Origin: a bacterium | Lineage (GTDB): Bacteria; Patescibacteriota; Minisyncoccia; Phycocordibacterales; VMGT01 | Assembly: GCA_030697645.1 (NCBI GenBank) | Contig: JAUYPI010000015.1 | Span: 15,583 to 79,582 of the forward strand | Length of the DNA stretch: 64,000 bases | Reading direction: 5' to 3' | Part shown: positions 1 through 64,000 of the stretch, piece by piece | How the letters are laid out: every line of letters starts with the position of its first letter | Numbering within the stretch: the first letter of the stretch is position 1 | Position numbers and translations under genes: made by a program | Notes under the pieces: generated by a model | The model's input: the letters and a program-made list of their open reading frames with translations, nothing else | The model's database searches: none | What the model was told of the DNA's origin: nothing

Positions 1-1261
1 TGTTTGAGCCGCCGGACGTCCTGGCCGTCTACGAGGACTGCGCCCTCCTCTACATCCGCGAAGCGGAGGATGAGTTTCGTGATCGTGGTTTTGCCGGCGC
101 CCGAGTGGCCGACGATGCCGACCTTTTCTCCTGCCCGAATCTTGAGAGAAAAATCGGAGAAGATTTTTTGCTTATGATACGCAAATGTCACGCGGTCGAA
201 TACGATCTCGCCCCCGGCGATATGGAATTCTTCCGGCGCGTCGGGATCGCTAATGTCCGATTTTTTTTCGAACACCTCGACAAGTTCTGATGCGTTTGAG
301 AGCGTTCTGGTGAAGCGGCTTATCGAATTTCCGAGAAACCAGAGACTGTTAAAAATTCTGCCGAAGTAGAGCTGTACGAGTACCACGGTTCCCGTCGAAA
401 GGGCGCCCGCAAGCCAGAAGCGGATTGAAAGATACATACCGACGATCTCAAGGAGCATCATGAGCGTCCCCTGTGCCGCGTACATGACGATCTCAAAATT
501 CCATGCTTGACGCCGTGCTTCTTCTTGGCGGCCGGTGTAGACCGTAAATGCGTCATACTCACGTCTGCTCGACGCGAACATTTTTATATTGAGAATGTTC
601 GTAATCACATCCGCGATGCGGCCGGTCACCTTTGAATCTTCCGCTGCCTCGGCGAGATCATACGGGCGTTGTTTTCGGATAAACAATAAAACGATCGCGA
701 TGAATGCGACGCTCCACAGAAAGAAGAAAATCGCTATTCCCGGCGATGCTTGGAAAAGCACCACCAGTACCACAACGAGAAGCAGGCCGTTCATCCAGAA
801 GTTGAAGGCGAATACTTCTTGCATGTTTTGAAATGCGTCTATATAACGGCGCGTGCTCGCGACGAGCGAGCCGACGAACGTGTTGCTGAAAAAACTATAC
901 GAATGCCGGGTGATCCGCACGAATGCGTCATTCGCAAGCGCCCGGATTATCTTGCGCTGCGATTTCCAAAGCAGGTAGTCCGCCAGGCGATAGGCGATAT
1001 TGCTTGCCACGGCGGCTATCACAACAAAAAAGAGCAGGTGAAAAAGCGTCTGCGCGATCGCTGACTTCTCCGGCTCGCTTGATATGGCGTCTATGAGTCT
1101 GCGGTAGAGGACCGGCGTGACTCCGTTCGAGATGAGCGTTCCGGTCGCATAGAAAGAGAGAGCCGAAAAAAACGACCAGCGGTATTTTTTCATCTGGAGC
1201 CAGTAGTAGTGTATGATGGTGCGAAAACGCACGCCACCTTTTTGTTTTTTAGTTTGTGCCA
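1..1261 (-). CDS. ABC transporter, fused permease/ATP-binding protein (MsbA-like); C-terminal nucleotide-binding domain runs off the window edge
   Basis: The minus-strand frame from ATG (complement of 1259..1261) to nt 1 encodes multi-TM segments followed by a Walker A motif (GHSGAGKTT) near nt 60..100. The ORF continues past the window start, so it is absent from the supplied ORF track. Confidence 0.55.
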
Positions 1262-1446
1262 TGGTGTTACGGTCGGGAGCCTAAGGCTCCTCGCCCAAAT
1301 AACTTTACGAACCTCGCGCTCACTGCGCATTCACCTGCGGCTCGTGCTCAATCACGAAATCCTCGTCGTACAACCAGTACGCCTACGGTTTCGTTCATTG
1401 CGCGCCAAGCCACATCTGAACGCACATTGAACACGAGTTCCGCAAA

Positions 1447-2052
1447 TTATTTTGGCGAGGAGCCTAAGGTCTTGAGCGCCGCCTTGATCCTCTCGCTCGT
1501 GTCTGCGGTGCTTGGCGGCATTTTTTTGAGTGCTTCCCGTGCCTCACGGGCGCTGTAGCCGAGGGTGGTGAGGGCGTCAATGACATCGCCGTAGTCCTCG
1601 CCCGCGCTATCCGCCTCGCGTGCGCTTGCGAGCGAGTCGCGGAGTTCGAGCACGATTTTTTGGGCCGTCTTTTTGCCGATGCCGGAGACCTTGGTGAGGT
1701 AGGAAGTGTCGCCGCGCGCAATCGCGCTCCGCAGGGTCTCGACCGGCGCGAGGTCGAGGATCGCAAGAGCGGATTTTGGCCCGATGCCGGAGACCGATAT
1801 GAGCCGCTCGAAGAGCGAGAGTTCGTCGCGCTCACGGAAGCCGAAGAGCTCGAGCGCGTCATCTCGCACCACAAGGTGCGTCCAGAGGGAGACCTCGCCG
1901 CGCGCGGCGCCGTGCCCTGCGCTCCCTGGTGCGGGACGGAGTGCCGCGCGCGCGTCGGCGCCCACGCGCACGCGGTAGCCGACGCCATGAACGTCGAGAA
2001 TAATGGCGTGATCCTCAACGAGGACAATCGAGCCGGTGAGTCGACCAATCAT
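1447..2052 (-). CDS. ruvA: Holliday junction DNA helicase subunit RuvA
   Basis: The 201-aa product has an N-terminal OB-like domain (MIGRLTGSIV...GVGYRV), two HhH motifs (SGIGPKSA, VSGIGKKTAQKI) and a C-terminal domain, which is the canonical RuvA layout. Confidence 0.9.
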   Translation of the reverse strand: MIGRLTGSIVLVEDHAIILDVHGVGYRVRVGADARAALRPAPGSAGHGAARGEVSLWTHLVVRDDALELFGFRERDELSLFERLISVSGIGPKSALAILDLAPVETLRSAIARGDTSYLTKVSGIGKKTAQKIVLELRDSLASAREADSAGEDYGDVIDALTTLGYSAREAREALKKMPPSTADTSERIKAALKTLGSSPK

Positions 2053-2090
2053 AGCGCCATGATAGCGCCCTTGATTTTTTTCGCAAATTT

Positions 2091-2177
2091 GTGTAGAAAG
2101 TAGAAAGTGGAGAGTAGAAAGTAGGACGACGTTCGTCGTCTACAATCTACCCTCTACCTTCCACTCTCTACTCTCTA
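2091..2177. repeat. Hairpin-array element, arm unit GTAGAAAGT / ACTCTCTAC, core GGACGACGTTCGTCGTC
   Basis: Direct copies of (a)gtagaaagt, a palindromic GC core, then inverted copies (ctctac/ctctactct). The element ends 7 nt before the rpsT ATG. Confidence 0.7.
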
Positions 2178-2183
2178 AGAACC

Positions 2184-2456
2184 ATGCCTATTACCAAATC
2201 AGCCCAAAAGGCCCATCGCAGCTCGCTTCGGAAGCGAGTGTTCAACCGTCGCCGCAAAGATGCGATGCGCGTGGGGATCAAGCGCGTGCGCTTGTCTATC
2301 GTGGTGGGGAAGCGAGAGGAAGGCGCGGCGTTCATCCCCGCGGCTTACAGCGCGATTGATAAGGCGGCAAAGCGCGGCGTCATTAAGAAAAACACCGCAG
2401 CGCGGAAAAAAGCGCGACTCATGGCGGCGTTACATCGAATCGGCCCTAAAACCTAA
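2184..2456 (+). CDS. rpsT: 30S ribosomal protein S20
   Basis: The 90-aa basic protein starts MPITKSAQKAHRSSLRKRVFNRRRK and matches S20 in length and N-terminal signature. Confidence 0.85.
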   Translation: MPITKSAQKAHRSSLRKRVFNRRRKDAMRVGIKRVRLSIVVGKREEGAAFIPAAYSAIDKAAKRGVIKKNTAARKKARLMAALHRIGPKT

Positions 2457-2530
2457 CCCCTAAAACCTAGAGCCTAACGCCAGAAGGTAAAGGTGTCGGT
2501 GACGAAATAACGAATGCACGAGAGAGCAAA

Positions 2531-2568
2531 CATCAAAACAGCGCGGTATAGACCGCGCTGTTTTGATG
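2531..2568. terminator. Intrinsic terminator hairpin (bidirectional candidate) between rpsT and the tRNA pair
   Basis: Perfect inverted repeat caaaacagcgcggt-ata-gaccgcgctgttttg followed by a T-rich tract. Confidence 0.55.
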
Positions 2569-2575
2569 TTTGTCG

Positions 2576-2650
2576 TGGTGCCCCCACGAGGAATCGAACC
2601 CCGATCTCGAGCTCCGGAAGCTCACGTTTTGTCCATTAAACTATGGGGGC
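2576..2650 (-). tRNA. tRNA-Arg (anticodon CCG), CCA encoded
   Basis: Reverse complement folds as a cloverleaf: acceptor GCCCCCA/TGGGGGC, D-arm GTTT/AAAC, anticodon loop TTCCGGA, T-loop TTCGATT, discriminator A plus CCA. Confidence 0.8.
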
Positions 2651-2687
2651 GCGCGCTCGCTTCTTCTCGAGCAGATTTTGCTCCGTA

Positions 2688-2759
2688 TCCCCCCGAGAGG
2701 AATCGAACCTCTGTTTTGAGATCCGCAATCTCATGTCCTGTCCATTGAACGACGAGGGG
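2688..2759 (-). tRNA. tRNA-Arg (anticodon GCG), no encoded CCA
   Basis: Reverse complement folds with a 7-bp acceptor (CCCCTCG/CGGGGGG), D-stem GTTC/GGAC, anticodon stem TGAGA/TCTCA with loop TTGCGGA, and T-arm AGAGG-TTCGATT-CCTCT. The GCG anticodon is unusual for bacteria, where ACG is usual. Confidence 0.6.
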
Positions 2760-2813
2760 TAATGTGTGCGAGGAGTATAGCAGGGTGGCGGTCAGTATGC
2801 CATCCGTGGGCGC

Positions 2814-3266
2814 CTAGAATCCAACCCAGCTCATAAGCCGCGCCGAGAGTGGTTCTTCGAGGGCCTCTTCGATGAGGTGGCGGCGGAGGAGACTGCGCGC
2901 GGGATCAAGATGCTCGTGCGGCAGGGGGATAGTGAGGTGGGGCGTGAAGAGCTTGTGCGGGCGCATGATGAGTTTTGGCGGCTCGCCGCTGGTTAATCCA
3001 AAGGCGTCAAATGCACTGTAGGGATAGAGCGTGTCGTCGAGCGAGATGCCGCGATCACCGAGCTCGAAGCGCCGCAGGCGAGGAGCTCGCGAGGCGATGA
3101 GTCCGAGCGAGACCGCGCTGATGACGATGAGTATCGCGAGCAGCACGTTTTGAAACATGAGGGCGGCCACCGTGAGTGCCGCGGCGAGGATGCCGAGCGC
3201 CCAATACCAGTCGGCGCCGTGTTCGCGCGCTTCGTATTCATACTCATCCCAGGTGATCGGCTGCAT
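2814..3266 (-). CDS. Hypothetical membrane protein
   Basis: 150-aa ORF with one predicted TM stretch (LGILAAALTVAALMFQNVLLAILIVISAVSLGLI). No recognisable domain. Confidence 0.4.
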   Translation of the reverse strand: MQPITWDEYEYEAREHGADWYWALGILAAALTVAALMFQNVLLAILIVISAVSLGLIASRAPRLRRFELGDRGISLDDTLYPYSAFDAFGLTSGEPPKLIMRPHKLFTPHLTIPLPHEHLDPARSLLRRHLIEEALEEPLSARLMSWVGF

Positions 3267-3375
3267 ACTCTATAAAGTCTAGCGCGTTTGGTATTTTGGA
3301 ACAAAGGAAAACCCCGCCGCAAGGTCGCGCGGCGGGGTTTGAGGAACATGAGGCTCTGGCAGGGCAGCATCTTCC

Positions 3376-4479
3376 TTAATAGAAAAGAGTTCTAAAAACT
3401 GGCTGGAACAGGCTGGTGTCTTTCCGACACGCGACCCGGAAGTCACAGCTCGGGCAATTGGGCTCCACGAGCTCGGGGCAGTAGGAACGTGCTCGCCAAA
3501 GCGCGTGATCCACAAATGCCATCACACGCCTTAGACGTGGGAGCCGGGCTCGCACAATCGTGGCAAGCGTATGGACGGCCTGATATGTCGCCCGGCGGAT
3601 CGCTTCCTCGATCGTTGCGGTGACAAAGAGTCGGGCACTATTTGCGGTGCGGAGTACTTTCGCGAGTAGCACCATGCCGCTCCTGAGGCAGACGCGCATG
3701 ATGTGGTAGTCAATGATCGGCCGCAGGTCTTCCCTCTCTGCCGGGACGAGAAAACGCTCGGGCCGCGAAATCATCTCCATCGCAAAGAGCCCGATTTTTT
3801 TTTGGAGCGGGTCCTCCCAAAAACCGGGGACCCACGAGAAGAGCCGATACAATGCTGCGAGCGGCTGTGCAGCGAGGTTTGCGACTTCGATCATTTTTTT
3901 CGGGCTGTTGAGGCCCGACAGTGCGGCACGAAAGTATGCGCCATAGCGGTGCGTGAGCGCGACGCGTGCCTCGATGTCAGGAAACGGCATGGGACCAAGA
4001 TCATCCGAGAGGAGATGCTGGATCGCAACGCCGCTCATGTGCGCGAGGCGGTAGGGCTCGAAGATGCCGCGGTCGCGGTCAAATTCCTGTTTGAGTGCCG
4101 CGAAGAGCAAGGCTGACCCGCGGTACTCTTTGCCTCTGATGTGGCCGGTGATGGGACTCTCATAGCGGCCGTCGCTTGCATACCAAAACCCGTGGTTTTG
4201 AACACAGCTGAATGCGAAAAAGTTTACTGCCTCACTGTCGCCTAGCCCCGGGAAGAGGTCGGCGGCGTAGGTGCGGACGCCATTTTTCTCGGAGCTGTGA
4301 AAGTCCATGCCGCCGCCGCTCTCCGGTATCGGCATCGAGCACAAGACATTTGCAATTTTTTCAATCCGTCGCGGGTTGGTTCGCGCGAGCATGGGTATCT
4401 CCTTGTGGACCGGAACGTCTTGGGTGTTCGATTCTGATGAGACAATAGCCGATTTTTCACCTTCTGACAACCCGCGCAT
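3376..4479 (-). CDS. Hypothetical protein, possibly DUF2419 / queuosine-salvage (Qng1)-like
   Basis: 367-aa ORF with consistent codon usage. Weak resemblance to Qng1 signature segments (SFW..G.Y.G..AL.AA, IDYHIMRV). The C-terminal Cys cluster CPELVEPNCPSCDFRVAC is not typical of Qng1. The family assignment is from memory, not a search. Confidence 0.4.
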   Translation of the reverse strand: MRGLSEGEKSAIVSSESNTQDVPVHKEIPMLARTNPRRIEKIANVLCSMPIPESGGGMDFHSSEKNGVRTYAADLFPGLGDSEAVNFFAFSCVQNHGFWYASDGRYESPITGHIRGKEYRGSALLFAALKQEFDRDRGIFEPYRLAHMSGVAIQHLLSDDLGPMPFPDIEARVALTHRYGAYFRAALSGLNSPKKMIEVANLAAQPLAALYRLFSWVPGFWEDPLQKKIGLFAMEMISRPERFLVPAEREDLRPIIDYHIMRVCLRSGMVLLAKVLRTANSARLFVTATIEEAIRRATYQAVHTLATIVRARLPRLRRVMAFVDHALWRARSYCPELVEPNCPSCDFRVACRKDTSLFQPVFRTLFY

Positions 4480-4588
4480 GAAATTTACAATAACCCACGA
4501 TCATAAATTAGTGTCAAATGTTACGCGATTTCGTGCTTCGGGTTTCGACACATGTGCTTACTGCTTGTTGCATAGTGCTTGCTGCTCG

Positions 4589-5320
4589 CTAGTGCGCGAA
4601 CGCAACGCATATGACACGACGCACTCCAGCGGCGCGGAGCGCGCGGCGGGCTTCAGCGAGTGTGGCGCCGGTGGTGGTGACGTCGTCGAGGACGATCACA
4701 TCGCGGCCGCGGACCGAGGCAGCAGAACGCACAGCAAAACTGCCGACGACATTTCGGAGTCGCTCGGCGCGGTCTCTGAGCGTGGTTTGCGGTTTTGTGT
4801 CGCGAATTTTGTACAGCGTGTGTGGCGTGTGCGTACACATTTCGCCGAGGAGCGAGGCAGTACGCGAGGCGAGAAGTGCGAGGGGGTCGCCACGCTCCCT
4901 TGCGCGCCTCGGTGAGGCGGGGATTGAGACGATGAGCGGTTGCGAGAGCGCGCCGAAGAGCGCGCGCTCCGCGATCTCCTCGGCGAGCACAGCGGCAAGG
5001 CACTCCGCAGCGAGCGCGATCGCCCTCGGCGAGGTGCGGTACTTCATTTCCCAGACGAGTCGCCGTACGAGCGGATCGCGGTACGCGAAGAGCGCTTCAA
5101 TATCAGCGCCGATCTTCTCTGCGCGCGGAGAGAGCTTCAAGAGTGCTTCGGCTGTGAGAGATCGGAGAGATCGACTTGCCGCTCTCGGCGGGGCGAGCAC
5201 GTCGAGTGTGTGCTCGGCGAGGGCATGAAGAACAGCCACAGCGCGTTGGACTTTTCCCCACAGAGGCGCGTTTTTCTTTTGCCGCGTTTTTGCAGCGGAT
5301 GGTATACTAGATGGTATCAC
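4589..5320 (-). CDS. comF: ComF-family protein (phosphoribosyltransferase domain)
   Basis: C-terminal PRTase motif VIVLDDVTTTGATL with a basic N-terminal region. It sits next to the pilus cluster, as comF often does. Confidence 0.7.
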   Translation of the reverse strand: MIPSSIPSAAKTRQKKNAPLWGKVQRAVAVLHALAEHTLDVLAPPRAASRSLRSLTAEALLKLSPRAEKIGADIEALFAYRDPLVRRLVWEMKYRTSPRAIALAAECLAAVLAEEIAERALFGALSQPLIVSIPASPRRARERGDPLALLASRTASLLGEMCTHTPHTLYKIRDTKPQTTLRDRAERLRNVVGSFAVRSAASVRGRDVIVLDDVTTTGATLAEARRALRAAGVRRVICVAFAH

Positions 5321-5410
5321 GGCAGCTCGAGCGGGGAGCGAGCAGAGGACAGACGGCGCACCCGCGGTACCTTATTATACTCCGCGGGGAGGGCATAAAC
5401 CCGAAACACC

Positions 5411-6616
5411 ATGACGTTCGGCGACTTACTTAGAACGCTGATGAAGGTCGTACGACGGCCGGTCTTTGGCACGCGTGGGCCGAGCGTTCTCGGAATAGAC
5501 TTCGGCACTTCCTCACTCAAGGTCGTGCAGGCGTATAAACAAGGCGGCAAGGCAATGCTTGAGACGTATGGGGCTGTCGCGCTTGGACCCTACGGCGGTG
5601 TCGAGGTCGGGCAAGCGACGCGTCTTAGTCCCGAGCAGGCGGCAGCGGCCCTTACAGACCTCTTCCGGGAGGCAAATGTAACGACGCGCCAGTGCGCAGT
5701 CGCGATCCCGCTCTCGGCGAGCCTCGTCTCGTTTATGCAACTGCCCGAGGTCTCCGAGAATGAGCTCACTACGATGGTGCCACTCGAGGCGCGTAAGTAC
5801 ATCCCGGTACCGCTCTCTGAGGTCTCGCTCGACTGGATGATCGTACCGGAGGTGCCCGCCGCGGGGGACCGGGCAGGGGGCGTTCAAGAGGGTGGCGCGT
5901 TTGGAGACAGTGACGCTCACACGCCCCGCTCGGCTTCGGGCGGGGCGAGAGAGGCAGAACGACGTAGTGCCGAACGCGTGGGTGTGCTTGTGGTCGCCAT
6001 TCACAACGAGGAGCTTGCACTCTACCGCGCGATTGGGAGAGCCGCCGCGCTCGCTGTGCATTTTGTGGAAGTGGAGATTTTTAGCGCGGTGCGCGCGGTA
6101 CTCCGACAGGGGATGGAGGTGGTGCTCGTGGTTGACGTCGGCGGACACACCACAAAGATGTATCTTGTGGAACGCGGTATAGTGAAGGGTACGCACAGTA
6201 TCAATCGCGGCTCGCAGCACATTACTGAGGCGCTCGCGCGTTCTCTCGGGATCCCCCTTACTGAGGCCGAGGAGCTGAAGCGGAGTGGCAAGATTGCGGA
6301 GAAGATGGGCGCTCGTACGCTCGAGGAGCTCGTGCCGACCCAGGTAGACCTTATTTTTGCAGAGATACGACGGCTTTTGATTCAGTATCAGCACCGCTCT
6401 CTGAGGGTTGTCTCGCACGCGATTTTTATCGGCGGCGGTGCGCTTCTTCCCGGTTTCCTCGATCGGGCGCGCGCGGTACTGCCGACCGAGGTCTCGCTCG
6501 GCGATCCGTTCCAGAAGCTCGAGGCGCCGGCGTTCCTTGAGGACGTGCTGCGACAGGCAGGGCCGGAGTTTGCGGTGGCCACGGGCTTGGCTCTCCGTGC
6601 GCTGGCGGAACAGTAG
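5411..6616 (+). CDS. pilM: Type IV pilus assembly protein PilM (actin-like ATPase)
   Basis: N-terminal LGIDFGTSSLKVV motif and a two-domain actin/FtsA-like fold pattern (VLVVDVGGHTTK). First gene of the pil cluster. Confidence 0.85.
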   Translation: MTFGDLLRTLMKVVRRPVFGTRGPSVLGIDFGTSSLKVVQAYKQGGKAMLETYGAVALGPYGGVEVGQATRLSPEQAAAALTDLFREANVTTRQCAVAIPLSASLVSFMQLPEVSENELTTMVPLEARKYIPVPLSEVSLDWMIVPEVPAAGDRAGGVQEGGAFGDSDAHTPRSASGGAREAERRSAERVGVLVVAIHNEELALYRAIGRAAALAVHFVEVEIFSAVRAVLRQGMEVVLVVDVGGHTTKMYLVERGIVKGTHSINRGSQHITEALARSLGIPLTEAEELKRSGKIAEKMGARTLEELVPTQVDLIFAEIRRLLIQYQHRSLRVVSHAIFIGGGALLPGFLDRARAVLPTEVSLGDPFQKLEAPAFLEDVLRQAGPEFAVATGLALRALAEQ

Positions 6617-6733
6617 CTCAAAAATTTTCAATTATCAATTTTATAATTTTTAATCAATTTTCAATTACTCAATTTTCAAACACGACGTCGTCCGTTATTG
6701 AAAATTGAAAATTGTAAATTGAAAATTATCACC
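6617..6733. repeat. Hairpin-array element (arm AATTTTCAAT / ATTGAAAATT, core CAAACACGACGTCGTCCGTT)
   Basis: Fills the whole pilM-pilN intergenic region and ends 3 nt before the ATG at 6734. The core contains the palindrome ACGACGTCGT. Confidence 0.8.
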
Positions 6734-7354
6734 ATGGACACTCGCTTCAAAACCACATTTATGTCGAAGCAGCCGATCATGGCGGCGTCGCAAAAGAGAC
6801 ATCGAACGCTCGGCCCGAGCGCCGATCTCCTCGGCATTGTCGTTTCCGGCATATTCGTCCTCGCGTTTCTCTTTGCTGCTGGCACGTTTCTCTACGAGCG
6901 TTTGTCGATCCGCCGCGTCGTCGTGCTGGAAAAAACACTCGCGGAGGCACGCGAGGCATTCGAACCTGCGGTGATCGAGGAGCTCAAGCGCGACGACGCG
7001 CGAATGAAGGCGGCCGAGGTGCTCGTTGCAGGTCACCGGGCAGCGACGCCGCTTTTTCGAGTTCTTGAGGACGAGACTCTTCGAAGTGTGCAGTACAGCT
7101 CGTTTGCCTATACGGTAGAGGGCGGGCCTGGGGGGAAACTCAAGCTCGATGGTAGAGCGCGAGGATTCCGTTCTGTTGCGCTCCAGGCAGATACCTTCGG
7201 TAGTCAGCCAGACCTGATCAATCCGGTATTTTCGAACCTCGATCAGGATGTGAAAACAGGGTTCGCGACGTTTGATTTCGAAGCACAAATCGGGAAGAGG
7301 CTTATGGATTATGGAGCGATGATTGAGAGTGAGGAGGGCGCTGGAAGGCAGTGA
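6734..7354 (+). CDS. pilN: PilN-like pilus assembly protein
   Basis: Short cytoplasmic N-terminus, a single TM (LLGIVVSGIFVLAFLFAAGTFL), then a coiled-coil periplasmic region. Positioned after pilM. Start taken at ATG 6734; the ORF track starts at 6698. Confidence 0.5.
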   Translation: MDTRFKTTFMSKQPIMAASQKRHRTLGPSADLLGIVVSGIFVLAFLFAAGTFLYERLSIRRVVVLEKTLAEAREAFEPAVIEELKRDDARMKAAEVLVAGHRAATPLFRVLEDETLRSVQYSSFAYTVEGGPGGKLKLDGRARGFRSVALQADTFGSQPDLINPVFSNLDQDVKTGFATFDFEAQIGKRLMDYGAMIESEEGAGRQ

Positions 7355-7399
7355 CCGTTTCTTATGAAAGTGCATGTTTTGTAGAATGGCTCGAACTGC

Positions 7400-7514
7400 C
7401 TCAATTATCAATGTTCAATTTTAAATTTTCAATCAATTTTCAATTACCAAATTTTCAAACACGACGTCGTCCGTTATTGAAAATTGAAAATTGTAAATTG
7501 AAAATTAATAATCC
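7400..7514. repeat. Hairpin-array element (same arm and core as 6617..6733)
   Basis: caattatcaatgttcaattttaaattttcaatcaattttcaattacc - caaacacgacgtcgtccgtt - attgaaaattgaaaattgtaaattgaaaatt. Ends 7 nt before the pilO ATG. Confidence 0.8.
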
Positions 7515-8135
7515 ATGAAGCCATTTATTTCCATTCTTATATTCGCCCTCAGTGTTGCCGTGGTGGTGTTCTATATCAAGCCAGCGTTGCCACGGATTAA
7601 GGCGCTCCGGCAGGATATCTTTTTTTTGGAGGATACGCTTGAGAGCGCGCGCGAGCTTCAGAGTGTGCGCGACAAGCTCCTCGCGAAGTATAACAGCTTC
7701 CCGCCGGATGATATTGAGCGGCTGCATAAGCTCCTGCCGGACAATGTTGATAATGTCCGCTTGATTATTGACATAGATGAGATGGCGAGCCGCTACGGCC
7801 TCACGATTCAGGATATAAACATTAAGCAGCAACAAGAATCGCGCGTGCGCACCGCCGGAGCGGCGGACGAGGAAGCGGAGGACTTTGGAACGAGTGCGCG
7901 CACGGCACGTGAAATGTCGGAGGCGGCGGAAGGACTCGTTGAGCCGAAGCTCTCATTCCTCACGCTTTCATTTAGTGTGGTTGCGTCCTACGAGCGGTTT
8001 CTCGCCTTCCTCCGTGACATGGAGCGGAGTCTGCGGATTGTTGACGTCACCGAGCTTTCGTTCGAGTCGGGCAAAGACGCCGCGACCAAGGGGCACCTGT
8101 TTAAGGTGGCGGTGAAGACGTACTGGCTGCAATAG
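7515..8135 (+). CDS. pilO: PilO-like pilus assembly protein
   Basis: N-terminal TM (FISILIFALSVAVVVFYI), coiled coil, and a C-terminal domain. Gene order is pilM-N-O. Confidence 0.5.
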   Translation: MKPFISILIFALSVAVVVFYIKPALPRIKALRQDIFFLEDTLESARELQSVRDKLLAKYNSFPPDDIERLHKLLPDNVDNVRLIIDIDEMASRYGLTIQDINIKQQQESRVRTAGAADEEAEDFGTSARTAREMSEAAEGLVEPKLSFLTLSFSVVASYERFLAFLRDMERSLRIVDVTELSFESGKDAATKGHLFKVAVKTYWLQ

Positions 8136-8136
8136 T

Positions 8137-8328
8137 ATGAAAATTTTCAATTTTCAATTTTGCAATTTTCAATCAATTTCCAAGTACTCAATTTTCAAAC
8201 ACGACGCCGTTCGTCATTAAGTCATTGCAGCATTGAAAATTTATTGAAAATTGTAAATTGAAAATTATGAACACCGGCGCTTGGTTTGACATTTGAGTTT
8301 GCTCCAATTTCGGATTTTAATTTGTTGT
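8137..8328. repeat. Hairpin-array element (AATTTTCAAT family)
   Basis: aattttcaattttcaattttgcaattttcaatcaatttccaag... core caaacacgacgccgttcgtcatt ... attgaaaatttattgaaaattgtaaattgaaaatt. Ends at the ATG of the next gene. Confidence 0.75.
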
Positions 8329-8697
8329 ATGGCTCTCGTAAAAAAATATTGGCTCGCACTTGTGGTAACCGCTGTCCTCGGCGCGGGTGCTCTGGCGTAC
8401 ACACTGTTCCGTTCTTCCGAGGTCACCGAGCTCGCATCGAGCGAGTCGAAGGATCCGGTTGTCGCCGCGCAGAGCGCCGAGACGCTCGAACTTTTGAGCA
8501 ACCTCAAAAGATTGAGCTTTGACGAGGCGCTCTTCCGCGATCCACGCTTCAGAAGCCTTATTGATTTTAGCGTTGAGCTCACGCCGGAGCCCAAGGGGAG
8601 GCGCAACCCCTTTTTGCCGTTTAGCGACGAGGGTGGCGGCGCGGCGGGCACCAGCACGTCCGCTCTGGTAGCAACGTCTACACGCTCTCTCCCATGA
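8329..8697 (+). CDS. Hypothetical pilus-associated protein (PilP-like position)
   Basis: About 122 aa with an N-terminal TM (YWLALVVTAVLGAGALAY). Sits between the pilO-like gene and pilB. Identity is inferred only from context. The ORF track starts at 8293. Confidence 0.35.
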   Translation: MALVKKYWLALVVTAVLGAGALAYTLFRSSEVTELASSESKDPVVAAQSAETLELLSNLKRLSFDEALFRDPRFRSLIDFSVELTPEPKGRRNPFLPFSDEGGGAAGTSTSALVATSTRSLP

Positions 8698-8739
8698 GCG
8701 GCGGGAACAGCGCTGTAGCATAAGAAGTGTAAAACGCAA

Positions 8740-8927
8740 AGCGAAAAGCGAAAAACAACAGCACAAAATTTCAAGCTCCAACCAACAAGCTCCAAACAAA
8801 TTCCAATGATTCAAATCTCAATCTCGAAACACGCCGGTTTGAGATTTGAGATTTGGAATTTGAGGTTTATTTGGAAGTTGTTTTTTGGAATTTGGAAATT
8901 CGTTTTCTTTGCGCTTTTCATTTCTGT
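8740..8927. repeat. Composite hairpin-array element (outer arms GCAAAGCGAAAA, inner arms ATTTCCAA / TTGGAAAT, core GAAACACGCCGGTTTGAG)
   Basis: Nested inverted repeats: acgcaaagcgaaaagcgaaaaacaacagcacaaaat...ttccaa... core ...ttggaatttgag...ggaaattcgttttctttgcgc. Ends at the pilB ATG (8928). Confidence 0.75.
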
Positions 8928-10658
8928 ATGAGTTACCTTTCAGTATTAGCAGACAAGGGCTTGCTTAACTCAGAGGACCTCGCGGCCCTTGAAGAGGAGA
9001 TGGTCATCGCGCCCGAGAAGATTGAAGACGGGCTTGTCGCGCGCGGCGTCAGTGCTGAGCAGGTGCTCCGCGCGAAAGGCGGGTACTTCGGACTTCCCGT
9101 GCGTTCGATTTCGAACGAGAAAATCCCCGATGAGATATTGAAGTATATTCCACAGGAATCAGCCCGGCACTACCGCGTTCTACCGCTCGCGCTTGCGGAC
9201 GGCGTCCTTGAGGTCGGCATTGTTGATCCGGAGAATTTCGAGGCACGTGACGCGATTAGTTTCCTCGCGTCAAAAAATCATGTCCCGTTTAAATTTTTTC
9301 TCATATCGCGTGATGATTTTGATCGCGCACTGCGTACGTACGAAGGGCTCACCGCCCAGGTTGGGGAGGCACTCGAGGAGTACGAGACCGAGCTTGGCGG
9401 CGAGGAAGAGGCGATCAGCAAAGCCGCGGAGGATGTCTCGGGGGCGCCGCTTCCTGGGGGCGAGGTGACGACCATCGAGGAAGCGCCGGTGACGAAAATT
9501 GTTGCAACGATCCTTCGCTATGCGATTGAGGGCGGGGCTTCCGACGTCCATATCGAGCCCACGCTCGAGCGCGTACGGGTGCGGTTTCGCGTTGATGGCA
9601 TTTTGCACACGAGCCTCATTTTGCCGATTAAGGTGCACCGCGCCGTGGTAGCGAGGATCAAGGTGCTCTCGAACATAAAACTTGACGAAAAACGCAGACC
9701 GCAGGATGGTCGATTCTCCGCGCGTATCTCGGGGCGCAAGGTCGATTTTCGAGTTTCCTCTTTTCCAGCCTCCGGCGGCGAAAAGGTGGTGCTGCGCATC
9801 CTTGATCAGGAACGAGGTGTGAAGACACTCGAGGGGATCGGCATGCGCGACTCGCATCTCTCTCTCGTGCGGCAGGCGCTGAAGATGCCCTATGGCATGA
9901 TCCTCATCTCCGGTCCGACCGGTTCGGGAAAGTCAACGACGCTCTATGCGATGCTCCAGGAGGTGGATCGCGAGAAGCTGAACGTGGTGAGCCTTGAGGA
10001 CCCGGTAGAGTACCATATCGATGGCGTCGCGCAGTCGCAGGTGATGCCCGAGATCGGATTTACGTTCGCCTCGGGACTCCGTTCTGTACTGCGACAGGAC
10101 CCGGATGTCATCATGGTCGGCGAGATTCGCGACCGCGAGACCGCACAGCTTGCGATCCAGGCCGCGCTCACCGGACATATCGTTTTTTCGACGCTTCACA
10201 CGAACACCGCGGCAGGTGCCATACCGCGACTTATTGATATGGGGGTGGACCCCTATCTTATCGCGCCAACCGTGGTGCTCGTCGTCGCGCAGCGTCTGGT
10301 GCGCACACTCTGCGCCGGGGCGGGCCGTGCGGTCGCCATCGACGGTAGCATTAAACTGATGCTTGAGAAGCAGTTTGCCGACATGCCGAATGCGCATCGC
10401 GATAGGCTGCCTTTGGGAAAAGAAGTATACGAGGCATCGCCGACCCCCGAGTGCGCTTCGGGCGTGCGGGGACGCACCGCCGTCTTCGAGATGTTTCGTA
10501 TGACGAAAGAGCTTGAACGGGTGATTCTCGAAACGCCGACCGAGTCGAGTGTCTATCAACATGTGCGCGAGGTGCAAGGGATGCTCACCATGAAAGAGGA
10601 TGCTATACTGAAGTCATCCGAGCGTATCGTGCCGTTTGAGGAGGTAAATACACTGTGA
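8928..10658 (+). CDS. pilB: Type IV pilus assembly ATPase PilB (GspE family)
   Basis: Walker A LISGPTGSGKSTTLYAML, GspE N-terminal domain, Asp box, His box (HIVFSTLHTN) and the tetracysteine-region equivalent. Start taken at ATG 8928, just after the repeat; the ORF track extends to 8853 inside the repeat. Confidence 0.9.
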   Translation: MSYLSVLADKGLLNSEDLAALEEEMVIAPEKIEDGLVARGVSAEQVLRAKGGYFGLPVRSISNEKIPDEILKYIPQESARHYRVLPLALADGVLEVGIVDPENFEARDAISFLASKNHVPFKFFLISRDDFDRALRTYEGLTAQVGEALEEYETELGGEEEAISKAAEDVSGAPLPGGEVTTIEEAPVTKIVATILRYAIEGGASDVHIEPTLERVRVRFRVDGILHTSLILPIKVHRAVVARIKVLSNIKLDEKRRPQDGRFSARISGRKVDFRVSSFPASGGEKVVLRILDQERGVKTLEGIGMRDSHLSLVRQALKMPYGMILISGPTGSGKSTTLYAMLQEVDREKLNVVSLEDPVEYHIDGVAQSQVMPEIGFTFASGLRSVLRQDPDVIMVGEIRDRETAQLAIQAALTGHIVFSTLHTNTAAGAIPRLIDMGVDPYLIAPTVVLVVAQRLVRTLCAGAGRAVAIDGSIKLMLEKQFADMPNAHRDRLPLGKEVYEASPTPECASGVRGRTAVFEMFRMTKELERVILETPTESSVYQHVREVQGMLTMKEDAILKSSERIVPFEEVNTL

Positions 10659-10731
10659 GCTTGGAGAGTAGAGGGTAGACACGGATAAAACGGCACTGAG
10701 TTGCCCGTCCCACTTTCCACTTTCTCGTCAC

Positions 10732-11121
10732 ATGAGCGAAAATGAAAAACAAAAAAAGCAACTCCTGCTTATTGATGACGATGAGTTTCTCATTGATATG
10801 TACTCCACGAAGTTTACGGGGGCAGGGTTCGCTGTTATGGCGATGCGGAGCGTAGATGAGGCCCTCGGGAAGCTGCGTGAAGGGTACACACCTGCCATTA
10901 TCCTTCTTGATCTTGTCATGCCCACGGTTGGCGGCATTGCATTTTTGAAAGCGAGGCGAGATGAGCGCCTTGCGCCTGATGCGGTCGTCATTGTGCTCTC
11001 AAATCAGAGTGATGAGGCGCGCATCGAGGAGGCGAAGAAGCTTGGGGCGAAGGGATATATTTTGAAAGCGAACACCGTACCGTCGGAGGTATTAGAGCAG
11101 GTGCAGGCGCTTGCGGGTTAA
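10732..11121 (+). CDS. Single-domain response regulator (CheY/PilH-like receiver)
   Basis: 129 aa with receiver-domain acidic pocket residues (LLIDDDE...LLDLVMP) and a conserved K near the C-terminus. Sits between pilB and pilT. Confidence 0.7.
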   Translation: MSENEKQKKQLLLIDDDEFLIDMYSTKFTGAGFAVMAMRSVDEALGKLREGYTPAIILLDLVMPTVGGIAFLKARRDERLAPDAVVIVLSNQSDEARIEEAKKLGAKGYILKANTVPSEVLEQVQALAG

Positions 11122-11232
11122 TTTTCAATGCTCAATTTTCAATCAATTTACAATGGTCCAATTTTCAAACACGACGTCGTTCATCTATTGAAACATTGAA
11201 AATTGAAAATTAGAAATTGAAAATTTTCGTCT
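11122..11232. repeat. Hairpin-array element (AATTTTCAAT family)
   Basis: ttaattttcaatgctcaattttcaatcaatttacaatggtcc - aattttcaaacacgacgtcgttcatct - attgaaacattgaaaattgaaaattagaaattgaaaatt. Ends 9 nt before the pilT ATG. Confidence 0.8.
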
Positions 11233-12294
11233 ATGGATTACCACAAAGAATTCGAAAGGCTGGTGGAGATTATCTCGAATGAGAACGCGTCCGATCTCCA
11301 CCTTGCAGAAGGGCGTAACCCGATCATCCGCGTGGGGAGCTTCCTCGCGCCACTTTTGAAGTGGCCGGCACTCACGCGCGAGAACATGGAAGGCTATATG
11401 GGAGTTTTGCTATCGAAGAAGAATGAGGCACGATTCCTTGAAACGCGCGAGGTTGACTTTTCGTTTGGTTTACGCGACGTGATGCGTTTCCGCGGGAACG
11501 GGTACATGCAGCGGGGGCTTCTCTCGTTCGCGCTTCGCGTGATCCCGCGCGAAATCCGTACACTTGCGGAGCTCGGCCTTCCGCCGATACTCGAAACATT
11601 TGCGGGACGGCGGCAGGGGTTTTTTCTGGTTGTGGGGCCGGTGGGGCAGGGCAAGAGCACGACGCTCGCTTCGATGGTAGAGATCATTAACCGCACCCGC
11701 GCCGAGCATATCATCACGATCGAGGATCCAATCGAGTATATCTATGAACCCAAGAAGGCTATTATTGATCAGCGGGAAGTGCGCATTGATACCGGCGACT
11801 TCAAAACCGCCCTCCAATCAACATTCCGCCAGGATGTCAATGTGATTCTCGTCGGGGAGATGCGCGATCCTGAGACCATGGCGACGGCAGTGACCGCGGC
11901 GGAGACGGGACACCTCGTTTTCTCGACGCTCCACACGAATAATGCTTCACAGACCGTGGATCGCATCATTGACTCATTCCCAGCGACCCAGCAGGAGCAA
12001 ATCCGCACACAGCTTGCAGGATCGCTCCTCGGCATATTCTCGCAGCGGCTCCTGCCGCGGATCGCGGGCGGGCTCTCTCCGGCCTATGAGCTTCTCGTGA
12101 ATACCCCCGCGACTGCGAATCTCATCCGTGAGGGGCGGACCCATGAACTGCCCTCGGCCCTCGAGACCGGTTCCGAGCATGGGATGGTGGCGCTCAACCG
12201 CTCGCTCGCCGAACTCGTTGGCGCGGGAGAGATCTCGGTGGAGGATGCCTATACGCATTCGTATAATCCGCAGGCGTTGGAGAAGATGCTCTAA
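11233..12294 (+). CDS. pilT: Twitching motility ATPase PilT
   Basis: Walker A VVGPVGQGKSTTLASMV, followed by IITIEDPIEY and the AIRNLIRE-like region (ATANLIREGRTHEL). 353 aa. Confidence 0.9.
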   Translation: MDYHKEFERLVEIISNENASDLHLAEGRNPIIRVGSFLAPLLKWPALTRENMEGYMGVLLSKKNEARFLETREVDFSFGLRDVMRFRGNGYMQRGLLSFALRVIPREIRTLAELGLPPILETFAGRRQGFFLVVGPVGQGKSTTLASMVEIINRTRAEHIITIEDPIEYIYEPKKAIIDQREVRIDTGDFKTALQSTFRQDVNVILVGEMRDPETMATAVTAAETGHLVFSTLHTNNASQTVDRIIDSFPATQQEQIRTQLAGSLLGIFSQRLLPRIAGGLSPAYELLVNTPATANLIREGRTHELPSALETGSEHGMVALNRSLAELVGAGEISVEDAYTHSYNPQALEKML

Positions 12295-12359
12295 AACGAA
12301 ATTGCTCGACCTGTCACCTGTCGAGGCGGCATGGTTCAAGGTTGCCTGGAGGAGTGCCG

Positions 12360-12531
12360 GCACGAGAAATTTTCAATTTCCAATTTTCAATTTCCAATCA
12401 ATTTTTAATTACTCAATTTTCAAACACGTCGTCGCCATTGAGTCATTGAAGCATTGAAAATTTATTGAAAATTGCTCATTGAAAATTGAAAATTAAAAAT
12501 GTCTGCCTTTGGTTTCCCCCTTTAGCATTTC
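12360..12531. repeat. Hairpin-array element (AATTTTCAAT family)
   Basis: gaaattttcaatttccaattttcaatttccaatcaatttttaattactcaattttcaaacacgtcgtcgccattgagtc ... attgaaaatttattgaaaattgctcattgaaaattgaaaatt. Confidence 0.75.
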
Positions 12532-13773
12532 TTGCGATTGTCTAGGATTTTTGATACTGGTATGCTTTTTCGATACACTGCCTATGACGCGGCTGGTCAG
12601 GAGTGCTCGGGCGAAATTGAGGCCGTGAGTGCGGATATTGCGGTCGGCACACTCCAACACCGCGGGCTTGTGATCGCCTCCCTTGAGGAGGCGGCGGGTG
12701 GCGGGGGGCTTTTTGCGGCGAAGCTCACATTTTTCGACCGCGTTACCACCAAGGACCTCGTGATTCTCTCGCGGCAGATCGCGACTCTCTTCGAGGCGCG
12801 GATATCTGCGCTCCGTATATTTCAGATGCTCGCATCGGACGCGGAGAAGCCGATCCTCCAGCGGATATTAGGGCAGATTGTTTCTGACATCCAGGGTGGC
12901 AGCTCCCTGTCCATGGCACTGGGGAAACACCCACGGGTGTTTTCGGCGTTTTATATCAATATGGTCGCCGCTGGCGAGGAATCAGGGAAGATTAACGATG
13001 TCTTCATGTACCTCGCGGATTATTTTGACCGCTACTACCAGGTCACGGCAAAGATTCGCGGCGCGATGGTGTACCCTGCGTTCATTCTCACCGCCTTCGT
13101 GGGCGTGATGGTGCTCCTTCTGACGCAGGTCATCCCGCAGCTTGCGGACGTGCTGCGCGAGGCAGGGCAGGGAGTGCCTATCTACACACGGGTCGTTATC
13201 GGCATGAGCACCCTACTCGTTGACTACGGCGTGTTCGTGGCGGCTGGCGTGATTGGGCTTGGGTTTGCGCTCTGGCGGTATCGTGCCGCAGAGGGCGGCC
13301 GTGTGGCGTTTGACCGTCTTGAGATATCGGTCCCTATTTTTGGGCGTCTTTTCAAACTCCTCTATCTCTCGCGCATCGCTGACAATCTCCATACCATGCT
13401 TGCCGCGGGCGTCCCCATGGTGCGCGTGCTCGAGGTCTCATCATCGGTCGTCGACAACGTGGTCTACGAGACGATTCTCAAGGACGTCGTCGAGGCGGTG
13501 CGCGGCGGCGCGTCGGTCTCGGAGTCCTTCGGCCGCTACGAGGAGATACCCGGCATCATGGTGCAGATGATCAAGGTCGGCGAGGAGGCGGGAGAGGTAG
13601 GCACCATCCTGAAGACACTTGCGGTATTTTATCAGCGCGAAGTGAATAGCGCCGTCGACAGCTTGATTTCGCTTATTGAGCCGGCACTGGTCATGATCCT
13701 CGGCGGCGGCGTCGGCATCGTTGTTGCATCGGTGCTGATACCCATTTACAATATCGCGACGAGTATACAGTAG
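12532..13773 (+). CDS. pilC: Type IV pilus inner-membrane platform protein PilC (GspF family)
   Basis: Two GspF repeats with three TM segments. 12532 is a TTG; the first in-frame ATG is 12562 (MLFRYTAYDAAG) and is probably the true start. Confidence 0.85.
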   Translation: MRLSRIFDTGMLFRYTAYDAAGQECSGEIEAVSADIAVGTLQHRGLVIASLEEAAGGGGLFAAKLTFFDRVTTKDLVILSRQIATLFEARISALRIFQMLASDAEKPILQRILGQIVSDIQGGSSLSMALGKHPRVFSAFYINMVAAGEESGKINDVFMYLADYFDRYYQVTAKIRGAMVYPAFILTAFVGVMVLLLTQVIPQLADVLREAGQGVPIYTRVVIGMSTLLVDYGVFVAAGVIGLGFALWRYRAAEGGRVAFDRLEISVPIFGRLFKLLYLSRIADNLHTMLAAGVPMVRVLEVSSSVVDNVVYETILKDVVEAVRGGASVSESFGRYEEIPGIMVQMIKVGEEAGEVGTILKTLAVFYQREVNSAVDSLISLIEPALVMILGGGVGIVVASVLIPIYNIATSIQ

Positions 13774-13900
13774 AAGTCAATTTCCAATTTCCAAATTTTC
13801 AAATCTCAAACACGGAAAACGTTCGGGTTTGGAAATTGGAGCTTTGAGATTTGGAGATTGTTTGGAAATTGTAAATTTGGAACTTGGAAATTCGAGTCTT
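13774..13900. repeat. Hairpin-array element (arm ATTTCCAA / TTGGAAAT, core CAAACACGGAAAACGTTCGGGTTTGG)
   Basis: caatttccaatttccaaattttcaaatctcaaacacg...cgggtttggaaattggagctttgagatttggagattgtttggaaattgtaaatttggaacttggaaatt. Ends 6 nt before the secF ATG at 13901. Confidence 0.75.
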
Positions 13901-14812
13901 ATGTTCGTTATTCGCCACAAGTTATTTTTCATCATTTTTTCCACTACGCTCGTGGTGCTCTCGCTCGCGGCTGCGGCGATTTTTGGCGTGCGGCTCTCGA
14001 TTGATTTTACCGGCGGGACGCTCGTCGAGGTGAGCTATCCGGGCGGGAGGCCTTCTGTCGCGGAGTTTGAGGAGCGCTTGGGCGTGCTTGTGCTCGACAA
14101 TTTTTTGCTCCAGCCGGCAGGCGAGGGTGGCTACATACTGCGAACGAGGGAAATTCGGTCCGACGAGCGCGCGGCGCTCTTTGATGCGCTTTCATTCGGT
14201 GGCTCGCGCGAGGTCCGCGAGGAGCGATTTAGCGCGATTGGCCCTGCGGTTGGTGAGGAACTCAAGCGAAAGAGTGTCGTCGCGCTTGCGGTCGTCCTCG
14301 GCATGATTATTCTTTTCGTCGCGTGGGCGTTCCGCAGAGTATCAAAGCCGGTGCCGTCATGGAAGTATGGCACGGTGGCGGTGCTCACTCTTTTCCACGA
14401 TATCACCATCCCCATGGGTGTATTCGTGGTGCTTGGCAGGTTTGCTGGCGTTGAGATCGATATTCTTTTTGTTACCGCGCTGCTCGCCATCCTCGGGTAT
14501 TCGGTGAGCGACACGATTGTCATCTTTGATCGCATTCGCGAGAACCTGTTACATAACGAGGAGTACCGCGTGCGGGAGGAGTTCGCCGCGACGGTGGGCA
14601 AGAGCCTTGAGCAGACGTATGTACGCTCGATCAACCTTTCCATCACGACCGCGCTCGTGCTTGCGGCGCTTCTTGTCTTTGGCTCAAGCGCTCTGTGGCA
14701 CTTCGCGCTGGTACTCATGATCGGCGTCGTCGCCGGCAGCTACTCATCAATCTTCCTCGCGAGCCCACTCCTCGTCGTGCTTCGAGGCCGAGCGCAAGAA
14801 AAGAAAACGTAA
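13901..14812 (+). CDS. secF: Protein translocase subunit SecF (SecD/SecF family)
   Basis: Six-TM layout with the conserved SecDF motif GYSVSDTIVIFDRIREN. The 303-aa size fits SecF. Start taken at ATG 13901. Confidence 0.75.
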   Translation: MFVIRHKLFFIIFSTTLVVLSLAAAAIFGVRLSIDFTGGTLVEVSYPGGRPSVAEFEERLGVLVLDNFLLQPAGEGGYILRTREIRSDERAALFDALSFGGSREVREERFSAIGPAVGEELKRKSVVALAVVLGMIILFVAWAFRRVSKPVPSWKYGTVAVLTLFHDITIPMGVFVVLGRFAGVEIDILFVTALLAILGYSVSDTIVIFDRIRENLLHNEEYRVREEFAATVGKSLEQTYVRSINLSITTALVLAALLVFGSSALWHFALVLMIGVVAGSYSSIFLASPLLVVLRGRAQEKKT

Positions 14813-14860
14813 CTCACCTATACCGTCGCGGCTTGCTCGGCGGTTCGTGATTAAATTTTT

Positions 14861-14902
14861 GCATTTGCAATAACTCTGCGATCGCAGAGTTATTGCAAAT
14901 GC
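14861..14902. promoter_or_regulatory. 42-bp perfect palindrome GCATTTGCAATAACTCTGCG-AT-CGCAGAGTTATTGCAAATGC (GCGATCGC centre)
   Basis: Perfect dyad between the secF stop and gmhA. A near-identical copy lies at 40032..40073. It could be an operator or a terminator stem. Confidence 0.5.
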
Positions 14903-15025
14903 CACAAGTGACCACGCGTTGCTTTTCGCGTTTGCTTTTAGAGAGCGCAGCTGCTACTCTGCCTCATAGGTTGACCTTTTTTAAGATATATACGAGCCGA
15001 AACAACGAGACGAGGAGGAGAGCCC

Positions 15026-15631
15026 ATGGGACAGTTGGCGTGGAATTGCCAGTTTTTTCAGTACCTGCAACAGATCGATCAGCTCGCCGAGAAAATGCGG
15101 AACGATAAGGAGCTGGTTCGAAGCGTTGAGCATGCAACCCAGTGCCTGATTTCTACCCTGGGCACTGGCCACAAGATCCTCATTGCCGGCAATGGCGGCA
15201 GCGCGGCGCATGCGCAGCACTTTGCGGCCGAGCTCGTGGGTCGCTTTGCGAGGGCGCGACGGGCGCTGCCAGCACTCGCGCTCACGACCGACACCTCGAT
15301 CATCACGGCGTGGAGCAATGATTTTTCGTTTGAGGATGTGTTTGCGCGGCAGATCGAGGCGCTTGGCGCACAACGCGATATTTTTCTCGCCCTCTCAACG
15401 AGCGGTAATTCTTCGAACGTGATAGTCGCACAGAACGCGGCAAAGTTGCGAGGCCTTAGGATGCTGTGCCTTTTGGGCAAAGGCGGCGGCAAGCTTCTCG
15501 AAGCGTGTGAGCTCGAAGACTGTATTGTCGTGCCGTCGGACAACACGCAGCTTATCCAGGATGCGCATCAGTGGATTTTGCATCATTGGTGCGCGGCAAT
15601 TGATGAGGCGTTCTCGTCGATGGAGCGGTAG
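15026..15631 (+). CDS. gmhA: Phosphoheptose isomerase (SIS domain) GmhA
   Basis: SIS-domain motifs ILIAGNGGSAAHAQHFAAEL and FLALSTSGNSSNVI. About 190 aa. Confidence 0.7.
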   Translation: MGQLAWNCQFFQYLQQIDQLAEKMRNDKELVRSVEHATQCLISTLGTGHKILIAGNGGSAAHAQHFAAELVGRFARARRALPALALTTDTSIITAWSNDFSFEDVFARQIEALGAQRDIFLALSTSGNSSNVIVAQNAAKLRGLRMLCLLGKGGGKLLEACELEDCIVVPSDNTQLIQDAHQWILHHWCAAIDEAFSSMER

Positions 15632-15704
15632 GATGATTGCGCGGCTACTGCGGGACATCCGATGTCCCGCAGTTCTGTAAACCGGAAAAAACAAAAGGGG
15701 CGAA

Positions 15705-16703
15705 ATGATGAATAGCGGTGCGCAGGGGTTGAGAGACATTGTTCTATCCTGGCAGGGCAAGCGCATCGGGGTGATCGGCGACGTGATGCTCGACCACTAT
15801 ATTGAGGGCGAGGTCACAAGAATTTCCCCCGAGGCACCGGTGCCGATCGTGAACGTCAAGCGGGAGTGGTATGCCCCTGGCGGTGCGGCGAATGTTGCGG
15901 CGAATATCGCCTCACTCGGCGGGGAAGTTGAGCTCAGTGGCGTGATCGGCGTTGATGAGGCGGGGGACCAGCTGGTGCGTGAGCTTAAAAAGCGCGGTGT
16001 GAGTTTTCGCGCTACGTGTTTCCCCGACCGTCCCACAACGGAGAAGACCAGGATTCTGGTAGGCAATCAACAGTTGGTGCGCATTGATCGAGAAGCGTGT
16101 ACATCAGTTGATTCCGGGCGTATGCAGCAACTATGGAATGAGCTCGTGGATTGGAAGCAGGCGTGGGACGTGGTTGTAATTTCTGACTACGCGAAGGGCG
16201 TTCTCGCCACGGGTCTCCCTCCGCACATCATTGAATGTGCGCGTCGGCGTCAGAAGCCAGTCATCGGCGATGCGAAACCACAGAACATCAGGGCGTTTTA
16301 TGGCGCCACGGTTTTAATGCCGAACGAATTGGAGATGCGCGCCGTTTTAGAGGGGCTGCATGTCGAGAATTATTGCGCTGCTGCAAAGACGCTCGAGACT
16401 TTATTTTTGGTGACACTTGGCGAGAAAGGTATGGTGTCTGCTGACGCGGAGTCGATAGAGGAGTATCCGACGATACCACGCGATGTGTCCGATAATGTCG
16501 GCGCGGGCGATACTGCGACAGCGGCAGTTGCGCTTGCACTTGCCTTTGGTACCGCGATTCCTGACGCCGCTCGAATCGCAAACGCCGCCGCTGGTGTCGT
16601 CGTCGGCAAGCGTGGCACGGCAACGGTCTCGACCGATGAGCTGCTTGCGGCGCTTGATGAGATGGGCGTGCATGAAATGCACCCGCCGTCTCGGCCGTCG
16701 TGA
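15705..16703 (+). CDS. hldE: D-beta-D-heptose 7-phosphate kinase (RfaE/HldE domain I, PfkB family)
   Basis: PfkB carbohydrate-kinase pattern GVIGDVMLDHYIEGEVTRISPEAPVPIV...GGAANVA with a C-terminal GAGDT motif (VGAGDTATAA). Sits next to gmhA. Confidence 0.75.
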   Translation: MMNSGAQGLRDIVLSWQGKRIGVIGDVMLDHYIEGEVTRISPEAPVPIVNVKREWYAPGGAANVAANIASLGGEVELSGVIGVDEAGDQLVRELKKRGVSFRATCFPDRPTTEKTRILVGNQQLVRIDREACTSVDSGRMQQLWNELVDWKQAWDVVVISDYAKGVLATGLPPHIIECARRRQKPVIGDAKPQNIRAFYGATVLMPNELEMRAVLEGLHVENYCAAAKTLETLFLVTLGEKGMVSADAESIEEYPTIPRDVSDNVGAGDTATAAVALALAFGTAIPDAARIANAAAGVVVGKRGTATVSTDELLAALDEMGVHEMHPPSRPS

Positions 16704-16786
16704 GGCGGCGAAAAATCGTCCTCCAAGCCTGTAAAACGTTACGGGGCAGCTTCTTATTCTAAGAAGCTGCCCCCCTTTTTCGATCT

Positions 16787-17962
16787 TTACGCGAGGAGCT
16801 CAGCGAAGCGACGCCTGTCTTCTATATGCTGCCGAAGGTATTGCATGTAGGGAGTTCCGCCCGTCCCGACATCAGATCGGTTGTATGCACTCGAGTGCGC
16901 CGTCTGATCCTGAATGTAACGTTGCGGATAGCCGAAGTGTATTTCGGAAAATTCCACCATGAGCATCAGAGAGCGATGGAGTTCCTCGCACAGTGCCGGG
17001 TACGTCCTCTGGCAGCCAAGCGCGTAGAGGAGGAGCGATTCGTCTCCTTGTTGGGTCAGAATGGCGAGATCCTTGAGATACTGCCGATGGTGCGATGGCA
17101 TATAATTTGGCATGTCCCGCAAATACTCAGCGAATGCTCCGTCAGTTCGGTGCGGGATGCCAAAAGCGCAGTCGAGAGCAGGAACGATGAGACTTTGTGA
17201 TCCGCTCTCGCCCCAGAAATCCTGCGGTACGTCATCCCAAAAACCGCTGTAGATGACGGGGTGCAGGCGGAAACCCTGGATGTACGGACGCACCATGCTG
17301 AAATACGCTCCCGGATTACAGTGCTCGGGCATGCGTCTGAGGTGCGCATTCATTTTTTCGAGGATCCCTGCGCATTCCCTCAAGAGTGTAATCATCCTTA
17401 CTGCGTCATCGGCAATCCGCGCGTGGTGGAGTTCGGCGAGGAGCGACGGGATCCGTGCGGCAGACGCTTCAATGGCAACATGGATTGCGTTAAACCATCT
17501 GGCATCTTCTGTGCGCAGAAAATACTGCTGCAGTTCGATGTTGTCCGGCTCCAGTTTTCCGTCCGGATCAATGAGCTCCCAGTTCCAGAGCAGGAACGGC
17601 GCGTAGGAGAGAATGGACTTCATGCCGAGACGCCTCGCAAGGTAGACGAGGACTGCTGAGAGCGGTGACTTGATGGACGCCGTCGGAGGCGTCGCACCCC
17701 ATACCCACGCGGCTCCGAGAAATGTTGCCGTGCGGAATAAAAGACGCGCCTGTGCCGGCGGCATCGGTTTCTCCAATGCTTTCTTCGTTATCGCAAGTCG
17801 TGCGATTTCGTCGCACGCGGTGCCGCGGAGGAGGAGCTCGGGAAGGCGTTGTGCAACTTCGAGCCATTCGTCGAACGGCGGTTGTAGGCTATCGGCGCAT
17901 CGCTGAAGGCAGCCAAGCTCTGTGTCGATACCGTAGAGTTCCGAGAAGATTTTGTGATCCAC
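16787..17962 (-). CDS. Indoleamine 2,3-dioxygenase (IDO)-family heme dioxygenase homolog
   Basis: FWDDVPQDFWGESGSQSLIVPALDCAFGI...EYLRDMPNYMPSHHRQYLKDL matches the IDO core FWEDPKEFAGGSAGQSS..FDVLLGI...FLQDMRRYMPPAHRNFL, including the proximal His region. 391 aa. The family match is from memory, not a search. Confidence 0.65.
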   Translation of the reverse strand: MDHKIFSELYGIDTELGCLQRCADSLQPPFDEWLEVAQRLPELLLRGTACDEIARLAITKKALEKPMPPAQARLLFRTATFLGAAWVWGATPPTASIKSPLSAVLVYLARRLGMKSILSYAPFLLWNWELIDPDGKLEPDNIELQQYFLRTEDARWFNAIHVAIEASAARIPSLLAELHHARIADDAVRMITLLRECAGILEKMNAHLRRMPEHCNPGAYFSMVRPYIQGFRLHPVIYSGFWDDVPQDFWGESGSQSLIVPALDCAFGIPHRTDGAFAEYLRDMPNYMPSHHRQYLKDLAILTQQGDESLLLYALGCQRTYPALCEELHRSLMLMVEFSEIHFGYPQRYIQDQTAHSSAYNRSDVGTGGTPYMQYLRQHIEDRRRFAELLA

Positions 17963-18163
17963 TGGCTACTCCTTTAAGGAAGAGTGGTTATTGTCGGGTG
18001 GGGAACAGACGCTCACCATATGCTAGCGATTCTTGTTTTTTTTGTCAATCATAGGACATACGGTCGGCGATCAGGACACGTGTAACGATGGCACTTGATC
18101 GCCTCGAAATAGAGGCGGTCGTAGAGGAAGTTGCGAACATGATCTTCGGCGGTCACCTGGACG

Positions 18164-19570
18164 TTGCTCTCGCCCGTGCAGTGGTTGACCTCTCGTTTGT
18201 TTTCGTCTATAAAACTGGAGATGACTTCCAGCTTAAAATACGTAGTCAAGACCGCTGCATTTCTCGCGGTGCCGTATGCTCTGACTGCTGCGATTATCTA
18301 TCTTGCGTTCTCAACGACCTATAGGCCGATTGAGGAATACAGGATTGTTCGGTTCGTCGTTGTCCTCTTCTTCGTGCCGGTAGTCTTGAAGTATGCGCTT
18401 CACCTACTTGTTGCACCGTTTTATCCCGTGGTCGAGTCCTCTCAGGCAAGACGATTACGATCCGCCATGCTGTCGGTGTCCGTGCTTATACCAGCGTATA
18501 ACGAAGAGGTTGGCATACAAACGACGCTGCGATCAGTGCTTGCCACCGCGTACCCACATCTCGAGATCATTGTCATCAACGATGGATCAACCGATCGCAC
18601 ACACCGCCTTGTCGTGGACTTTATTCGACACCAGAGGAAGACACAGTCGTCTCCAGCCACGATACGATACCGCCAGATAGTAAACGGCGGCAAGGCGCGC
18701 GCACTAAACGTCGGCCTATCCATGGCACACGGCGATATCGTCATTACGATTGACGCCGACAGTGTCATGGGCAAGGACGCCATAGTCAACATGGTGCGGC
18801 GCTTTACGCACTCGCGAGTGGCGTCTGTCGCCGGCAACGTTGCCATAGGCAACAAGCATGGTCTTCTCGGACTGGTTCAGCAGCTCGAATATCTCTACGG
18901 ATTTTATTTCAAGCGTGCGGATGCGCTTTTGAACGCAGTCTATATCGTCGGCGGCGCTGCAGCTGCGTATCGTCGGGATGTGATTGAGGCACTCGGCGGA
19001 TTCGACGAGCACACTATCACAGAAGATATCGAGCTTTCCACACGTCTGCAAGATCACGGCTATATGGTTCGCTACGCTGCAGACGCGTGTGTGCTGACCG
19101 AGGGGCCCGAAACGTTTTCCGGGCTCTGTCGGCAGCGATTGCGTTGGAAGTTTGGCCGGCTGGTGACGTTCTATAGATACCGCCACCTCTTTTTCAGCAC
19201 TGATCATCACCATAGTTTTTTCCTAAGCTTTGTGATTCTCCCGATGGCGCTGTTTGCGGAGTTTCTTCTCTTGCTCCAGGGCGCCCTGCTAACAATCTTT
19301 TATATCTATATAGTGCGCACGAACGACTTTATTCCACTCATGGTCGTGATTATACTGCTGACGTGTATCATTATCTGGCAAATTTTGTCGGATACCCAGT
19401 CGCGCTACCATCGGAATCTGTTTTTGCTCGCCCCAGTCGCGTGGTTCCTTTTTTATCTGCTAGATATCGTAGAATACCAGGCGTTGATTCGGAGCATGTG
19501 GAATCTCCACCGTCGACGGCGTCCTTTGTGGCAGAGATGGAATCGTGTCGGCGTTTTCAGCGCGACGTAA
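18164..19570 (+). CDS. Family 2 glycosyltransferase, membrane-embedded (PgaC / cellulose-synthase-like)
   Basis: GT2 motifs VLIPAYNEE, INDGSTDRT, D-x-D (TIDADS), and Q-x-x-RW (CRQRLRWKFG), flanked by N- and C-terminal TM helices. The likely start is ATG 18221. Confidence 0.75.
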   Translation: MLSPVQWLTSRLFSSIKLEMTSSLKYVVKTAAFLAVPYALTAAIIYLAFSTTYRPIEEYRIVRFVVVLFFVPVVLKYALHLLVAPFYPVVESSQARRLRSAMLSVSVLIPAYNEEVGIQTTLRSVLATAYPHLEIIVINDGSTDRTHRLVVDFIRHQRKTQSSPATIRYRQIVNGGKARALNVGLSMAHGDIVITIDADSVMGKDAIVNMVRRFTHSRVASVAGNVAIGNKHGLLGLVQQLEYLYGFYFKRADALLNAVYIVGGAAAAYRRDVIEALGGFDEHTITEDIELSTRLQDHGYMVRYAADACVLTEGPETFSGLCRQRLRWKFGRLVTFYRYRHLFFSTDHHHSFFLSFVILPMALFAEFLLLLQGALLTIFYIYIVRTNDFIPLMVVIILLTCIIIWQILSDTQSRYHRNLFLLAPVAWFLFYLLDIVEYQALIRSMWNLHRRRRPLWQRWNRVGVFSAT

Positions 19571-19783
19571 GCCCTTCTTCTTCCTGTGTGCGTGTCGCCG
19601 TCCTTGCACACCACAGGTTGTCGTGGTCACCCCAGCTGCATCGGCTATAGTGGCGAGCATGACATGCGCCCACCATGAGCGATCTTTACTACGTTAACCG
19701 CCCATGCGCATGACGCGCATGGGCGCCGCTCTGTCCGTTTTCTACATTGGCCAGTCTTTGCGTTCGAGCGCGCCCACGGTACA

Positions 19784-20404
19784 ATGATTCGTGGACTGTA
19801 TTGGGTATCCTACAAGGAGGTGAAAATGGCAAAGATCCAAAATAGAGTGATGCGCTCGGTCGTGGGCGCATTTTCTCATGGGGTCGGAAAATATAGCGAA
19901 GAAAAGGAGTGCGGCGAGGCGATACACTGGACTCGGAGTGGTGGAAGTATTGGCCGTGAAAGGCGTCGCGCCTACTACCGGCTGCTCGAGAATTATGCGC
20001 AGGATTACTGCCTCTGGGCGCGGGAGCATGTCGTCGTCCTGCTTCGAAAAAAGTTCGTATTTTACCAAATGCCGGGTGGGGTGACGGAGAGTAGCGGCTG
20101 TTTTGCCTCGGAGGCGGTTCAGGACTTTTGCGTGTTCGCTTGGAATGCGCTCGCTGGTTTGCGTCTTCTGTGCAACCCGCGTCGACTGCTCTCTATAGAC
20201 AAGAGCGTAGGAGCACGCATGCTCGAGCAGGCTCTTGCCGGCCTGAAGACGCTCTTTGAGCTCTGCCGACCGCTTCTCACCGGCGAGGCACTGCGACGTG
20301 TTTTTCGCAAATTTCGTCTCTGGTGGCACGAGTGGTGCGTACACGTGAGAGGCCTGCGCGAGCTCATCCGTATATACTGGCCTCCATCATCCTCCGGCTC
20401 GTGA
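19784..20404 (+). CDS. Hypothetical protein
   Basis: 206-aa ORF with a hairpin terminator after it (cccgcccgcgca-tttttt-gtgcgggcggg at 20412..20445). No recognisable domain. Confidence 0.35.
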   Translation: MIRGLYWVSYKEVKMAKIQNRVMRSVVGAFSHGVGKYSEEKECGEAIHWTRSGGSIGRERRRAYYRLLENYAQDYCLWAREHVVVLLRKKFVFYQMPGGVTESSGCFASEAVQDFCVFAWNALAGLRLLCNPRRLLSIDKSVGARMLEQALAGLKTLFELCRPLLTGEALRRVFRKFRLWWHEWCVHVRGLRELIRIYWPPSSSGS

Positions 20405-20553
20405 TAGTAAACCCGCCCGCGCATTTTTTGTGCGGGCGGGCAAACATTTGTGCACGACCGATTTTTCCTCCACTGGTTTAGGGTTGAGCATGTCTGGAGC
20501 GTGAACATCTTTGCCGAAAATACCACCGTCGCCCGCTCACTACAAAAGTGGCC

Positions 20554-20582
20554 TTGACCGCGCGCGGGGCTTCGGCTATAGT
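20554..20582 (+). promoter_or_regulatory. Candidate rRNA promoter (TTGACC-17 nt-TATAGT)
   Basis: Near-consensus sigma-70 -35 and -10 hexamers with a 17-nt spacer, about 180 nt upstream of the 16S 5' end. Confidence 0.4.
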
Positions 20583-20764
20583 AGCTAGGCGGTGTCTTCA
20601 AGGCATGCGCGCGAGAGTTCTTTGACAACAGAATAAGCATACACACAAGACAAAGCAAAAACAAAACGTCTATTCCTTAAAAAAACAGAGAGCAGAAGAA
20701 GTTGTTCCTTCTTTTGTTCCGTCCACAAATAGGGAGGTTGGAGATACTCCAACTTCTATAATTT

Positions 20765-20803
<39 letters not shown>

Positions 20804-20851
20804 GATAAGGCATGCAAGTCATACGGGCCGCACCTCATTGCATTCGGTGCG

Positions 20852-20990
20852 GAATTTTCAATTTTCAATTTTACAATTTTCAAATAATTTCCAATGATTA
20901 AATTTCCAATTTCCAAACACGACGTCGTCGGCGTTTGAAAATTGACCCATTGAAAATTTATTGAAAATTGAAAATTGATAATTGAAAATT
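20852..20990. repeat. Hairpin-array element (AATTTTCAAT family) inserted in the 16S V1 helix
   Basis: Same arm unit and core (caaacacgacgtcgtcggcgtt) as the pil intergenic copies. Flanked by hairpins ccgcacctcattgcattcggtgcgg and gccgcaccgagtgtggcgaggtgcggc. Confidence 0.8.
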
Positions 20991-21190
20991 CCGCCGCACC
21001 GAGTGTGGCGAGGTGCGGCTAGTGGCGAACGAGGCAGTAATACGCAGGAACGTACCCTGGAGACGGGCATAACCAGCCGAAAGGTTGGCTAATTCCCGAT
21101 GGTCCGAGCACATATTTTTGGAGAAAAACAAAAGGCGCATCCTGTACCTGTATAGATACTTTGGATGCGCCCTGCAACATTGAGCGGTTT

Positions 21191-21310
21191 CTAGAGGAAC
21201 AGGAAAGTAGCAATCATTACGGCGATGATACCGACTAAGACCCAAGACATCCAACGAAGCTGACTTGGGCCATAGTCTATTCTTCCGCTCTGTCCTCTCG
21301 CGATTTTCAT
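21191..21310 (-). CDS. Candidate 39-aa single-TM peptide antisense to the 16S V2 insertion
   Basis: aggaggTCGTCatg SD-ATG, then MKIARGQSGRIDYGPSQLRWMSWVLVGIIAVMIATFLFL. It is below the 60-aa cut-off of the ORF track. Coordinates are approximate to a few nt. Confidence 0.3.
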   Translation of the reverse strand: MKIARGQSGRIDYGPSQLRWMSWVLVGIIAVMIATFLFL

Positions 21311-22157
21311 GACGACCTCCTTTTTCGCTGAAGAAAGAAAAGCATAGGGGTCTATATATTGTCAAGTATCTTACTTGGCTTCCAAAAATATGTGCTCGGT
21401 AAAGGAGCAATCTGCTCCGGGAGCGGCCTGCGGGCTATCAGCTAGTTGGTGGGGTAACGGCCTACCAAGGCTCTGACGGCTAGGGGGGGTGAGAGCCCGA
21501 TCCCCGCCGATGACACTGCGACACGGGTCATACACCTACGGGTGGCAGCAGCCGAGAATATTCGACAATGGGCGAAAGCCTGATCGAGCGACGCCGCGTG
21601 GTGGATGAAGCACTTCGGTGCGTAAACACCTTTTATGAGGGAAGAAGTTCGCCGCACCTCATTGCATTCGGTGCGGACATTTCGATATATCGAAATTTCG
21701 AAATATCGAAATGTCCGCCGCACCGAGTGCAGCGAGGTGCGGCGGATTGACGGTACCTCATGAATAAGGGGCTCCTAATCACGTGCCAGCAGGAGCGGTA
21801 ATACGTGAGCCCCAAGCGTTATCCGGAATCACTGGGCGTAAAGGGTGTGTAGGCGGCCGCGTTAGTCCTCCGTTAAATCCCACGGCTCAACCGTGGAGCT
21901 GCGGAGGATACGGCGCGGCTTGAGGGCGCGAGAGGTGTGCGGAACTCACGGTGTAGGGGTGAAATCCGTTGATATCGTGGGGAACACCAAAAGCGAAGGC
22001 AGCACACTGGCGCGCCCCTGACGCTGAAACACGAAAGCGTGGGTAGCGAAGCAGATTAGATACCTGCGTAGTCCACGCCCTAAACTCTGTCCGCTAGCTT
22101 TTCGGAGTATCGACCCTCTGGGAGGCGAAGCTAACGCGTTAAGCGGACCGCCTGGGA

Positions 22158-22189
<32 letters not shown>

Positions 22190-22722
22190 AGACGGGGACC
22201 AGCACAAGCGGTGGATCATGTGGTTCAATTCGATGGTAAACGAAGAACCTCACCAGGGCTTGAAATCCAGATGAACTCGCCTCGAAAGGGGTGCGGCCTT
22301 CACAAGAGGCATCTGGACAGGTGCTGCATGGTTGTCGTCAGTTCGTGGCTTAAGTTGTTCCCTTTAGTGGGGTAACGAACGCAACCCCCGTCGCCTGTTA
22401 TACGTGTCAGGCGAGACTGCCCAGCCCAAAGTGCGGCTCACTTCGGTTCGCCGCAGAATCAAGAAGTATGAAGTATGAAGTATGGAAATGTACGAAGAAA
22501 AACCATAATTCATGATTCATAATTCTTGCTTCTGCATCGAGCGGAGCGAGATGCATTTCGGGCTGGGAGGAAGGCGGGGATGACGCCAAATCAGCATGGC
22601 CCTCTGACGCCCTGGGCTACACACGTGATACAATGGCCGGTACAACGGGTCGCGACGGGGTAACCCTGAGCCAATCCTTATAAAGCCGGCCTCAGTTCGG
22701 ATTGAGGTCTGCAACTCGACCT

Positions 22723-22757
<35 letters not shown>

Positions 22758-23610
22758 TATACTGCGGTGAATACGTTCTCTGGTCTTGTACTCACCGCCC
22801 GTCATGCTAAGGGAGCCGGGAATACCCGAAACCCCGCCCTTTGCTCGCGGAGCAAAGGGCGGGATATATCGAAATTTTGAAATATCGATATGTCCCGCCC
22901 TTTGTTCACTTCGTGAACAAAGGGCGGGGTTACGGTAAGCTCGGTGACAGGAGCAAAGTCGTTGAGACATACTGTCTTGTTGCGACCTATGTGAGCGATC
23001 ACATAGTAAAACCCAACTGATATCGGTGAACCCCAGCGTACACAATTCACAATTTCTAATTTCAATTTTGAATTAGTCATTGAGAATTCGTAGTTGCGCC
23101 AGCTGGGCAATACCGAGGGAAGCCCACTAGGAGCTAGTTTTTTAACTGGTAACTAGTTGCGGCCCCGTAGAGACTTCCTGCACTTTTCTAGAAGTAGAAG
23201 GCGCAGGGGATGGCGTTGAAAAATTCACGCTATAAAACGTTGGCCCCAGCCGTAAAGTTTCCTAAAGAAACATTACGGCTGGGTGAAGATATAGTCCGTG
23301 CCTCAATGTAAATTGAGGGTAACACATGAACAAGGCACCGGTAGCGGAAGCTGTTGGTGGAATCATTCCTAGATCCCGTCCCAAGGCGCGTAAAGCGCGC
23401 CATGTTTAAATATTTAAATGTTTAAACATGGCCAAAATTCGCTTTGCGAATTTTGGCGAGGACTGATCAGGTCGGTCCGAGGGTGGAAGTTTTTCTTCCA
23501 TTCCTCGGAATCATGCTGTGGCTGTCAGCTAAACCAGCTAGCGGAGTTAGATGCAAATTTAGCTTCCAACCGTGGACGGAACAAAAGAGGGAACAAAAAA
23601 CACTCAAAAA

Positions 23611-23640
23611 ACCGCTCAATCGAGCGGTTTTTTGCTTCGC
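23611..23640 (+). terminator. Intrinsic terminator after the 16S gene
   Basis: aaccgctcaatcgagcggtt hairpin plus a TTTTTT tail. There is no 23S or tRNA in the following 40 kb of window, so the rRNA operon looks unlinked. Confidence 0.6.
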
Positions 23641-23703
23641 AGCGAATAGCCGAAAGATTTTTATTGCACGTTAAAAAATCATGCTAGTCAAGTAGTATCT
23701 TGG

Positions 23704-23732
23704 TTGACAATCGTACATTCTCCTGTAAGCTA
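23704..23732 (+). promoter_or_regulatory. Candidate promoter (TTGACA-16 nt-TAAGCT) of duplicated unit 1
   Basis: Consensus -35 followed by a TAnnnT -10. It is duplicated almost exactly at 25489..25516 upstream of the paralogous gene. Confidence 0.4.
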
Positions 23733-23902
23733 TTGAAGTTGCCTAGATTTAGGCATCGAGATTAAACCTCTCTTTATATGGGAGGTTTTGTTTGTTCTTT
23801 GTTAACGGAAAGGAGGTGATGCCTATGTGGGTTTCGTGAGAGATACAAGGGTTTTTCCCGAGTTTTTCAACTGATGACAAACGGAAATGAAAGGGAAGAT
23901 TC

Positions 23903-25276
23903 ATGGTTTCGAAATTAAAGTTCTTGGTCGCAGTATTGCTGATGATTGGTCTTGGTCTGCCCATGTCTATGGTGGCAGCCCCGGCGCCAGATGCAGTGTC
24001 TGTCCTTATTTTGGACAGCACAGTAAGCGGAGGGGCTCTATCGCGTGAGGCAGTACTCGCTGCCGCGAACGGGTTCACAGTGGTAGTTGACAGCGCCGCG
24101 GCCTGGGGCGCGAGAACTATGGCTGAATTCGCGACCTTTAGGGCGATCATTCTCGGTGATGCGACGTGCACGGGCGTTGGCGCGGTGGCCGCCGCCGAAG
24201 CAAACAAGGCAGTGTGGGGGCCAGCGATAGATGGCAACGTGATTATCAACGGTACGGACCCGGTATTTCACCAGGGCCAAGGCGGGGATGCGCTTACCGA
24301 AGGCAGCATTAAGTTTGCGGCTGATGAGCCAACTAAGACAGGCGCCTACATCAGTCTGAGCTGCTATTATGCCGGTGCAGCCTCTGGCACACCCGCGCCT
24401 GTGTTGGATCCTTTTGGCAGTTTTACGGTCGTTGGTCAGGGTGGATGCCCCGCAGATTCGCACATCGTGGCAGTGCACCCGGCGCTTGCTGGGATTACTG
24501 ATGCCAGCCTGTCAAACTGGGGTTGTTCTACCCACAACGGGTTTGTGACGTATCCGGCGGACTTCCTCGTTCTTGCTATTTCCGAGGATATCCCTTCAAC
24601 CTATGTGGCGCCTGATGGATCGACTGGCGCCCCCTATATTCTCGCGCGTGGTGAGACGCTCTCGCCGATTCTGTGCGGGAACGGGATTCTGGAGATGACC
24701 GAGGAGTGCGACGACGGTAACGTTGTCAACGGAGATGGATGTTCTGCCCAGTGCAAGATTGAGGTCTATGTACCTGCGTGCGGGAACGGAATCCTTGATT
24801 CAGGCGAGCAGTGCGACGACGGAAACCTGCTGAATGGGGACGGATGTTCGGATGTCTGTAAGTTCGAGAACCAAGACCCCGATTGTAAGAGCGCGTATCC
24901 TGATCCGGCGACCCTTTGGCCACCGAATCATAAGTACGTGACCGTTTCTGTTCTCGGTGTCACGGATCCTGACGGCGATGCAGTCGTTGTCATGGTGAAC
25001 AGCGTGACGCAGGACGAGCCAGTAAATGGTCTCGGTGACGGCGACACCTCGCCCGATGCCGTGATTAATTCTGACGGTACAGTCAAGGTTCGCGCCGAAC
25101 GCTCCGGAACCCCAAAGGTACCAGGTGATGGACGAGTCTATCACATTGGTTTCATGGCGGAAGACGGCATGGGCGGCAAGTGCGCCGGGACTGTCTTAGT
25201 GTGCGTGCCCCACGACATGGGACAGGGCAGCGTCTGTGTAGACGGCGGACCGCTGTATGACTCGCTCATGCCGTAG
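23903..25276 (+). CDS. Secreted protein: signal peptide, N-terminal domain, two myxo-type cysteine-rich repeats, shared C-terminal domain
   Basis: Signal peptide MVSKLKFLVAVLLMIGLGLPMSMVAAPA. Two C-x-N-G-x-L-E/D-x-x-E-x-C-D-D-G-N-x-x-N-G-D-G-C-S repeats (TIGR02232-like; family from memory). A C-terminal ~130-aa domain (WPPNHK...VTDPDGD...GTPKVPGDGRVYH...VCVPHDMGQGSVCVDGGPLYDSLMP) is shared with 25712..27766. Confidence 0.6.
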   Translation: MVSKLKFLVAVLLMIGLGLPMSMVAAPAPDAVSVLILDSTVSGGALSREAVLAAANGFTVVVDSAAAWGARTMAEFATFRAIILGDATCTGVGAVAAAEANKAVWGPAIDGNVIINGTDPVFHQGQGGDALTEGSIKFAADEPTKTGAYISLSCYYAGAASGTPAPVLDPFGSFTVVGQGGCPADSHIVAVHPALAGITDASLSNWGCSTHNGFVTYPADFLVLAISEDIPSTYVAPDGSTGAPYILARGETLSPILCGNGILEMTEECDDGNVVNGDGCSAQCKIEVYVPACGNGILDSGEQCDDGNLLNGDGCSDVCKFENQDPDCKSAYPDPATLWPPNHKYVTVSVLGVTDPDGDAVVVMVNSVTQDEPVNGLGDGDTSPDAVINSDGTVKVRAERSGTPKVPGDGRVYHIGFMAEDGMGGKCAGTVLVCVPHDMGQGSVCVDGGPLYDSLMP

Positions 25277-25334
25277 TAGTTAACCCTCCTTCCGTAATTT
25301 TGTAAGGCCGCCTCATCCTCTGAGGCATGGCAAA

Positions 25335-25372
25335 CGGCCCGAGCTTATACCTTGCTCGGGCCGTTTCCTTTT
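25335..25372 (+). terminator. Intrinsic terminator of duplicated unit 1
   Basis: ggcccgagc-ttatacctt-gctcgggcc plus a T-rich tail. A near-identical copy lies at 27822..27860 after the paralog. Confidence 0.55.
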
Positions 25373-25488
25373 GTCCAATTGTCCAACGATTAAAAATCGC
25401 TCCGTTGAGCGGTTTTTTGCGTCGCGTTTAATCGAAGGAGGATTTTAATCGCACATTAAATAATCATAGCAGTCAAGTATTACTTGTG

Positions 25489-25516
25489 TTGACAAACGTA
25501 CATCCTCCTGTAAGCT
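25489..25516 (+). promoter_or_regulatory. Candidate promoter of duplicated unit 2
   Basis: Near-identical copy of 23704..23732 and its downstream structured leader (gttgcctag.tttaggcatcg...aacctctctttat.gggaggt.ttgtttgttctttgttaacggaaaggaggtg). Confidence 0.4.
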
Positions 25517-25711
25517 ATGGAAGTTGCCTAGTTTTAGGCATCGGTATCAAACCTCTCTTTATGGGAGGTCTTGTTTGTTCTTTGTTAACGGAAAGGAGGT
25601 GGTGCATTTGAGTGTCGCAGGTATCGCAGGACGATATTTTTTGCGAGAGGGACGGAGCGAATTGTTCACTCCGCCCGAGACGAATCCAGTCTACGGAAAA
25701 GGAACGATTGA

Positions 25712-27766
25712 ATGTTACGACATTATGTAGCGACTGTTTTGGTTGTAGTGATGGCGCTTGTTGCGCCATTGCAATCGGCTCTCGCGGGCCATCTCACCGG
25801 TACTCCGGCAACGTACACGCTCGATGCAGACTTCGACGAGGGCACCCTCGTGAACGTCAACCATACTGATGTGACTGATCAACTTCAGCTCAACAGTGTA
25901 GCTAAGCCATTTGGTTTCATTTGGATCGCCGCATCCGATCGTGGAACGGTGATCAAGATTAACACAGTGACTGGCGCAATTCTCGGCGAATATCGGACTG
26001 CACCTGCAGGCCGCGCGCTTAACCCGTCTCGGACTACCGTTGACAGCAATGGCAGTGTCTGGGCAACAAACCGCAACGAAGGCGACTTTGTCGCAGCCAA
26101 CGCCATTTCACCAGGTATTCCAGCCGCAGGTGGCGGCATGGGTTCTGTCGTCCACATCGGCCTTGAAGAAAACGGGCAGTGTGTGGATCGAAACGGCAAT
26201 GCTGTTATTGATACGTCCGCGGGACTTGGCGATATTAAGCCATGGCTAAACGGCGGCGGTGTTGATAATCTTGGCGGTGTCTCAACCGCCGAGGACGAGT
26301 GTATTATTCACTACACGCGTGTCAACTCAACCTTTTCCCGGCATGTGTCTGTTAATACCAGCAACAATGTGTGGGTCTCTGGCATCGGGGATCGGAACTT
26401 CGACCTCGTTGACGGTGCGACTGGCATGATCATTAGTCAACAGCCATCCGTCGGCTTCGGGGGCTATGGCGGTTTGATTGACGGCGCAGGTGTTATCTGG
26501 TCTGCGCGGCCACTCCTGCGCTGGGATACGGCGCTTCCTTTAGTGGGGCCAAATGGGGATCCTGCGGGATTTAGCATCGGTCCGCCAGCGCCTGCAACCA
26601 ATTGGTCCGGCCAAGGTGCGCCTGATAGTTATGGGCTCTGCATTGACCCATCTGGCAATGTCTGGAATACGCGCTTGTTCGGAAATGCGATTGACAAGTA
26701 CGCGCCGGACGGCACACACCTCGGCACATTTGCCCATGGAAATGGTGAAGCGCAGGGCTGTGTCGCAGACACGAGTGGCCATATCTGGGTTGCACATTCT
26801 TTATTCGGTGCGACCACTGTTGGTCATTTACTGAATGACGGCACCTACGTGGGGAACGTGCCTCTTCCGGGAGGTGTCGGCCCAACTGGTCTTGCCGTGG
26901 ATGCGGCTGGAAAAATTTGGTCTGCTAATATTAGCTCCAATAACGCCTCACGGATTGATCCCTCGTTGGGACCTATCGGTGGAGGCGGAGTTCCTGTCGG
27001 TGCCGTAGACATGACGGTCGCGCTCGGTGCGGGCGCAGGTCCGTATAATTATTCCGACATGACCGGCAGCACCCTGATTGCTGCGCCGAACAATGGCACA
27101 TGGACGATCGTTCATGATAGCGGTGTCGTCGGGCAAGAGTGGGGCAAGGTGAGCTGGACTGCTTCCACGCCGTCCGATAGCATGCTGACGGTGACGGTTG
27201 CGAGTAGTGGCGACGGTTTGATCTTTGGACCTCCGGAAGCCGCGACGAATGGCGGCGATCTGTCGGTCGCGAACGGACAGTATGTGAAGGTGGTCGTGAG
27301 CTTTACGCGCGCGACGACCGGCGAGAGTCCTATCTTGTATGACTTAAGTCTCTCAACGAACGAAGCTCCCGACTGCGACGGTGCCTATGCGGACCCAGGC
27401 GTAATCTGGCCGCCGAATCACAAAATGGTGCCGCTTACAATAAGCGGCGTGACGGATCCTGATGGCGATCCGGTCGTGATCATAGTGACAGGTATCATGC
27501 AGGACGAGCCGACGAACACGCTTGGCGATGGCAACACCGAAGTTGATGGCGCTATTGACATGAGTGGCATGGCTTCTGTTCGTGCCGAACGCACCGGAAC
27601 CCCCAAAGTACCGGGTGACGGACGAGTCTACCATGTGACCTTCGAAGCTGATGATGGCAATGGTGGAAAATGCTCCGGTGTTGCACGGGTCTGCGTACCC
27701 CACGACATGGGACAGGGCAGCGTCTGTGTAGACGGCGGACCGCTGTATGACTCGCTCATGCCATAA
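25712..27766 (+). CDS. Secreted protein: signal peptide, beta-propeller-like repeat region, shared C-terminal domain
   Basis: Signal peptide MLRHYVATVLVVVMALVAPLQSALA. Repeated G-x-h-W-x-x-N blades (NGSVWATN, SGNVWNTR, SGHIWVAH, AGKIWSAN) resembling NHL / SMP-30-type propellers. The final ~130 aa are paralogous to 23903..25276, and the last 25 aa are identical. Confidence 0.6.
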   Translation: MLRHYVATVLVVVMALVAPLQSALAGHLTGTPATYTLDADFDEGTLVNVNHTDVTDQLQLNSVAKPFGFIWIAASDRGTVIKINTVTGAILGEYRTAPAGRALNPSRTTVDSNGSVWATNRNEGDFVAANAISPGIPAAGGGMGSVVHIGLEENGQCVDRNGNAVIDTSAGLGDIKPWLNGGGVDNLGGVSTAEDECIIHYTRVNSTFSRHVSVNTSNNVWVSGIGDRNFDLVDGATGMIISQQPSVGFGGYGGLIDGAGVIWSARPLLRWDTALPLVGPNGDPAGFSIGPPAPATNWSGQGAPDSYGLCIDPSGNVWNTRLFGNAIDKYAPDGTHLGTFAHGNGEAQGCVADTSGHIWVAHSLFGATTVGHLLNDGTYVGNVPLPGGVGPTGLAVDAAGKIWSANISSNNASRIDPSLGPIGGGGVPVGAVDMTVALGAGAGPYNYSDMTGSTLIAAPNNGTWTIVHDSGVVGQEWGKVSWTASTPSDSMLTVTVASSGDGLIFGPPEAATNGGDLSVANGQYVKVVVSFTRATTGESPILYDLSLSTNEAPDCDGAYADPGVIWPPNHKMVPLTISGVTDPDGDPVVIIVTGIMQDEPTNTLGDGNTEVDGAIDMSGMASVRAERTGTPKVPGDGRVYHVTFEADDGNGGKCSGVARVCVPHDMGQGSVCVDGGPLYDSLMP

Positions 27767-27821
27767 GTAGTTACCCTCCTTCCGTAATTTTGCGAGGCCG
27801 CTTCATCTTCTGATGCGTGCC

Positions 27822-27860
27822 ACGGCCCGAGCTATTACCTTGCTCGGGCCGTTTCCTTTT
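27822..27860 (+). terminator. Intrinsic terminator of duplicated unit 2
   Basis: ggcccgagc-tattacctt-gctcgggcc plus gtttccttttg. Confidence 0.55.
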
Positions 27861-27985
27861 GTAAAAGTGGACATCTAAAAGTGGACATCGGATGTCCACC
27901 AAATGTCCACCAATTTATTCAAAGCGTAAAAAATCCGGGCAACCACGGCTGTGGTTGCCCGGATTCTCCTTGCCCGCGATCGTTT

Positions 27986-28228
27986 TTAAATGATCCCCGC
28001 CTTTTTCAGTGTTGCGTAGGCACCATTTCTATTGATGGTTTTGATCGCGCGCGTGGAGAGCTCGAGGCGCACGGTTCTGCCGAGCTCCGGCACAAAAAAT
28101 CTTTTCTTCTGCAGATTCGGCTGTCGGCGGCGTTTGCCCGTCGGGTTGAACTGCGTCGCGCGTGTGCGGTTCGAATATCCGCCGCCGACTTGTGAAGATT
28201 TATGGGTAATGGGACACGATCTTGCCAT
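27986..28228 (-). CDS. rpmB: 50S ribosomal protein L28
   Basis: The 80-aa product MARSCPITHKSSQVGGGYSNRTRATQFNPTGKRRRQPNLQKKRFFVPELGRTVRLELSTRAIKTI matches the L28 pattern (M.R.C..TGK....GN..SHA.N.TKRRF.PNL). The ORF track extends it spuriously to 28468. Confidence 0.8.
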   Translation of the reverse strand: MARSCPITHKSSQVGGGYSNRTRATQFNPTGKRRRQPNLQKKRFFVPELGRTVRLELSTRAIKTINRNGAYATLKKAGII

Positions 28229-28277
28229 ATGATTTTCGCATACTATCACGACAGATACCACTATGCAATTCGTTTTT

Positions 28278-29222
28278 TTAACGGGCCCTAAGATAGACGT
28301 AGATGTCTTCAAGCGCGCGGACGGCGTCGCCGACCGCGATGTTGTTCTGATGGTAGCGCACATTCGTGCAGTCGCCTGCGGCCCAGAGACCCTCGACTGA
28401 CGTGCGTTGTGTCCAGGGGTCAATCTCGATCTGGTTGTACTGATTGAGCGCGAGGAGACCTTCGACAAAGTTGGTTGTTGGCACGAGGCCGATCTCGACG
28501 AAGATGCCCTGCGTCGGATGCTCGCGCACCTCGTCGCTCGATCGGTCTTTGTATATGAGCGATGTCACAAATTGCTCCCCTTTAACTTCAAGGAGCTCGG
28601 CGTTGCTGATTGCTTTCATTTTTGGGTCTTTGAGTACGGCCTTGACGGTAACCGGATCCGCCTTGAACTGCGGCGAGTAGTCGAGGAGTGTCACGCTTTT
28701 GGCATAGGCGAGAAGCTGCGCTGCGGTCTCAAATCCGGCGTTGCCGCCGCCGACGACGGCGACGTCTTTCCCCGCAAAGAGCGGTCCATCGCAGGAGGCG
28801 CAGTAGGTGATGCCCTTATGCTCGAAGCGATCCGCTCCGGGCACCGTGAGGCGGCGGCGGGCGCTTCCGGTCGTGATGAGCACGGTGCGCGCCTCGTAGG
28901 AGCTCTTCTCGGTGAGCACGGCAAAATCGTTTTCCCGTTTTTCAACTTTTGTTACTCTCTCGCTGGCCTTGATCTCGATAAACTCGCCTGCATACGTGCG
29001 CAGATGCTTCTCGAGCATCGCGGCTAGCTCGACGCCAGTTACCGAGGGCGTCCCAATCCAATTCTGCACGTCCGTGGAGACCACGCTCTGGCCGCCGAAG
29101 GGAAGCTGGTTCGGCATGGCAGCGGTGAGGAGTGCGGTCTTAAGCTGCTTTCGAGCGGCGTACACCCCTGCCCCTACTCCCGCAGGACCGCCGCCGATGA
29201 TGATGAGATCGTACATGTCCAT
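28278..29222 (-). CDS. trxB: Thioredoxin-disulfide reductase
   Basis: FAD motif IIGGGPAGVGAG, redox-active CASCDG, and NADPH motif VAVVGGGNAGFETA. 314 aa. Confidence 0.85.
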   Translation of the reverse strand: MDMYDLIIIGGGPAGVGAGVYAARKQLKTALLTAAMPNQLPFGGQSVVSTDVQNWIGTPSVTGVELAAMLEKHLRTYAGEFIEIKASERVTKVEKRENDFAVLTEKSSYEARTVLITTGSARRRLTVPGADRFEHKGITYCASCDGPLFAGKDVAVVGGGNAGFETAAQLLAYAKSVTLLDYSPQFKADPVTVKAVLKDPKMKAISNAELLEVKGEQFVTSLIYKDRSSDEVREHPTQGIFVEIGLVPTTNFVEGLLALNQYNQIEIDPWTQRTSVEGLWAAGDCTNVRYHQNNIAVGDAVRALEDIYVYLRAR

Positions 29223-29376
29223 AAGTATAGCAGAGAGAAGTCATAGGAAAGTAGTATTGACCTACCGACCTCGCCCTGTTAAAGATTAAGAGCAGAAGTG
29301 TTCATGCGAAAGACACCCTCTGCCCGGAACGATTATGATCTTTGCCTTGATTTTTCAAGGATAGAGGAGATGATAC

Positions 29377-30441
29377 ATGACTGCGCCTTCTGTGTTTAGC
29401 CACGATGATGAGGGTGTGAAAGAGGAAGAAGCAGGTGACGGAGAAGAAGTTTCTTCTATTGAAGAGAGTTTTCTATTGGAGGACCTCGACGAGCAGTTTT
29501 TTGAGACCACCGAAGAGGAGGATGCGGAAGAGGAAGCTTCAGAGTGGCTGACGGACCAGGACTCTCGAGTGGCCGAAGCGAAGGGCGTGGTTGACTTCCA
29601 TGAGGTAGGACTCGTTGCTGGATGGTTTCAAACGATTTGTTCTATTCCACTCCTCGATCGCGCGGGCGAGGTCGCTCTTGCGAAACGCATAGAGGAGGCA
29701 GAGACAGAAGCCGAGCGCGATGCAGCAAAGAAGGAGATGATTGAGGCAAACCTGCGCCTGGTGGCGAGTATCGCAAGGAAGTACACCTACAGTTTCGGAC
29801 TGTCGTTCTTGGATAGTATCCAAGAAGGCAACATCGGGCTTATGCGCGCTGTCGAGAAGTTTGATTATCGTCGCGGATTCAAATTTAGCACCTACGCAAT
29901 CTGGTGGATTCGGGATGCGATCCTGCGCGCGATTGTTGACCAAGGCAGGGCAATCCGTATTCCCGTGCATGTCGCAGAGGTTGTCCAAAAAGTACAGCAA
30001 TCTCGCGAGAAACTTGAGGCACTCCACGCTCGTTTACCAACCGCAGAAGCGATTGCTGTGGATACGGAGTTGGACGTCGGACGGGTGCGGCGTGCCTTGC
30101 ATCTTCCGTTGGTCGGCTCACTTGAGCGACGTATAGGCGATGGCGATATCGAGTTCGGCGCGCTGCTCGAGGATAAGAATGCTCCTTCTCCCGTCGACGA
30201 CGCTGTTAAGGAGGATTTGGCGCAAAAAATTAAGGATGTTCTTTCTACGTTAACCCCGCGGGAGGAAAAAATTCTCCAGTTGAGATTCGGCCTCAATGGT
30301 GAGAAGCCGCATACGCTTGAGGAAATCGGACAAATGTTCGGCGTAACTCGCGAGCGGATCCGGCAGCTCGAAGCGCAAGCCCTGAGAAAGCTCCGACACC
30401 CCGCCAAGAGCAGGGTATTACGTGAGTTCCTAGAGGAGTGA
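29377..30441 (+). CDS. RNA polymerase sigma-70 family factor (RpoD/SigA-like) with acidic N-terminal region
   Basis: Region 2 ([35 protein letters not shown]), region 3, and the region 4 HTH ([15 protein letters not shown]...[28 protein letters not shown]). Confidence 0.8.
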
Positions 30442-30521
30442 TTCGCGGCACCGGCCACCAATGGGCTCGTGCCGCGTTTTTTTACCCGGCACCTTGAGGG
30501 AGAGGTGCCGGGTGCGCTAGT

Positions 30522-30971
30522 ATGGACGCTATGCATCTCGAACTGACACAAAATCAATACGATGCGCTGATAAAGCTCGTTGCGCTTGGTAACTGGACGG
30601 CAAATGCTCACCGAGACGAGAACGAGCGGATTGTCGCCTTCGACGAGCTTGAGCGGCATGTCCGTGCTGCGGCGGCGGCTGGTCGCGGTGATGGCACGAT
30701 TGCGCAAGACGCTGAGACCGGCGCCTACTACGCCACCTGGGAGGCGGACGACGATCCGGTTGTGGGCAAACTTATTGACGAGTATGACAACGATACGTTT
30801 TGGGATGAGCTGCTACACCGCCTCGTCGAGCGAGACCTCGAGCGCGCGTACGGGCATGACATTCTCCACGATCCAGAGCACCGCGCGACGCTCGAAGAGC
30901 CGTTTGTCTCTCGGTGGGATGACGAGTTGACGAATTATGGAATCGGGAGGCTCGAGGTGGGGGAGGCGTGA
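30522..30971 (+). CDS. Hypothetical acidic protein
   Basis: 149-aa ORF with no recognisable domain. Confidence 0.3.
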   Translation: MDAMHLELTQNQYDALIKLVALGNWTANAHRDENERIVAFDELERHVRAAAAAGRGDGTIAQDAETGAYYATWEADDDPVVGKLIDEYDNDTFWDELLHRLVERDLERAYGHDILHDPEHRATLEEPFVSRWDDELTNYGIGRLEVGEA

Positions 30972-30974
30972 AGT

Positions 30975-31191
30975 GCCAAGCGGAAAACGCAAAACGAAAA
31001 ACAACAGTGCAAAGCGCAAAAAATTTCCAATTTCCAAAAAACAATTTCCAAACGAATCTCAAATCTCAAGTTCCAAATCACAAACGTTCGTGTTTGGAAC
31101 TTGAACTTTGAATCATTGGAATTTGTTTGGAGCTTGTTTTTTGGAGCTTGAAATTTTATTCTGTTGTTTTGCGCTTTTCGTTTTGCGCTGC
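30975..31191. repeat. Composite hairpin-array element (outer GCAAAACGAAAA / inner ATTTCCAA, core CAAACGTTCGTGTTTGG)
   Basis: Same nested architecture as 8740..8927 and 54286..54520. Ends at the ATG (31194) of the next gene. Confidence 0.75.
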
Positions 31192-31193
31192 AT

Positions 31194-32306
31194 ATGAGCC
31201 GTATGAAATCGTTTTTTGGCACTCTTGCGCGCAGATTTTCTCGAGCGACTCGTTTCTTCAGCGCACATTTCTCGACGCTTGCCCTCCTCGCGGGTTTTGT
31301 GTGGGACAATCTGACGCTCACGCGCGTTGATCTGTGGCTGAATCATATCGGCCTCCTGATCTACCTCGCGCTTGCTGGCGTCGGGATCATTCTGATCAAC
31401 GCCTCACGCGCATCGCAGCCCGCCTGCCTCACCCGCTACGCCTTCTGGTATCCGATTGCCGTGCAGTTTGCCTTCGGTGGCCTGTTTAGCGGCTATTTTG
31501 TATTTTACTCGCGGAGCGGCTCGCTCCCGGCAAGCTGGCCGTTTCTTTTTTTCCTTGCGGCGATTCTCGTCAGTAATGAATTCCTCCGCGAGCGCTACCA
31601 TCGCTTGCTGCTTCAGGTCGGCATCTTGTACATAGCCCTGTTCTCTTACGCGATCTTCGCCGTGCCGGTCGTACTTCGCTCGGTCGGCACCGGCGTTTTT
31701 CTTCTCTCGGGGCTCGTGAGCCTTGCTATGGCGGCATTTTTTCTCGCGCTTCTCTCGCTCGTGCTCACGGAGCGATTTCGCGCACTGGTGCGCCGTGTTG
31801 CGATTTTGATTATCGCGATCTACGCGCTCTTCAACGCCTTCTATTTTTTAAACGTCATCCCGCCGCTTCCGCTCTCACTCAAAGACATCGGCGTCTATCA
31901 CCGCGTCGAGAAGACGGATGGTGGAGGATACCGCGTGCTCGCCGAGGCACCACGGAGAGCATGGCTGCCGTGGCCGCGGCATGATCGGACGCTCTATCTC
32001 GCCCCCGGCGGTACACTCTACTGCTTCAGCTCGGTATTCGCGCCGACAGCGATAACGACGCGCATCTTTCACAGTTGGGAATACAAAGACGCGAGGACAG
32101 GGAAATGGGCGCAAGCGACGCGCGTGCCGTTCTCGATCACCGGTGGGCGCGACGGCGGCTACCGCGGCTTCTCATTTAAGAGTGCGCTCTTCCCAGGTCA
32201 TTGGCGCTGCGACGTCGAGACCGAGCGCGGCGCGCTCATCGGACGGCGGACATTTCGCATCGTCGAGACCGACACACTGCCGAAACTCGTCGAGCGCGAG
32301 GAGTGA
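31194..32306 (+). CDS. Hypothetical polytopic membrane protein with C-terminal extracytoplasmic domain
   Basis: About 8 predicted TM helices followed by a ~150-aa soluble tail. No recognisable family. Confidence 0.4.
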   Translation: MSRMKSFFGTLARRFSRATRFFSAHFSTLALLAGFVWDNLTLTRVDLWLNHIGLLIYLALAGVGIILINASRASQPACLTRYAFWYPIAVQFAFGGLFSGYFVFYSRSGSLPASWPFLFFLAAILVSNEFLRERYHRLLLQVGILYIALFSYAIFAVPVVLRSVGTGVFLLSGLVSLAMAAFFLALLSLVLTERFRALVRRVAILIIAIYALFNAFYFLNVIPPLPLSLKDIGVYHRVEKTDGGGYRVLAEAPRRAWLPWPRHDRTLYLAPGGTLYCFSSVFAPTAITTRIFHSWEYKDARTGKWAQATRVPFSITGGRDGGYRGFSFKSALFPGHWRCDVETERGALIGRRTFRIVETDTLPKLVEREE

Positions 32307-32396
32307 GGGGCAGCAGCGAGGAGCGAGGAAGGCGCGAGGAGGTTTCCCCGTCGTCATAATAACCTGACGGTCGCAATTTTATTATGACGGGGGATA

Positions 32397-32636
32397 ATGG
32401 CTGGCGGCACGGTCCACGATGTACAAATCAACCAAAAAGCGTATAGTGTCTCTATGGCACACACCGTTAAAGACAAGGATATACAATTCGCAAAGAAGTT
32501 GGCAAAGTATGCCGAGAAATGGGTGGCGCTCGAGGTGAAAGAAAAACGTATTATTGCGTCTGGGGTAACCCTTCGAGAGGTACAGGCGAAGCTCGGCCGA
32601 AAAAAAGAGCGGGGGTTACGTTTTCCATTTGGTTGA
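32397..32636 (+). CDS. Small hypothetical protein (79 aa), antitoxin-like size
   Basis: Sits in a locally AT-rich patch, preceded by hairpin cgtcataataa...ttattatgacg and followed by terminator hairpin caccccgagtgaaaacactcggggtg at 32823..32848. Segment KWVALEVKEKRIIASGVTLREV. Confidence 0.3.
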   Translation: MAGGTVHDVQINQKAYSVSMAHTVKDKDIQFAKKLAKYAEKWVALEVKEKRIIASGVTLREVQAKLGRKKERGLRFPFG

Positions 32637-32969
32637 GAAGTACCCCCTCGCGCTGGGTCATCTGCGACCACTGCAAGCCGCTCTTCGGGAAGTATAAAAA
32701 TCAGTTTGCAGTGATGGCGAAGTAGGCCAGGACAACGAGCCTGAACAACTCGACATAATGCGCCAGAAAAACGTGCGGCGAAGTTTAGTACAACCAGAGC
32801 GACTGATCAAAATAAAAATCACCCCGAGTGAAAACACTCGGGGTGATACGATGAATTGCGCTACTCCTTTACAGGCCGACATGCCTACTTCGTTTCTCAT
32901 TCGGCCCGCATTTTGGCGTTGATTTGCTCGATGTGATCTCTCACGCTTAATTTATATTTTGTCAAATTT

Positions 32970-33590
32970 TTGCGCCAGAGGGCAATTGTGCGTATAGTGG
33001 TGATGATGTCAGGGATCGGGGCTATAGCAAAGAAGGCGGCTCTCGCGTGCGCGAGGCGCGCCACGGAGCTTGAGGCCGCACGGCGTCGTGCGAATACTGC
33101 CCGCACGGCCGCAAAGCGCGCCGTTGCGCTAGTGCGGCATGGCGATGCGGAGAGCGCAGGCGGGCTCATCTCAGCTGCGGAGAAAGAACTTGAGGTACTC
33201 GCGCGACTCGCGCGCACGAACCCGCGCCTCCTTGCCGAGAGTTTTTATCGCGAGGCAGTTGAGGAGTATGTAGAGGCAAAAGCGCTCGCTGCTTTTGTGG
33301 CGCAGGGGCGATTTGTCTTGCCTACCGGAATCATTGTTGACCCTGAAGAGATGCTCGGCGGCCTTGCGGATGCAACGGGCGAGCTCGTGCGTCGGGCGGT
33401 GACGATTGCACATGAGAGCGGGGCACTCGCGGAGCTTGAGCTCTACCGTGCCGCCGCTGCCGCCCTCTCCCACGAACTTGCGGCAGTCTCCGAGGCCGGA
33501 AAACTCCGCCAGAAGCACGATGAGGTCGAGCGCAATCTCCACCGCCTCGAGCAGCTCATCTACGAAATAAAGGGGAGAGGGGAGGAGTGA
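32970..33590 (+). CDS. Translin-family protein
   Basis: All-helical, about 200 aa. EEMLGGLADATGELVRRAVT and KHDEVERNLHRLEQLIYEIKG resemble the translin motifs E.YL.GL..L.SEL.R.AV and KYD.KK.EE..YD..IRG. The family match is from memory. The likely start is ATG 33003. Confidence 0.5.
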   Translation: MRQRAIVRIVVMMSGIGAIAKKAALACARRATELEAARRRANTARTAAKRAVALVRHGDAESAGGLISAAEKELEVLARLARTNPRLLAESFYREAVEEYVEAKALAAFVAQGRFVLPTGIIVDPEEMLGGLADATGELVRRAVTIAHESGALAELELYRAAAAALSHELAAVSEAGKLRQKHDEVERNLHRLEQLIYEIKGRGEE

Positions 33591-33594
33591 GAAA

Positions 33595-33760
33595 ATTCGC
33601 CCCGAAAGCCCAAAACACAAATTACAAAACCCAAACAAAACACAAACGCACAAAATCAAAACTCGCGACGCGGAGGTTTATGCTTTTGTGTTTTGAATAC
33701 TGTGCTTTGTTTGGGTTTTGTGTCTTTGTGCTTTGTGCGTTTTATAGCTTAGGTCTTGTG
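33595..33760. repeat. Hairpin-array element (arm ACAAAA(C) / (G)TTTTGT variant)
   Basis: Direct arm copies caaaacacaaattacaaaacccaaacaaaacacaaacgcacaaaatcaaaa, core ctcgcgacgcggag, then inverted ttttgtgttttgaatactgtgctttgtttgggttttgtgtctttgtgctttgtg. Confidence 0.7.
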
Positions 33761-33796
33761 TTTTCGTGAGGCCTGTTTTGAATTTCGAGCTTCGTA

Positions 33797-34921
33797 ATGA
33801 TACGGGTTATGCGTCGTTTCCAATTTTCCACTTCCAACTCCCGATTTCTAAATACAGGCCGGATTCTCCCGTATGTGTTTCTCGTGGGCGGAGTTGTGCT
33901 TGCGGCGCTTGCCGTGCTGTTTTTTTCAGGCGGGGGAGGCGAGAGCGCGCCGGCTGATTCCGTTTCCGAGACTGGAGGCGAGACGGCCTCGGGTGCTCTC
34001 GATACTAGTCTCTGGGAGACATACCAGAGTGATGCATTCGGCTTTTCGATTAAGCATCCGGCGCACTGGGAGGTTCGCGTTTCAGAAGATGAGTTCACGC
34101 CAGCGATCAACATTTTCGACCCGGCAACCGCTGTGGGTGCCGCGTTTCCGCTGACTCATTTCTCCGAGGCGACGCATGTCTCTATGTACCCGCGCGGCAT
34201 CCCGACCGAAGGCGTGTTCAGCAATACGCGTGAGAGCGGCGTTCGTTTCGGTGAGAGCGTGCGCGTGGCGAACGATTTCCTGCTCGAGGATGGAAGCGCA
34301 TGGGCAACGGCCGCGAGCTTCGGCCGTATCGTGCCCGCCGGCTGGGACGAGGCCGGATTTCTGTGGGCGAAAGTAGTGATTGACAATCTCGACCTCACCT
34401 GTCGCCGGGGTGTGGAGACGGTGCCAGTAGACGTTTGCGATCCGCTCTCGGGTGACACACTCGTGCGCCGCGGCACAGTGAATGCACGTGTGCGTGCCAT
34501 TGAGGAGGCGATGCTCGCGTCGTTTCACTATCTTAATCGCGTGCGAGGAGGCACCGTGAGCACGAGCACCGATGCGACGAACCTCTCCGACGACCTTATT
34601 CGCGTCACCTCGCCCGAGCCCGGAGCCGTGATTACAAGTCCGCTCACCATTCGCGGTGAGGCGCGCGGCAATTGGTACTTTGAGGCAACATTTCCGGTCG
34701 TGCTCGTTGACTGGGACGGCCGGATCATCGCGGAGCACTATGCAGAAGCGAAAAGCGATTGGATGACCACCGACTTCGTGCCGTTTGAAGCGATGCTCGA
34801 GTTTGTGGTGCCGGACACCTCCGTGAGCGATCGCGGCGCGCTCATCCTTCGAAACGCCAACCCGTCCGGTCTTCCGGATTATGATGCGGCGATTGAAATC
34901 CCCGTTAGGTTTGTGCAGTGA
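33797..34921 (+). CDS. Hypothetical exported protein (N-terminal TM or signal anchor)
   Basis: ILPYVFLVGGVVLAALAVLFF followed by a Gly/Ser linker and a ~330-aa soluble domain. No recognisable family. Confidence 0.4.
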   Translation: MIRVMRRFQFSTSNSRFLNTGRILPYVFLVGGVVLAALAVLFFSGGGGESAPADSVSETGGETASGALDTSLWETYQSDAFGFSIKHPAHWEVRVSEDEFTPAINIFDPATAVGAAFPLTHFSEATHVSMYPRGIPTEGVFSNTRESGVRFGESVRVANDFLLEDGSAWATAASFGRIVPAGWDEAGFLWAKVVIDNLDLTCRRGVETVPVDVCDPLSGDTLVRRGTVNARVRAIEEAMLASFHYLNRVRGGTVSTSTDATNLSDDLIRVTSPEPGAVITSPLTIRGEARGNWYFEATFPVVLVDWDGRIIAEHYAEAKSDWMTTDFVPFEAMLEFVVPDTSVSDRGALILRNANPSGLPDYDAAIEIPVRFVQ

Positions 34922-34943
34922 TTAGGCCGGGCCATAGGATTGG

Positions 34944-35351
34944 TTGCGCTATTTGTGTAGCCGGGGTTTCGCAGCAAGCAGCAAGCGCCAAGCAATAAGC
35001 ACGGACGGTACATTTGTGTTTGCCGCTTGTTCGATGGTGCTTACTGCTCGGACAACTATGCACAAAGCCCTCCAGCTTCTCCGCCTCATCCCTCGCGGCA
35101 GAGTGGTGACCTACAAAGAGCTCGCGCGCGCCTGCGGCACCTCGCCGCGCGCCGTGGGACGGATACTTGCAGGGAATAAAGAGCCAGCGAAGTATCCTTG
35201 CTACAAAGTCGTCTCTTCGCGAGGCGCGCTCACGGGCTACAGCGCCCCGGGCGGCCTCACTCGTAAGCGCGAGCTCCTCGAGCGCGACGGCGCCACCTTC
35301 GCTCGAGACGGCCGCGTGCTGCCGGAGCATTTTTATCGTTTTGAAGAATGA
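34944..35351 (+). CDS. Methylated-DNA-protein-cysteine methyltransferase DNA-binding-domain protein (Ogt/MGMT C-terminal domain only)
   Basis: HTH VVTYKELARACG and active-site-like YPCYKVV (consensus PCHRV), with the Cys retained. The real start is probably internal (MHKALQLL, about 35058), giving about 98 aa. Confidence 0.5.
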   Translation: MRYLCSRGFAASSKRQAISTDGTFVFAACSMVLTARTTMHKALQLLRLIPRGRVVTYKELARACGTSPRAVGRILAGNKEPAKYPCYKVVSSRGALTGYSAPGGLTRKRELLERDGATFARDGRVLPEHFYRFEE

Positions 35352-36448
35352 GCAGTGATCTTAAACCTAAAGTATTCGTCGCGATGTCTGGGGGCGTGGA
35401 CAGCTCTCTCGCGGCGGCGCTTCTTCAGGAGCGCGGGTTTGACGTGCATGGAGCGTTCATCATGACGTGGCAGATTCCGGGCTTGCCATGCAGCGCGGCC
35501 GAGGACCGTCGCGACGCGATGCGCGTCGCGGCGAAGCTCAACATTCCATTCCATACATTTGATTTCGCCGAGGAGTACAAGCGCGGCGTTGTGGACTACA
35601 TGCTCCGCGAGTATGCGGCAGGGCGGACGCCGAACCCGGACGTGATGTGCAATAAAGAGATTAAGTTCGGTGCGTTTCTGCGGAAGACGCGGGAGATGGG
35701 GGCGGAGTACATGGCGACGGGGCACTATGCGCGCTTAGAAAGAATCAAGAATCATGAATCAAGAATCATGAATCGACTCCTCATGTCCAAAGATACAAAC
35801 AAAGATCAGACGTACTTTCTTTGGATGCTGGGGCAGGAGGCGCTCTCGCGCACACTGTTTCCGATCGGCGATTATCTGAAGAGCGAGGTACGGGAGATGG
35901 CGCGGGAGCGGGGGTTGATCACGGCTGACAAACGAGATAGTCAAGGGCTTTGCTTCCTCGGCAAGATTGACGTGCGGGCATTTCTCGCTCGGCACTTGGG
36001 AGCGAAGGAAGGCAGCGTGCTTGATGCCGCGAGCGGTAAGGCGATCGGGGTTCATGCAGGAGCGGCGCTCTATACGCTCGGACAGCGGCACGGCTTTAGG
36101 GTTGAACACGAAACACCCCGGAGCGAGCCGCTCTATGTCGTGTCGCGCGACATTGCCGCGAATACGATTACGGTCGCGTCGCGAGCGGCCGTACTTCGCG
36201 TTCCCTCTGCGCGTTGCGAAGTTGATCTCGGTATATGCAACTGGATCGGCGAGGCGCCGGAGGCAGGCGGTGTCTACCTCGCCCGTATCAGACACCGCGG
36301 CGAGCTTATGCCGTGTCGAATTGAGCCATTTGAGCGAGATATGAGCCGCACACGAGTGCTTTTTGAAACGCCACTCCTCGCCGCCTCCGGCCAGTCGCTC
36401 GTGCTCTATGAAGGAGAGCGCGTCGTTGGAGGAGGGGTGATTGGATGA
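35348..36448 (+). CDS. mnmA: tRNA-specific 2-thiouridylase MnmA
   Basis: PP-loop VAMSGGVDSS and downstream MnmA blocks. Contains an in-frame insertion of a short tandem repeat (35740..35772) encoding IKNHESRIMNR. Confidence 0.85.
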   Translation: MSSDLKPKVFVAMSGGVDSSLAAALLQERGFDVHGAFIMTWQIPGLPCSAAEDRRDAMRVAAKLNIPFHTFDFAEEYKRGVVDYMLREYAAGRTPNPDVMCNKEIKFGAFLRKTREMGAEYMATGHYARLERIKNHESRIMNRLLMSKDTNKDQTYFLWMLGQEALSRTLFPIGDYLKSEVREMARERGLITADKRDSQGLCFLGKIDVRAFLARHLGAKEGSVLDAASGKAIGVHAGAALYTLGQRHGFRVEHETPRSEPLYVVSRDIAANTITVASRAAVLRVPSARCEVDLGICNWIGEAPEAGGVYLARIRHRGELMPCRIEPFERDMSRTRVLFETPLLAASGQSLVLYEGERVVGGGVIG

Positions 36449-36476
36449 TGTCCTTGCCTGTCTCGTAACAAGAAGT

Positions 36477-36506
36477 ACACCCCGTGCACAGTGGTGCACG
36501 GGGTGT
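36477..36506 (+). terminator. Hairpin after mnmA
   Basis: acaccccgtgcac-agtg-gtgcacggggtgt, a perfect 13-bp stem. It starts a 430-nt non-coding gap before rmuC. Confidence 0.45.
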
Positions 36507-36877
36507 CTATACTGGGGTTCGCGTCGCACGTTACGGACGACGGGTTCCATGACTTTGTTTTTCGTACAGACGTAGTTGTATTATCTCGCCGCTCGTTTCG
36601 GGCGGATAGTCAAAAAAAGCCGATTCGGCGGTATACTGCTGTCGCCGGTCCTTTCGGTAGCACTGGGGGTATCGCCTCCATTGTCGCACGAATTTTGTCA
36701 GTATTGTTGCGCAGTCGACTATCAGTCCCGTCACTATATAGCTTCCTTTCTTAGAATATCTGTGTACTCCGAGCGTTTCTTTTTGTAGTAAAGCAAAAGA
36801 GTAGTCGATAGTCAATGTACTGGGTCTTGCCTCGCGTGTATAGCTGGAGCGCTGCGACTGCGGTAGAATAAAGCGCG

Positions 36878-37987
36878 ATGTCAACGACTCTCCTTCTAGT
36901 TATAGTTGCGATCACGGGGTTTCTCGTCGCGAGCGTTTCTGCATGGTTTTATTTTAGTACCCGTCGGCGTGAGCGCGAGGAGCGCGAGCGAGAGGGGGGG
37001 CAGTCCTTCCTTATGCTACAGAATCAGCTGGGCGAGATTGCGCGTACACTCGATGGGCGCCTCAGTGAGGCGTCGCGGTTTATGCAGGAATCGAACCGCG
37101 AGGTACAGACCGCGGTGCGCGCGCAGTTTAGTGAATCGGCGAAGATCATACGGGAGGTGACCGAGGGGCTCACGAGTCTGCGGGAGACCAATACGCAGGT
37201 CGTTTCGTTTGCGGAGCAGCTGCAGTCCCTGCAGGATGTTCTCCAGAACCCGAAGCGTCGCGGGGTGCTCGGCGAGTATTATCTTGAAACGGTGCTCAAA
37301 AACGTGCTGCCTCCCTCGGTGTACGCGATGCAGCATCGGCTGGGCGCGGACGGCGAGGGAAGCGAGCTCATCGTTGACGCGGCGATTTTCGTGCAGGGGA
37401 AAATCATCCCCATAGACTCTAAATTCTCGCTTGAAAATTACAACCGCCTCGCGAGTGAGCGCGACGAGGCGGAGCGAGTGCGGCTCGAGCGACAGTTCAA
37501 GCAGGACCTCAAGAATCGTATTGACGAGACGAGCAAGTACATCGAACCCTCACTCGGCACCATGGACTTCGCGCTCATGTTCATTCCCTCTGAGGCGATT
37601 TTTTACGATCTCATCATCAACCAGGTTGGCGCGGTAAAGGTCAATACCGAAGAGCTTATCCAGTACGCGGCGCGTAAACACGTCAACATCGTCTCGCCGA
37701 ATTCTTTTTACGCGTTTCTGCAGGTCATCCTCCACGGCCTCCGGCAGGTTGAGATCGAGCAGAATACCGAGCTCATAAGGAAGCGCGTCGGGGAGCTCGG
37801 GCGGCACCTCAAGAGCTACGAGGATTTCTCCCTCCGGCTCGGGAACTCCTTGCGTACCACAGTGAATCACTACAACGCCGCAGGGAAAGAGTTCGGGAAG
37901 ATTGATAAAGACATCCTGCGCATCAGCGGGGCAGAGGCCGGGCTCTCTGCCCTCTCGATTGAGCGGCCGGAGGGGGAGGGAGAGTAG
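36878..37987 (+). CDS. rmuC: DNA recombination protein RmuC
   Basis: N-terminal TM, long coiled coil, and the RmuC C-terminal nuclease-like domain (MFIPSEAIFYDLI...NIVSPNSFYAFLQ). Confidence 0.8.
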   Translation: MSTTLLLVIVAITGFLVASVSAWFYFSTRRREREEREREGGQSFLMLQNQLGEIARTLDGRLSEASRFMQESNREVQTAVRAQFSESAKIIREVTEGLTSLRETNTQVVSFAEQLQSLQDVLQNPKRRGVLGEYYLETVLKNVLPPSVYAMQHRLGADGEGSELIVDAAIFVQGKIIPIDSKFSLENYNRLASERDEAERVRLERQFKQDLKNRIDETSKYIEPSLGTMDFALMFIPSEAIFYDLIINQVGAVKVNTEELIQYAARKHVNIVSPNSFYAFLQVILHGLRQVEIEQNTELIRKRVGELGRHLKSYEDFSLRLGNSLRTTVNHYNAAGKEFGKIDKDILRISGAEAGLSALSIERPEGEGE

Positions 37988-38129
37988 CGCGAGAGCAGAG
38001 CGGCTGCTATTCTACGTTATAGAGTAGGGGTAGAGTAGGGGAAGCCCTGTTTCTTTACACCCAAATGGGATACGAGTGTCCTATTTCATCTGCGGGTTTT
38101 GTGGCATAGAGATCTGAAGGAGGATAGTT

Positions 38130-39569
38130 ATGCGAGGAGAGTATAAGGAAGACAGGCAGTATGTCGTAGTGCATGGGGGTGAGAATGAGGATTTGAGCGA
38201 CGAGGGGTCATCGGAGTTTAACCTCGCAACCAATATCGATGCGCTGAAGGGTGAGGGCACGGCCAATAACATCGCTCGGTACCTCTCTGACGTGCGACGG
38301 TACACACTGCTCACGCGCAAGCAGGAGCAGCAACTGTTCAAGCGTCTTGAGCTGCTTCGGGCGCGAGTGCTTCGCATTCTTCACCTTGCACCGACGACAT
38401 GGGCAGTGATCGAGCGTTTGCGGAAAGAGATTGCCCGGGGAGAAGTCGCGATCAGTGAAATCACCGCACGCGAAGGGGATGAGTCAGCAGAGAGGTTGTG
38501 GGCAGCGTTCTCGACCAGCGCGGATGAACTAGATGAGCTTTTTGTTCGTCTTGATGCATTGCGGCAGGGCGGCGTGCGAGAGCATGTGCAGAGAAAAGCG
38601 CGGCGTGTGCGTCTTGAGCGCCGCGAGGTGCTGCGATCTATTGTTGAGAAGCTCGCACAGGAGCTCTGCCTCACGGAGGTCGTGTACACAATGCTCCGTA
38701 GCGCACTCGAGCGCGGCGTGGAGGAGTGTCCGGAAAATCGGTCGGTGTATGTGTCCTATATGGCTCTGGTCCGCGCCGAAGAGCGTCTGAAGGCAGTTGC
38801 CGACCTCGTGATCGCGTCAAATACGCGCCTCGTGGTCCATGTCGCGAAGCACTACCGCAGGAGCGGCATGCCGTTTCTCGATCTGATCCAGCAAGGAAAC
38901 CTCGGCCTTATGCGCGCCTGCAGAACATTTGAGTACCAGCGCGGGCTCAGGTTTTCCACATACGCGACCTGGTGGGTGCGACAGAGCATCATGAGATCGT
39001 TTGTGGGGCGGCGTATCGTGCGTCTCCCTGAATATATCGAGGATAAGGTGGGTCGTTTTTTTGGTGTTTGTGACGCGTCTATAGCCACACACGGAAGGCA
39101 GCCAAGCGCCTCCGAGCTCGCCGAAGCATTAGGGATACCTGTCGAGAGGGCACACACGTTGCTCGACACATTTGGTGTCAGCGGTTGTGTATATCAGATC
39201 TCGCTCGACAAGCCGATACCGCGAGATAAGGGAGGCAGGGCAAGAAGCCCCCTTGATTTCCTGGCGGATTCGCGAGTCGCATCGGCGGAAGCGCGCGAGA
39301 TCGTCCGTTCGACCGACGCTCTGCTTCGATCATTGCTTGAGTGTCTGGATGCGCGTGAGCAGGATATAGTTCAGCTGCGTTATGGGCTTAGAGAGCATAA
39401 GCCGCATACGCTTCGGCAAGTGGCGGTTGTCCGTAGGCTTTCCCAAGAGCGTATACGGCAGATCGAGGTAGGTGCTCTCCAGAAACTTCAGGACCGCGCC
39501 AGTCGCTGTGGGCCGCTTGCCCGGGAACTCGTTCGAGAACTTTTTCACCTGCGCGCGCAGGAAGAGTGA
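38130..39569 (+). CDS. Second sigma-70 family factor (RpoD-like paralog)
   Basis: Region 2 LIQQGNLGLMRACRTFEYQRGLRFSTYATWWVRQSI and the region 4 HTH. 479 aa, with an N-terminal extension distinct from 29377..30441. Confidence 0.75.
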   Translation: MRGEYKEDRQYVVVHGGENEDLSDEGSSEFNLATNIDALKGEGTANNIARYLSDVRRYTLLTRKQEQQLFKRLELLRARVLRILHLAPTTWAVIERLRKEIARGEVAISEITAREGDESAERLWAAFSTSADELDELFVRLDALRQGGVREHVQRKARRVRLERREVLRSIVEKLAQELCLTEVVYTMLRSALERGVEECPENRSVYVSYMALVRAEERLKAVADLVIASNTRLVVHVAKHYRRSGMPFLDLIQQGNLGLMRACRTFEYQRGLRFSTYATWWVRQSIMRSFVGRRIVRLPEYIEDKVGRFFGVCDASIATHGRQPSASELAEALGIPVERAHTLLDTFGVSGCVYQISLDKPIPRDKGGRARSPLDFLADSRVASAEAREIVRSTDALLRSLLECLDAREQDIVQLRYGLREHKPHTLRQVAVVRRLSQERIRQIEVGALQKLQDRASRCGPLARELVRELFHLRAQEE

Positions 39570-39679
39570 CGAGTGGTCTACCTTTTTTGAGCGCGCAATA
39601 CACCATAACCTCCGTGTCGGTCCGCGAATCGGCACGGGGGTTGAGTTTTTGCCTTTGGCACTGTAGGATGGCTCTATAC

Positions 39680-40018
39680 ATGGAATTTGCGGTGATACAA
39701 ACAGGGGGCAAGCAGTATCCGGTCGCTGTGGGCGAGAGGATCACGATTGAGAAGCTGCCCGGCGAGCTCAAGGAGGGCGACAATGTCACCTTCGACTCCG
39801 TGCTTCTTGTTGAGGACGGTTCCGACACTACGATCGGCACGCCGTTTATCGAAGGGGCGGCGGTGCACGGCACGATCGAGAAAATCGGCCGCGCCAAGAA
39901 GGTTGACGTGGTGAAGTACAAGGCAAAGAGCCGCTACTTTAAGCGCCGCGGCCACCGGCAGCCGTATATGGAGGTGAGGATTACGTCGCTTGATGGGAAA
40001 GTGGAAAGTGGAGGGTAG
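39680..40018 (+). CDS. rplU: 50S ribosomal protein L21
   Basis: MEFAVIQTGGKQYPVAVGERI matches the L21 N-terminus (M.AVI.TGGKQY.V). The ORF track extends it upstream to 39566. Confidence 0.85.
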   Translation: MEFAVIQTGGKQYPVAVGERITIEKLPGELKEGDNVTFDSVLLVEDGSDTTIGTPFIEGAAVHGTIEKIGRAKKVDVVKYKAKSRYFKRRGHRQPYMEVRITSLDGKVESGG

Positions 40019-40031
40019 AAGGTGGAGCGAG

Positions 40032-40073
40032 AAATTTGCAATAACTATGCGACCGCATAATTATTGCAAATTT
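40032..40073. terminator. Second copy of the TTTGCAATAAC-TATGCG-CGCATA-ATTATTGCAAA palindrome plus T tract
   Basis: aaatttgcaataactatgcg-ac-cgcataattattgcaaattt followed by ttatttt, directly after rplU. Paralog of 14861..14902. Confidence 0.5.
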
Positions 40074-40120
40074 TTATTTTCTGTGCAGATCCGCGTTCCG
40101 TCAGCGTACTTCTGCGACTT

Positions 40121-40768
40121 TTATTTCTGCACAGGTTTGCGTTCAGTCAGCGTATTTCTGCGACTCTCGAGCGCTTGTCGCAGCGTCTCAGGGTCCGAGT
40201 ACTCGATCTCGAGCCCGCTCGAGAGACCGCGGCCAAGCGTCGAGAGTTTGACGTGGTTCTGTTCCGTGGCTTCACGGAGCAGCTCCGTGAGGAGGGAGGC
40301 GGTGTGTTCGCCTTCGGTCGTGAGCGAGAGCGCGAGGACGATTTCTTTAAGTTCATCGCGTTCGGCGATTTTTTCCTTGAGCGATGCGAGACGTGGCCAG
40401 CGCAGGGCTGTGCTCTCTGTGAGCGGGAGCGTGCCGCCGAGGACAAAATAGCGCCCTCTGTAGCAGCCGCTCCGCTCCACGACCTCAAGGTCGGCGTCTT
40501 TCTCGACGACCATGAGGACGCTCTTCTCGCGGCGGGGATCGCTGCAGATCGGGCACTCGGCAACATCGGCCTTCACGCGTCGCTCAAAAAATCTGCCGCA
40601 CAGCGCGCACTGTGCCACACTCGTGCTGAGTTCTGCTACGAGTCGAACAAGCTCGCTGCGGTAGCGGTCATCTTCACGCAAGAGAAAATACACGAATCGC
40701 CGCGCCTGCCGCGGCCCGATGCCGGGGAATTTCATGAAGAGATCCGAGAGTTTTGAGAGAGAGTCCAT
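40121..40768 (-). CDS. recR: Recombination protein RecR
   Basis: HhH (KFPGIGPRQARR), C4 zinc finger (C..C...C..C) and a Toprim domain. The likely start is MDSLSKL (40768); the ORF track extends to 40786. Confidence 0.85.
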   Translation of the reverse strand: MDSLSKLSDLFMKFPGIGPRQARRFVYFLLREDDRYRSELVRLVAELSTSVAQCALCGRFFERRVKADVAECPICSDPRREKSVLMVVEKDADLEVVERSGCYRGRYFVLGGTLPLTESTALRWPRLASLKEKIAERDELKEIVLALSLTTEGEHTASLLTELLREATEQNHVKLSTLGRGLSSGLEIEYSDPETLRQALESRRNTLTERKPVQK

Positions 40769-40961
40769 GTAGTGTATGCGCCTCACGTTTTAAAGTAGCA
40801 TACGACGCCCATACTGCGAAGCTCGCGATGCTGCCTAACGAAATGGCGCTGGGTTGAGCCGCTCGTTTTTTGGATGGGTTTCGCATACAATGGACGAAGA
40901 GACAGTATAAAGACCTTGAAAGTGTGAGTATTTACGTCGATGTGTGTGAGCATGTACAAAC

Positions 40962-41816
40962 ATGAAAAACCAAGAAAAGTCATCCCCTCTCGAATCCCTA
41001 ACCATTAACTTCCGACCCGGACACCTCCACCCACTCACGCAGGTGATGGAGCGGATCGCGGCTGTCTTTACTGCACTTGGGTTCGCGATTGCAGACGGGC
41101 CGGAGATCGAAACTGAGTATTACAATTTCGACGCGCTCAATATCCCCGCCGATCATCCGGCGCGTGATATGCAGGACACTTTTTGGCTCGCGGAGCCGAA
41201 AAGTGAATTTCCAATTTCCAAAAACCAATTTCCAAATACGACGAACGTCGAGCGCGCGGATGCCGGGGCAACGTCACAGAAACTTTTGCTCCGCACGCAC
41301 ATAAGCTCACTTCAGGTGCGTTATATGGAGGCACATGGACCGCCGTTTCGGATGATATCGAGTGGGCGGGTGTATCGGCACGAGGCGACAGATGCGACGC
41401 ATGAGGCCCAATACCACTACACGGAGGGGCTTGCCGTGGAGCAAAGCGCCTCGCTGGCGCAGTTGAAGTACGTGCTGGACGCATTTGCAAAAAGCATTTT
41501 CGGCGAGAGTATGAAGAGTCGTTTTCGCCCTGCGTACTTTCCGTTTGTCGAGCCGGGGGTTGAAGTGGACCTCTCGTGCGTCGCGTGTGGCGGCGTTGGT
41601 GGGGCGTGCAGCGTGTGCAAGGGCACCGGCTGGGTGGAGGTGCTTGGCGCTGGCATGGTGCACCCGCAGGTGCTCACGAACGGCGGCATTGACCCCGCGC
41701 TCTGGCGCGGTTATGCATTCGGCGTTGGCGTTGATCGCATCGCCATGCTTCTCTACGGGATTCCGGATATACGATTGTTTTATAACGGCGACCTGCGCGT
41801 GGTGAATCAGTTTTGA
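40962..41816 (+). CDS. pheS: Phenylalanine-tRNA ligase alpha subunit, short form
   Basis: Class II motifs (FRMISSGRVYRHEATDATHEAQYHYTEGL, FPFVEPGVEVD, GAGMVHPQVL). Carries an in-frame insertion at 41199..41250. Confidence 0.85.
   Translation: MKNQEKSSPLESLTINFRPGHLHPLTQVMERIAAVFTALGFAIADGPEIETEYYNFDALNIPADHPARDMQDTFWLAEPKSEFPISKNQFPNTTNVERADAGATSQKLLLRTHISSLQVRYMEAHGPPFRMISSGRVYRHEATDATHEAQYHYTEGLAVEQSASLAQLKYVLDAFAKSIFGESMKSRFRPAYFPFVEPGVEVDLSCVACGGVGGACSVCKGTGWVEVLGAGMVHPQVLTNGGIDPALWRGYAFGVGVDRIAMLLYGIPDIRLFYNGDLRVVNQF
41199..41250. repeat. Half hairpin-array (ATTTCCAA units plus core remnant) inserted in-frame in pheS
   Basis: gtgaatttccaatttccaaaaaccaatttccaaatacgacgaacgtcgag encodes SEFPISKNQFPNTTNVE. 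Confidence 0.7.
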
Positions 41817-41850
41817 TGAGAAAGCCAAGTAGAGAGTAGAAAGTAGAAAC

Positions 41851-43935
41851 ATGAAAATCAGTTACAACTGGCTCCAATCTTTTTTTGATCAAAAGCTTCC
41901 GCAACCGCGGGAGGTCGCGGAGGCGCTCACGATGCATAGCTTTGAAGTCGAGGCGCTCCGCGAGGCGGACAAGGATACCATTTTTGATATTGACATACTG
42001 CCGAATCGCGCGCACGACTGCCTTGCGCACTACGGCGTGGCGCGGGAAGTTTCGACGCTCTTCAATCTGCCGCTCTCGCGCGCGCCGCTCACCGCTGTCC
42101 TTCCCGAGTGGCCAGCTTCCTCCCGTCTCTTTGTGAGCATTGAGGACGCTCACCTCTGTCCGCGCTACAGCGCGCTGGTGATCGAGAACATCGCGGTGGC
42201 CCCGTCGCCCGAGTGGCTCATCGAGCGCCTTCGCGCGATTGGCGAGCGGTCGATTAACAATATCGTGGACGCGATGAATTATGTGATGTTTGACATCGGC
42301 CAGCCGCTCCACGCGTTTGACCTCGAGCAGTTTGCGGTTTCCGAGGGCGCCGTGGCAATCAGCGTGCGCGGTGCTCGTGAGAACGAGAAGATAACGACGC
42401 TCGAAGGCCTCGAGTGCGCTCTTCCCCAAGGGACGCTCCTCGTCACAGACGCAAGCACGAACGCTGCACTTGGCATTGCCGGCATCAAAGGCGGGAGCAG
42501 CACCGCGATTCGGCCGGAGACCGAGCATATCATCATCGAGGCGGCGAATTTTGATCCGGTGCTCATTCGGAAAAGTTCCCGTGCTCTTGGCATCCGTACC
42601 GCGGCATCGGTGCGTTTTGAGCACGGGCTTGCTCTCGACCTTACGCTTCACGCGCTCCGTGAGGCCGCGGCTCTGATTCAGAAGATTGCCGCGACGTCGG
42701 AGACGAGAATCGAGGGATACGTTGACTCTCGAGGGGAAGCGGACGGCGCAGCACAAGAGAGAGGGCGGCCCATTACGATTAGTATTGGCGATGTCGGCGG
42801 CGTGCTTGGGGCCGCGTTTACCGAAGACGATGTTGCGGCAACGCTGAAGCGGCTCGGGTTTTCTTTTTCGGCCGCTGCGGACGGGAATTTTTTCGTAACG
42901 CCGCCATTCGAGCGGTTGGACATCGGAGCCAAAGAGGACCTCGCGGAGGAGATCGGACGCGTGTGGGGTTACGGGCGCCTCACGCCGCAGCCGCCACGGC
43001 CTCCGGAGCAGTCGCCTGAAATGAATAAGCGATTTGCGTATACGAGCGCGATCCGGCACCTCCTCGCGCGGCAGGGGTTTTCCGAGGTGTACATGTATGC
43101 GTTTGCTGGAGCGGGCGCAGTCGAGCTCGCGAACCCTCTTGCGAGCGACAAAAAGTTTCTGCGCGATTCATTGGTGCCTGGTATCATCGGCGCTCTTGAG
43201 CAGAATCTCGCGAACATGGACTTCCTCGGTCTCGAGCGCGTGAGGATATTTGAAATAGGAACGGTGTTTCGCGCTGAAGGTGAGCGGCTTGTGCTTGCAC
43301 TTGCCGCAGGGGAGAGGCAGTCGCGAAGCGGCATACATACTCCGGAGGAGGAGCTTGATCGTACACTCACGAGCCTCCGCGAGCTCTGCGGTGAAGTGTT
43401 TTTGAAAAAGAACGTCGGAGTGCGTGAGGTCGGCAAGAATCGCGCCATCTACGAAGTCGGAATGGAGAAAGTGAATCTCGCGGAAGCTTTTGAGTCGTTC
43501 ACCGTGCTTTCCATGCAACCATGGCGCGAGTCGTCGTCCGAGCACGCGCGCTTTCAGGCGATTTCACCGTATCCGTTTGTGGTGCGCGACATCGCACTGT
43601 GGGTGGAAGTTGGAAGTGGCTTGCCCGCCGAAGCTCGGCTCGCCACGCGAGAGCTCGGCGAGGCGAGGGCGGAGGCGGGAGCTCGGGCGAAGGCGGAGAA
43701 GTTAGAATTTGGGTTCGTGACGGACGAGGTTCGTGGTAGTATAGAAAAAGCTGCAGGCGACTTGCTCGTTGGGATACGCCTCTTTGATACCTTTGAGAAA
43801 GAAGGTCGCACCTCCTACGCCTTCCGGCTTGTCTTCCAGTCTTCCGCGCGCACGCTCACCGACGAGGAGGTGAATTATCAGATGTGGCAGATTACGCAGG
43901 CGCTCGGGGAGCACGATGGCTTTGAGGTTAGGTGA
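41851..43935 (+). CDS. pheT: Phenylalanine-tRNA ligase beta subunit
   Basis: N-terminal MKISYNWLQSFF signature, B3/B4, B5 and C-terminal anticodon-binding-like regions. 694 aa (compact). Confidence 0.85.
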   Translation: MKISYNWLQSFFDQKLPQPREVAEALTMHSFEVEALREADKDTIFDIDILPNRAHDCLAHYGVAREVSTLFNLPLSRAPLTAVLPEWPASSRLFVSIEDAHLCPRYSALVIENIAVAPSPEWLIERLRAIGERSINNIVDAMNYVMFDIGQPLHAFDLEQFAVSEGAVAISVRGARENEKITTLEGLECALPQGTLLVTDASTNAALGIAGIKGGSSTAIRPETEHIIIEAANFDPVLIRKSSRALGIRTAASVRFEHGLALDLTLHALREAAALIQKIAATSETRIEGYVDSRGEADGAAQERGRPITISIGDVGGVLGAAFTEDDVAATLKRLGFSFSAAADGNFFVTPPFERLDIGAKEDLAEEIGRVWGYGRLTPQPPRPPEQSPEMNKRFAYTSAIRHLLARQGFSEVYMYAFAGAGAVELANPLASDKKFLRDSLVPGIIGALEQNLANMDFLGLERVRIFEIGTVFRAEGERLVLALAAGERQSRSGIHTPEEELDRTLTSLRELCGEVFLKKNVGVREVGKNRAIYEVGMEKVNLAEAFESFTVLSMQPWRESSSEHARFQAISPYPFVVRDIALWVEVGSGLPAEARLATRELGEARAEAGARAKAEKLEFGFVTDEVRGSIEKAAGDLLVGIRLFDTFEKEGRTSYAFRLVFQSSARTLTDEEVNYQMWQITQALGEHDGFEVR

Positions 43936-43962
43936 GAGAGGCGTATGGCCTAAATCCGAACT

Positions 43963-44225
43963 GGACATTTGACCATTGACATTTGACCTCGAACCCGCCG
44001 TCGTAGTATCAAAGGTCAAATGTTACATGTCAAATGTCATCGTAATCACTCACACCCGTCATTGCGAGCGGAGCGAAGCAATCCAGTTGTTGAGGCATAA
44101 TTCTGGATTGCCTCGTCGCTCCACTCCGTTCCGCTCCTCGCAATGACGGCTCTGTTACGCAAGATCGTGGTGAGTGTGAGCGGTTACTGTCTGTCAAATG
44201 TCAAAGGTCAATTGTTACCTGTTAC
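43963..44225. repeat. Long nested imperfect palindrome (about 260 nt)
   Basis: Outer arms acatttgaccattgacatttgacc / ggtcaaatgttacatgtcaaatgtc ... tgtcaaatgtcaaaggtcaattg. Inner arms cactcacacccgtcattgcgagcggagcgaagcaatccag / ctggattgcctcgtcgctccactccgttccgctcctcgcaatgacgg...ggtgagtgtgag. Confidence 0.7.
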
Positions 44226-44416
44226 AACAACACGGATTTCGTGCTTCGACATTAGGCTTTAGCTTTTATGTATCTAAAAATTCTTGCCATCCTCTTTTTC
44301 TTGAGCGTCCAAGCGCTGGCGTTGCAGCAGATATGCGTGCATGTTATAAAACCTCGAGGTAGGCGAGACTGAATCGTTTCGTCTTGTAGCGGTTTTTTTC
44401 GAGAAGGGGTTTTGGA

Positions 44417-44749
44417 ATGGTATGGGGAAATGGTGCTGCGCATTGGCGTAAGGTACACGAAGAGCGCGACGCTCTTCGAGCACAAGGGCCTCCTGGTCTC
44501 GTGGGGAGAGACGTGTCTTGTAAGAAGTGTGGTAGTGTGAGCAGGATCGTTCATGACGAGGACGTGATGCATCGTAGTAGACGTTTCGATAGCGAGTTTT
44601 TTGTGACCTGTGCTTGCTGCGAGCAGTCGATTGTCGTGATGAATTCTGAATGGGTTCCTCCGCCCCCGAGGGATAGAAACGGGAACGTGAATTGGGAGTG
44701 CGACGGATCGTATATGCGCTACGAGTTGTCGGACGCGCTTTTGCCGTGA
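44417..44749 (+). CDS. Hypothetical zinc-ribbon protein
   Basis: 110 aa with two C-x-x-C pairs (CKKCGS ... CACCEQS). Lies in a lower-GC patch (44250..45100). Confidence 0.3.
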   Translation: MVWGNGAAHWRKVHEERDALRAQGPPGLVGRDVSCKKCGSVSRIVHDEDVMHRSRRFDSEFFVTCACCEQSIVVMNSEWVPPPPRDRNGNVNWECDGSYMRYELSDALLP

Positions 44750-45107
44750 TCCTTCCTGTTGTGTTGTTTGTGCCATGCGAACAACTGCCCTGCTGCCTTC
44801 GGCTGCAGGGCAATCGTTTTTCGTGAACGTATGAATTCCGTAAACAGGAGCGTATGCGGTTGTACGGAGAGAGTCATTTTGCGAAGATTGACGAAGTTGC
44901 AGCCAAAAATCAAAAATCGCAGCAGGAAGGGATTTCGAAAGAAGTCTATTGTGGAAGAACCAAAAAATGGCGCCAGAGGGCGCCGTTTTTTTTTGTGGTG
45001 AATTATCCACACGAGAGTTCAAAAACGCTTGTATTGATTGGTTTTTTCTGCTAGTATGATTCAGGGGAGGCCGGAGTGCTTTTGAATAAGCCAAGCCGGT
45101 ATTTTTT

Positions 45108-48100
45108 ATGGTAAAAAAGGTGGCACAAAAAAAGGCAAAGAAAGCCGTACAAAAACGTGCGGGAAAAATGAAAACGGCAAAGCCGGGGAATGGCTACGGC
45201 GCCGATCAGATCCAGGTGCTCGAGGGCCTCGAGCCGGTGCGCCGCAGGCCCGGCATGTACATCGGCACGACCGGGCCCGACGGCCTGCATCATCTGGTCG
45301 TCGAGGTGTTTGACAACTCGCGCGACGAGGCGATGGCGGGCTTTGGCGGCGACATCGAGCTTGCGCTTCTCCCGGGTAACCGCGTGCGCGTTGTGGACAA
45401 CGGCCGCGGCATTCCGGTGGAACGCCATCCGCAGACCAAAGTTTCGACACTTGAAACCGTGATGACGACGCTCCATGCGGGAGGCAAGTTCGGCTCCGGC
45501 GGCTACACGGTGAGCGGCGGGCTCCATGGCGTCGGCGTCTCGGTCGTGAACGCGCTCTCGGAGCGGCTCCGCGCCGAGGTGCACCGCGACGGCAGCGCTC
45601 ACGCGCAGGAGTACCGCCGCGGCGAGCCGCTCGCGGCGGCGAAGCGCATCGGCGCGTCGGAGCGCACTGGCACTATCATTACCTTCGAGCCGGACGCAAC
45701 CGTATTTAAAGACGGCATCAGTTTTGACTGGAAGCGCATCGTGGACCACATGCGCCAACAGGCGTACCTCGTGAAAGGAATGCGTATTACGCTCCTTGAT
45801 GCGCGCGCGTATGAGGGGAAGTTCGATGACCAAAAAGTGTTCTACCTGCGTGATCTCGGGCTCGATCTCCCCTCGACGTCGTTTTACTTTGAAGGTGGCC
45901 TGCTCTCGCTCGTACGGTTTTACAATCAGTCGGAGAAGCCGGTGCACAAGAGCATTTTTTATATTGAAAAAGAAGCGCGCGCGCTCGGCGTCGAGTCTGT
46001 GGAAATTGCGTTTCAGTACGTGGACGATATCTCGTACCGCATCCTCGCGTTTGCGAATAATACGTTCAACGGCGAGGGCGGCACACATCTTACCGGCTTC
46101 AAGGGCTCGCTCACTCGCACGCTGAATAGCTACGCGCGCGCGAACAATCTTCTCAAGGAGAAAGACGAAAATTTCACCGGCGAGGACGTGCTCGAGGGGC
46201 TCACCGCGGTGATTAGCGTGAAGCTCCGCGAGATACAGTTTGAAGGGCAGACGAAGGCAAAGCTCGGCTCAGTCGAGGCGCGTACGGCGCTTGAGGGCGT
46301 GATGAACGAGGCGCTTTCGAATTTTCTTGAGGAGAATCCGGACGAAGCGCGCGCGATCATCGGCAAAGTTTCGCTTGCGATGCGGGCGCGGAAAGCCGCG
46401 AAAGCCGCAAAAGACAGCGTGCTCCGCAAAGGCGCGCTCGAGGGCATGACGCTTCCGGGCAAGCTCGCCGACTGTCAGAGCAAAAAGCGCGAGGAGACGG
46501 AACTTTTCGTGGTGGAAGGCGACAGCGCCGGAGGATGTTGGAGTGGAGATACAAAGGTGGCGTTAGCTGACGGACGACATCTTAGCTTTTTAGAGTTGGT
46601 TAAAGAGCATGAGGAAGGCAAGCAGAATTTTTGTTACACCATGCAGGAAAACGGACATATCGGTTTAGCACCAATCGAAAGTCCGAGACGGACGAAACAA
46701 AATGCCGACGTGATTAAGGTGACTCTCGACACAGGCGATGACCTTCTTTGTACCCCCGACCACCTCTTTCGACTCGTGGACGGTAGTTACATTCCTGCGT
46801 ACAACCTAACGTCAAGCCACAGTTTAGCGCCCCTGTATCGCAAAATATCAAAAAAGGGAGAAGGAACACAACTGAACGGGTACGAGATGGTTTTTGACCC
46901 TCAAGCACATAAATGGATGCCAACCCATATTCTTGCTGATATATATAATTTGAAAAAAAACGTCTATGTAACAACTGATGGTAACCACCGGCATCATTTT
47001 GATTTTAATAAGAGGAATAATAATCCGACGAACATTAAACGAGTAACGTATGAGCAGCACATGGCGTACCACCATGCCTACATAGAAAGGACGTTACATC
47101 GTCCTGATGTTAAGCAGAAATCTATTGACTCAAAACGTATCGCGGAGTTTCGTGAACGTGCGAGGGCAAAGTCGCTCGAAAAGCGCGAGCTTTTTAGTGA
47201 GAATGCAAAACGACAGTGGCAGGATGAGGACTATAAGACGTATATGGTCCAAAAATTTCTCGATTACTATTCGAGTAACGAATCGTATCGTAAGCGCAAT
47301 AACGCTCTGCTCGATAAAGCGCAGCGTGAATATTGGAGCGATAACGAAAATCGTCGTGTGCAGTCCGATCGCGTGCGTGTGTTTTTCGAAGCACATCCGG
47401 AACGGAAAGCGTGGTTGTCGCGAGAAGCGAAGCGGCAATGGGACAGCGAATCGCTGCGCGCATGGCGGGGTGAGACAACGCGCCTACAATGGACTCCGGC
47501 GTTTCGTGAAAAACGTCGGGAGGCGTACAACGAGACCTATCTACGTAAGGCGCTCGGTGTCTTGCATGAGCTCTACGCGGAAAACGGCACCATCGATTAT
47601 GCGCGCTATAACGCGCTTCGCAGAGAACGAAATGACCGGAGCATTATTCGCCACGACACAATATGCGAGCGATTTTTTGACGGCGACATGGGACGTATGG
47701 AGGAGGCAGTGGTGAATTATAACCACCGCATCGTAAGGATTGAGCGGCTTGAGGAGCCGATGGATGTTTATGATCTTGAGGTCCCCGGCACGCACAACTT
47801 CGCGCTTGCATCGGGCGTGTTCGTCCACAATAGCGCAAAAATGGCGCGGGACCGGGTAACACAGGCGATTCTGCCGCTCTTCGGCAAGGTGCTCAATGCC
47901 GAGCGCGCGCGGCTTGATAAAATTTTGGCATCGGACAAATTCCGCGCGCTTGTGATCGCGCTCGGCACGGGGATCGGCGAGGGGGTTGATCTCGAGAAGC
48001 TCCGCTACGGCCGCATCATCATCATGGCCGATGCGGACGTTGACGGGTCGCACATCAAGACGCTCTACCTTACCTTTTTTTATCGCCAGCTGCGCGACAT

Positions 48101-48575
48101 TATCGAGCGCGGGCACCTCTACATCGCCGTGCCGCCGCTCTATAAAATTACGCGAGGCAAAGAGGCGCACTACGTGTTTACCGATGACGAGAAGGCGGCG
48201 TATCTCAAAAAACTCGGCGTTGCGATTGATGACGTCTCGGAGCTTGAAGAGGAAGGGGAGGATGGAGAAGGGGATGCGGCTGCGGGCGGCGAGGCACCCG
48301 GAGGCGGAGAGCGCGAGGCAGGAGGAAGCGCGGAAGAGGGAAAACCGAAGAAAACCCCAAAGGTCTCGGTCCAGCGCTACAAGGGCCTCGGCGAGATGAG
48401 CGCGGACGAGCTCTGGGAGACCACGATGGACCCGGCGAGCCGCCTGCTTCACCATGTGATGATCGAGGATGCCGCCGAGGCGGACAAAGTCTTTGACATC
48501 CTCATGGGCACCGATGTTCCGGCGCGCAAAAGTTTTATCCAGAGCAACGCGAAATTGGCGAATCTTGATATATAG
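45108..48575 (+). CDS. gyrB: DNA gyrase subunit B, interrupted by an intein
   Basis: GHKL ATPase N-terminus, then LFVVEGDSAGG | intein | SAKMARDRVTQAILPLFGKVLN, and the Toprim and C-terminal domains (IIIMADADVDGSHI...YKGLGEMS). Has a Lys-rich N-terminal extension. Confidence 0.9.
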   Translation: MVKKVAQKKAKKAVQKRAGKMKTAKPGNGYGADQIQVLEGLEPVRRRPGMYIGTTGPDGLHHLVVEVFDNSRDEAMAGFGGDIELALLPGNRVRVVDNGRGIPVERHPQTKVSTLETVMTTLHAGGKFGSGGYTVSGGLHGVGVSVVNALSERLRAEVHRDGSAHAQEYRRGEPLAAAKRIGASERTGTIITFEPDATVFKDGISFDWKRIVDHMRQQAYLVKGMRITLLDARAYEGKFDDQKVFYLRDLGLDLPSTSFYFEGGLLSLVRFYNQSEKPVHKSIFYIEKEARALGVESVEIAFQYVDDISYRILAFANNTFNGEGGTHLTGFKGSLTRTLNSYARANNLLKEKDENFTGEDVLEGLTAVISVKLREIQFEGQTKAKLGSVEARTALEGVMNEALSNFLEENPDEARAIIGKVSLAMRARKAAKAAKDSVLRKGALEGMTLPGKLADCQSKKREETELFVVEGDSAGGCWSGDTKVALADGRHLSFLELVKEHEEGKQNFCYTMQENGHIGLAPIESPRRTKQNADVIKVTLDTGDDLLCTPDHLFRLVDGSYIPAYNLTSSHSLAPLYRKISKKGEGTQLNGYEMVFDPQAHKWMPTHILADIYNLKKNVYVTTDGNHRHHFDFNKRNNNPTNIKRVTYEQHMAYHHAYIERTLHRPDVKQKSIDSKRIAEFRERARAKSLEKRELFSENAKRQWQDEDYKTYMVQKFLDYYSSNESYRKRNNALLDKAQREYWSDNENRRVQSDRVRVFFEAHPERKAWLSREAKRQWDSESLRAWRGETTRLQWTPAFREKRREAYNETYLRKALGVLHELYAENGTIDYARYNALRRERNDRSIIRHDTICERFFDGDMGRMEEAVVNYNHRIVRIERLEEPMDVYDLEVPGTHNFALASGVFVHNSAKMARDRVTQAILPLFGKVLNAERARLDKILASDKFRALVIALGTGIGEGVDLEKLRYGRIIIMADADVDGSHIKTLYLTFFYRQLRDIIERGHLYIAVPPLYKITRGKEAHYVFTDDEKAAYLKKLGVAIDDVSELEEEGEDGEGDAAAGGEAPGGGEREAGGSAEEGKPKKTPKVSVQRYKGLGEMSADELWETTMDPASRLLHHVMIEDAAEADKVFDILMGTDVPARKSFIQSNAKLANLDI
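46536..47831 (+). mobile_element. Intein in GyrB (432 aa) with no recognisable LAGLIDADG/HNH block
   Basis: Starts C-W-S-G-D-T-K-V (block A) and ends VFVHN followed by extein Ser. The middle carries KRQW/REYW-type tandem repeats. Its first ~550 nt are markedly more AT-rich than the flanking gyrB. Confidence 0.8.
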
Positions 48576-48656
48576 CGTACGCAACGGCGAACTACCAACT
48601 TATAACCACAAGCGAGGAAAAAGCGAAAAAGTTTTCATTTTTTCCGAGCGCCGTGG

Positions 48657-48710
48657 TTATATACCCGAAAACATTTTCGCAAACCTATTGCTTTCGGGTA
48701 TATAATTTTT
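48657..48710 (+). terminator. Intrinsic terminator after gyrB
   Basis: tatatacccgaaa...tttcgggtatata stem followed by attttt. Confidence 0.5.
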
Positions 48711-48795
48711 GGTTAGTGGAATTCGTGAGTCGGGCGTGTTCGTCATCCTCTGTCGCATAGCCACGAAATCCGAACATTAAGCGGACTTTTTTCGG

Positions 48796-48829
48796 AAAAA
48801 AACGAGCCCGTGATTTCCATCACGGGCTC
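48796..48829 (-). terminator. Intrinsic terminator for the minus-strand gene 48880..49518
   Basis: On the minus strand, gagcccgtgat-ggaa-atcacgggctc followed by gtttttttcc. Confidence 0.55.
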
Positions 48830-48879
48830 TATGGTCGGGTCGGGCTTCAGGATTGTGAAATTACGAGTGGGACTAACTA

Positions 48880-49518
48880 TTAGTATTTGATTTTCACCAT
48901 GTCCCCGTAGTCAATGTCGGCGATGTCGGCATACTCAGCGGAGTTTGGGGCGAGGTTTACACCACCCTGCACCACGCTTCCATTTGCCGTCGCCGGAGCA
49001 AATGCGCCTTTGAAGTTTGACTTGACGCTAAATCCCGGCGCCCGGTAGAACGACCGGCTTCCGGTGCGGCTCGCGGAGTCTGTCGCGCTCCAGTCGAGTG
49101 TTATCTCGACCTCGACAGGCGTGTCACTCACATAGTCGTACGCGTTGACCGTCGTTTTGACGCGGGCGCTTGCCAATTTTTTGCCAACCACGAAATCGTC
49201 TGCTGCGATCTCCTGGTACCCGAATATCGACGACAGGTAGATCCACTCGCAGTAGTCGAGGCTGTCGACAAATACAAACACGCTCGACGTTGCCGTTCGC
49301 GGCTCGGGCTTGATGCGCACGACCTGGTCGCTCGCATACACGCCGACATAGGTAACGACACATCCAGTCTCGTCCGTACTTGAAAAGAACGCGGATGCCG
49401 TTTCTCCCCTGACAGAGAATTGCTGGACGTCCGTTTCGGCGCTCGCCTTGGTGGTAAAAGAACCAAAGAGGCACGCCATAACCACAACCGCCGCCAACCA
49501 CTTTACTCTCTGCATCAT
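48880..49518 (-). CDS. Hypothetical secreted protein
   Basis: Signal peptide MMQRVKWLAAVVVMACLFGSFTTKASA and a beta-rich mature region. No recognisable family. Confidence 0.4.
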   Translation of the reverse strand: MMQRVKWLAAVVVMACLFGSFTTKASAETDVQQFSVRGETASAFFSSTDETGCVVTYVGVYASDQVVRIKPEPRTATSSVFVFVDSLDYCEWIYLSSIFGYQEIAADDFVVGKKLASARVKTTVNAYDYVSDTPVEVEITLDWSATDSASRTGSRSFYRAPGFSVKSNFKGAFAPATANGSVVQGGVNLAPNSAEYADIADIDYGDMVKIKY

Positions 49519-49786
49519 TCTGAGTCTCCTTTGGCCACATGACCACAGTGTTTGTTTGTGTACATCGAGACGAGAATCCTGAATCCTGAAGCCGACCGAT
49601 TATGTCTAGCACGGTCTATATGATTTGTCAATGAATTTGGCTACTGCCGAATACTTGGCTCCACGAGCCCCAAAGAACCCGCAACAAGCGCGAAAGTATA
49701 CGAGCGTGCTTACTGCTTATTGCATACTCCTCAGCACTGTTGCCCGGCCTTGGCTGGTTTGATACACTGCGAGTGAAAAGCGCACC

Positions 49787-50377
49787 ATGCCACCTCGCAC
49801 CATTCTCTTCTACGGCAGGTCCGGCTGCGGCAAGGGCACGCAGGCGGGGCTTCTTGCCGAGCGACTTGGAGAGAGCGGAGGCGCGGTGCTTATGGTTGAG
49901 ACCGGCAAGCTCTTTCGGGAGTTCATGGAGCGAAAGAACTTCACGAGCTCGCTCACGAAAGCACTTCTTGCCAAGGGCGGGCTTTTGCCGGAGTTTCTGC
50001 CGGTCTGGATCTGGACGCAAATAATAATTGATCGCTTCAGCGGCGCAGAGCATCTCGTGCTCGACGGGCTTGCGCGGCGGAGCGCGGAGTCCGAGGTGCT
50101 CGATGGCGCGCTCCGATTTTACGAGCGCCTGCCGGCCGACATCGTGATGATCAATGTCTCGCGCGAGTGGTCATTCACGCGGCTCAAGGGCCGTGGTCGT
50201 TACGACGATACGGACGCCGACATCAACCGCCGGCTCGATTGGTACGAGGAGATCGTGGTCCCCGCAGTCGCTTTTTTCCGCAACAAGCCGGGGTATCGTT
50301 TTCACGAGATCAACGGCGAGCAGGCGATCGAGGCGGTCGAGAGAGAGATCACGGAAGCCCTCGCACTTGGCGCGTAA
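49787..50377 (+). CDS. adk: Adenylate kinase
   Basis: P-loop GRSGCGKGTQA (Adk consensus G.PG.GKGTQ) and a C-terminal LID/NMP-bind arrangement. Confidence 0.75.
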   Translation: MPPRTILFYGRSGCGKGTQAGLLAERLGESGGAVLMVETGKLFREFMERKNFTSSLTKALLAKGGLLPEFLPVWIWTQIIIDRFSGAEHLVLDGLARRSAESEVLDGALRFYERLPADIVMINVSREWSFTRLKGRGRYDDTDADINRRLDWYEEIVVPAVAFFRNKPGYRFHEINGEQAIEAVEREITEALALGA

Positions 50378-50380
50378 CGT

Positions 50381-50953
50381 ATGTTCATCGTCGGTATTAC
50401 CGGAACGCTCGGCGCGGGGAAGGGCACGGTGGTTGATTACCTCGTGCGGGAGAAGGGGTTCGTCCACGCATCTGTTTCTGAATTTCTTGCGGTGGAGACA
50501 AAGCGTCGCGGCATCGAGCCGGACAGGATTGCCCGACACAACCTCGCAAACGAATATCGAGCACAAGGGCCGACGGTGCTCATGGAGGCCGTGTATCAAT
50601 CGGTTCCTCAGGGAGTCGAGAGGGTCGTACTCGAGCCGCAACACACCGTCTCCGAGGTGCGGTTTATGCAGAGCCGAGGAGGCGTGGTGTTCGCAGTTGA
50701 TGCGGACCTCGAGACTCGCTATAACCGCATACGAGAGCGTGGGAGTCTTAAAGATAACGTATCATTTGATGAGTTTGCTGCGATTCAGAAGCTCGAAATG
50801 GCTTCGGATGATCCGAACAAGAACAATCTTGGCGCGGCTATCGAGGCAGCTGATTTTCATGTTACAAACGACGGGACGCTGGAGGAGCTCTATACGCAGA
50901 TCGAGCAGGTACTGGCAAAAATTCATTTCTCCAAACACGACGTGCGTGTTTGA
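50381..50953 (+). CDS. P-loop nucleotide or nucleoside kinase (dephospho-CoA kinase / dNK-like)
   Basis: Walker A GITGTLGAGKGTV and a size (190 aa) typical of small NMP/dNMP kinases. Exact specificity is not determinable from sequence. Confidence 0.4.
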   Translation: MFIVGITGTLGAGKGTVVDYLVREKGFVHASVSEFLAVETKRRGIEPDRIARHNLANEYRAQGPTVLMEAVYQSVPQGVERVVLEPQHTVSEVRFMQSRGGVVFAVDADLETRYNRIRERGSLKDNVSFDEFAAIQKLEMASDDPNKNNLGAAIEAADFHVTNDGTLEELYTQIEQVLAKIHFSKHDVRV

Positions 50954-51010
50954 GGTTTGATGCATTGGAATTTGAAATTTGTTTGGAAATTGTTGGTTGG
51001 AAATTGGAGC
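50954..51010. repeat. Half hairpin-array (TTGGAAAT units) after the kinase gene
   Basis: gtttgaggtttgatgcattggaatttgaaatttgtttggaaattgttggttggaaattggag. The core gacgtgcgtgtttgagg overlaps the CDS end. Confidence 0.6.
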
Positions 51011-51078
51011 TTCGTCGTGGTGTGACGTCGGATGTCAACGTCGGCGATTTCGATTATTCAAAGTAACCAAATACGGCG

Positions 51079-51783
51079 ATGCTAGATACTTCACCGAATG
51101 AGTTGCGAATAATTTCCCTCGGCGGCTCGCTCGTCGTGCCGCAGGGTGTTGGCATTGATTTGGGGTTTCTCCACGAGTTCAAACGCTCCCTCGAGCGCGC
51201 GATTGCCCGAGGGCAGCGGTTTGCGGTGGTCGTCGGCGGTGGGAGCGTTGCGCGCGAGTACCAGAGCGCGGCGCGCGAGCTCTCCGAACTCTCGGACGAG
51301 GACGCCGATTGGCTCGGCATTCACGCAACGCGGCTCAACGCCCACCTTCTGCGTACGATTTTTAAGGACGTGGCGCACCCGAGAGTGTTTTCTTCCGAGG
51401 GTGATATTGTCGCGGTTGCGGAGCCGCTTACGATCGGTGCCGGGTGGCGGCCCGGGTGGAGCACGGACTACGTTGCGGTCGCGATTGCAGCGAAACTTGG
51501 CGCTCGGCGCATCGCAAATCTCTCGAACACCGACTATGTGTATGAGCGCGATCCGCGCGAGGACCCGACAGCAAAAAAACTTGCGCGTATCTCATGGCAC
51601 GAGTACCGGCTTCTCATCCCGCGCGAGTGGCGCCCCGGTCTCAACACGCCATTCGACCCCGTGGCCTCGGCGAAAGCGGAGGAGCTCGGAGTTGAAGTGG
51701 CGATCATGAACGGAAAGAAACTTGAGAATTTTGAGCGGTATCTTGTGGGGGAGAAGTTCGAAGGCACCGTTATTGCGCAGTGA
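51079..51783 (+). CDS. pyrH: Uridylate kinase (amino-acid-kinase family, archaeal-type PyrH)
   Basis: ISLGGSLVV...VVVGGGSVAR...IANLSNTDYVYERDP pattern of UMP kinases. 234 aa. Confidence 0.7.
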   Translation: MLDTSPNELRIISLGGSLVVPQGVGIDLGFLHEFKRSLERAIARGQRFAVVVGGGSVAREYQSAARELSELSDEDADWLGIHATRLNAHLLRTIFKDVAHPRVFSSEGDIVAVAEPLTIGAGWRPGWSTDYVAVAIAAKLGARRIANLSNTDYVYERDPREDPTAKKLARISWHEYRLLIPREWRPGLNTPFDPVASAKAEELGVEVAIMNGKKLENFERYLVGEKFEGTVIAQ

Positions 51784-51795
51784 CCAGGAGCCTTG

Positions 51796-51917
51796 AAACG
51801 TCAACGTCCAAAAAAGCCTGCAAAGTCAAAAGTCAAAACGCAAAAGTCAAAGCCACAGCCTAAAAGTCAAAAGTTTTAAGGTTTTGAGTTGTGGTTTTGA
51901 CTTTTGATTTTTGAGCT
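51796..51917. repeat. Hairpin-array element (arm AAAGTCAAA / TTTGACTTT variant)
   Basis: ctgcaaagtcaaaagtcaaaacgcaaaagtcaaagcc ... gttttgagttgtggttttgacttttgatttttgagctttgacttt. Ends at the map ATG (51918). Confidence 0.7.
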
Positions 51918-52697
51918 TTGACTTTCATGTCTCTCATCAAAACTCCAGAGGAAATCGCCCTCATGCGCGCTGCTGGTAAGCGGCTTGCATTCGTGTTGCA
52001 CGAGGTCACTACTGCAGCGCTGCCGGGGGTTTCCGCGCGCGAGCTCGACTCCTCTGCGGAGCGTCTGATCCGCGCAGGCGGCGATCGGCCTGCATTTCTC
52101 GACTATACACCCGGCGGTGCGCGACGGCCGTACCCGGCGACGCTTTGTGTTTCCGTGAACGACGAAGTCGTGCACGGCATTCCGAACGAGCGCGAGAAAA
52201 TACTCCGCGAGGGCGACATCGTCGGTTTCGATCTCGGGCTTGAACACGGGGGATTTTTCGCCGACATGGCGGTGACGATCGGCGTCGGCGGGATTGACGA
52301 GCCGGGCCGACGGCTCATCGAGGCGACGCGTGGCGCGCTTGATGCGGGGATCGCCGTAGCGCGCGCAGGCAGCCACATTGGCGACATAGGTTTCGCTGTC
52401 GCGCGGTTCGTGCGTAAAGGTGGTTTTGGCCTCGTGACGGAGCTCGGTGGACACTCGATCGGCCGCTCTCTCCACGAACTCCCGTTCGTGCCAAACAGTG
52501 CGACGCGCGGCTCAGGCGCTCTACTTGCGAGCGGCATGACGATCTGTATTGAGCCGATGCTCTGTGAGGGAAGTGGCGCAGTACGGCTTGATTCGGACGG
52601 CTACACCTTCCGTACCCGAGACGGCCGCCGCAGCGCGCACTTTGAGCACACGATATTGATCACTGATGGAGGGGCGGAGATACTCACAGCGCCGTGA
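51918..52697 (+). CDS. map: Methionine aminopeptidase type I
   Basis: MSLIKTPEEIALMRAAGK start and metal-ligand blocks (VVHGIPN, DIVGFD, GHSIGRSLHE, FTIEP, HFEHT). Confidence 0.85.
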   Translation: MTFMSLIKTPEEIALMRAAGKRLAFVLHEVTTAALPGVSARELDSSAERLIRAGGDRPAFLDYTPGGARRPYPATLCVSVNDEVVHGIPNEREKILREGDIVGFDLGLEHGGFFADMAVTIGVGGIDEPGRRLIEATRGALDAGIAVARAGSHIGDIGFAVARFVRKGGFGLVTELGGHSIGRSLHELPFVPNSATRGSGALLASGMTICIEPMLCEGSGAVRLDSDGYTFRTRDGRRSAHFEHTILITDGGAEILTAP

Positions 52698-52715
52698 AAG
52701 TATCATGCGCATTGA

Positions 52716-52857
52716 GATGCGATGCGCTTAATTTTCAATTTTCAATTCCAATGAATTTTCAATGTTTCAATGATGCAATGACGGACGACGTCGTGTTTGA
52801 AAATTGGGTAATTGAAAATTGATTGAAAATTGAGCATTGAAAATTTTTCCTTGAGTC
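52716..52857. repeat. Hairpin-array element (AATTTTCAAT family, core in reverse orientation)
   Basis: ttaattttcaattttcaattccaatgaattttcaatg...gcaatgacggacgacgtcgtgtttg...aaaattgggtaattgaaaattgattgaaaattgagcattgaaaatt. Confidence 0.75.
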
Positions 52858-52872
52858 TTGTATACTATACTC

Positions 52873-54285
52873 ATGGCCGAGCAGGACACAGTGAGCCCCG
52901 GTGCTGACATCTTTGAACGCGACGGCGTCGAGTACCGCCGCGTCCGAGGTTCGGAGAACGTGTACGAGTACAACCGTCTTACCGATGCGTCGGCGATTCG
53001 TTTTGAGGGCGGCGGCATCGCCGACGGCTACGTGATGCTCCACGCCGACGGCACCCCGGCGGCTCCGGCGATCTCCTACGTGGTGCTTGATCAGTACATC
53101 AAACGTGATGAACCGTTTCTCGGCGAGCTTGCGCGGACACCCCTCACCGCGCGCGACTTTTCGTATTACAGCGCCGCAGAGCAGGCACTGCGCGCGCTTG
53201 AGCGCGTCTCGATTACCTCTGACGGCAGGAGCGTCACGGTGATCTCAGGAGGGAGACAAGCGCGGATTGATCTCGTCCCGCCGTATCTGGTCGTGGACCG
53301 ATCGTATCGCGAGTTTTTTTCGTTCGTTGACATACGCGCAGGCATGCGGCTTTTCACGGATGTGGAGCTTAAAGTTGATTTCAAAAATCGCAACGTGGTG
53401 CTCGTTGACCGCCGCGGGAGCGGGACGATTCTCGCCGAGCTGCCGTATGCGCGCATACAAGATCTGAGGAGCGGCGAGATGATCGAGCCGGAAGAAAAAA
53501 CGCAAGAGGAAGCACTGGAGCGCGCTTCGTCTCCCGACGGGCGCGCCGCGCCAAAAACTCCTGCGAGCCCGCAAGCTGCGCCTGAGACACTGAGCGCGAG
53601 CGCAGTCATTCGGGGCAATACGGACCAGCCCTCGCCCCCTGCGGAGGGTGTCGCTCGCAGAGCTTCCACCGCAGGTGCTGTCCCTTCCGGGGAAAGCGTA
53701 ACCCCTGATAAGACGGAAACAGAGGAGAAGAGCGCGCAGAAGGAGAAGAGTGCGCCGCAGCGGTCGTCATTTTTGCGCCTCATTACTCCACAGGGCTCTG
53801 AGGCGAGCCCGACGCGCTCCACGGCGCCTTCGGCGAAAGATGCAGAACCGACTCTTCCCGCTCCGCCGCGCGAAGGCTTCCCGCGCCTCATCTCCGAGAC
53901 GCGGCGAGAGGCGGGTACGGAGCGGATTTACGAGCTCCCGCAGAGCAAGGTACGCCTCGCGCTCTCCTACCAGAGAGACGGTTCTATCGTTGTGGTGAGT
54001 GTACAACCAGGCATGTCGCTCTACCCGGGGAGTGCAGTCGTCTCCGACTGGGAGCAGCGCATCCTCCGCGCGCGCGAGCGCTGGAAGAAATTTCGCCACG
54101 ATGACGCGGAACAGGATATTGCCGCGGCAAAGCGCGTCGTCGTCGCCCGCGCGCGTGAGCTTCTTGCCTACGCCGCCGCAGTAGCGGCATTTGCCCCGGG
54201 GTCAAGCGAGGCCCGGGCGCTTGAGGAAGCGCGATTGAAGCTCAGGGCGGATACGGAAGCGAGGTACGGAAAGGTGTTTAAATGA
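52873..54285 (+). CDS. Hypothetical protein with low-complexity Pro/Ser/Ala middle region
   Basis: 470-aa ORF with structured N- and C-terminal portions around a disordered linker. Start taken at ATG 52873. Confidence 0.35.
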   Translation: MAEQDTVSPGADIFERDGVEYRRVRGSENVYEYNRLTDASAIRFEGGGIADGYVMLHADGTPAAPAISYVVLDQYIKRDEPFLGELARTPLTARDFSYYSAAEQALRALERVSITSDGRSVTVISGGRQARIDLVPPYLVVDRSYREFFSFVDIRAGMRLFTDVELKVDFKNRNVVLVDRRGSGTILAELPYARIQDLRSGEMIEPEEKTQEEALERASSPDGRAAPKTPASPQAAPETLSASAVIRGNTDQPSPPAEGVARRASTAGAVPSGESVTPDKTETEEKSAQKEKSAPQRSSFLRLITPQGSEASPTRSTAPSAKDAEPTLPAPPREGFPRLISETRREAGTERIYELPQSKVRLALSYQRDGSIVVVSVQPGMSLYPGSAVVSDWEQRILRARERWKKFRHDDAEQDIAAAKRVVVARARELLAYAAAVAAFAPGSSEARALEEARLKLRADTEARYGKVFK

Positions 54286-54520
54286 AACTGAGTGCAAAAT
54301 GTAAAGTGCAAAGCGCAAAACAACAGTACAAAATTCCAAGCTCCAACCAACAATTTCCAAACAAATTTCAAATTCCAATGCATCAAATCTCAAACACGCA
54401 CGTCGTGTTTGGAAATTGGATTTTGAGTATTGTGATTTATTTGGAGCTTGTTTTTTGGAATTTGGAAATTCGTTTTGCTCATTGCGCTGTTGTTTTTCGC
54501 TTTGCGAGTGCGAGCGGAAC
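54286..54520. repeat. Composite hairpin-array element (outer CAAAGCGAAAAACAACAG, inner ATTTCCAA, core CAAACACGCACGTCGTGTTTGG)
   Basis: Same three-layer nesting as 8740..8927 and 30975..31191. Confidence 0.75.
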
Positions 54521-54612
54521 TATCCGAGGTTTGCGTAGGCAAATGTATACTAGTACCTTGTCCCCACCTCCCTATTTTTAGTCAATCGATGAGCAGCGTA
54601 TAATACTTACTA

Positions 54613-57600
54613 ATGGATTCTCCATCTCAAGAGCGCATATCGCGCGGTTCTCTTACCGTTCTGGGCGAAGACGATCTGGATGTTCAGCTTCGCGAGGCTG
54701 AGCGCAGTAAGGCGATCCTTAAGGAACGCATGGGGGCAGAGAGCGAGGGTGGCTCAAAAGAAAAACGTTTGGCGGAGCAGGAGCTTCAACGTATGCTCGG
54801 TGAGGGCGATGGCGGCACGGGACGTGAGTCGGAAGTAGAAGCCGCGCGCGGAGAGCGGAACCCGGCACCTTCCACGGAAGGCGCTGAGCGGAGCGATAGG
54901 AAGGTTTCCGCGCCTCCCGAACCTCTGCCGGAGATGGGCTTGGCAAAGAAATTCCCGTCGGTGCCACCTGTGACCGAGAGTTCTCGGAGAGACGAAGACC
55001 CTGCATGGGATGCATTTTTTGGCGACGTAGAGGACGTCTCGCACACGGGAGGGGCCGAGATAGGGGAGCGCGAGGAACCCGCCGCACCTTCCCCGCGAGA
55101 CGCCGCAGCGATTGCGCCAGGGGGTGCGTCGGCTGCGCCTCGGGTATCCGAGCGCGCGGGTGCGGCAGGCGCTGCGGCCGAGTCGGCGGTCCCCATCAAG
55201 CTCGACCAGAGCGAGATGGGCGAGGAGGAGAAAAAGGCAGCGGCGCAAATTTTCGCGGAGATCGAAAAGCTGCCGCCGACCGAGCGCGAGGAGGTGGCGC
55301 TCGGATTTGAGAACTGGAATCTCGCCGTGAAGAAATTTAAGGGCCGTATTATTGACCGCGCGGTGAGCGCGGTGCCCGGTGCGCGCAAAGTCGAGTTTAT
55401 TGATGCGTGGGCGCGCAATTTCAATAAAGAGTATCTTGCGGCAAAGCGTGACATCGAGCGGATTCGCGAGGAGAAAGAGAGCGGCACCTACGCCACAAAG
55501 GGTTGGTGGGGGCAGGCGAAAAACATAGGGTATCTTTACGGTACTGCGGCAAAGTTTGCGCGGCCGGCGCTTTCTGCCGCAGGGTTCATGGGCTGGCCGT
55601 ATAAAGTGTGGATGCTCGGCGCGCTCGCTGCCGCGCGCGCGGCAGAGGTGGGAGCGCAAGTTTCGAGGCAGCGGGTGGCGACGACGCTCCGCGGCATGGA
55701 TGAGAGGGAGGCAGACGAGGCGGCTTCAGAGTTGCGTGCGATGGAGAGCGCGTCTGCTGCGATTAGCCGAGAAGGGGAGGACGCAGAAGCCCGCCGTGAC
55801 TACGAACTTGAGGCGCATGAGGGGCTGCCGGCTGAGTATCAAGCAGCATATGATGAAGCGTGGAATTTGTATGCAGAGGCACGCGAGAAACCCGCTGGGG
55901 GTGAACAGGCGACGAGGGAGGCGCTTGACGCGGTATACGCAAGCAGCCTGCCTCAGGGTCTTGCCGAGCGCATCGCACTCGGAAGCGAAGATCAACAACG
56001 TGATTGGCTTGCACAGCGGATGCAGCGGAAGGTAGGTGAGCGCATCGGAGGAATTGTGCAAGAGATTGATGCGGCGAAGACGCCGGAAGAAAAAGAGGCG
56101 CTGGTGAAAAAACACCGCGCAACGCTTGAGAAGTACGACGCGCTCATTGATTCGACCGGCCGCGTGCACGTGACTGCAGTGCGACTTGATCGGCTTGCGA
56201 CAGCCGGTAAGCTCGCGGTTGCAGGGCTTGCGATTGAGACCGGCGTCAGCGGCGGGTGGGCGCTCGCCGGAGCGGTTAAGTATTGGTGGGAGAGAGTCGA
56301 GCTGGTAGCGAACACAGAGGCGGCTCATTTTGAGAGTCGCGGACAGAAAGCTCCGTTTGAGTTTCGCGACAAAGAAGCTCCGTCTGTGCCTGATGCCCCC
56401 ACACAGCCGCCTACAGCGTCGTCGGCACCACCACCGGTGCCGACCGCGCCGCTCTCTCCGTCACTGCCAGAGGCTCCTGCCGCAGAGGTGAGCGCGGCGG
56501 AGGCGGAGGAGTTACCCAAGGCGCCTGCCGTCGCAGTAGGGGCCGCTGTTGCGCCGCGAATGGATGCAGAAGTCGAGAGTGGTGAGCGTGAACGAGGAAC
56601 TCCCACCGAGGGCGAGCAGTTCTCTGTAGCAGTGGAGGAACCTCACGCGGCAGAGGCGGCATCTCGTGTGGAAGCAGTACCCGAGCAAGCCATTGCGGCC
56701 GAAGAGGTGACAGGGGTACACGCTGGAGTCGAGACAGGACATCGAGGAATCGCGGCGGCAGCGCGAGAGGCTGCGGAGAGTGAGCGTGCGGTGGATAGCA
56801 CTGGCGTGCTCGCGGAGGACGTGGCTACCACAGAGGAGGCCGAAAAAGCAGTTGCCGCCATGCGCGAGACACACGCGGAATCAGTGCTTCCCGGGCGCGA
56901 GAGGCTTCCCGTGCGCAAGGGCGATTCGCCGCTGAGGCTCGCGAAGAAGCTCTACGCAGCGCGTGCGCAAGAACTCGGCTACACCGGTGATATGAAAAAC
57001 GCGGCCGCGCTCGAGCGCTGGGCTACTCGCGCGAGCACGCGGCAGTATGTCGGGCAGTGGCTCGTCGAGCACGCAGGGGATAGCAAAGAGCCGATGGCGC
57101 AGAAGTTTTTTGAAGACGTTGAACACGAGCAGCTCCTCGCGCGCTGGAAGGAGCACGCCGATCGCGGCGCGCTTGAGACGCTCGTGCGGCACCTTCGCGT
57201 CGGGGATTTTAACGATATTCTCAAAGAGAAGGCGCCGAACCTCTCTCTTGCGGGCGGCCATATTGAGCTCGATGAGCGCGGCAATATACTCTCCATTGAC
57301 TCCAAAGGCGATCGTCTCTTGGGCCACAGCGCGGAGCGTCGAGCTTCACTGTCGCCGATCGGAGAACGGGAACCTGTATCTCCGAGGCGCGACACAGTGG
57401 CAGAGCGTGAGCAACCAAGTGTGGTCTCCGTGTCGGGAGAGCATCGTGGTGCGCCCCGCGAGGCAGACACTCCTTTGAGCTACACGTCATTCTGGGAGCG
57501 GAGCGGCTTTGAGAAACCTGCGATCGTTCAGAGCGTGGCGGAGAGGGCGGGGATTACACCGCAGGCACTTGACCGCAGGGAGGAGCTCCTCCTTGACTTC

Positions 57601-58233
57601 TGGGGCAAGCACCCGCACGCTATTGCGCACGACTCGCCCCGCGAGGCGCGTCAGCTTTTTGAGACGCTCTCGCGGGATCCAGCGAAACTTGAAAGCCAGC
57701 TTTCGTTCCTTGACCACTTTGCGTACCGCCGCGAGACGCTCTCCGAAGCCGAGCAGGTGCTTCGCGTGGCCGACTTACTTTCCGAGCGGGTAGCTGCAAC
57801 CGACATCTATCGTTCGATTCTTGCGAATTATGAGGCGGTGCGGCACGTGGCTGATGCTACCCGTCAGGCCGATATTCTCGAACTCTTTCTCTCGCACGGC
57901 GCAAGCAAGCAGCCGCTCGAGCGGCTCACCTTGGGTTGGAACCGTACGCTCTTTCGCGGCGTGTCCGCCTCGCTCGATGAGAGTCTTGATCTCCGTGTGC
58001 GATTTTCGGTACGCAGCAACGCGGTACCAGTAGATATGATTCTCTACCGCAACGGTCGCGTAGCCGTTGACGGGCACGGCTTTGATGGCAATTGGCCAGC
58101 ACGCCGTTTTAAGGCGAATGCCCTACCGCTTACCGAAGACTCGCTTCGCGAAGCACTCGCATTCATTAGCCGATCGGATGGCGAGGGCGCAGTATTCATG
58201 AAGTCCGAGAGGAATGAAGGAATGGGAGGCTAA
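54613..58233 (+). CDS. Large hypothetical membrane-associated protein (1206 aa)
   Basis: Long acidic / Ala-rich low-complexity stretches. Two predicted TM helices at about aa 330-350 and 560-585. The C-terminal ~350 aa are structured. No recognisable family. Confidence 0.4.
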   Translation: MDSPSQERISRGSLTVLGEDDLDVQLREAERSKAILKERMGAESEGGSKEKRLAEQELQRMLGEGDGGTGRESEVEAARGERNPAPSTEGAERSDRKVSAPPEPLPEMGLAKKFPSVPPVTESSRRDEDPAWDAFFGDVEDVSHTGGAEIGEREEPAAPSPRDAAAIAPGGASAAPRVSERAGAAGAAAESAVPIKLDQSEMGEEEKKAAAQIFAEIEKLPPTEREEVALGFENWNLAVKKFKGRIIDRAVSAVPGARKVEFIDAWARNFNKEYLAAKRDIERIREEKESGTYATKGWWGQAKNIGYLYGTAAKFARPALSAAGFMGWPYKVWMLGALAAARAAEVGAQVSRQRVATTLRGMDEREADEAASELRAMESASAAISREGEDAEARRDYELEAHEGLPAEYQAAYDEAWNLYAEAREKPAGGEQATREALDAVYASSLPQGLAERIALGSEDQQRDWLAQRMQRKVGERIGGIVQEIDAAKTPEEKEALVKKHRATLEKYDALIDSTGRVHVTAVRLDRLATAGKLAVAGLAIETGVSGGWALAGAVKYWWERVELVANTEAAHFESRGQKAPFEFRDKEAPSVPDAPTQPPTASSAPPPVPTAPLSPSLPEAPAAEVSAAEAEELPKAPAVAVGAAVAPRMDAEVESGERERGTPTEGEQFSVAVEEPHAAEAASRVEAVPEQAIAAEEVTGVHAGVETGHRGIAAAAREAAESERAVDSTGVLAEDVATTEEAEKAVAAMRETHAESVLPGRERLPVRKGDSPLRLAKKLYAARAQELGYTGDMKNAAALERWATRASTRQYVGQWLVEHAGDSKEPMAQKFFEDVEHEQLLARWKEHADRGALETLVRHLRVGDFNDILKEKAPNLSLAGGHIELDERGNILSIDSKGDRLLGHSAERRASLSPIGEREPVSPRRDTVAEREQPSVVSVSGEHRGAPREADTPLSYTSFWERSGFEKPAIVQSVAERAGITPQALDRREELLLDFWGKHPHAIAHDSPREARQLFETLSRDPAKLESQLSFLDHFAYRRETLSEAEQVLRVADLLSERVAATDIYRSILANYEAVRHVADATRQADILELFLSHGASKQPLERLTLGWNRTLFRGVSASLDESLDLRVRFSVRSNAVPVDMILYRNGRVAVDGHGFDGNWPARRFKANALPLTEDSLREALAFISRSDGEGAVFMKSERNEGMGG

Positions 58234-59393
58234 AATTCTCGGAAATCAAATGTCGGCGTGGTCACACACTGCGCGGTATCGATTATACAAAGGGCAGTAC
58301 AGGTGAGTTGGCCGCCGATGAAACCTTCGCTCTGGCAGGTCGAGGGACCGAAATCTTCAGTGTCGCACTTCTCGGCGAGTTGCCGGATGGCATCCCCACA
58401 CTGGTAAACAAAGAGTGTGACAGGCGCGGTTGCCTCACCGTCCCGGCTATCTCGAATGGTGTAGGTGAAGGTTTCTTCGGGGAGGCTAAAAAATCTGGGG
58501 CTTGCACTTGGTGTGTAGCGGAGTAAGGCACCGCCGCTGATTATGGTAACGGTGCCGTTTGCGGGTTGTGTTACCGACACGATGGTGATGGGGTCGCCGT
58601 CCGGATCGGAGTCCGGGGTTGGGGGTTGCGCTCCGCAGTTTGCAAGTACGTCGAGGTCTGTGGAAAGCGCGACAATGCTTTCATTTGCGAAGCAGTTATC
58701 CGCCACGGCGACGGGCGGATCGTTGAACGTATCGTTGAACGTGACGTCGGTAAACTCGATCCAGCCCGGGCCGCCATCTATGGAGCCATTGCCGTCCGTA
58801 TCGTCGCCTCCCCACGCAAACCCCTGGATTTTGCCGCCGCGCACCTCGAGCACTTCGACGGTGACGCCATGATTGTTTGAGCCCGTGCAGCCGCCCGGTT
58901 CTGACAAGCAATTGAGACTGATCCATCCGTCCCAACCGCCGCCGAAGGAGAGCGCCCGCGCCCAGCCGGTAATGGCGCCGGTGACTCTGTTTGCGCGCGC
59001 CTCACAGGGCGCGAGCGGGCAGCCGGGCTGTGGGTTGAAGTCAATCCAGCCGATGCCTGCAGGCGAGGGGCCCGGGTCGCCTGTTCCTCCCCATGCGTAG
59101 CCGGAGAGAACGTCGGTATTGATGTCAAGGTGCACGCCGTAATTGGTGCTTGCGCAGACGAACGGATCATTCGTGCAGTTGAAGCTGATCCAGCCGAAGC
59201 CGCCGTCAACGACGTCGTCGTTATCATCATCCGCTTCGCTCCATGCCCAACCCGTGAGGTTGTGCGTGCTGTCGGCGTGGGTGAGGGGCAGCAGCGATGT
59301 GTGGAAAAATAGCAGCGCAAGCGCGGCGAGCGCGAGAGGGATGATGATGAAGCCGACGCGCATGCGAAATTTCATACCTCTATAATAGCGCAT
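58230..59393 (-). CDS. Secreted repeat protein
   Basis: Signal anchor and four G-x-A-W...G-W-I-x-F-N-C repeats. A DPDGDPITIVSVTQPANGTVTI segment resembles the C-terminal domain of the 23903 and 25712 proteins. C-terminal Cys-rich tail CGDAIRQLAEKCDTEDFGPSTCQSEGFIGGQLTC. Converges on and overlaps 54613..58233 by 4 nt. Confidence 0.45.
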   Translation of the reverse strand: MRYYRGMKFRMRVGFIIIPLALAALALLFFHTSLLPLTHADSTHNLTGWAWSEADDDNDDVVDGGFGWISFNCTNDPFVCASTNYGVHLDINTDVLSGYAWGGTGDPGPSPAGIGWIDFNPQPGCPLAPCEARANRVTGAITGWARALSFGGGWDGWISLNCLSEPGGCTGSNNHGVTVEVLEVRGGKIQGFAWGGDDTDGNGSIDGGPGWIEFTDVTFNDTFNDPPVAVADNCFANESIVALSTDLDVLANCGAQPPTPDSDPDGDPITIVSVTQPANGTVTIISGGALLRYTPSASPRFFSLPEETFTYTIRDSRDGEATAPVTLFVYQCGDAIRQLAEKCDTEDFGPSTCQSEGFIGGQLTCTALCIIDTAQCVTTPTFDFREF

Positions 59394-59435
59394 GACGAGA
59401 GCGTCGCGGTGGAGTTATCCACACCACTTAAATTT

Positions 59436-59760
59436 TCAAATTATCAATTTTCAATTTCCAATCAATTTTCCAATGACACAATTTTCAAACACGACGTCGT
59501 TCGTCATTGAAATATTAGACCTCTCCAGAAAGTCATTTCTACTGCAATTTTTGGTTTTCGGCTGCGACTTCGTCAGACGTCGCAAAATGATTCTCGCCGT
59601 ACATCCAGTACGCCGTCGAATCATTTTGCTCGTCTTCCTCGTCTCGCTCGAAAACCAAAAATTTCGTCGCGAAATGACTTTTTGGAGAGGTCTATTGAAA
59701 ATTCATTGAAAATTGATAATTGGAAATTGAAAATTATGAGTCCGTTTTGGTGATTATGAT
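59436..59760. repeat. Hairpin-array element (AATTTTCAAT family) carrying a 190-nt internal palindromic cargo
   Basis: Arms and core caaacacgacgtcgttcgtcattgaaat, then a nested palindrome gacctctccagaaagtcatttc...ttttggttttcg...cgaaaaccaaaaa...gaaatgacttttggagaggtc, then attgaaaattcattgaaaattgataattggaaattgaaaatt. Confidence 0.75.
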
Positions 59761-59811
59761 AAAATTTTACAGATTTGAGATTTGAGTTTAATACGGTGTT
59801 ATACTAACCGC

Positions 59812-62679
59812 ATGGATCTTTCTCCCAACCGGACTCTCGAGCGGCGTTCTGAGAGGCATGAGGACGAGCTCTCGGAGCTTCGAGTGCGTCTTGCCCAGGC
59901 TGAGCTCGCGGCTGAGCGCGCGCGCGGGGAGCGGCTGTCTCACGAGACCCGGGAGCGCCTCGCGAGCGAGGAACTTACAAGACACCGCGAGGAGCAAGAG
60001 GCGCACGGCGCGGCGAGCCCGGCCGAGACGGCGGCGATCGTGCTTGACCTCGCGCCGGAGAGTCATGATAGTCAGGTCGGGCTCCTCCTTGGCGTCGCAC
60101 GAGATCAGAGTGTCGGCGTGGCGCTTTCCGCCGCGCACAAGCTCGGCAATCCCCACATCGAGGACGATTTTCACCGCGCGCTCGTCGAGTATATCCGCGA
60201 GGGCTATCCCGCCGAGGGAGTGCGCGAGCGGGATCGGCTTTGGAAAGTGCTCCACATGACGCTCTACGAGATTCTCTTGCCGGAATTGCCGCAGGGAGGC
60301 GAGGCGCGCGAGCGCGGTCTCAAAGGGGTGCTCTCTTCGATGGAGCAGTTTTACTCCGGGATGCGCTCGCTTGCCGAGGGAGCGCGGGGAGGGGACATAT
60401 ACGCGCTCGAACTTGCGCTCCCAAACGTCGGGGACGAGGTGAGCTTCTACGTCGCGGTGCCGAGCGCGCGGCGCGACCTCTTTGAAAAGCAGCTGCTTGC
60501 CGTCTTCCCGCGCGCCGAGATCATTCCGCAGCACAACGACTACAACATTTTCAATGAGCGCGGAGCGCATGCGGCGGTGGTCGCGGCGTTTGGTGCGCGG
60601 CCGGCCTTGCCGCTCCGGCTTTACGAGAGCTTCGACTATGATCCTCTCAATGTCATCGCGAATGCGTTTTCAAAAATAGAACGCGCGGGCGAGGGCGCGG
60701 CGCTTCAGTTCCTGGTTCGCCCCTCGGGCGGCGAGCGCTACCAGCGGCACTTTCGCACCATACTGAAGAACGTGCGTGAAGGGATGCTGCTCGCGGAAGC
60801 GCTCGAAACCCCGGAGAGCATACTTGGCGAGTTCGCGGCGAGCGTGCGGGATTTTGTTTTCCAGCGAAAAAAATCGAAACGCGAGGAAGAAGACAGAAAA
60901 CAAAAACCGCCGAGCGTAGACCAGGCAGGAGTGGAACTCCTCGAGCGCAAGGTGGCGACTCCTCTCGTCGAGGCCGCAATCCGCATCGTCGCGTCGGCTG
61001 GAGACGAGCCCCGGGCCCGGGCGATCCTCGACGAACTTGTCGCCGCGTTCCACCAGTTTGAGGACCCGCAGGGGAACCGCCTGCGCTTCTCTCGTCTCTC
61101 GCGCGGCGCGCTCTCTGCCGGCCTTCGCTCCTTCAGTTTTCGCGAGACCGGCGCCGCACCTCTGCTCCCGCTCTCGCTCCGCGAGCTCACTACGCTCTTT
61201 CATTTCCCGGTCGCAGGAGAGCTCGCGACGCCGCAGGTGAGGTTCTCACGCGCTCGAGCCGGCGCGGCGCCCGCGCTCGCCTCGTTTAGAGATACATCCC
61301 GAGCGGTGAGCGCCCCTGCCGCGGCAAGCTCCGCTTATAGCGATCGCGTCGTACGCGACGCGACTTCGGGTGCGACGAGCGCAGCTCGGCAGAGCGAGGG
61401 GGTGGCGCTCGGCGTGAACCGCTTTCGTGGCGCCGAGACTCGCGTCTCGATCGCGCCGGAGGACCGGTTGCGGCATCTCTATGTGATCGGCCAGACCGGG
61501 ACGGGCAAGTCGACGCTCCTGCGGAACATGATCGTCGAGGACATCGCCGCGGGCGAAGGCGTGTGCATGATAGATCCGCACGGCTCGGATGTCGCGGAAG
61601 TGCTTGCGGCCGTGCCGCGCGAGCGCTACGGTGACGTGATTTACTTTGACCCGGGCTATAGCGCGCGTCCGATGGCGCTCAATATGCTCGAGTATGACTC
61701 GAGGCACCCGGAGCAAAAAACGTTCGTCGTGAACGAGCTCCTCGGCATTTTCCGCAAGCTCTTCGGCGCAGTCCCCGAGTCGATGGGGCCAGCGTTCGAG
61801 CAGTACTTCCGCAACAGTGCGCTTCTCGTGATGGAGGATCCCGCCTCCGGCAACACCCTCGTTGATGTCGCGCGCGTCTTATCCGACAAGCGTTTTCGCG
61901 AGCGGAAACTCGCGCAGAACCGCAACCCCCTCATCGCGCAGTTCTGGGAGAATGCCGAGCGCACGACCGGCGAGCAGGCGCTCGCGAACTTCGCGCAGTA
62001 CGTGACCAACAAGTTCGACGTCTTCCTCTCGAATGACGTCATGCGTCCGATCATCGCGCAGCAGCATTCGGCGTTTTCGTTCCGCGACGTGATGGACGGG
62101 CGGAAAGTGCTGCTCGTCAATCTCGCTAAGGGGCGGCTCGGGGATATCAACGCGCACCTCATCGGGCTTGTTCTCGTGGGGAAAATCTTGATGGCTGCGC
62201 TCTCGCGGGTTGACACCCCCGGGCTCGCGCTCCCGCCGTTTTACCTCTATCTTGACGAGTTTCAAAACATTACGACCGACTCGATTGCGGTGATCCTCTC
62301 CGAGGCGCGCAAGTACGGCCTCGGACTCACGATCGCGCACCAGTTTATCGGCCAGCTCTCGGAGAACATCCGCGACGCGGTCTTCGGCAATGTCGGTTCA
62401 CTCGTCGCGTTCCGCGTCGGCGCGGACGACGCCGAGGTGCTCGAGAAGCAGTTCGCGCCGGACTTCCGGGCGCACGACCTGATGAATATCGAAAACCGAA
62501 ACGCGTACGTGCGCCTGCTCTCGCACGGCCGTCCGACGAAGCCTTTCACGATTGAGACTGAGCCGCCGGAGAGCGGCGAGCCACTACAGGTTGAAGACTT
62601 GAAGCTCCGGTCTTATACCCGCTACGGCCGTCCGCGGGAGGAAGTGGAGAACGAAATCTTAGAGCGATATCGAGCGTAA
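59812..62679 (+). CDS. VirD4/TraG/TraD-like coupling-protein-type ATPase with a ~450-aa N-terminal domain of unknown function
   Basis: Walker A YVIGQTGTGKSTLLRNM, Walker B FYLYLDEFQN, then SEARKYGLGLTIAHQFIGQL...GNVGSLVAFRVGADDAE, which matches the T4SS coupling-protein C-terminal region (ARKYG...QS.SQL). No N-terminal TM segments. The family assignment is from memory, not a search. Confidence 0.55.
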   Translation: MDLSPNRTLERRSERHEDELSELRVRLAQAELAAERARGERLSHETRERLASEELTRHREEQEAHGAASPAETAAIVLDLAPESHDSQVGLLLGVARDQSVGVALSAAHKLGNPHIEDDFHRALVEYIREGYPAEGVRERDRLWKVLHMTLYEILLPELPQGGEARERGLKGVLSSMEQFYSGMRSLAEGARGGDIYALELALPNVGDEVSFYVAVPSARRDLFEKQLLAVFPRAEIIPQHNDYNIFNERGAHAAVVAAFGARPALPLRLYESFDYDPLNVIANAFSKIERAGEGAALQFLVRPSGGERYQRHFRTILKNVREGMLLAEALETPESILGEFAASVRDFVFQRKKSKREEEDRKQKPPSVDQAGVELLERKVATPLVEAAIRIVASAGDEPRARAILDELVAAFHQFEDPQGNRLRFSRLSRGALSAGLRSFSFRETGAAPLLPLSLRELTTLFHFPVAGELATPQVRFSRARAGAAPALASFRDTSRAVSAPAAASSAYSDRVVRDATSGATSAARQSEGVALGVNRFRGAETRVSIAPEDRLRHLYVIGQTGTGKSTLLRNMIVEDIAAGEGVCMIDPHGSDVAEVLAAVPRERYGDVIYFDPGYSARPMALNMLEYDSRHPEQKTFVVNELLGIFRKLFGAVPESMGPAFEQYFRNSALLVMEDPASGNTLVDVARVLSDKRFRERKLAQNRNPLIAQFWENAERTTGEQALANFAQYVTNKFDVFLSNDVMRPIIAQQHSAFSFRDVMDGRKVLLVNLAKGRLGDINAHLIGLVLVGKILMAALSRVDTPGLALPPFYLYLDEFQNITTDSIAVILSEARKYGLGLTIAHQFIGQLSENIRDAVFGNVGSLVAFRVGADDAEVLEKQFAPDFRAHDLMNIENRNAYVRLLSHGRPTKPFTIETEPPESGEPLQVEDLKLRSYTRYGRPREEVENEILERYRA

Positions 62680-62682
62680 GAG

Positions 62683-62839
62683 CCTGTCCACTATCTTGCT
62701 TTCGAGATGAAATTTTCTGATTTTGAGCGAGACGAAGTCAAAAATTGCGAGGAATATCGAGATATTTCGAGAAATTTTTGACAAGTCGCAGCCAAAATCA
62801 GGAAATTTCAGGCCGGAATGAAGATAGTGGATAGGCTCT
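62683..62839. mobile_element. MITE-like element with 18-bp perfect terminal inverted repeats
   Basis: gagcctgtccactatctt ... aagatagtggataggctc flanking about 120 nt of AT-rich non-coding sequence with internal repeats (aaatttttgac / gtcaaaaattg). Confidence 0.55.
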
Positions 62840-62848
62840 AAGTGAAAT

Positions 62849-63046
62849 ATGACTCCGGAAAAACAGTACGAAAAGTTCGCCGAATGGTTCGAGCGCGCAG
62901 CGCTTGTCTTTCTCGCATCGTTGGTTGTGCAGCAGATTGTCTCTGGGGTATCGCCATGGAGCCGGTCGGTACTTTTAGGAATGATAGCGGCCGGAGCGCT
63001 CTACGCTGCGGCATATGGCCTTGTTCGTAAGAGTATGGTACGTTAA
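62849..63046 (+). CDS. Small hypothetical membrane protein (65 aa)
   Basis: Two hydrophobic helices (AALVFLASLVVQQIV, LLGMIAAGALYAAAYGL). Confidence 0.3.
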   Translation: MTPEKQYEKFAEWFERAALVFLASLVVQQIVSGVSPWSRSVLLGMIAAGALYAAAYGLVRKSMVR

Positions 63047-63050
63047 ATAT

Positions 63051-63149
63051 ATGGATGGTTTTACTGCCATATATATATTTGGCATAATTCTTGGCCTTGC
63101 TGGCTTGTACCTTGCGTATTGGCCTGAGAAAAAACACGGTCATCCGTAG
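63051..63149 (+). CDS. Candidate 32-aa single-TM peptide
   Basis: ATG at 63051: MDGFTAIYIFGIILGLAGLYLAYWPEKKHGHP. Below the ORF-track size cut-off. Lies between the previous small ORF and ndk. Confidence 0.2.
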   Translation: MDGFTAIYIFGIILGLAGLYLAYWPEKKHGHP

Positions 63150-63179
63150 ATCGTGGAGGGCGTTGCACGTTTCCCCATT

Positions 63180-63764
63180 ATGCAAAAACTCCGCGAAGAA
63201 CAAACGTTTCTCCTGATCAAGCCCGACGGCGTCCGCAAGGGGCTCGTCGGCGAGGTGCTGAAGCGCATCGAGCAGCGCGATCTCAAGATCGTCGCGCTGG
63301 AGATGTTTGCGGCCTCGCGTGAGCAGGTGGACGAGCACTACCCGAAGGACCCTGCGTGGGTGCGCCGCCTCGGCGAGAAGTCGCTCGCGACGTACCACAA
63401 GTACGGCATGGATGCTGCCGCCGAGCTCGGCACGGACGACCCCGACGAGATAGGTAAGATGGTGCGGCGCTGGCTCGTGGACTATATGGTCTCCGCACCG
63501 CTTGTGCGTATGGTTGTGCAGGGTATTCACGCGGTTGACATGGTGCGCAAGATTTGCGGGCCGACGATGCCCTACATCGCCGACATGGGGACAATCCGCG
63601 GCGATTTTTCCGCTGACTCTCCCGCGATTGCAAACAGCGAGAAGCGGGCGGTAATGAACCTCGTGCATGCCTCGGAGACTCCGGAGGAGGCGGCGCACGA
63701 GATCGGATTTTGGTTCGGCGACCGAAAGGCGTTTCAGTACAAACGCTTCGGCATTGATGAATGA
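63180..63764 (+). CDS. ndk: Nucleoside diphosphate kinase (long form)
   Basis: TFLLIKPDGVRKGLVGEVLKRIE and active-site N..H.S block (NLVHASETPEEAAHEIGFWF). Start taken at MQKLREEQ (63180). Confidence 0.75.
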   Translation: MQKLREEQTFLLIKPDGVRKGLVGEVLKRIEQRDLKIVALEMFAASREQVDEHYPKDPAWVRRLGEKSLATYHKYGMDAAAELGTDDPDEIGKMVRRWLVDYMVSAPLVRMVVQGIHAVDMVRKICGPTMPYIADMGTIRGDFSADSPAIANSEKRAVMNLVHASETPEEAAHEIGFWFGDRKAFQYKRFGIDE

Positions 63765-63829
63765 TGGGTAGGGAGGCGAGGGATTTTCAGGCAGTTCCCA
63801 GAGAGCGAGCAGCAGGATTTTTGAAGCAT

Positions 63830-64000
63830 GAATCATGAATTAAGAAGCATGGAGTCCGTTCCCACACTTCATGGTTCACGACCCATGATTCATACTTCAT
63901 GCTCCATACTGCATGACTGCACGTCCCATACTTCATACTTCTTGATTCATGCTTCACGTCCCATGATTCATGCTTCATGATCCATGCTTCAAGTCAGGCA
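63830..64000. repeat. Array of degenerate CATGATTCAT / CTTCATACTTCAT units running to the window edge
   Basis: catgaatcatgaattaagaagcatgg ... ccatgattcatacttcatgctccatactgcatgac ... ccatacttcatacttcttgattcatgcttc ... Same unit family as 22470..22540 and 35740..35772. Confidence 0.6.

Follow-up and report, generated by a model that had tools for sequence, protein, structure and literature searches.

A 16S rRNA gene of a CPR-like bacterium carrying an endonuclease-less group I intron at position 1498 and a 3′ tail without the CCUCC core

The 16S rRNA gene considered here lies in a 64-kb stretch of DNA from an uncultured bacterium (64,000 nt, hereafter the window), and it raises two questions: is a 16S gene whose terminal block is split by a long insertion, and whose 3′ tail lacks the CCUCC core of the anti-SD, a working gene; and if so, how would start codons be chosen? 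A Rfam covariance search of the window found a full-length bacterial 16S beginning at 20758 (RF00177, 1273.7 bits, model positions 1–1533), in which the SSU alignment leaves large unaligned insertions of 174, 275, 90, ~130 and 79 nt. The 3′ end that Rfam places at 23009 is an artefact. It falls inside an intron because the SSU model was forced to align its final ~40 positions to intron sequence, where many of the resulting pairs are non-standard. The features of the locus are collected in Table 1.

Table 1. Positions of the 16S gene, its intron and its flanking elements in the window.
Feature	Positions	Strand	Basis or remark
Promoter-like TTGACC-17-TATAGT of the 16S transcription unit	20554..20582	+	10/12 consensus matches, the best of the region; assigned from the consensus match alone
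Putative pre-16S processing stem, leader strand	20701..20757	+	pairs with 23542-23597
16S rRNA gene with six insertions	20758..23372	+	3′ end set by homology
5′ exon end, AAGUCGU	22956..22962	+	identical in 110+ intron-less relatives
Group I intron, 366 nt, without homing-endonuclease gene	22963..23328	+	RF00028, helices
P10 strand, CUUGUU	22976..22981	+	pairs with AACAAG 23329-23334, with which the 3′ exon opens
Internal guide sequence, GCGAC	22982..22986	+	P1 with exon GUCGU 22958-22962
P2 hairpin, CUAUGUGA-GCGA-UCACAUAG	22987..23006	+	8/8 pairs; also in unconstrained MFE fold
P3 5′ strand, CCAAC	23013..23017	+	pairs with GUUGG 23239-23243; MFE fold
P4 (UCGGUG 23023-28 / UACCGA 23111-16) and P5	23023..23116	+	Rfam structure line, MFE fold
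P5 (CCCAG 23032-36 / CUGGG 23103-07), P5 loop with AT-rich extension	within 23023..23116	+	Rfam structure line, MFE fold
J6/7 and P7 5′ strand, GUAGAGACUU	23167..23176	+	conserved columns
Two P7.1/P7.2-like hairpins, CCUGC..GCAGG 23177-23207 and GGCGU..ACGCU 23212-23231	23177..23231	+	MFE fold
P3 3′ strand, GUUGG	23239..23243	+	pair check, MFE fold
P8 hairpin, CCCAGCCGUAA ... UUACGGCUGGG, 11 bp	23245..23283	+	Rfam structure line, MFE fold
J8/7 and P7 3′ strand, UGAAGAUAUAGUCC, catalytic-core signature	23284..23297	+	matches Rfam consensus
P9 hairpin, CCUCAAU-GUAA-AUUGAGG	23301..23318	+	pair check, MFE fold
Terminal G (omega-G), ...CAUG|AACAAGG	23328	+	sequence
3′ exon, AACAAGG and helix 45 (CACCGGUAGC-GGAA-GCUGUUGGUG)	23329..23359	+	covariance model
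3′ tail, GAAUCAUUCCUAG	23360..23372	+	canonical tail of relatives is GAUCACCUCCUUU; no CCUCC, ~4 nt shorter
Putative processing stem, trailer strand	23542..23597	+	~170 nt past the predicted 16S 3′ end
Hairpin with flanking A/T runs (AAAAAACCGCUCAAUCGAGCGGUUUUUUGC)	23605..23636	+	+ strand stem CCGCUC/GAGCGG, then UUUUUU
Terminator-like hairpin, first duplicated leader	23764-23788		hairpin scan

With its promoter-like site, its leader/trailer stem and a hairpin followed by a U-run, the 16S gene appears to form a unit complete in itself. The leader (20701–20757) and the trailer (23542–23597) are predicted to form a duplex of −61.8 kcal/mol that includes ~25 nearly perfect pairs (UUGUUCCUUCUUUUGUUCCGUCCAC with GUGGACGGAACAAAAGAGGGAACAA). 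The hairpin at 23605–23636, which the terminator scan reports on the − strand, is probably the terminator of a 16S-only transcription unit, and the Rfam search found neither a 23S nor a 5S rRNA in the window. The bacterium is taken to be CPR/Patescibacteria-like on three grounds: its 16S has a signature in common with CPR sequences, insertions in the rRNA are numerous, and the gene content fits. The best sampled relatives of this 16S have 77–80% identity to it, with none above ~80%. Nearer relatives were sought by a 16S-signature scan of reference genomes, which gave two matches, one of them cut at the 3′ end, and with the flanking 192-aa protein as query, whose sole match was itself; look-ups of the neighbouring proteins (23903–25276 and 25712–27766) returned no exact record. 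Furthermore, a Logan contig containing the upstream gene stops short of the 16S gene. As the other, independent assemblies of this organism end ahead of the gene, a single assembly supplies the tail sequence.

The insertion in the terminal block spans 22963–23328 (366 nt): the last base of AAGTCGT is 22962 and the first of AACAAGG is 23329, the 5′ exon terminating in ...GGAGCAAAGUCGU and the 3′ exon opening with AACAAGGCACCGGUAGCGGAAGCUGUUGGUGGAAUCAUUCCUAGA. An earlier note on this DNA had described an insertion of ~360 nt between these two motifs. The insertion is real and the split has exactly those flanks, but the left coordinate given then (22968) was 5 nt too far to the right, and its group I nature was missed. 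Numbering backwards from the E. coli 16S 3′ end, we take AAGUCGU at 22956–22962 to be E. coli 1492–1498, its first two A residues being the decoding-site A1492 and A1493; the junction AAGUCGU|AACAAGG then corresponds to 1498|1499, with the insertion exactly between. RF00028 matches 22954–23318 with a score just barely exceeding the gathering threshold (51.8 versus 50 bits), with an E-value of 2.8e-10 for the whole window and coverage of model positions 1–253. In an ORF scan of the intron, the longest frame was 33 aa, and no homing-endonuclease ORF was present in the window copy. Position 1498 is a recurrent insertion site in CPR, designated 16IS10, where group I introns encoding LAGLIDADG_2 or LAGLIDADG_3 proteins are found, and CPR rRNA insertions are excised from transcripts (Tsurumaki et al. 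2024, J Bacteriol, PMC11270868). The covariance match and the helices, both read from the sequence, thus identify 22963–23328 as an intron of group I, inserted at a hotspot already described for CPR.

A scan of reference genomes and metagenomes yielded five further metagenomic CPR 16S loci (L002, L078, L099, L101 and L117) with a homologous intron at the identical point. These introns are 768–873 nt long and contain ORFs of 211–223 aa. The ORFs of L002 and L078 match LAGLIDADG_2 (E 1e-43 to 1e-47); that of L099 matches LAGLIDADG_3 (E 4e-15), and those of L101 and L117 are similar to it. The endonuclease gene sits in the P6 region when it is of the LAGLIDADG_2 type and in P8 when it is of the LAGLIDADG_3 type. 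GCGAC, the core and the ...CAUG end are common to all five relatives, and the core of the window intron is nearest to the L002/L078 type.

When the six introns are compared, the helices hold up well. P1 is paired 5/5 in the window and in all five relatives, with U22962·G22982 at the 5′ splice site, while P10 is paired 6/6 in the window, 6/6 in L099 and 5/6 in L117. P2 (8/8 pairs) and P9 (fully paired) are both maintained across six introns of differing sequence, which amounts to compensatory change; P3 is likewise paired 5/5 in all six, with the compensatory combinations CCGAC/GUCGG, CUGAC/GUCAG and UCGGC/GCCGA. The unconstrained MFE fold of the window intron recovers P2, P3, P4, P5, P8 and P9. 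As for the catalytic core, P7 is formed by GACU (23172–75) and AGUC (23293–96), a combination invariant across the six introns; the aligned core GATATAGTCC and, in the same comparison, GAUAUAGUCC are invariant as well. The J8/7 signature GAAGAUAUAGUCC is present in the window intron, and CAUG, immediately followed by AACAAGG of the 3′ exon, closes every one of the six introns. The two extra hairpins between P7 and the 3′ strand of P3 occur among the relatives in L002 only; since they are present there and absent in L078, they are peripheral. The window intron is thus best described as an endonuclease-less 16IS10 intron, whose ribozyme part resembles that of the family, and not as a mobile member of it.

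The position of the intron, between E. coli 1498 and 1499, places it in the single-stranded link that leads from the decoding-site strand of helix 44 to helix 45. Its removal is expected to follow the standard group I pathway. P1, with its U·G pair marking the splice site, would form between GCGAC and GUCGU at the end of the 5′ exon; P7 would bind a free guanosine, which would cut after U22962; P10 (CUUGUU with AACAAG) would position the 3′ exon; and the 3′-OH of the 5′ exon would attack after the terminal G23328, restoring ...AAGUCGUAACAAGG... in the mature RNA. From this arrangement we infer that the intron is spliced, and splicing would be obligatory, because an unspliced insertion would sit at the subunit interface. 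Since the endonuclease gene has been lost and relatives at the site keep theirs, the intron is presumably an immobile remnant that has been inherited vertically.

Downstream of the intron, helix 45 (23336–23359) is intact, with 10/10 standard pairs and a GGAA tetraloop. A covariance model of the terminal block, built from 22 distinct canonical CPR blocks, has a single significant match in the window, at 23329–23371 (48.1 bits, E 1.5e-9, all others at or below 10.6 bits), which settles that the earlier alignment of this block was right. In the model's alignment the window tail has a gap of 4 nt and lacks CCUCC, and CCTCC is absent from the + strand between 22500 and 25284; the previous reading, in which UUCCU replaces CCUCC, is therefore sustained. 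The tail stretch quoted at that time, GGAAGCTGTTGGTGGAATCATTCCT, lies at 23346–23370.

The earlier note had also proposed aligning the tail with CPR references. We did so with 121 CPR-type 3′ ends chosen by their common helix-45 signature: 89 read CACCUCCU, 15 are one-base variants that keep CUCC, and 17 (~14%) lack CUCC. The canonical CCUCC is missing from the window tail, as it is from this minority of relatives, and the exact tail of the window (GAAUCAUUCCU) is absent among the 121. Two loci, L053 and L081 (GGAUCAUUCU...), have the helix-45 variant of the window and are among its best 16S matches (78–80% identity); their tails are best aligned with a 6-nt deletion of CCUCCU, while the tails of L019 and L025 resemble C-to-U substitutions. 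For the window tail itself, alignments to the canonical sequence are split between substitution and deletion, and the core is absent in both. After splicing, the mature RNA would thus consist at its end of helix 45 and the shortened tail GAAUCAUUCCU(AG), and we infer a mature 16S 3′ end that lacks the CCUCC core.

If this is so, the gene starts of the same genome should be informative. In the 64-kb window we took 53 non-overlapping long ORFs, whose candidate starts were called crudely from the ORFs. A well-spaced SD core is absent in 44 of the 53 genes (~83%). The claim that most genes here lack GGAGG is borne out to this extent, but SD use persists in part: AGGAG placed so that it ends 4–10 nt before the start is found in nine genes versus 1.6 expected, well-spaced AAGGAG in six versus 0.34 expected, and SD-like 5-mers have a positional peak at −20..−11. 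The nine AGGAG genes and this peak therefore indicate that about one sixth of the genes keep an SD of canonical type. Among the AGGAG carriers are rpoD (38130), which encodes the primary sigma factor, and a sigma-factor gene (29377), and the retained motifs have flanks (A-AGGAG-G) that are a closer fit to the canonical anti-SD than to the derived tail. Upstream duplex energies show no advantage of gene starts over internal in-frame start-like codons, whether the canonical or the observed tail is used in the calculation. A new SD matching the derived tail was considered and rejected, with AGGAA, GGAAT, AGGAAT, GAATGA and TAGGA all at chance level and energies equal to those of internal controls.

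A different signal precedes many of the starts. A −10-like hexamer lies 5–9 nt before the first candidate start in 12 of the 53 genes, against ~6% expected, and before any early candidate start in 25 of the 53, against 15% of internal controls; examples are TATAATACTTACTA-ATG (54613) and TATACTATACTC-ATG (the ORF at 52858). The earlier note had proposed that AT-rich repeat arms stand in place of the SD. AT-rich heptad palindromes are indeed found before several genes, but the −10 box is the better-supported signal, and its position suggests that leaderless mRNAs may be a major mode of starting translation.

To see this in a wider context, a crude 5-mer measure of SD use was applied to the sampled CPR loci. 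Loci with a canonical tail give 15% versus 9% in controls (284 genes), and those with a non-canonical tail 10% versus 7% (51 genes, a small sample); in E. coli, the same measure gives 14/41 versus 0/40 in controls. Given that the measure detects the SDs of E. coli and finds little in the CPR loci, SD use looks low in all sampled CPR loci, whichever tail they have. Start codons in the window would then be chosen mainly without SD pairing, by way of a −10 box 5–9 nt before the start, which would make the mRNA leaderless, or of an AT-rich leader; with a tail that lacks CCUCC, SD pairing would accordingly not be the main route of start selection. In the nine-gene minority, AGGAG could still pair with UUCCU through four Watson-Crick pairs and a single G·U pair, a much weaker interaction, and these genes may have kept some residual SD function.

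The two tandem secreted-protein genes that follow the rRNA call for separate comment, as AAGGAGGTG had been taken for their SD. This motif occurs at 23811 and 25594, inside two duplicated leaders that are ~90% identical, each copy being preceded by a terminator-like hairpin and followed by a mini-uORF. It is 80–110 nt upstream of the starts of the signal-peptide ORFs (23903 and 25712) and, at this distance from the ATGs, is not their SD. Directly before the ATGs at 23903 and 25712 stand AAAGGGAAGAUUC and AAAGGAACGAUUGA, respectively.

Taken together, these results are very probably best explained by a functional, heavily interrupted 16S rRNA with two separate features, a group I intron and a derived tail. 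A decaying pseudogene, in which the tail and the insertions are signs of decay and a canonical 16S elsewhere does the work, would account for six insertions in a single gene, for a tail that is unique among the sampled 3′ ends and for nine genes whose canonical-type SDs have flanks that fit CCUCCUU better than the derived tail; our view, moreover, takes in 64 kb of a genome that may hold a second 16S copy elsewhere. Nevertheless, the exons score 1273.7 bits over the full model with the functional core conserved, helix 45 has kept all of its standard pairs and its GGAA loop, the intron retains a perfect P1, a perfect P10 and its catalytic core, and the gene still has an intact promoter, processing stem and terminator; the anti-SD is also missing in other CPR lineages. 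We therefore consider decay very unlikely. Even less credible, in our judgement, is a canonical anti-SD hidden from view by a further insertion in the tail, or by a mis-assembly, that parts GGAUCA from CCUCCUUU. Insertions are frequent in this 16S, and the stretch from the tail to the processing stem is unusually long (~170 nt) and has hairpin elements like those of the insertions. However, the + strand has no CCTCC in the region examined above, the transcription unit ends at the 23605–23636 hairpin, the covariance search of the whole window gave no terminal block besides the one at 23329–23371, and the tails of L053, L081, L088 and L102 are similarly shortened.

A further question is whether the tail might still act as a weakened or re-tuned anti-SD, with UUCCU pairing to AGGA(G/A) and the nine AGGAG genes using a genuine, weaker SD. 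We give this a small but real chance. The duplex of 5′-AGGAG-3′ with 3′-UCCUU-5′ has the four Watson-Crick pairs and the G·U pair mentioned above, well-spaced AGGAG is in excess with a positional peak, and AAGGAACGAUU and AAGGGAAGAUU immediately precede the ATGs of the two secreted-protein genes, with AAGGAACGAUU complementary to the tail at 9/10 positions. Against it, the perfect complements of the derived tail (AGGAA, GGAAU, AGGAAU and UAGGA) are not enriched at starts, duplex energies with this tail are no better there than at internal codons, and co-varying SD/anti-SD cases number zero among the 128 exceptional organisms of Amin et al. (PMC6107228). More speculative, and rather improbable, is the idea that partial SD recognition has been kept after the loss of CCUCC, either because UUCCU has been re-created as a minimal anti-SD for privileged mRNAs or because a second 16S with a canonical tail gives rise to two ribosome populations. 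If such a second 16S existed, the two populations would differ in their start-site preference.

On the reading that we prefer, a functional 16S with an intron and a derived tail, one gene combines two published peculiarities of CPR, an endonuclease-less intron near the decoding centre and a tail without the anti-SD, in a stretch of DNA whose gene starts look largely leaderless. Removal of the intron would be needed to rebuild the decoding-centre strand of the 16S. There are practical consequences: automatic annotation would truncate the gene at the SSU model end (23009) and miss the tail, and the intron splits the region of primer 1492R, which matters for primer design. The locus may also serve as a test case for translation start under weakened SD pairing. 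No new kind of element is revealed, however; group I introns in the 16S and loss of the anti-SD are both already known for CPR, and the window is one more example of each.

The intron is closest to the 16IS10 introns, with which it shares the insertion point, the group I architecture and a homologous core; it differs from those of L002, L078, L099, L101 and L117 in being 366 nt long and without an endonuclease gene. Group I introns are also found in the same 3′ region of fungal and algal nuclear SSU rDNA, for example at S1506, and some of them contain a LAGLIDADG or His-Cys box gene. They lie in the same conserved 3′ minor-domain region, although at another position and in another domain of life, and the likeness is drawn without sequence comparison. 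For bacterial 16S group I introns near the 3′ end, self-splicing has been shown experimentally, according to a 2012 study as cited in PMC11270868. The window intron is likewise of group I and near the 16S 3′ end, but belongs to another phylum. The site of the 2012 intron is reportedly 1495, not 1498.

As for the gene starts, Bacteroidetes are known for SD-independent initiation and actinobacteria for leaderless mRNAs, leaderless genes typically having a −10 box right in front of the start codon, and both groups retain CCUCC in their 16S. Start choice in the window likewise appears to proceed largely without SD pairing; its tail, in contrast to theirs, is without CCUCC. Loss of the anti-SD is rare among cultured prokaryotes, affecting 128 of 20,648 taxa (Amin et al. 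2018, PMC6107228), and the window resembles these 128 organisms in having no co-varying new SD. In Parcubacteria, the anti-SD motif is present in only 48% (Tsurumaki et al. 2022, RNA, PMC9297842), and its loss goes together with a missing ribosomal protein uL1; the rplK-rplA region lies outside the window. Like the anti-SD-lacking Parcubacteria of that study, the window has a 16S tail without CCUCCU and most of its genes are without an SD; it differs from them in that its exact tail is new to our sample and that a subset of its genes keeps a well-placed AGGAG.

The heptad TTGAAAA(TT) is found 112 times in the window, against 14.6 expected, and its copies build large AT-rich palindromes in which the minus-strand copies come first and the plus-strand copies after. 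These palindromes are intergenic and are frequently located immediately 5' of a start codon. One of them, placed between GC-rich arms, constitutes the 174-nt insertion of the 16S gene near helix 6. The palindromes resemble copies of a dispersed palindromic element, one that seems to have invaded the rRNA gene as well. In three further non-intron insertions of the 16S gene (90, ~130 and 79 nt), an AT-rich palindromic centre is enclosed by a GC-rich stem, and no intron signature was detected by Rfam in any of the three. The GC arm GCCGCACCTCATTGCATTCGGTGCGG is present at both 20828 and 21652.

The 275-nt insertion of the same gene houses an antisense mini-gene, which is flanked on both sides by a long inverted repeat. 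Its start is preceded by a very strong Shine-Dalgarno sequence (AAAAGGAGGTCGTC-ATG), and its product is a hydrophobic peptide of 39 aa, MKIARGQSGRIDYGPSQLRWMSWVLVGIIAVMIATFLFL, for which a Pfam search returned zero matches. As a whole, the 16S gene seems to form a transcription unit by itself, complete with promoter, leader/trailer stem and terminator; no 23S, 5S or tRNA genes adjoin it. The trailer, from the gene end to the processing stem, is unusually long (~170 nt) and is made up of hairpins.

Coordinates of the features (window positions)
Feature	Position	Size or strand
16S transcription unit	20554-23636	
275-nt 16S insertion	21115-21390	275 nt
Antisense mini-gene	21322 down to 21203	- strand
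Inverted repeat flanking the mini-gene	21106-21125 / 21381-21400	
Further non-intron 16S insertion	21652-21744	90 nt
Further non-intron 16S insertion	22430-22555	~130 nt
Further non-intron 16S insertion	22840-22925	79 nt
TTGAAAA(TT) palindromes	6623-6727, 7403-7506, 8137-8266, 11120-11225, 12368-12494, 13779-13892, 20853-20990, 52730-52845, 59431-59735	
Leaders of secreted-protein genes	23690-23905, 25470-25715	
Tandem secreted-protein genes	23903-25276, 25712-27766	
gyrB	45108-48575	

The two tandem secreted-protein genes, the first of which encodes cysteine-rich acidic repeats, are preceded by duplicated leaders that are ~90% identical. In each leader, a promoter-like TTGACA box, a small hairpin and a terminator-like hairpin leading into a U-run precede AAGGAGGTG and a mini-uORF. 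This could be an attenuator-type leader; zero family matches were obtained for the pair in Rfam. Both genes also have CCCTCCTTCC after the stop codon.

Elsewhere in the window, gyrB carries an intein at residues ~477-913, with N- and C-terminal intein splicing motifs.

Among the related 16S loci used for comparison, L002 (contig CAYSXS010000009.1) comes from a public MAG labelled 'uncultured Gammaproteobacteria'. Its 16S gene shows a CPR-type signature and contains, at position 1498, a group I intron that includes a LAGLIDADG_2 gene; the tail of this 16S gene reads GGAUUAUCUCCUUUCU. Probably either the taxonomic label is mistaken or the binning is. Two other CPR loci, L025 (~1-130, minus strand) and L084 (~3400-4050), carry a differing 16S insertion immediately 5' of AACAAGG. 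Whereas the position-1498 intron ends in ...CATG, this insertion ends in ...ACAGTCGCGT, and hence it may represent a distinct element, or the splice site may be shifted.

Follow-up and report, generated by a model that had tools for sequence, protein, structure and literature searches.

Two repeated expression units in a Patescibacteria genome encode secreted proteins with unrelated passengers and a common, phylum-spanning C-terminal domain

Several C-terminal modules of secreted proteins, including dockerin, SLH, T9SS CTD and PPC, occur as one conserved module on many different passengers, often several times per genome and sometimes in adjacent genes. The 'WPPNHK' domain that ends two neighbouring proteins of an uncultured CPR/Patescibacteria bacterium resembles them in these respects, although it is related to dockerin or SLH neither in sequence nor in fold and, unlike such surface-display modules, has no known receptor or scaffold. 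It is similar to the Big_9 (PF17963), Cadherin (PF00028) and He_PIG/dystroglycan-type domains in being an extracellular all-beta sandwich of ~100-130 aa. For the leaders of the two genes, the analogues invoked were STAB-SD, known from cry3A of B. thuringiensis (PMC4113751), and the 5' stem-loop leaders that Gram-positive mRNAs for secreted proteins carry. Interactions between 5' and 3'UTRs have precedents in hbs of B. subtilis and icaR of S. aureus (PMC5737220, PMC3868564).

The window, that is, the whole 64 kb stretch of DNA analysed, contains two units, each made up of a T1 hairpin, TTGACA/TAAGCT, a two-hairpin leader, GGAAAGGAGGTG with a short ORF, the gene and a GGCCCGAGC terminator (Table 1). 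All of the elements named in the preliminary description were located where it had placed them or adjoining, and its account of two repeated promoter-leader-gene-terminator units with unrelated passengers and a common C-terminal domain was borne out. The upstream repeat (23607-23832 vs 25392-25615) matches at 81-87%, and the downstream repeat (25088-25381 vs 27578-27869) includes the GGCCCGAGC...GCTCGGGCC terminator. Two leader probes of 25-37 nt each gave 2 matches in the window against 0 expected by chance. The promoter-like sites are identical at 26 of 28 positions (93%); neither was called by a consensus promoter scan, because the -10 hexamer TAAGCT agrees with TATAAT at only 3/6 positions. 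The repeated non-coding flanks comprise expression signals, namely a strong -35 promoter, the two-hairpin leader with its terminator-like second hairpin, the SD-like element with its mini-ORF ~90-120 nt ahead of the true start, and a strong terminator.

Table 1. Features of the two units, in positions of the window (dG in kcal/mol)
Feature	Unit	Position	Strand	Details
T1	1	23605..23634	+	Bidirectional terminator-like hairpin (A-tract, stem, U-tract), dG -18.8; opens unit
Promoter-like site	1	23704..23731	+	TTGACA, 16 nt, (TG)TAAGCT; read from sequence
Leader hairpin 1	1	23740..23755	+	UGCCUA GAUU UAGGCA; dG -8.0
Leader hairpin 2 and U-rich tract	1	23764..23803	+	Hairpin 23764-23788, AAACCUCUC...GGGAGGUUU, then UUUUGUUUGUUCUUUGUU; dG -11.1
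SD-like element	1	23807..23818	+	GGAAAGGAGGTG; 85-96 nt upstream of gene 1 start
Mini-ORF	1	23819..23839	+	ATG CCT ATG TGG GTT TCG TGA, 6 codons; directly after SD-like element
Gene 1	1	23903..25276	+	457 aa; signal peptide, passenger, C-terminal domain
'WPPNHK' cadherin/Big_9-like domain, copy 1	1	24866..25273	+	136 aa
Identical tract	1 and 2	25208..25272 = 27698-27762	+	65 nt, 100% identical; coding tail VPHDMGQGSVCVDGGPLYDSLMP
3'UTR	1	25277..25374	+	CCCTCCTTCCGT element and T2 terminator (stem 25334-25364), dG -25.3
T1	2	25392..25418	+	Bidirectional terminator-like hairpin, dG -12.0
Promoter-like site	2	25489..25516	+	TTGACA, 16 nt, TAAGCT
Leader hairpins 1 and 2 and U-rich tract	2	25525..25586	+	Hairpin 1 25525-25540, hairpin 2 25551-25569, U-rich tract to 25586
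SD-like element	2	25590..25601	+	GGAAAGGAGGTG; 111-122 nt upstream of gene 2 start
Upstream ORF	2	25602..25730	+	GTG/TTG start, 42 codons
Gene 2	2	25712..27766	+	684 aa; signal peptide, SGL/NHL-type beta-propeller, small beta-rich region, C-terminal domain; MDP3735490.1
'WPPNHK' cadherin/Big_9-like domain, copy 2	2	27356..27763	+
3'UTR and T2 terminator	2	27767..27862	+	Stem 27822-27852, dG -24.0

Both genes lie on the + strand and encode Sec-type signal peptides. They would be independently transcribed, and their products would be secreted and probably surface-exposed, on a plan of Sec signal peptide, differing passenger and common C-terminal domain. The explanation of the whole to which we give somewhat better than even chances joins secreted modular proteins, a surface module acting after export, a stabiliser/attenuator leader and old units whose flanks have been kept alike. 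What the locus offers is a domain family that is new and useful, together with a candidate leader element; it does not represent a new kind of system.

The leaders share with cry3A an SD-like GAAAGGAGG situated ~90-130 nt upstream of the start codon, not used for the start of the main ORF and preceded by 5' hairpins, in a gene with a secreted product. The + strand of the window contains AAGGAGG only 7 times. By analogy, the leader may be a 5' mRNA stabiliser and/or attenuator that would give family members a common, high expression, and the encoded secreted proteins may be abundant. In contrast to cry3A, the window leaders have a mini-ORF after the SD-like element and a terminator-like hairpin before it. 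Furthermore, the 3' tail of the host 16S (group I intron removed), GGUGGAAUCAUUCCUAG, appears to lack the CCUCC core, and among 43 long ORFs only 7 have a canonical SD match of at least 5 nt at the first start codon. The STAB-SD mechanism depends on tight 30S binding to GGAAAGGAGGUG, which is therefore doubtful here. The leaders are 90% identical between the units up to the SD-like element, and the part after it is not conserved (54%). The upstream ORF of unit 2 overlaps the ATG of gene 2 by 19 nt in a different frame, and its peptide is not conserved with the mini-ORF of unit 1.

The leader might instead be a riboswitch-like transcription attenuator under the control of a ligand or factor, with hairpin 2 and its U-tract terminating most transcripts. 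This is a tentative possibility, on the unlikely side: hairpin 2 with the U-rich tract was flagged by the scan as intrinsic-terminator-like in both units, and in 7 of 8 folded CPR leaders a stem of differing sequence runs directly into the U-rich tract, but upstream of the terminator there are only ~30 nt, with a single small hairpin, and a typical aptamer would need more. The Rfam search of the leader gave no family match, no alternative antiterminator pairing was identified, and the folding z-scores are modest (-2.1 and -1.1 in the two units).

Family members in Uhrbacteria (L007, L016), in Sungbacteria (L001) and at L091, and also in L018, L002 and L092 (contigs labelled Ryanbacteria/Saccharibacteria), are preceded by the same order of elements. 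It consists of TTGACA, a hairpin whose sequence varies, accompanied by the U-rich tract UUUUGUUUGU(A/U)C(C/U)UU, and an SD-like element with a mini-ORF; the signal-peptide start lies 60-120 nt further on. In L001 the stem and the U-rich tract are separated by a short AUUAG spacer, and a hairpin of different sequence occupies the position of leader hairpin 1. Mini-ORFs of 1-3 codons (stop excluded) were found at the same place in L007 (ATG TAG), L016 and L002/L018. A regular expression for the U-rich tract matched 12 times in 1.5 Mb; the four matches that have a hairpin before them and an SD after them are the two window leaders (W1, W2) and those of L007 and L091, and the remaining eight are found elsewhere, on different sequence. 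Among the other leaders, a covariance model of the two window copies recovered only L091 (E 0.06) and L001 (E 2.4). The leader 'family' rests on common layout, not on statistics.

The N-terminal parts of the two proteins proved unrelated on comparison, and the passenger types proposed earlier, myxo-type Cys-rich repeats and a beta-propeller, both scored above the cut-offs. The passenger of gene 1 comprises a GATase1/ThuA-like domain (residues ~27-255) and two myxo-type Cys-rich repeats (residues ~256-320; TIGR02232/DUF4215, 96.9 bits), and the gene is annotated by NCBI as a Myxococcus cysteine-rich repeat protein. The two repeats are bona fide as in that group; unlike in its members, the repeats of gene 1 only link two domains that lack annotation, over ~65 aa. 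The gene 1 protein ends in the folded WPPNHK domain and showed no MYXO-CTERM-type sorting tail. The beta-propeller of gene 2 matched PF08450 with 40.8 bits (cut-off 26.3).

The C-terminal 141 aa of the two proteins are 65% identical (E 7e-62). The domain, which the preliminary description had not recognised, found no match in Pfam, NCBIfam or PDB sequences. At E<=1e-3, 1e-10 and 1e-30 it matched 20,160, 14,952 and 3,854 cluster representatives, respectively; the matches come from CPR, Acidobacteriota, Myxococcota, Proteobacteria, Planctomycetota, Chloroflexota, FCB-group phyla and one archaeal MAG, and 79 genome loci span many phyla. This is a very large, phylum-spanning family without a database name, and with 20,160 representatives the idea that it is rare and confined to this genome or to CPR is not supported. 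The passengers to which the domain is appended are of many kinds, it comes last in the mature protein, and in 70 of 90 hmmsearch matches no more than 7 residues separate its end from the stop codon.

Structure prediction gave an all-beta domain of cadherin/bacterial-Ig type (pLDDT 89.4), with cadherin EC domains, SraP cadherin-like modules, dystroglycan and 2yhg as best structural neighbours, and Big_9 matched below threshold in 6 of 8 family members (best E 4.7e-5). The earlier claim of novelty stands as regards the lack of a Pfam or NCBIfam name, but not as regards a fold that is recognisable and widespread. The cysteines covary in pairs: 190 sequences have both C7 and C106, 8 have neither and 2 have one of them, and for C113 and C124 the corresponding counts are 147, 59 and 0. 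The domain of ~130 aa is predicted to have a cadherin/Big_9-like Ig fold with two disulfides and acidic-rich loops. Many of its best-conserved positions (D34, Q49-D50-E51, G57, G59, D64, R76-E78-R79, D100 and D126) are acidic or glycine residues in predicted loops. The acidic DPDGD, QDEP and RAER-type loop motifs recall Ca2+ sites, and the domain may bind Ca2+.

After export, the C-terminal domain would act as a Ca2+-dependent module holding or presenting its passenger at the cell surface, not as a secretion signal; retention would work by binding a conserved envelope component or by self-binding. In other proteins the N-domain of gene 1 directly precedes IPTL-CTERM, LPXTG, PEP-CTERM or T9SS signals, and the C-terminal domain therefore fills the usual place of an anchor. 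Surface anchoring is a putative role. The domain may also be a cleaved C-terminal propeptide or a folding aid. That it is a carbohydrate- or substrate-binding module, or a propeptide removed after secretion, with no surface retention, appears unlikely: the fold matches 2yhg (a cellulose-binding protein of Saccharophagus that has a cadherin-like domain) and the Ig modules of GH158 and GH107 enzymes, and many family members have enzyme-like passengers, but an identity of 55-65% across phyla and habitats would be unusually high given varied substrates.

A sorting module was suggested earlier, and a sorting signal for a dedicated export, cleavage or attachment system, comparable to T9SS CTD, PEP-CTERM or LPXTG, would suit the strictly C-terminal position, the many passenger types, the anchor place in relatives of gene 1 and the high conservation across phyla. 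We consider it decidedly unlikely, since proteins of FCB-type taxa in which a tail follows the domain have there a genuine T9SS sorting domain of type A, separate from it (TIGR04183, scoring 28-38 bits against a cut-off of 23), and since a folded, disulfide-bonded domain of 130 aa with neither hydrophobic nor charged tail is unlike short sorting tags. Its spread over CPR, diderm phyla and an archaeal MAG also speaks against such a system, as does the finding that no receptor or partner gene is conserved within +/-10 kb, nor any neighbouring gene outside closely related Thermoanaerobaculia loci.

The 3'UTRs are 87% identical between the units, and their element CCCTCCTTCCGT could pair with ACGGAAAGGAGG of the leader in a 5'/3'-UTR interaction controlling stability or translation. 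Complementarity was found in both units (dG -18.6 and -20.4 kcal/mol), L007 has a perfect 15-nt complement (at least 14 nt in 1 of 3528 null pairs), and L007 and L016 each exceeded all 60 shuffles. Such control is nevertheless very doubtful, as the window values lie merely in the top 3-6% of the genomic background, W1, L001, L018 and L091 were not above shuffles or cross-locus controls, and the position of the paired segments varies between loci.

The domain cores (first 114 codons) differ with dN 0.31 and dS 2.17 and a third-position identity of 41%; in the core flanking the identical tract, nucleotide identity is 63%. When the nearest relatives of copy 1 are ranked with the tail left out, copy 2 comes only 52nd of 207, and in the reverse ranking copy 1 is 14th for copy 2, so that each copy has many closer relatives in other organisms, including other phyla, than its partner in the window. 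Given this ranking and the core dS, the units are old paralogues or separate acquisitions, of which only the flanks and the 65-nt coding tail have been kept alike. The last 25 aa had been described as identical together with their codons; the residues are, but 3 of the 25 codons differ synonymously and the exact run is 65 nt, a gene-conversion-like tract at the 3' end of the coding sequence, as had been proposed. Identities of 93% in the promoter, 90% in the leader, 87% in the 3'UTR and 100% in the tail, against a core dS of ~2.2, point to selection and/or gene conversion, and the likeness may be due to purifying selection on regulatory RNA/DNA plus short-tract gene conversion, which two copies cannot separate. 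Very recent duplication was the other proposal made earlier. A recent tandem duplication of one complete unit with later replacement of the N-terminal region in one copy would fit the in-register repetition of the flanks, the identical coding tract and a sister MAG contig that breaks just past the leader repeat (window position 25752), but with unrelated signal peptides and passengers, a diverged leader after the SD-like element and closer relatives elsewhere it is highly improbable, and it is already contradicted by the divergence at synonymous sites.

The products of gene 1 and gene 2 (MDP3735489.1 and MDP3735490.1 by exact look-up at NCBI, where the MAG carries Q8R39_ locus tags and the label 'bacterium') are 65% identical over their last 141 amino acids, which contain the shared C-terminal domain of about 130 residues referred to here as the WPPNHK domain. 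The preliminary description had left this domain unrecognised, and HMM searches of Pfam and NCBIfam likewise gave it no name. The window copies matched nothing in Pfam-A, NCBIfam or the PDB sequences, and neither Big_9 (PF17963) nor Cadherin (PF00028) matched the C-terminal region of either protein (E<=1) or the isolated domain (E<=10). Among eight relatives compared with Pfam, Big_9 was matched in six (best E 4.7e-5) and Cadherin in one (E 0.087). The predicted structure of the domain is a seven-strand beta-sandwich superimposable on cadherin EC domains, a known fold class, and its conserved Asp/Glu positions fall in predicted loops. The WPPNHK family is a distinct, unnamed family inside this fold class. 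A literature search gave nothing relevant on the WPPNHK motif, DUF4215 or cadherin-like domains in CPR.

A word-indexed search with the domain returned 786 proteins. A profile run exhaustively against 1.84 billion cluster representatives matched 20,160 of them at E<=1e-3, of which 14,952 reached E<=1e-10 and 3,854 reached E<=1e-30; the family count of about 15,000 (E<=1e-10) refers to clusters at 50% identity. Scanning one genome per species located 79 loci, in CPR, Acidobacteriota (many of them Thermoanaerobaculia), Myxococcota, Gammaproteobacteria, Planctomycetota, Chloroflexota, Actinomycetota, Nitrospirota-type lineages, FCB-group phyla and one archaeal MAG. Members are 45-70% identical to the window copy throughout and carry the signature WPPNHK ... 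GVTDPDGD ... QDEP.NG.GDG.T.PD ... RAER.G ... G(D/N)GRVY ... C.G.V.V.VPHD ... D.G..YDS. Two of the contigs bear odd taxonomic labels, L009 from a MAG labelled Klebsiella pneumoniae and L070 from a Methanomicrobiales MAG, which may reflect mis-binning or horizontal transfer.

Cysteines C7 and C106 occur together in 190 sequences, are jointly missing from 8 and stand alone in 2; C113 and C124 occur together in 147, are jointly missing from 59 and never stand alone. This near-perfect covariation of two cysteine pairs argues for two disulfides and an extracytoplasmic location and, together with the signal peptides, indicates that the window products are exported. An intramolecular Lys-Asp/Asn isopeptide bond was considered and rejected, since relatives have Q, R, M, A, E or T in place of the WPPNHK lysine.

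Of 90 hmmsearch hits, 70 have the domain ending no more than seven residues before the stop codon. A tail of 80-135 amino acids follows it in Eisenbacteria, Latescibacterota, Krumholzibacteriia, Rhodothermales and some unclassified MAGs; all three tails tested exceed the cut-off of the T9SS type A sorting domain (TIGR04183), which matches separate tails of 80-105 amino acids, and the rest have the same sequence pattern. Neither window protein matches TIGR04183. Since a separate sorting domain follows the WPPNHK domain where T9SS is used, and the domain is C-terminal there only once that CTD has been removed, it is not the export signal, and the suggestion that it could be a sorting module finds no support. 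A few proteins contain two to seven copies, such as P0128 (1691 aa), with seven matched stretches of the domain, and a single ORF at 3480-8300 of locus L076, with two copies 800 amino acids apart; the domain is therefore not obligatorily terminal. It would act after export, probably in a Ca2+-dependent manner, by retaining or presenting varied passengers at the cell surface or by mediating adhesion. A much broader proposal, which we consider improbable, is that the domain is a universal dockerin-like module docking many enzymes and adhesins on one conserved envelope receptor across phyla, CPR episymbionts included, and that in CPR the conserved promoter-leader together with the domain tail and 3'UTR marks a co-regulated set of surface genes whose ends serve as recombination handles for the exchange of passenger cassettes.

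Pairs of neighbouring genes with the domain at both C-termini were found at eight further loci. ORF clustering over the 79 loci revealed no neighbour family conserved across phyla; the only clusters were of antisense shadow ORFs or reflected synteny within closely related Thermoanaerobaculia. In CPR, genes for WPPNHK-domain proteins adjoin tRNA or rRNA genes: a tRNA gene (10527-10599) lies 120 nt downstream in the Sungbacteria locus L001, tRNA clusters flank the gene in L018/L092, and a 16S rRNA gene lies upstream in the window.

The passengers of the two window proteins differ. Gene 1 encodes two bona fide myxo-type Cys-rich repeats at residues ~258-320 (TIGR02232, 96.9 bits against a cut-off of 20.8; PF13948, 54.3 bits against 27), for which the same models found no match in gene 2. 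Gene 2 encodes an SGL-type (SMP-30/gluconolactonase/LRE-like) beta-propeller (PF08450, 40.8 bits against a gathering score of 26.3), which the Vgb_lyase and NHL models match below their cut-offs. The N-terminal domain of gene 1 has a flavodoxin-like GATase1 fold, and no Pfam or NCBIfam model matches this GATase1/ThuA-like domain. Its C64, C129 and H98 are invariant and are possible members of a Cys-His-Glu catalytic triad, although the cysteines may instead form disulfides. Residues 26-255 represent another secreted domain that is widespread but unannotated, has invariant Cys, His and Asp, and elsewhere is fused directly to IPTL-CTERM, LPXTG, PEP-CTERM and T9SS signals, and also to RTX, M23 and SGNH modules.

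Most CPR/Patescibacteria remain uncultured; their genomes are tiny, and they are presumed to live attached to host cells. The proteins that they secrete or display, likely tools of this attached lifestyle, are largely unannotated. This locus defines a very large family, unnamed in domain libraries, with a disulfide-bonded cadherin-like C-terminal domain, many passenger types and a range of at least 12 phyla. Its definition should allow better annotation of thousands of secreted proteins now called 'hypothetical', and the domain is a target for work on structure and binding. Though less exotic than first proposed, the finding is genuine and merits recording for this unnamed family, for a candidate CPR leader element and for an instructive mosaic pattern of conservation.

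Features of the window around the two genes, with the copies of a palindromic repeat
Feature	Position	Strand	Remarks
16S rRNA gene	20758-23375		~2250 nt against a 1533-nt model; about 700 nt of insertions plus a group I intron
Insertions in the 16S rRNA gene	20827-21019, 21651-21743, 22863-22895		flanked by short repeats
Group I intron	about 22962-23339		splits AAGTCGT from AACAAGG near the 16S 3' end
End of Rfam SSU match	23009		too early, owing to the intron
Helix 45 and 16S 3' tail	23340-23375		helix CACCGGUAGC GGAA GCUGUUGGUG, intact after the intron
Upstream repeat, gene 1	23607-23832		~230 nt
Gene 1	23903..25276	+	457 aa; plausible Sec signal peptide at start
Gene 1 N-terminal domain	23978-24667		residues 26-255
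3'-end repeat, gene 1	25088-25381		~290 nt, at and beyond the gene end
Identical coding tail	25208-25272		65 nt
Conserved junction	25208-25603		~400 nt, contiguous
Upstream repeat, gene 2	25392-25615		~230 nt
Gene 2	25712..27766	+	684 aa; plausible Sec signal peptide at start
Contig break in sister MAG	25752		just past the leader repeat
3'-end repeat, gene 2	27578-27869		~290 nt, at and beyond the gene end
Nested palindrome	27867-27912		dG -21 kcal/mol
Palindromic repeat copies	6584-6741, 7402-7507, 8103-8280, 8726-8906, 11129-11217, 12328-12501, 13778-13898
Palindromic repeat copies	20827-20997, 31021-31162, 41205-41253, 50949-51018, 52803-52859, 54291-54476, 59430-59742

The two genes lie between the 16S rRNA gene directly upstream and, on the opposite strand downstream, rpmB and a thioredoxin-reductase-like gene. 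Each unit opens with T1, a bidirectional terminator-like hairpin, followed by a promoter-like TTGACA, 16 nt and TAAGCT; a small hairpin; hairpin 2 (AAACCUCUC...GGGAGGUUU), which leads into a U-rich tract and is picked out by a terminator scan as an intrinsic terminator; an SD-like element GGAAAGGAGGTG, 85-96 nt before the start codon of gene 1 and 111-122 nt before that of gene 2; a short ORF; the gene, with its own RBS weaker than the SD-like element; and a 3'UTR containing a CCCTCCTTCC element, closed by T2, a strong terminator (dG about -25 kcal/mol). The upstream repeats are 81-87% identical, and leader-derived probes have exactly two matches in the 64 kb window, against zero expected. The repeated promoter-leader-gene-terminator organisation of the preliminary description is thus upheld, with every element found in order, and the window holds two monocistronic-looking units with near-identical expression signals. 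The details agree less closely: the -10 hexamer TAAGCT is weak, with three of six consensus positions, the sequence after the SD-like element is only 54% alike, and the short ORFs (6 and 42 codons) are not homologous, that of unit 2 overlapping the start of gene 2. Between the terminators of unit 2 and rpmB lies a nested palindrome (GTGGACAT twice, then ATGTCCAC twice), which differs at two positions in a near-identical sister MAG (labelled 'Patescibacteria group bacterium') and could be an operator or a hairpin.

That the duplication is very recent, which had been suggested as one possibility, is contradicted by the coding sequences. Over their first 114 codons the two domain copies show 34 synonymous and 45 non-synonymous codon differences (dN 0.31, dS 2.17) and a third-position identity of 41%; their cores, with the tail excluded, are 60% identical, and copy 2 is only the 52nd of 207 relatives in rank for copy 1, copy 1 being the 14th for copy 2. 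The flanks have remained far more alike, with between-unit identities of 93% for the promoter, 90% for the leader up to the SD-like element, 75% for T1 and spacer, and 87% for 3'UTR and T2. The coding tail is 100% identical over 65 nt beside a core of 63% identity (at 0.63 per site, 0.63^66 is ~6e-14). Because the tail peptide varies among homologues (at most 86% protein identity), protein constraint does not explain this tract, which is bounded by far more diverged sequence. Short-tract gene conversion, already suspected in the preliminary description, is the simplest reading and would account for the coding tail. Conversion or purifying selection on regulatory sequence could each explain the flanks, the two being inseparable with two copies; selection plus gene conversion may have acted together there. 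The conserved junction between the genes is repeated in halves, the right half upstream of gene 1 and the left half downstream of gene 2. The sister MAG, being 99.7-100% identical, is uninformative on selection. The locus is a clear example of paralogue regulatory flanks kept far beyond saturated synonymous sites.

Gene regulation in CPR is, to our knowledge, almost unexplored, and this locus supplies a candidate conserved 5' leader layout for WPPNHK-domain genes in several CPR lineages. No Rfam covariance model matched the window leaders at gathering score, T1 gave only Leu/Thr/Phe-leader noise (E 0.1-7), and six other CPR loci yielded tRNAs only. The layout recurs before WPPNHK-domain genes in Uhrbacteria (L007 and L016, where the passenger differs), Sungbacteria (L001), contigs labelled Ryanbacteria or Saccharibacteria (L018, L092, L002) and a 278-kb metagenome contig (L091). 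The common order is TTGACA; one or two hairpins; a stable, terminator-like hairpin of unrelated sequence with an A-rich 5' flank and a U-rich 3' tract; a strong SD-like element 20-45 nt later, often followed by a mini-ORF (ATG-TAG in L007, ATGGGTTAG in L016, ATGCTTGTCTAA in L002/L018); and, 60-120 nt further, the signal-peptide start. The U-rich tract UUUUGUUUGU(A/U)C(C/U)UU is kept in both window leaders (W1 and W2), L007 and L091, with a close variant in L016. As a regular expression it has 12 matches in 1.5 Mb. Four of these have a hairpin before them and an SD downstream, and they are precisely the leaders W1, W2, L007 and L091; the other eight are located elsewhere and in other sequence.

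More formal comparisons recovered less. A covariance model built from W1 and W2 found no third copy in the window and, among the other leaders, only L091 (E 0.06) and L001 (E 2.4), both weakly, its remaining matches being chance, terminator-like ones. Neither a scan of the retrieved loci for exact leader matches nor a 22-nt probe run on metagenome contigs returned any. RNAalifold on a MAFFT alignment of six leaders produced no meaningful consensus, as the hairpins are too different in sequence and the leader coordinates imprecise. Folding z-scores of the window leaders are -2.1 and -1.1. The layout is best regarded as a candidate leader element, with statistical support that is weak.

Such a leader would give the genes a shared level of expression, probably high and stable. 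Among described mechanisms it comes nearest to the STAB-SD or 5' stem-loop stabiliser found on Gram-positive mRNAs that encode secreted or crystal proteins (PMC4113751), which the window leaders resemble in having the SD-like element far upstream and not used to initiate the main ORF, as also at other CPR loci. With the intron removed, the 16S 3' tail read from the gene is GGUGGAAUCAUUCCUAG, which lacks CCUCC and could form only ~5 bp (AGGAG/UUCCU) with the SD-like element, and among 43 long ORFs just 7 have a canonical SD match of at least 5 nt at the first start codon; it is therefore uncertain that 30S subunits bind GGAAAGGAGGUG strongly in this organism. The anti-SD of this CPR lineage may be deviant. 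An attenuator at hairpin 2, under the control of a protein or an RNA, is a serious alternative to the stabilising leader.

Pairing between 5' and 3'UTRs was rejected as a general feature. In the window units, the 3'UTR element CCCTCCTTCCGT, right after each stop codon, is complementary to ACGGAAAGGAGG in the leader, but short-window duplexes place this pairing only in the top 3-6% of background, and RNAduplex energies for whole UTRs equal those of shuffles. Longest exact complements and Smith-Waterman pairing scores are significant only for L007 and L016, and L001, L018 and L091 show no pairing. The L007 leader and 3'UTR contain a perfect 15-nt complement (GTTTGTACCTTGAAA / TTTCAAGGTACAAAC, at 8958-8972 and about 10466-10480); a complement of at least 14 nt occurs in 1 of 3528 cross-locus control pairs.

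An A/T-rich palindromic intergenic repeat family with 8-nt periodicity (AATTTTCAATTTTCAA ... CAAACACGACGTCGT ... TTGAAAATTGAAAATTG) occurs across the window. Many genes begin directly after such a repeat, without an SD, and copies are also present within the 16S rRNA gene region.

Follow-up and report, generated by a model that had tools for sequence, protein, structure and literature searches.

Probable in-frame retention of a truncated hairpin repeat in the phenylalanyl-tRNA synthetase gene of a Patescibacteria genome

The pheS gene in the window (the whole 64-kb stretch of DNA analysed here) contains an in-frame insert that is very probably a decayed copy of the hairpin repeat dispersed in the same genome, consisting of a left arm and a core and carried as a tolerated passenger. 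The insert is most likely translated as a disordered, hydrophilic surface loop that would have no function of its own. New here are the fold-back 5' edge of the pheS insert and a full copy of the repeat in helix 6 of the 16S rRNA gene.

The pheS product is a short CPR-type form in which the N-terminal coiled coil is absent. It falls in PF01409, with catalytic-domain homology on both flanks of the insert, and is a 100% match to P0001 (named 'phenylalanine--tRNA ligase subunit alpha'). A solved PheS in the PDB was matched at an E-value of 8e-78, and the predicted model aligned with PheRS in Foldseek with a TM of 0.66-0.72. The invariant catalytic columns are all retained, including D72, T73, F74, R111, S115 and the FPFVEP block. 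The parts of the locus are as follows.

40962..41816, plus strand: pheS (phenylalanyl-tRNA synthetase alpha subunit), an ORF of 284 amino acids.
41177..41189, plus strand: native arm (CACTTTTTGGCTC) of the 13-nt fold-back palindrome, made up of the (D)-T-F-W-L codons with which motif 1 closes; one side of an inverted-repeat pair with 92% complementarity and a 3-nt spacer.
41190..41192, plus strand: the 3-nt hairpin loop GCG, encoding Ala77, the first lineage-specific codon; HMMER alignments to solved PheS end at residue 76.
41193..41205, plus strand: GAGCCgAAAAGTG, a copy of the native arm in inverted orientation that encodes E-P-K-S at the 5' edge of the insert; pairs with 41177..41189.
41206..41237, plus strand: left A+C-rich heptamer arm, AATTTCC AATTTCC AAAAACC AATTTCC AAAT, encoding (E)FPISKNQFPN; found by TRF (period 7) and blastn.
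41238..41250, plus strand: complete GC core palindrome ACGACGAACGTCG (CGACG / AA / CGTCG), encoding TTNV; the same as the core at 2127-2139.
41251..41279, plus strand: remainder of the lineage-specific loop, ERADAGATSQ, without repeat signature or right arm; partly alignable with the longer L001 loop.
41851-43935: pheT, directly 3' of pheS.

An earlier note on this DNA had described an in-frame insertion between conserved PheS blocks at 41199-41250, a segment that reads aaaagtg, then the left arm as listed and ACGACGAACGTCG. The insertion and its position were borne out and the segment is real, but the lineage-specific part is larger and covers codons 77-106 (about 41190-41279). Its repeat-derived portion is 41206-41250, with three AATTTCC heptamers and the complete palindrome. 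In the pheS frame the insert reads S81-EFPISKNQFPNTTNV-E97, and the peptide stretch that spans it is ...EPKSEFPISKNQFPNTTNVER... The unit of the arm is the heptamer AATTTCC and not the 8-mer ATTTCCAA that had been proposed, and the core, which had been taken for a remnant, is a complete small palindrome and the sole local hairpin in the predicted fold.

The insertion site is a length-variable loop of the PheS catalytic domain, flanked by the DTFW strand that closes motif 1 and by the strand LLRTHTS. The HMMER alignment against solved PheS breaks at residues 77-106: the P. aeruginosa and S. haemolyticus proteins align to residues 19-76 and 107-284 and have 0-3 residues between. In the AlphaFold model the pLDDT is below 50 at residues 82-104, between strands 73-75 and 109-111. 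Whether the insert lies in a loop had been raised by the earlier note; the model places it in a low-pLDDT loop between two conserved strands, a position predicted to be compatible with the PheS fold. Thermus thermophilus PheS (PDB 1pys, 1b70, 2iy5) has its own 18-residue insertion, TGEGFRLEGPLGEEVEGR, at the same place between DTFW and LLRTHTS, and since this is an active, crystallised enzyme, the site tolerates length. Unlike the window loop, the Thermus loop has no repeat origin visible at the protein level.

At the nucleotide level, the insert belongs to a family of hairpin arrays in the window. Members of the family have an A+C-rich arm of 7-nt units, a junction of the CAAA(C/T)ACGACG type and a GC palindromic core, all of which fit the pheS copy, together with a G+T-rich right arm whose complementarity to the left one produces a long hairpin. 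The pheS copy is without this right arm and is thus a truncated half member. Copies of the family are not near-identical, with variation in both unit flavour and core. Those closest to the pheS insert are listed below.

31022..31052, plus strand: closest intergenic copy of the left arm, within a full hairpin array at about 31018-31150.
8868..8901, minus strand: second intergenic arm copy (31/34), within a hairpin array at about 8772-8897.
54438..54471, minus strand: third intergenic arm copy (30/34), within a hairpin array at about 54345-54475.
2093..2177, no strand assigned: hairpin array of GTAGAAA units whose core at 2127-2139 (minus strand) is identical to the pheS core.

TRF reported a period-7 array at 41206-41235, and blastn of the pheS segment against the window gave 30/31 identity to 31022-31052 (E 1.8e-10), 31/34 to 8901-8868 and 30/34 to 54471-54438, the last two on the minus strand. 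The arm-core junction CCAATTTCCAAA[T/C]ACGACG was seen again at 20906-20924 and 54425-54401, and the 13-nt pheS core matches 2139-2127 exactly. Non-periodic details are also common to the pheS copy and the dispersed copies, namely the AAAAA(C/A)C spacer, the terminal AAATA, the junction and the 13-nt core. The 8-mer ATTTCCAA has 26 occurrences in the window, where shuffles give 1.9 +/- 1.3, and 12-mers of the loop match the remaining window 11 times more densely than they match other contigs. Period 7 is the best period in the window's pheS loop, although its signal only equals the maximum elsewhere in the gene because half of the loop is non-repeat. An origin of the insert from repeat units, as proposed earlier, is therefore upheld at the nucleotide level by the matches of arm, arm-core junction and core.

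The description of the insert as half a hairpin also holds, with no complementary partner for the pheS left arm found by folding (z -0.9) or by inverted-repeat search; the same two analyses showed no cryptic right arm 3' of the core. The Rfam gathering scan of the window returned only 16S rRNA, two tRNAs and a group I intron, which excludes a known RNA family or T-box at pheS. For the intergenic arrays, an identity as plain intrinsic terminators was rejected, since arrays also lie between divergent genes (2053-2183, 7412-7514) and one lies inside the 16S rRNA gene. TIGR arrays, in which the unit is roughly 36 nt, were rejected as well: the arrays here are 7-nt units in inverted arm pairs with no spacers.

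Two further arrays of heptamers lie within genes of the window.

20853..20990, plus strand: a complete hairpin array of this family, inserted in the 16S rRNA gene at the helix 6 tip, with the junction AATTTCCAATTTCCAAACACGACG; supported by the Rfam SSU match, the fold and the junction match.
35740..35774, plus strand: mnmA array of five AAGAATC/ATGAATC heptamers in frame (ERIKNHESRIMNR); found by TRF and by alignment to MnmA.

The Rfam SSU match spans 20758-23009 and has a 174-nt insertion at model positions 79-83; the array at helix 6 folds with a dG of -71.8 kcal/mol (z -9.7). Insertions in CPR rRNA are mostly at stem-loop tips, and the short non-intron ones are thought to be removed by RNase III (PMC11270868). 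The 16S array likewise sits at a stem-loop tip and resembles the short non-intron kind; the words 'repeat', 'hairpin' and 'palindrom' are all absent from the text of that survey. The mnmA array had been cited as a second case of the repeats in an essential gene. Its in-frame heptamers are real, but it has no hairpin core, and compared with E. coli MnmA (2der) it adds only about 5 residues, at a beta-hairpin.

The loop was then compared among 109 distinct PheS loops, which came from pattern-based searches and are not a random sample. They include PheS from contig and metagenome-contig scans in which the matches listed were 47-57% identical and lay outside the window's clade; close relatives were added individually. 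The loop has at most 12 amino acids in 64 of the 109 and at least 20 in 25. Of these 25 long loops, 19, from several separate lineages, have a strong hairpin and/or a period-7 signal that rises above the background of the same gene; in 15 of the 25, this signal is higher than anywhere else in the gene. Where the loop holds heptamers only, it is A+C-rich on the sense strand in every case (14/14). The nearest relatives of lineages with repeat-filled loops have short loops, and L102 has a clean in-frame gain of 57 nt relative to an orthologue with 91% identity. These results agree with the earlier proposal that the repeats are a source of protein length variation.

In L168, which at 73% core identity is the outgroup nearest to the clade of the window, the loop is 12 residues long and free of repeat. 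Since short-loop orthologues exist, the sequence comparison indicates that the insert is gained, not ancestral, in PheS generally. The segment is thus neither present in all PheS homologues nor dissimilar to the repeats at the nucleotide level. A closely related form of the insert is found in two JGI metagenomes (L001 and L002); the arm is common to the window and L001 at 36/39 nt, and the rest of the gene has 86% nucleotide identity. L003 and L005 (87-90% core identity) have AAATCCG-type arrays that begin from the same codon; the GC core of one of the two is different. As parts of the whole best explanation, it is highly probable that the insert was already present in the common ancestor with the L001 lineage, and there is a strong likelihood that the loop in this clade has been under continued remodelling by repeat turnover.

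The loop repeat is a repeat family of its own genome in the window and in L052, and weakly so in L139, L027 and L150; this is not general, and for the loop repeats of many further genomes the flanking contig sequence (3-20 kb) contained no match. When 2.26 Mb were searched under strict period-7 criteria, 18 arrays emerged, of which 12 are in long ORFs, with 6 of these 12 in pheS loops; given an overly strict threshold and a sampling centred on pheS, these counts are no measure of coding versus intergenic preference.

At its 5' edge (41193-41205) the insert repeats, in inverted orientation, the Thr-Phe-Trp-Leu codons of the gene itself, with 12 of 13 positions matching in the window; written out, the fold-back is ACTTTTTGGCTC-GCG-GAGCCGAAAAGT. 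The same arrangement occurs in eleven other orthologous loci from at least six further lineages; one lineage with a fold-back junction is L173. Perfect stems of at least 8 bp anchored on the Trp codon were found in 9 of the 25 long loops and in none of the 84 shorter ones. Shuffling gives a null of 0.28% for such stems, and elsewhere in pheS coding sequence 78,300 nt contain 4 hairpins of this kind, a background of 5e-5 per nt. In L001, L003 and L005, the inverted arm tracks synonymous variants of the Thr and Leu/Ile codons. Quasi-palindrome template switching (the Ripley model) makes an inverted copy of adjacent sequence and perfects imperfect palindromes, which fits both the 13-nt fold-back junction and the apparent 'covariation' of its arms. 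Events of this type are known from model bacteria, as point mutations or changes of short tracts; to our knowledge, no case has been described in which they let tens of nucleotides of repeat DNA into an ORF.

If the array had arisen in place by slippage of A-rich native sequence, its likeness to the dispersed arrays would reflect a shared mutational bias and no copying would have been required. Bacterial heptameric simple repeats are indeed over-represented, which has been ascribed to slippage (PMC4692102, PMC4679880). The L139 loop resembles an expansion within native K-P-E...E-N, the lineages differ by a few codons in insertion point, and the window array, read in the phase CCAAnnn, includes CCAAAAA, the complement of native TTTTTGG. 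However, slippage in place leaves unexplained why the pheS copy and the dispersed copies share the spacer, the AAATA end, the junction and an identical 13-nt palindrome. Nor are GC cores, which are also present in the loops of L001, L005 and L031, a product of A-rich heptamer slippage, and a single slip of 7 nt destroys the reading frame. We consider this origin unlikely for the insert as a whole, although part of the heptamer array could be local, through slippage growth in place. An assembly chimera or a pheS pseudogene is effectively refuted. The genome, which is contained in the samples SRR13727529 and SRR26726066, was assembled from a metagenome, and repeats are easily mis-assembled, but two assemblies from independent read sets contain identical insert DNA, the related L001 and L002 derive from a further two samples, and an intact ORF with the invariant PheS columns is followed directly by pheT.

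It is still less probable than slippage in place that the loop or its 5' hairpin is maintained by selection, for example as a tRNA-Phe contact that replaces the coiled coil, or as a structure in mRNA or DNA through which pheS-pheT expression is tuned. CPR PheS is without the N-terminal domain, and in T. thermophilus the PheS loop comes directly after a segment that presumably becomes ordered upon tRNA binding. The stem is perfect across lineages with both sides changed at 5 of 13 pairs, a count that is inflated by ascertainment, since presence of the stem was the basis on which the sequences were selected. L166 and L167 retain the stem even though its CCA is out of frame, which points to a constraint or a process acting on the nucleic acid. 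Such retention does not need selection, however, since template-switch 'correction' is established for quasi-palindromes and can preserve perfect palindromes by itself. Furthermore, the loops are hypervariable, of low complexity and absent in most orthologues, the loop peptides are not conserved between close relatives, with unrelated peptides at the same place, and the model predicts disorder for the loop.

We therefore favor the reading of the insert as a tolerated, decayed copy of the dispersed repeat. The inverted copy of the preceding native codons at its start suggests entry by fold-back/template-switch synthesis at the quasi-palindrome, which may have been followed by copying from, or conversion by, the dispersed arrays. 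Cut-and-paste transposition appears less likely than this route. The arms of the family are inverted repeats, but neither pheS nor the clean L102 insertion showed a recognisable target-site duplication, and no transposase or other mobilising gene was found in the 64 kb of genome. A Y1 transposase on the L001 contig was considered as the mobiliser and dropped, the window having no homologue by tblastn (best E 0.6). Stop-free frames number 33 of 48 for left arms and 17 of 48 for right arms. Because the right G+T-rich arms would usually carry stop codons and a complete long hairpin within an ORF would likely be costly, only arm-plus-core derivatives may survive selection.

The closest analogue is the Rickettsia palindromic elements (RPE), dispersed palindromic repeats that lie between genes and also in frame in unrelated conserved genes, where they are compatible with the fold (PMC10969869). 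The window family likewise occurs in intergenic regions and within conserved genes (pheS, 16S rRNA), and by analogy of arrangement it would work like the RPE; we do not file it as a member of that family. The host phylum is different (Patescibacteria/CPR here) and there is probably no sequence relationship. The RPE consensus is conserved over about 100-150 bp, whereas the arms here are variable heptamer units; in addition, the peptide here is unconserved, the pheS copy is half an element, and its 5' junction is a fold-back of the host gene. Small non-autonomous hairpin repeats between genes, with occasional in-frame fusions, are also known as MITEs and REP/BIME (ERIC, BOX, Correia and the RAYT-mobilised REPs) (PMC10969869). 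The window family is similar in being small, hairpin-forming and intergenic, but terminal inverted repeats bordered by a target-site duplication could not be defined for it, and no cognate transposase or RAYT was found in the window. Heptameric SSRs (cyanobacterial STRR, the GGGAATC-type of Xanthomonas and Nostoc, and TAACTGA of Beggiatoaceae) occupy many loci, strongly prefer intergenic regions and vary in length and sequence among close relatives (PMC4692102, PMC4679880). They share tandem 7-nt units with the window family. However, they are described as direct arrays, while those of the window are inverted arm pairs around a GC core, and they are under-represented in coding DNA, with stops usually in one orientation, whereas the units here are in frame in an essential ORF. 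A literature search on heptamer or hairpin repeats in Parcubacteria/Patescibacteria gave nothing relevant, and a protein search with the translated array NFQFPIS x6 gave only unannotated ORFs of 35-73 amino acids, some of them cyanobacterial, and was uninformative on other host families.

A broader and more tentative possibility, to which we give less than even chances, is that the loop after DTFW in Parcubacteria PheS is a recurrent capture site, in which the quasi-palindrome at the Phe-Trp codons nucleates fold-back/template-switch writing of heptamer repeats into the ORF. The same family, which extends a 16S helix and fills most intergenic spacers with GAAAATT arms that resemble outward-facing promoters, might then represent an undescribed, non-transposase repeat system of CPR bacteria that remodels essential genes.

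In a core translation enzyme of CPR bacteria, length variation is thus largely repeat DNA, gained in independent events whose places on a tree can be assigned. Inserts of this kind make divergence appear larger than it is, and CPR marker-gene alignments, phylogenies and domain calls can be misled by them. Heptamer arrays in essential genes are also frameshift hazards, and their persistence calls for explanation. The fold-back junction suggests quasi-palindrome template switching as a testable route for repeats into ORFs, and the 16S copy ties the protein insertions to the well-known but poorly understood insertions of CPR rRNA. Taken together, the results extend the 'selfish DNA in protein-coding genes' of Rickettsia to a very large, uncultured and unrelated section of bacterial diversity, with a different repeat architecture of heptamer arms around a GC core.

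The PheS encoded in the window is the short form typical for CPR bacteria, and all invariant columns of the PheS family are intact. An identical protein sequence is recorded from a MAG as 'phenylalanine--tRNA ligase subunit alpha', and the best-named relatives belong to Parcubacteria/Paceibacterota, with PF01409 present in all.

Features of the pheS locus
40962-41816, plus strand: pheS, 284-aa ORF, alpha subunit of phenylalanyl-tRNA synthetase
41177-41189: native T-F-W-L codons, CACTTTTTGGCTC, stem arm
41193-41205: E-P-K-S codons, GAGCCgAAAAGTG, inverted copy of the native arm
41851-43935: pheT, downstream of pheS

The inserted segment reads aaaagtg AATTTCC AATTTCC AAAAACC AATTTCC AAAT ACGACGAACGTCG and gives S81-EFPISKNQFPNTTNV-E97 when read in frame; its repeats are heptamers (TRF, period 7, 41206-41235). 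The earlier note had placed here, at 41199-41250, an in-frame half hairpin-array with a core remnant. The half array was borne out by the DNA, the reading frame and the matches to other arrays; the lineage-specific segment begins further 5' than these coordinates. The core is no remnant but a complete small palindrome, CGACG-AA-CGTCG. An assembly artefact was rejected: the same DNA is present in two independent assemblies, and two further samples supplied the related pheS-bearing contigs L001 and L002. The 34-nt spacer between pheS and pheT carries a half array without a core (AAGTAGA/GTAGAAA, 41827-41849), which shares its unit flavour with the array left arm at 2093-2124.

The window is rich in hairpin arrays, each with an A+C-rich heptamer arm, a GC palindromic core and a complementary G+T-rich arm, which fill most intergenic spacers irrespective of the orientation of the flanking genes; ATTTCCAA occurs 26 times vs 1.9 expected. 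The blastn matches of the pheS segment cover AAAAA(C/A)C, a spacer outside the periodicity, as well as AAATA at the terminus.

Matches of the pheS segment (blastn against the window)
31022-31052: closest match, 30/31 identity, E 1.8e-10
8901-8868, minus strand: 31/34
54471-54438, minus strand: 30/34

The arm-core junction, CCAATTTCCAAA[T/C]ACGACG, was found again at 20906-20924 and 54425-54401, and the 13-nt pheS core is the exact core of the array at 2093-2177. The 12-mers of the pheS loop had 4.6 matches per 10 kb in the rest of the window vs 0.40 per 10 kb across other contigs totalling 2.2 Mb. These array matches, the shared junction and core, and the 12-mer density argue that the pheS segment is a genuine copy of the hairpin-array family and no look-alike. 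Judging from the predicted fold it is a half copy, because the left arm is unpaired, with no complementary arm within 150 nt, and the small core hairpin is the only one formed; the insert region folded no better than its shuffles (z -0.9).

HMMER alignments to the solved PheS of P. aeruginosa and S. haemolyticus split into residues 19-76 and 106/107-284, and the gap at the split is 0-3 residues in the solved proteins. At exactly the same site, T. thermophilus PheRS carries a loop of its own, 18 residues long (TGEGFRLEGPLGEEVEGR), which shows that an active enzyme can accommodate extra length there. In an AlphaFold model (mean pLDDT 75, 29-sequence alignment), whose best structural matches are PheRS alpha chains, residues 82-104 have pLDDT <50 and are bounded by the strands 73-75 (TFW) and 109-111 (LLR).

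Four lineages with 87-93% core identity, namely the window and the related contigs L001, L003 and L005, all have repeat DNA in the loop. The repeat starts at the same codon in all four, after E/D-P-K-x, and its content differs.

Loop content in the four close lineages
Window: AATTTCC arm followed by the CGACG-AA-CGTCG core
L001: AATTTCC arm as in the window (36/39 nt), followed by a GC hairpin that is longer and of another sequence, and by ACCAGCA-type heptamers
L003: AAATCCG/AAATTCG/AAATTCA heptamer run only, without core
L005: AAATCCG units, then a TCCGCC-GGCT-GGCGGA core, then further A+C-rich heptamers

Between the window and L001, nucleotide identity was 92% in the arm vs 86% in the rest of the gene, and third codon positions agreed at 11/13 in the arm vs 69% in the rest. 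That the arm is conserved at least as well as the rest of the gene argues for its inheritance from the common ancestor of these two lineages. On the sequences at hand, the change between AATTTCC and AAATCCG cannot be ordinary point substitution; its parallel occurrence in both tandem units means that they were replaced, converted or re-amplified. In L168, the nearest outgroup (73% core identity), the loop is repeat-free and 12 residues long. A 23S_rRNA_IVP/bAvd-family gene lies between pheS and pheT in L168 (5377-5739), and L001 carries an IS200-like Y1 transposase gene (813-1181); neither has a counterpart in the window.

We surveyed 109 distinct PheS loops with DNA among the matches listed, a non-random sample from pattern-based searches. 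The loop was at most 12 aa in 64 of them and at least 20 aa in 25. The period-7 signal exceeded the maximum in the rest of the same gene in 15 of the 25 long loops, and five, including L052 from the period-7 set, had a strong hairpin fold (z below -3.5).

Examples of repeat-built PheS loops in related contigs
L126: heptamers, AATTTCC x4
L167: heptamers, AATTTTC x2 then AATTTCC x2
L166, L150/L148/L130, L169: further heptamer examples
L009: full in-frame hairpin, GCAGAT/ATCTGCG arms, dG -34.5
L008: full in-frame hairpin, dG -39.3
L087: full in-frame hairpin, dG -51
L052, 5189-5272: full in-frame hairpin of ATGGTCC heptamers, dG -48

Nearest-neighbour comparison showed that short-loop relatives exist for most repeat-loop lineages. 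Relative to L074 (91% identical), L102 shows a clean in-frame gain of 57 nt, an ACGCGGA-type half array. This gain, and the 19 of 25 long loops with one or both signatures, uphold the proposal that the repeats are a source of protein length variation. The insertion points vary between lineages by a few codons, and the PheS loop looks like a permissive, hairpin-prone site rather than one of site-specific integration.

The L052 contig is titled Deltaproteobacteria, yet its PheS is short and CPR-like; its loop 12-mers recur on the same contig (603-637, 791-805, 3519-3534) at 6.8 per 10 kb vs 0.04 in other contigs, and a second heptamer array (CGGTCTT) lies within a 528-aa ORF. In contig L027, AAAAGTG/AAAAGTT heptamers occur both in the pheS loop and in the adjacent downstream 792-aa ORF, probably pheT (3673-3741, 5071-5111); the shared flavour would link two coding inserts within one genome.

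On the sense strand, each of the 14 heptamer-only loops is rich in A+C (0.55-0.73). The residues coded in this orientation are N, Q, K, P, S, T and I; such a composition is hydrophilic and favours disorder. In the intergenic arrays of the window, 33 of 48 frames are stop-free in left arms vs 17 of 48 in right arms, with TGA in right arms whenever the unit has TCA (e.g. GAAAATT, TTTGAGA). A stop-codon filter would let A+C-rich half arrays survive in ORFs while G+T-rich arms are lost. Such a filter would account for the half copies and the strand bias, and would leave the tolerated full hairpins of other families unexplained.

At the 5' edge of the insert, 41177-41189 and 41193-41205 are complementary at 12 of 13 positions around a 3-nt loop, and the heptamers start at the next base. 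The same junction was found in L001, L003, L005, L148, L130, L150, L126, L166, L167, L031 and L173, always in the order native codons, 3-5-nt loop, inverted copy, A+C-rich array. Each of these 11 stems pairs perfectly, using its own synonymous variants (e.g. AGT/CGT/GGT opposite Thr ACT/ACG/ACC); the CCA that takes part in the stem of L166 and L167 lies outside the reading frame. Perfect Trp-codon-anchored stems of at least 8 bp occurred in 9/25 long loops and 0/84 shorter loops (shuffle expectation 0.28%); the remaining sequence of 110 pheS genes, 78,300 nt in all, contained only 4 hairpins of this kind. Across eight aligned stem sequences, 94% of the cells pair and 5 of the 13 pairs changed on both sides, a count that is partly circular since the eight were chosen for possessing the stem. 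It is possible that the stem is a selected nucleic-acid structure; fold-back or template-switch synthesis at a quasi-palindrome would keep the palindrome perfect without selection. We tentatively suggest that the junction could be a footprint of such fold-back synthesis.

Repeat copies in other genes of the window
20758-23009: 16S rRNA gene (Rfam), 2252 nt vs the 1533-nt model
20853-20990: full heptamer hairpin array, within a 174-nt insertion at the helix 6 tip of 16S (model positions 79-83)
35348-36448: mnmA, five AAGAATC/ATGAATC units coding ERIKNHESRIMNR

The 16S array folds as a near-perfect extension of helix 6 (dG -71.8 kcal/mol, z -9.7), may be excised like an intervening sequence, and has the arm-core junction nearest to that of pheS. 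The pheS and 16S copies thus show the hairpin-array family inside two essential genes, each time at a point that the structure tolerates: the RNA helix holds a complete copy and the protein loop a half copy. Insertions in CPR rRNA are already known from a survey whose text makes no mention of repeat or hairpin content (PMC11270868). A second insertion in the 16S gene, 275 nt long, lies at ~21114-21388 (model positions 188-192), and the inverted repeat ACATATTTTTGG.../...CCAAAAATATGT closes it; an Rfam group I intron match (51.8 bits) lies at the 3' end of the gene (~22954-23318). The mnmA array lies at a beta-hairpin where E. coli MnmA is 5 residues shorter; as the parallel case put forward earlier, mnmA does have an in-frame heptamer array but no hairpin core.

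GAAAATT-type arms contain outward-facing sigma-70-like sequences (TTGAAA, 17 nt, GAAAAT/AATAAT), which are consensus matches only, at 6698-6726, 7404-7432 (minus), 7477-7512, 8143-8172 (minus), 11196-11224 and 12465-12493, several just 5' of gene starts. The first 20 kb has 22 promoter-like matches vs 9.3 expected, 8 of them within arrays, and the arrays might double as promoter/terminator cassettes. The largest array (59431-59735, ~305 nt, 110 predicted pairs, dG -130 kcal/mol) occupies a spacer between divergent genes, with a spurious 105-aa ORF across it. A CCCTAAA x4.9 array (2444-2477) at the 3' end of ORF 2184-2456 probably has the plant-type telomere repeat unit by coincidence. At the window edge, ~6 tandem copies of a 21-nt (7 x 3) unit (TTCATACTTCACGACCCATGA, 63868-63991) adjoin ORF 62838-63836 (minus strand) at its 5' end. 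Two intergenic spacers (~14855-14905, ~40030-40075) contain a second palindrome family, TTTGCAATAACT(C/A)TGCGA(T/C)CGCA(G/T)A(G/A)TTATTGCAAA, which is unrelated to the first; one copy lies ~900 nt upstream of pheS, past the L21 gene.

The closest functional analogues of the pheS insert are the Rickettsia palindromic elements, a dispersed set of palindromes that sit in frame within many conserved genes and that the protein fold accommodates (PMC10969869). The architecture differs and there is no evidence of sequence kinship, so the pheS repeat is RPE-like in action but not a member. Heptameric simple repeats are known as over-represented, intergenic and variable among relatives; they are described as direct arrays, rare in coding DNA (PMC4692102, PMC4679880). 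Membership in the MITE or REP-RAYT class is unsupported, with no target-site duplication found and no transposase within the window. Our literature search, incomplete in coverage, found no paper on hairpins with heptamer arms in Patescibacteria, or on PheS loops built from repeats in this group. Taken together, the sequence comparisons support the earlier note's interpretation as a whole, and the insert is most probably a tolerated, translated passenger from the genome's own repeat family. Its significance lies in how often a single loop is hit across a large radiation of uncultured bacteria, in the fold-back junction and in the parallel insertion in 16S rRNA.
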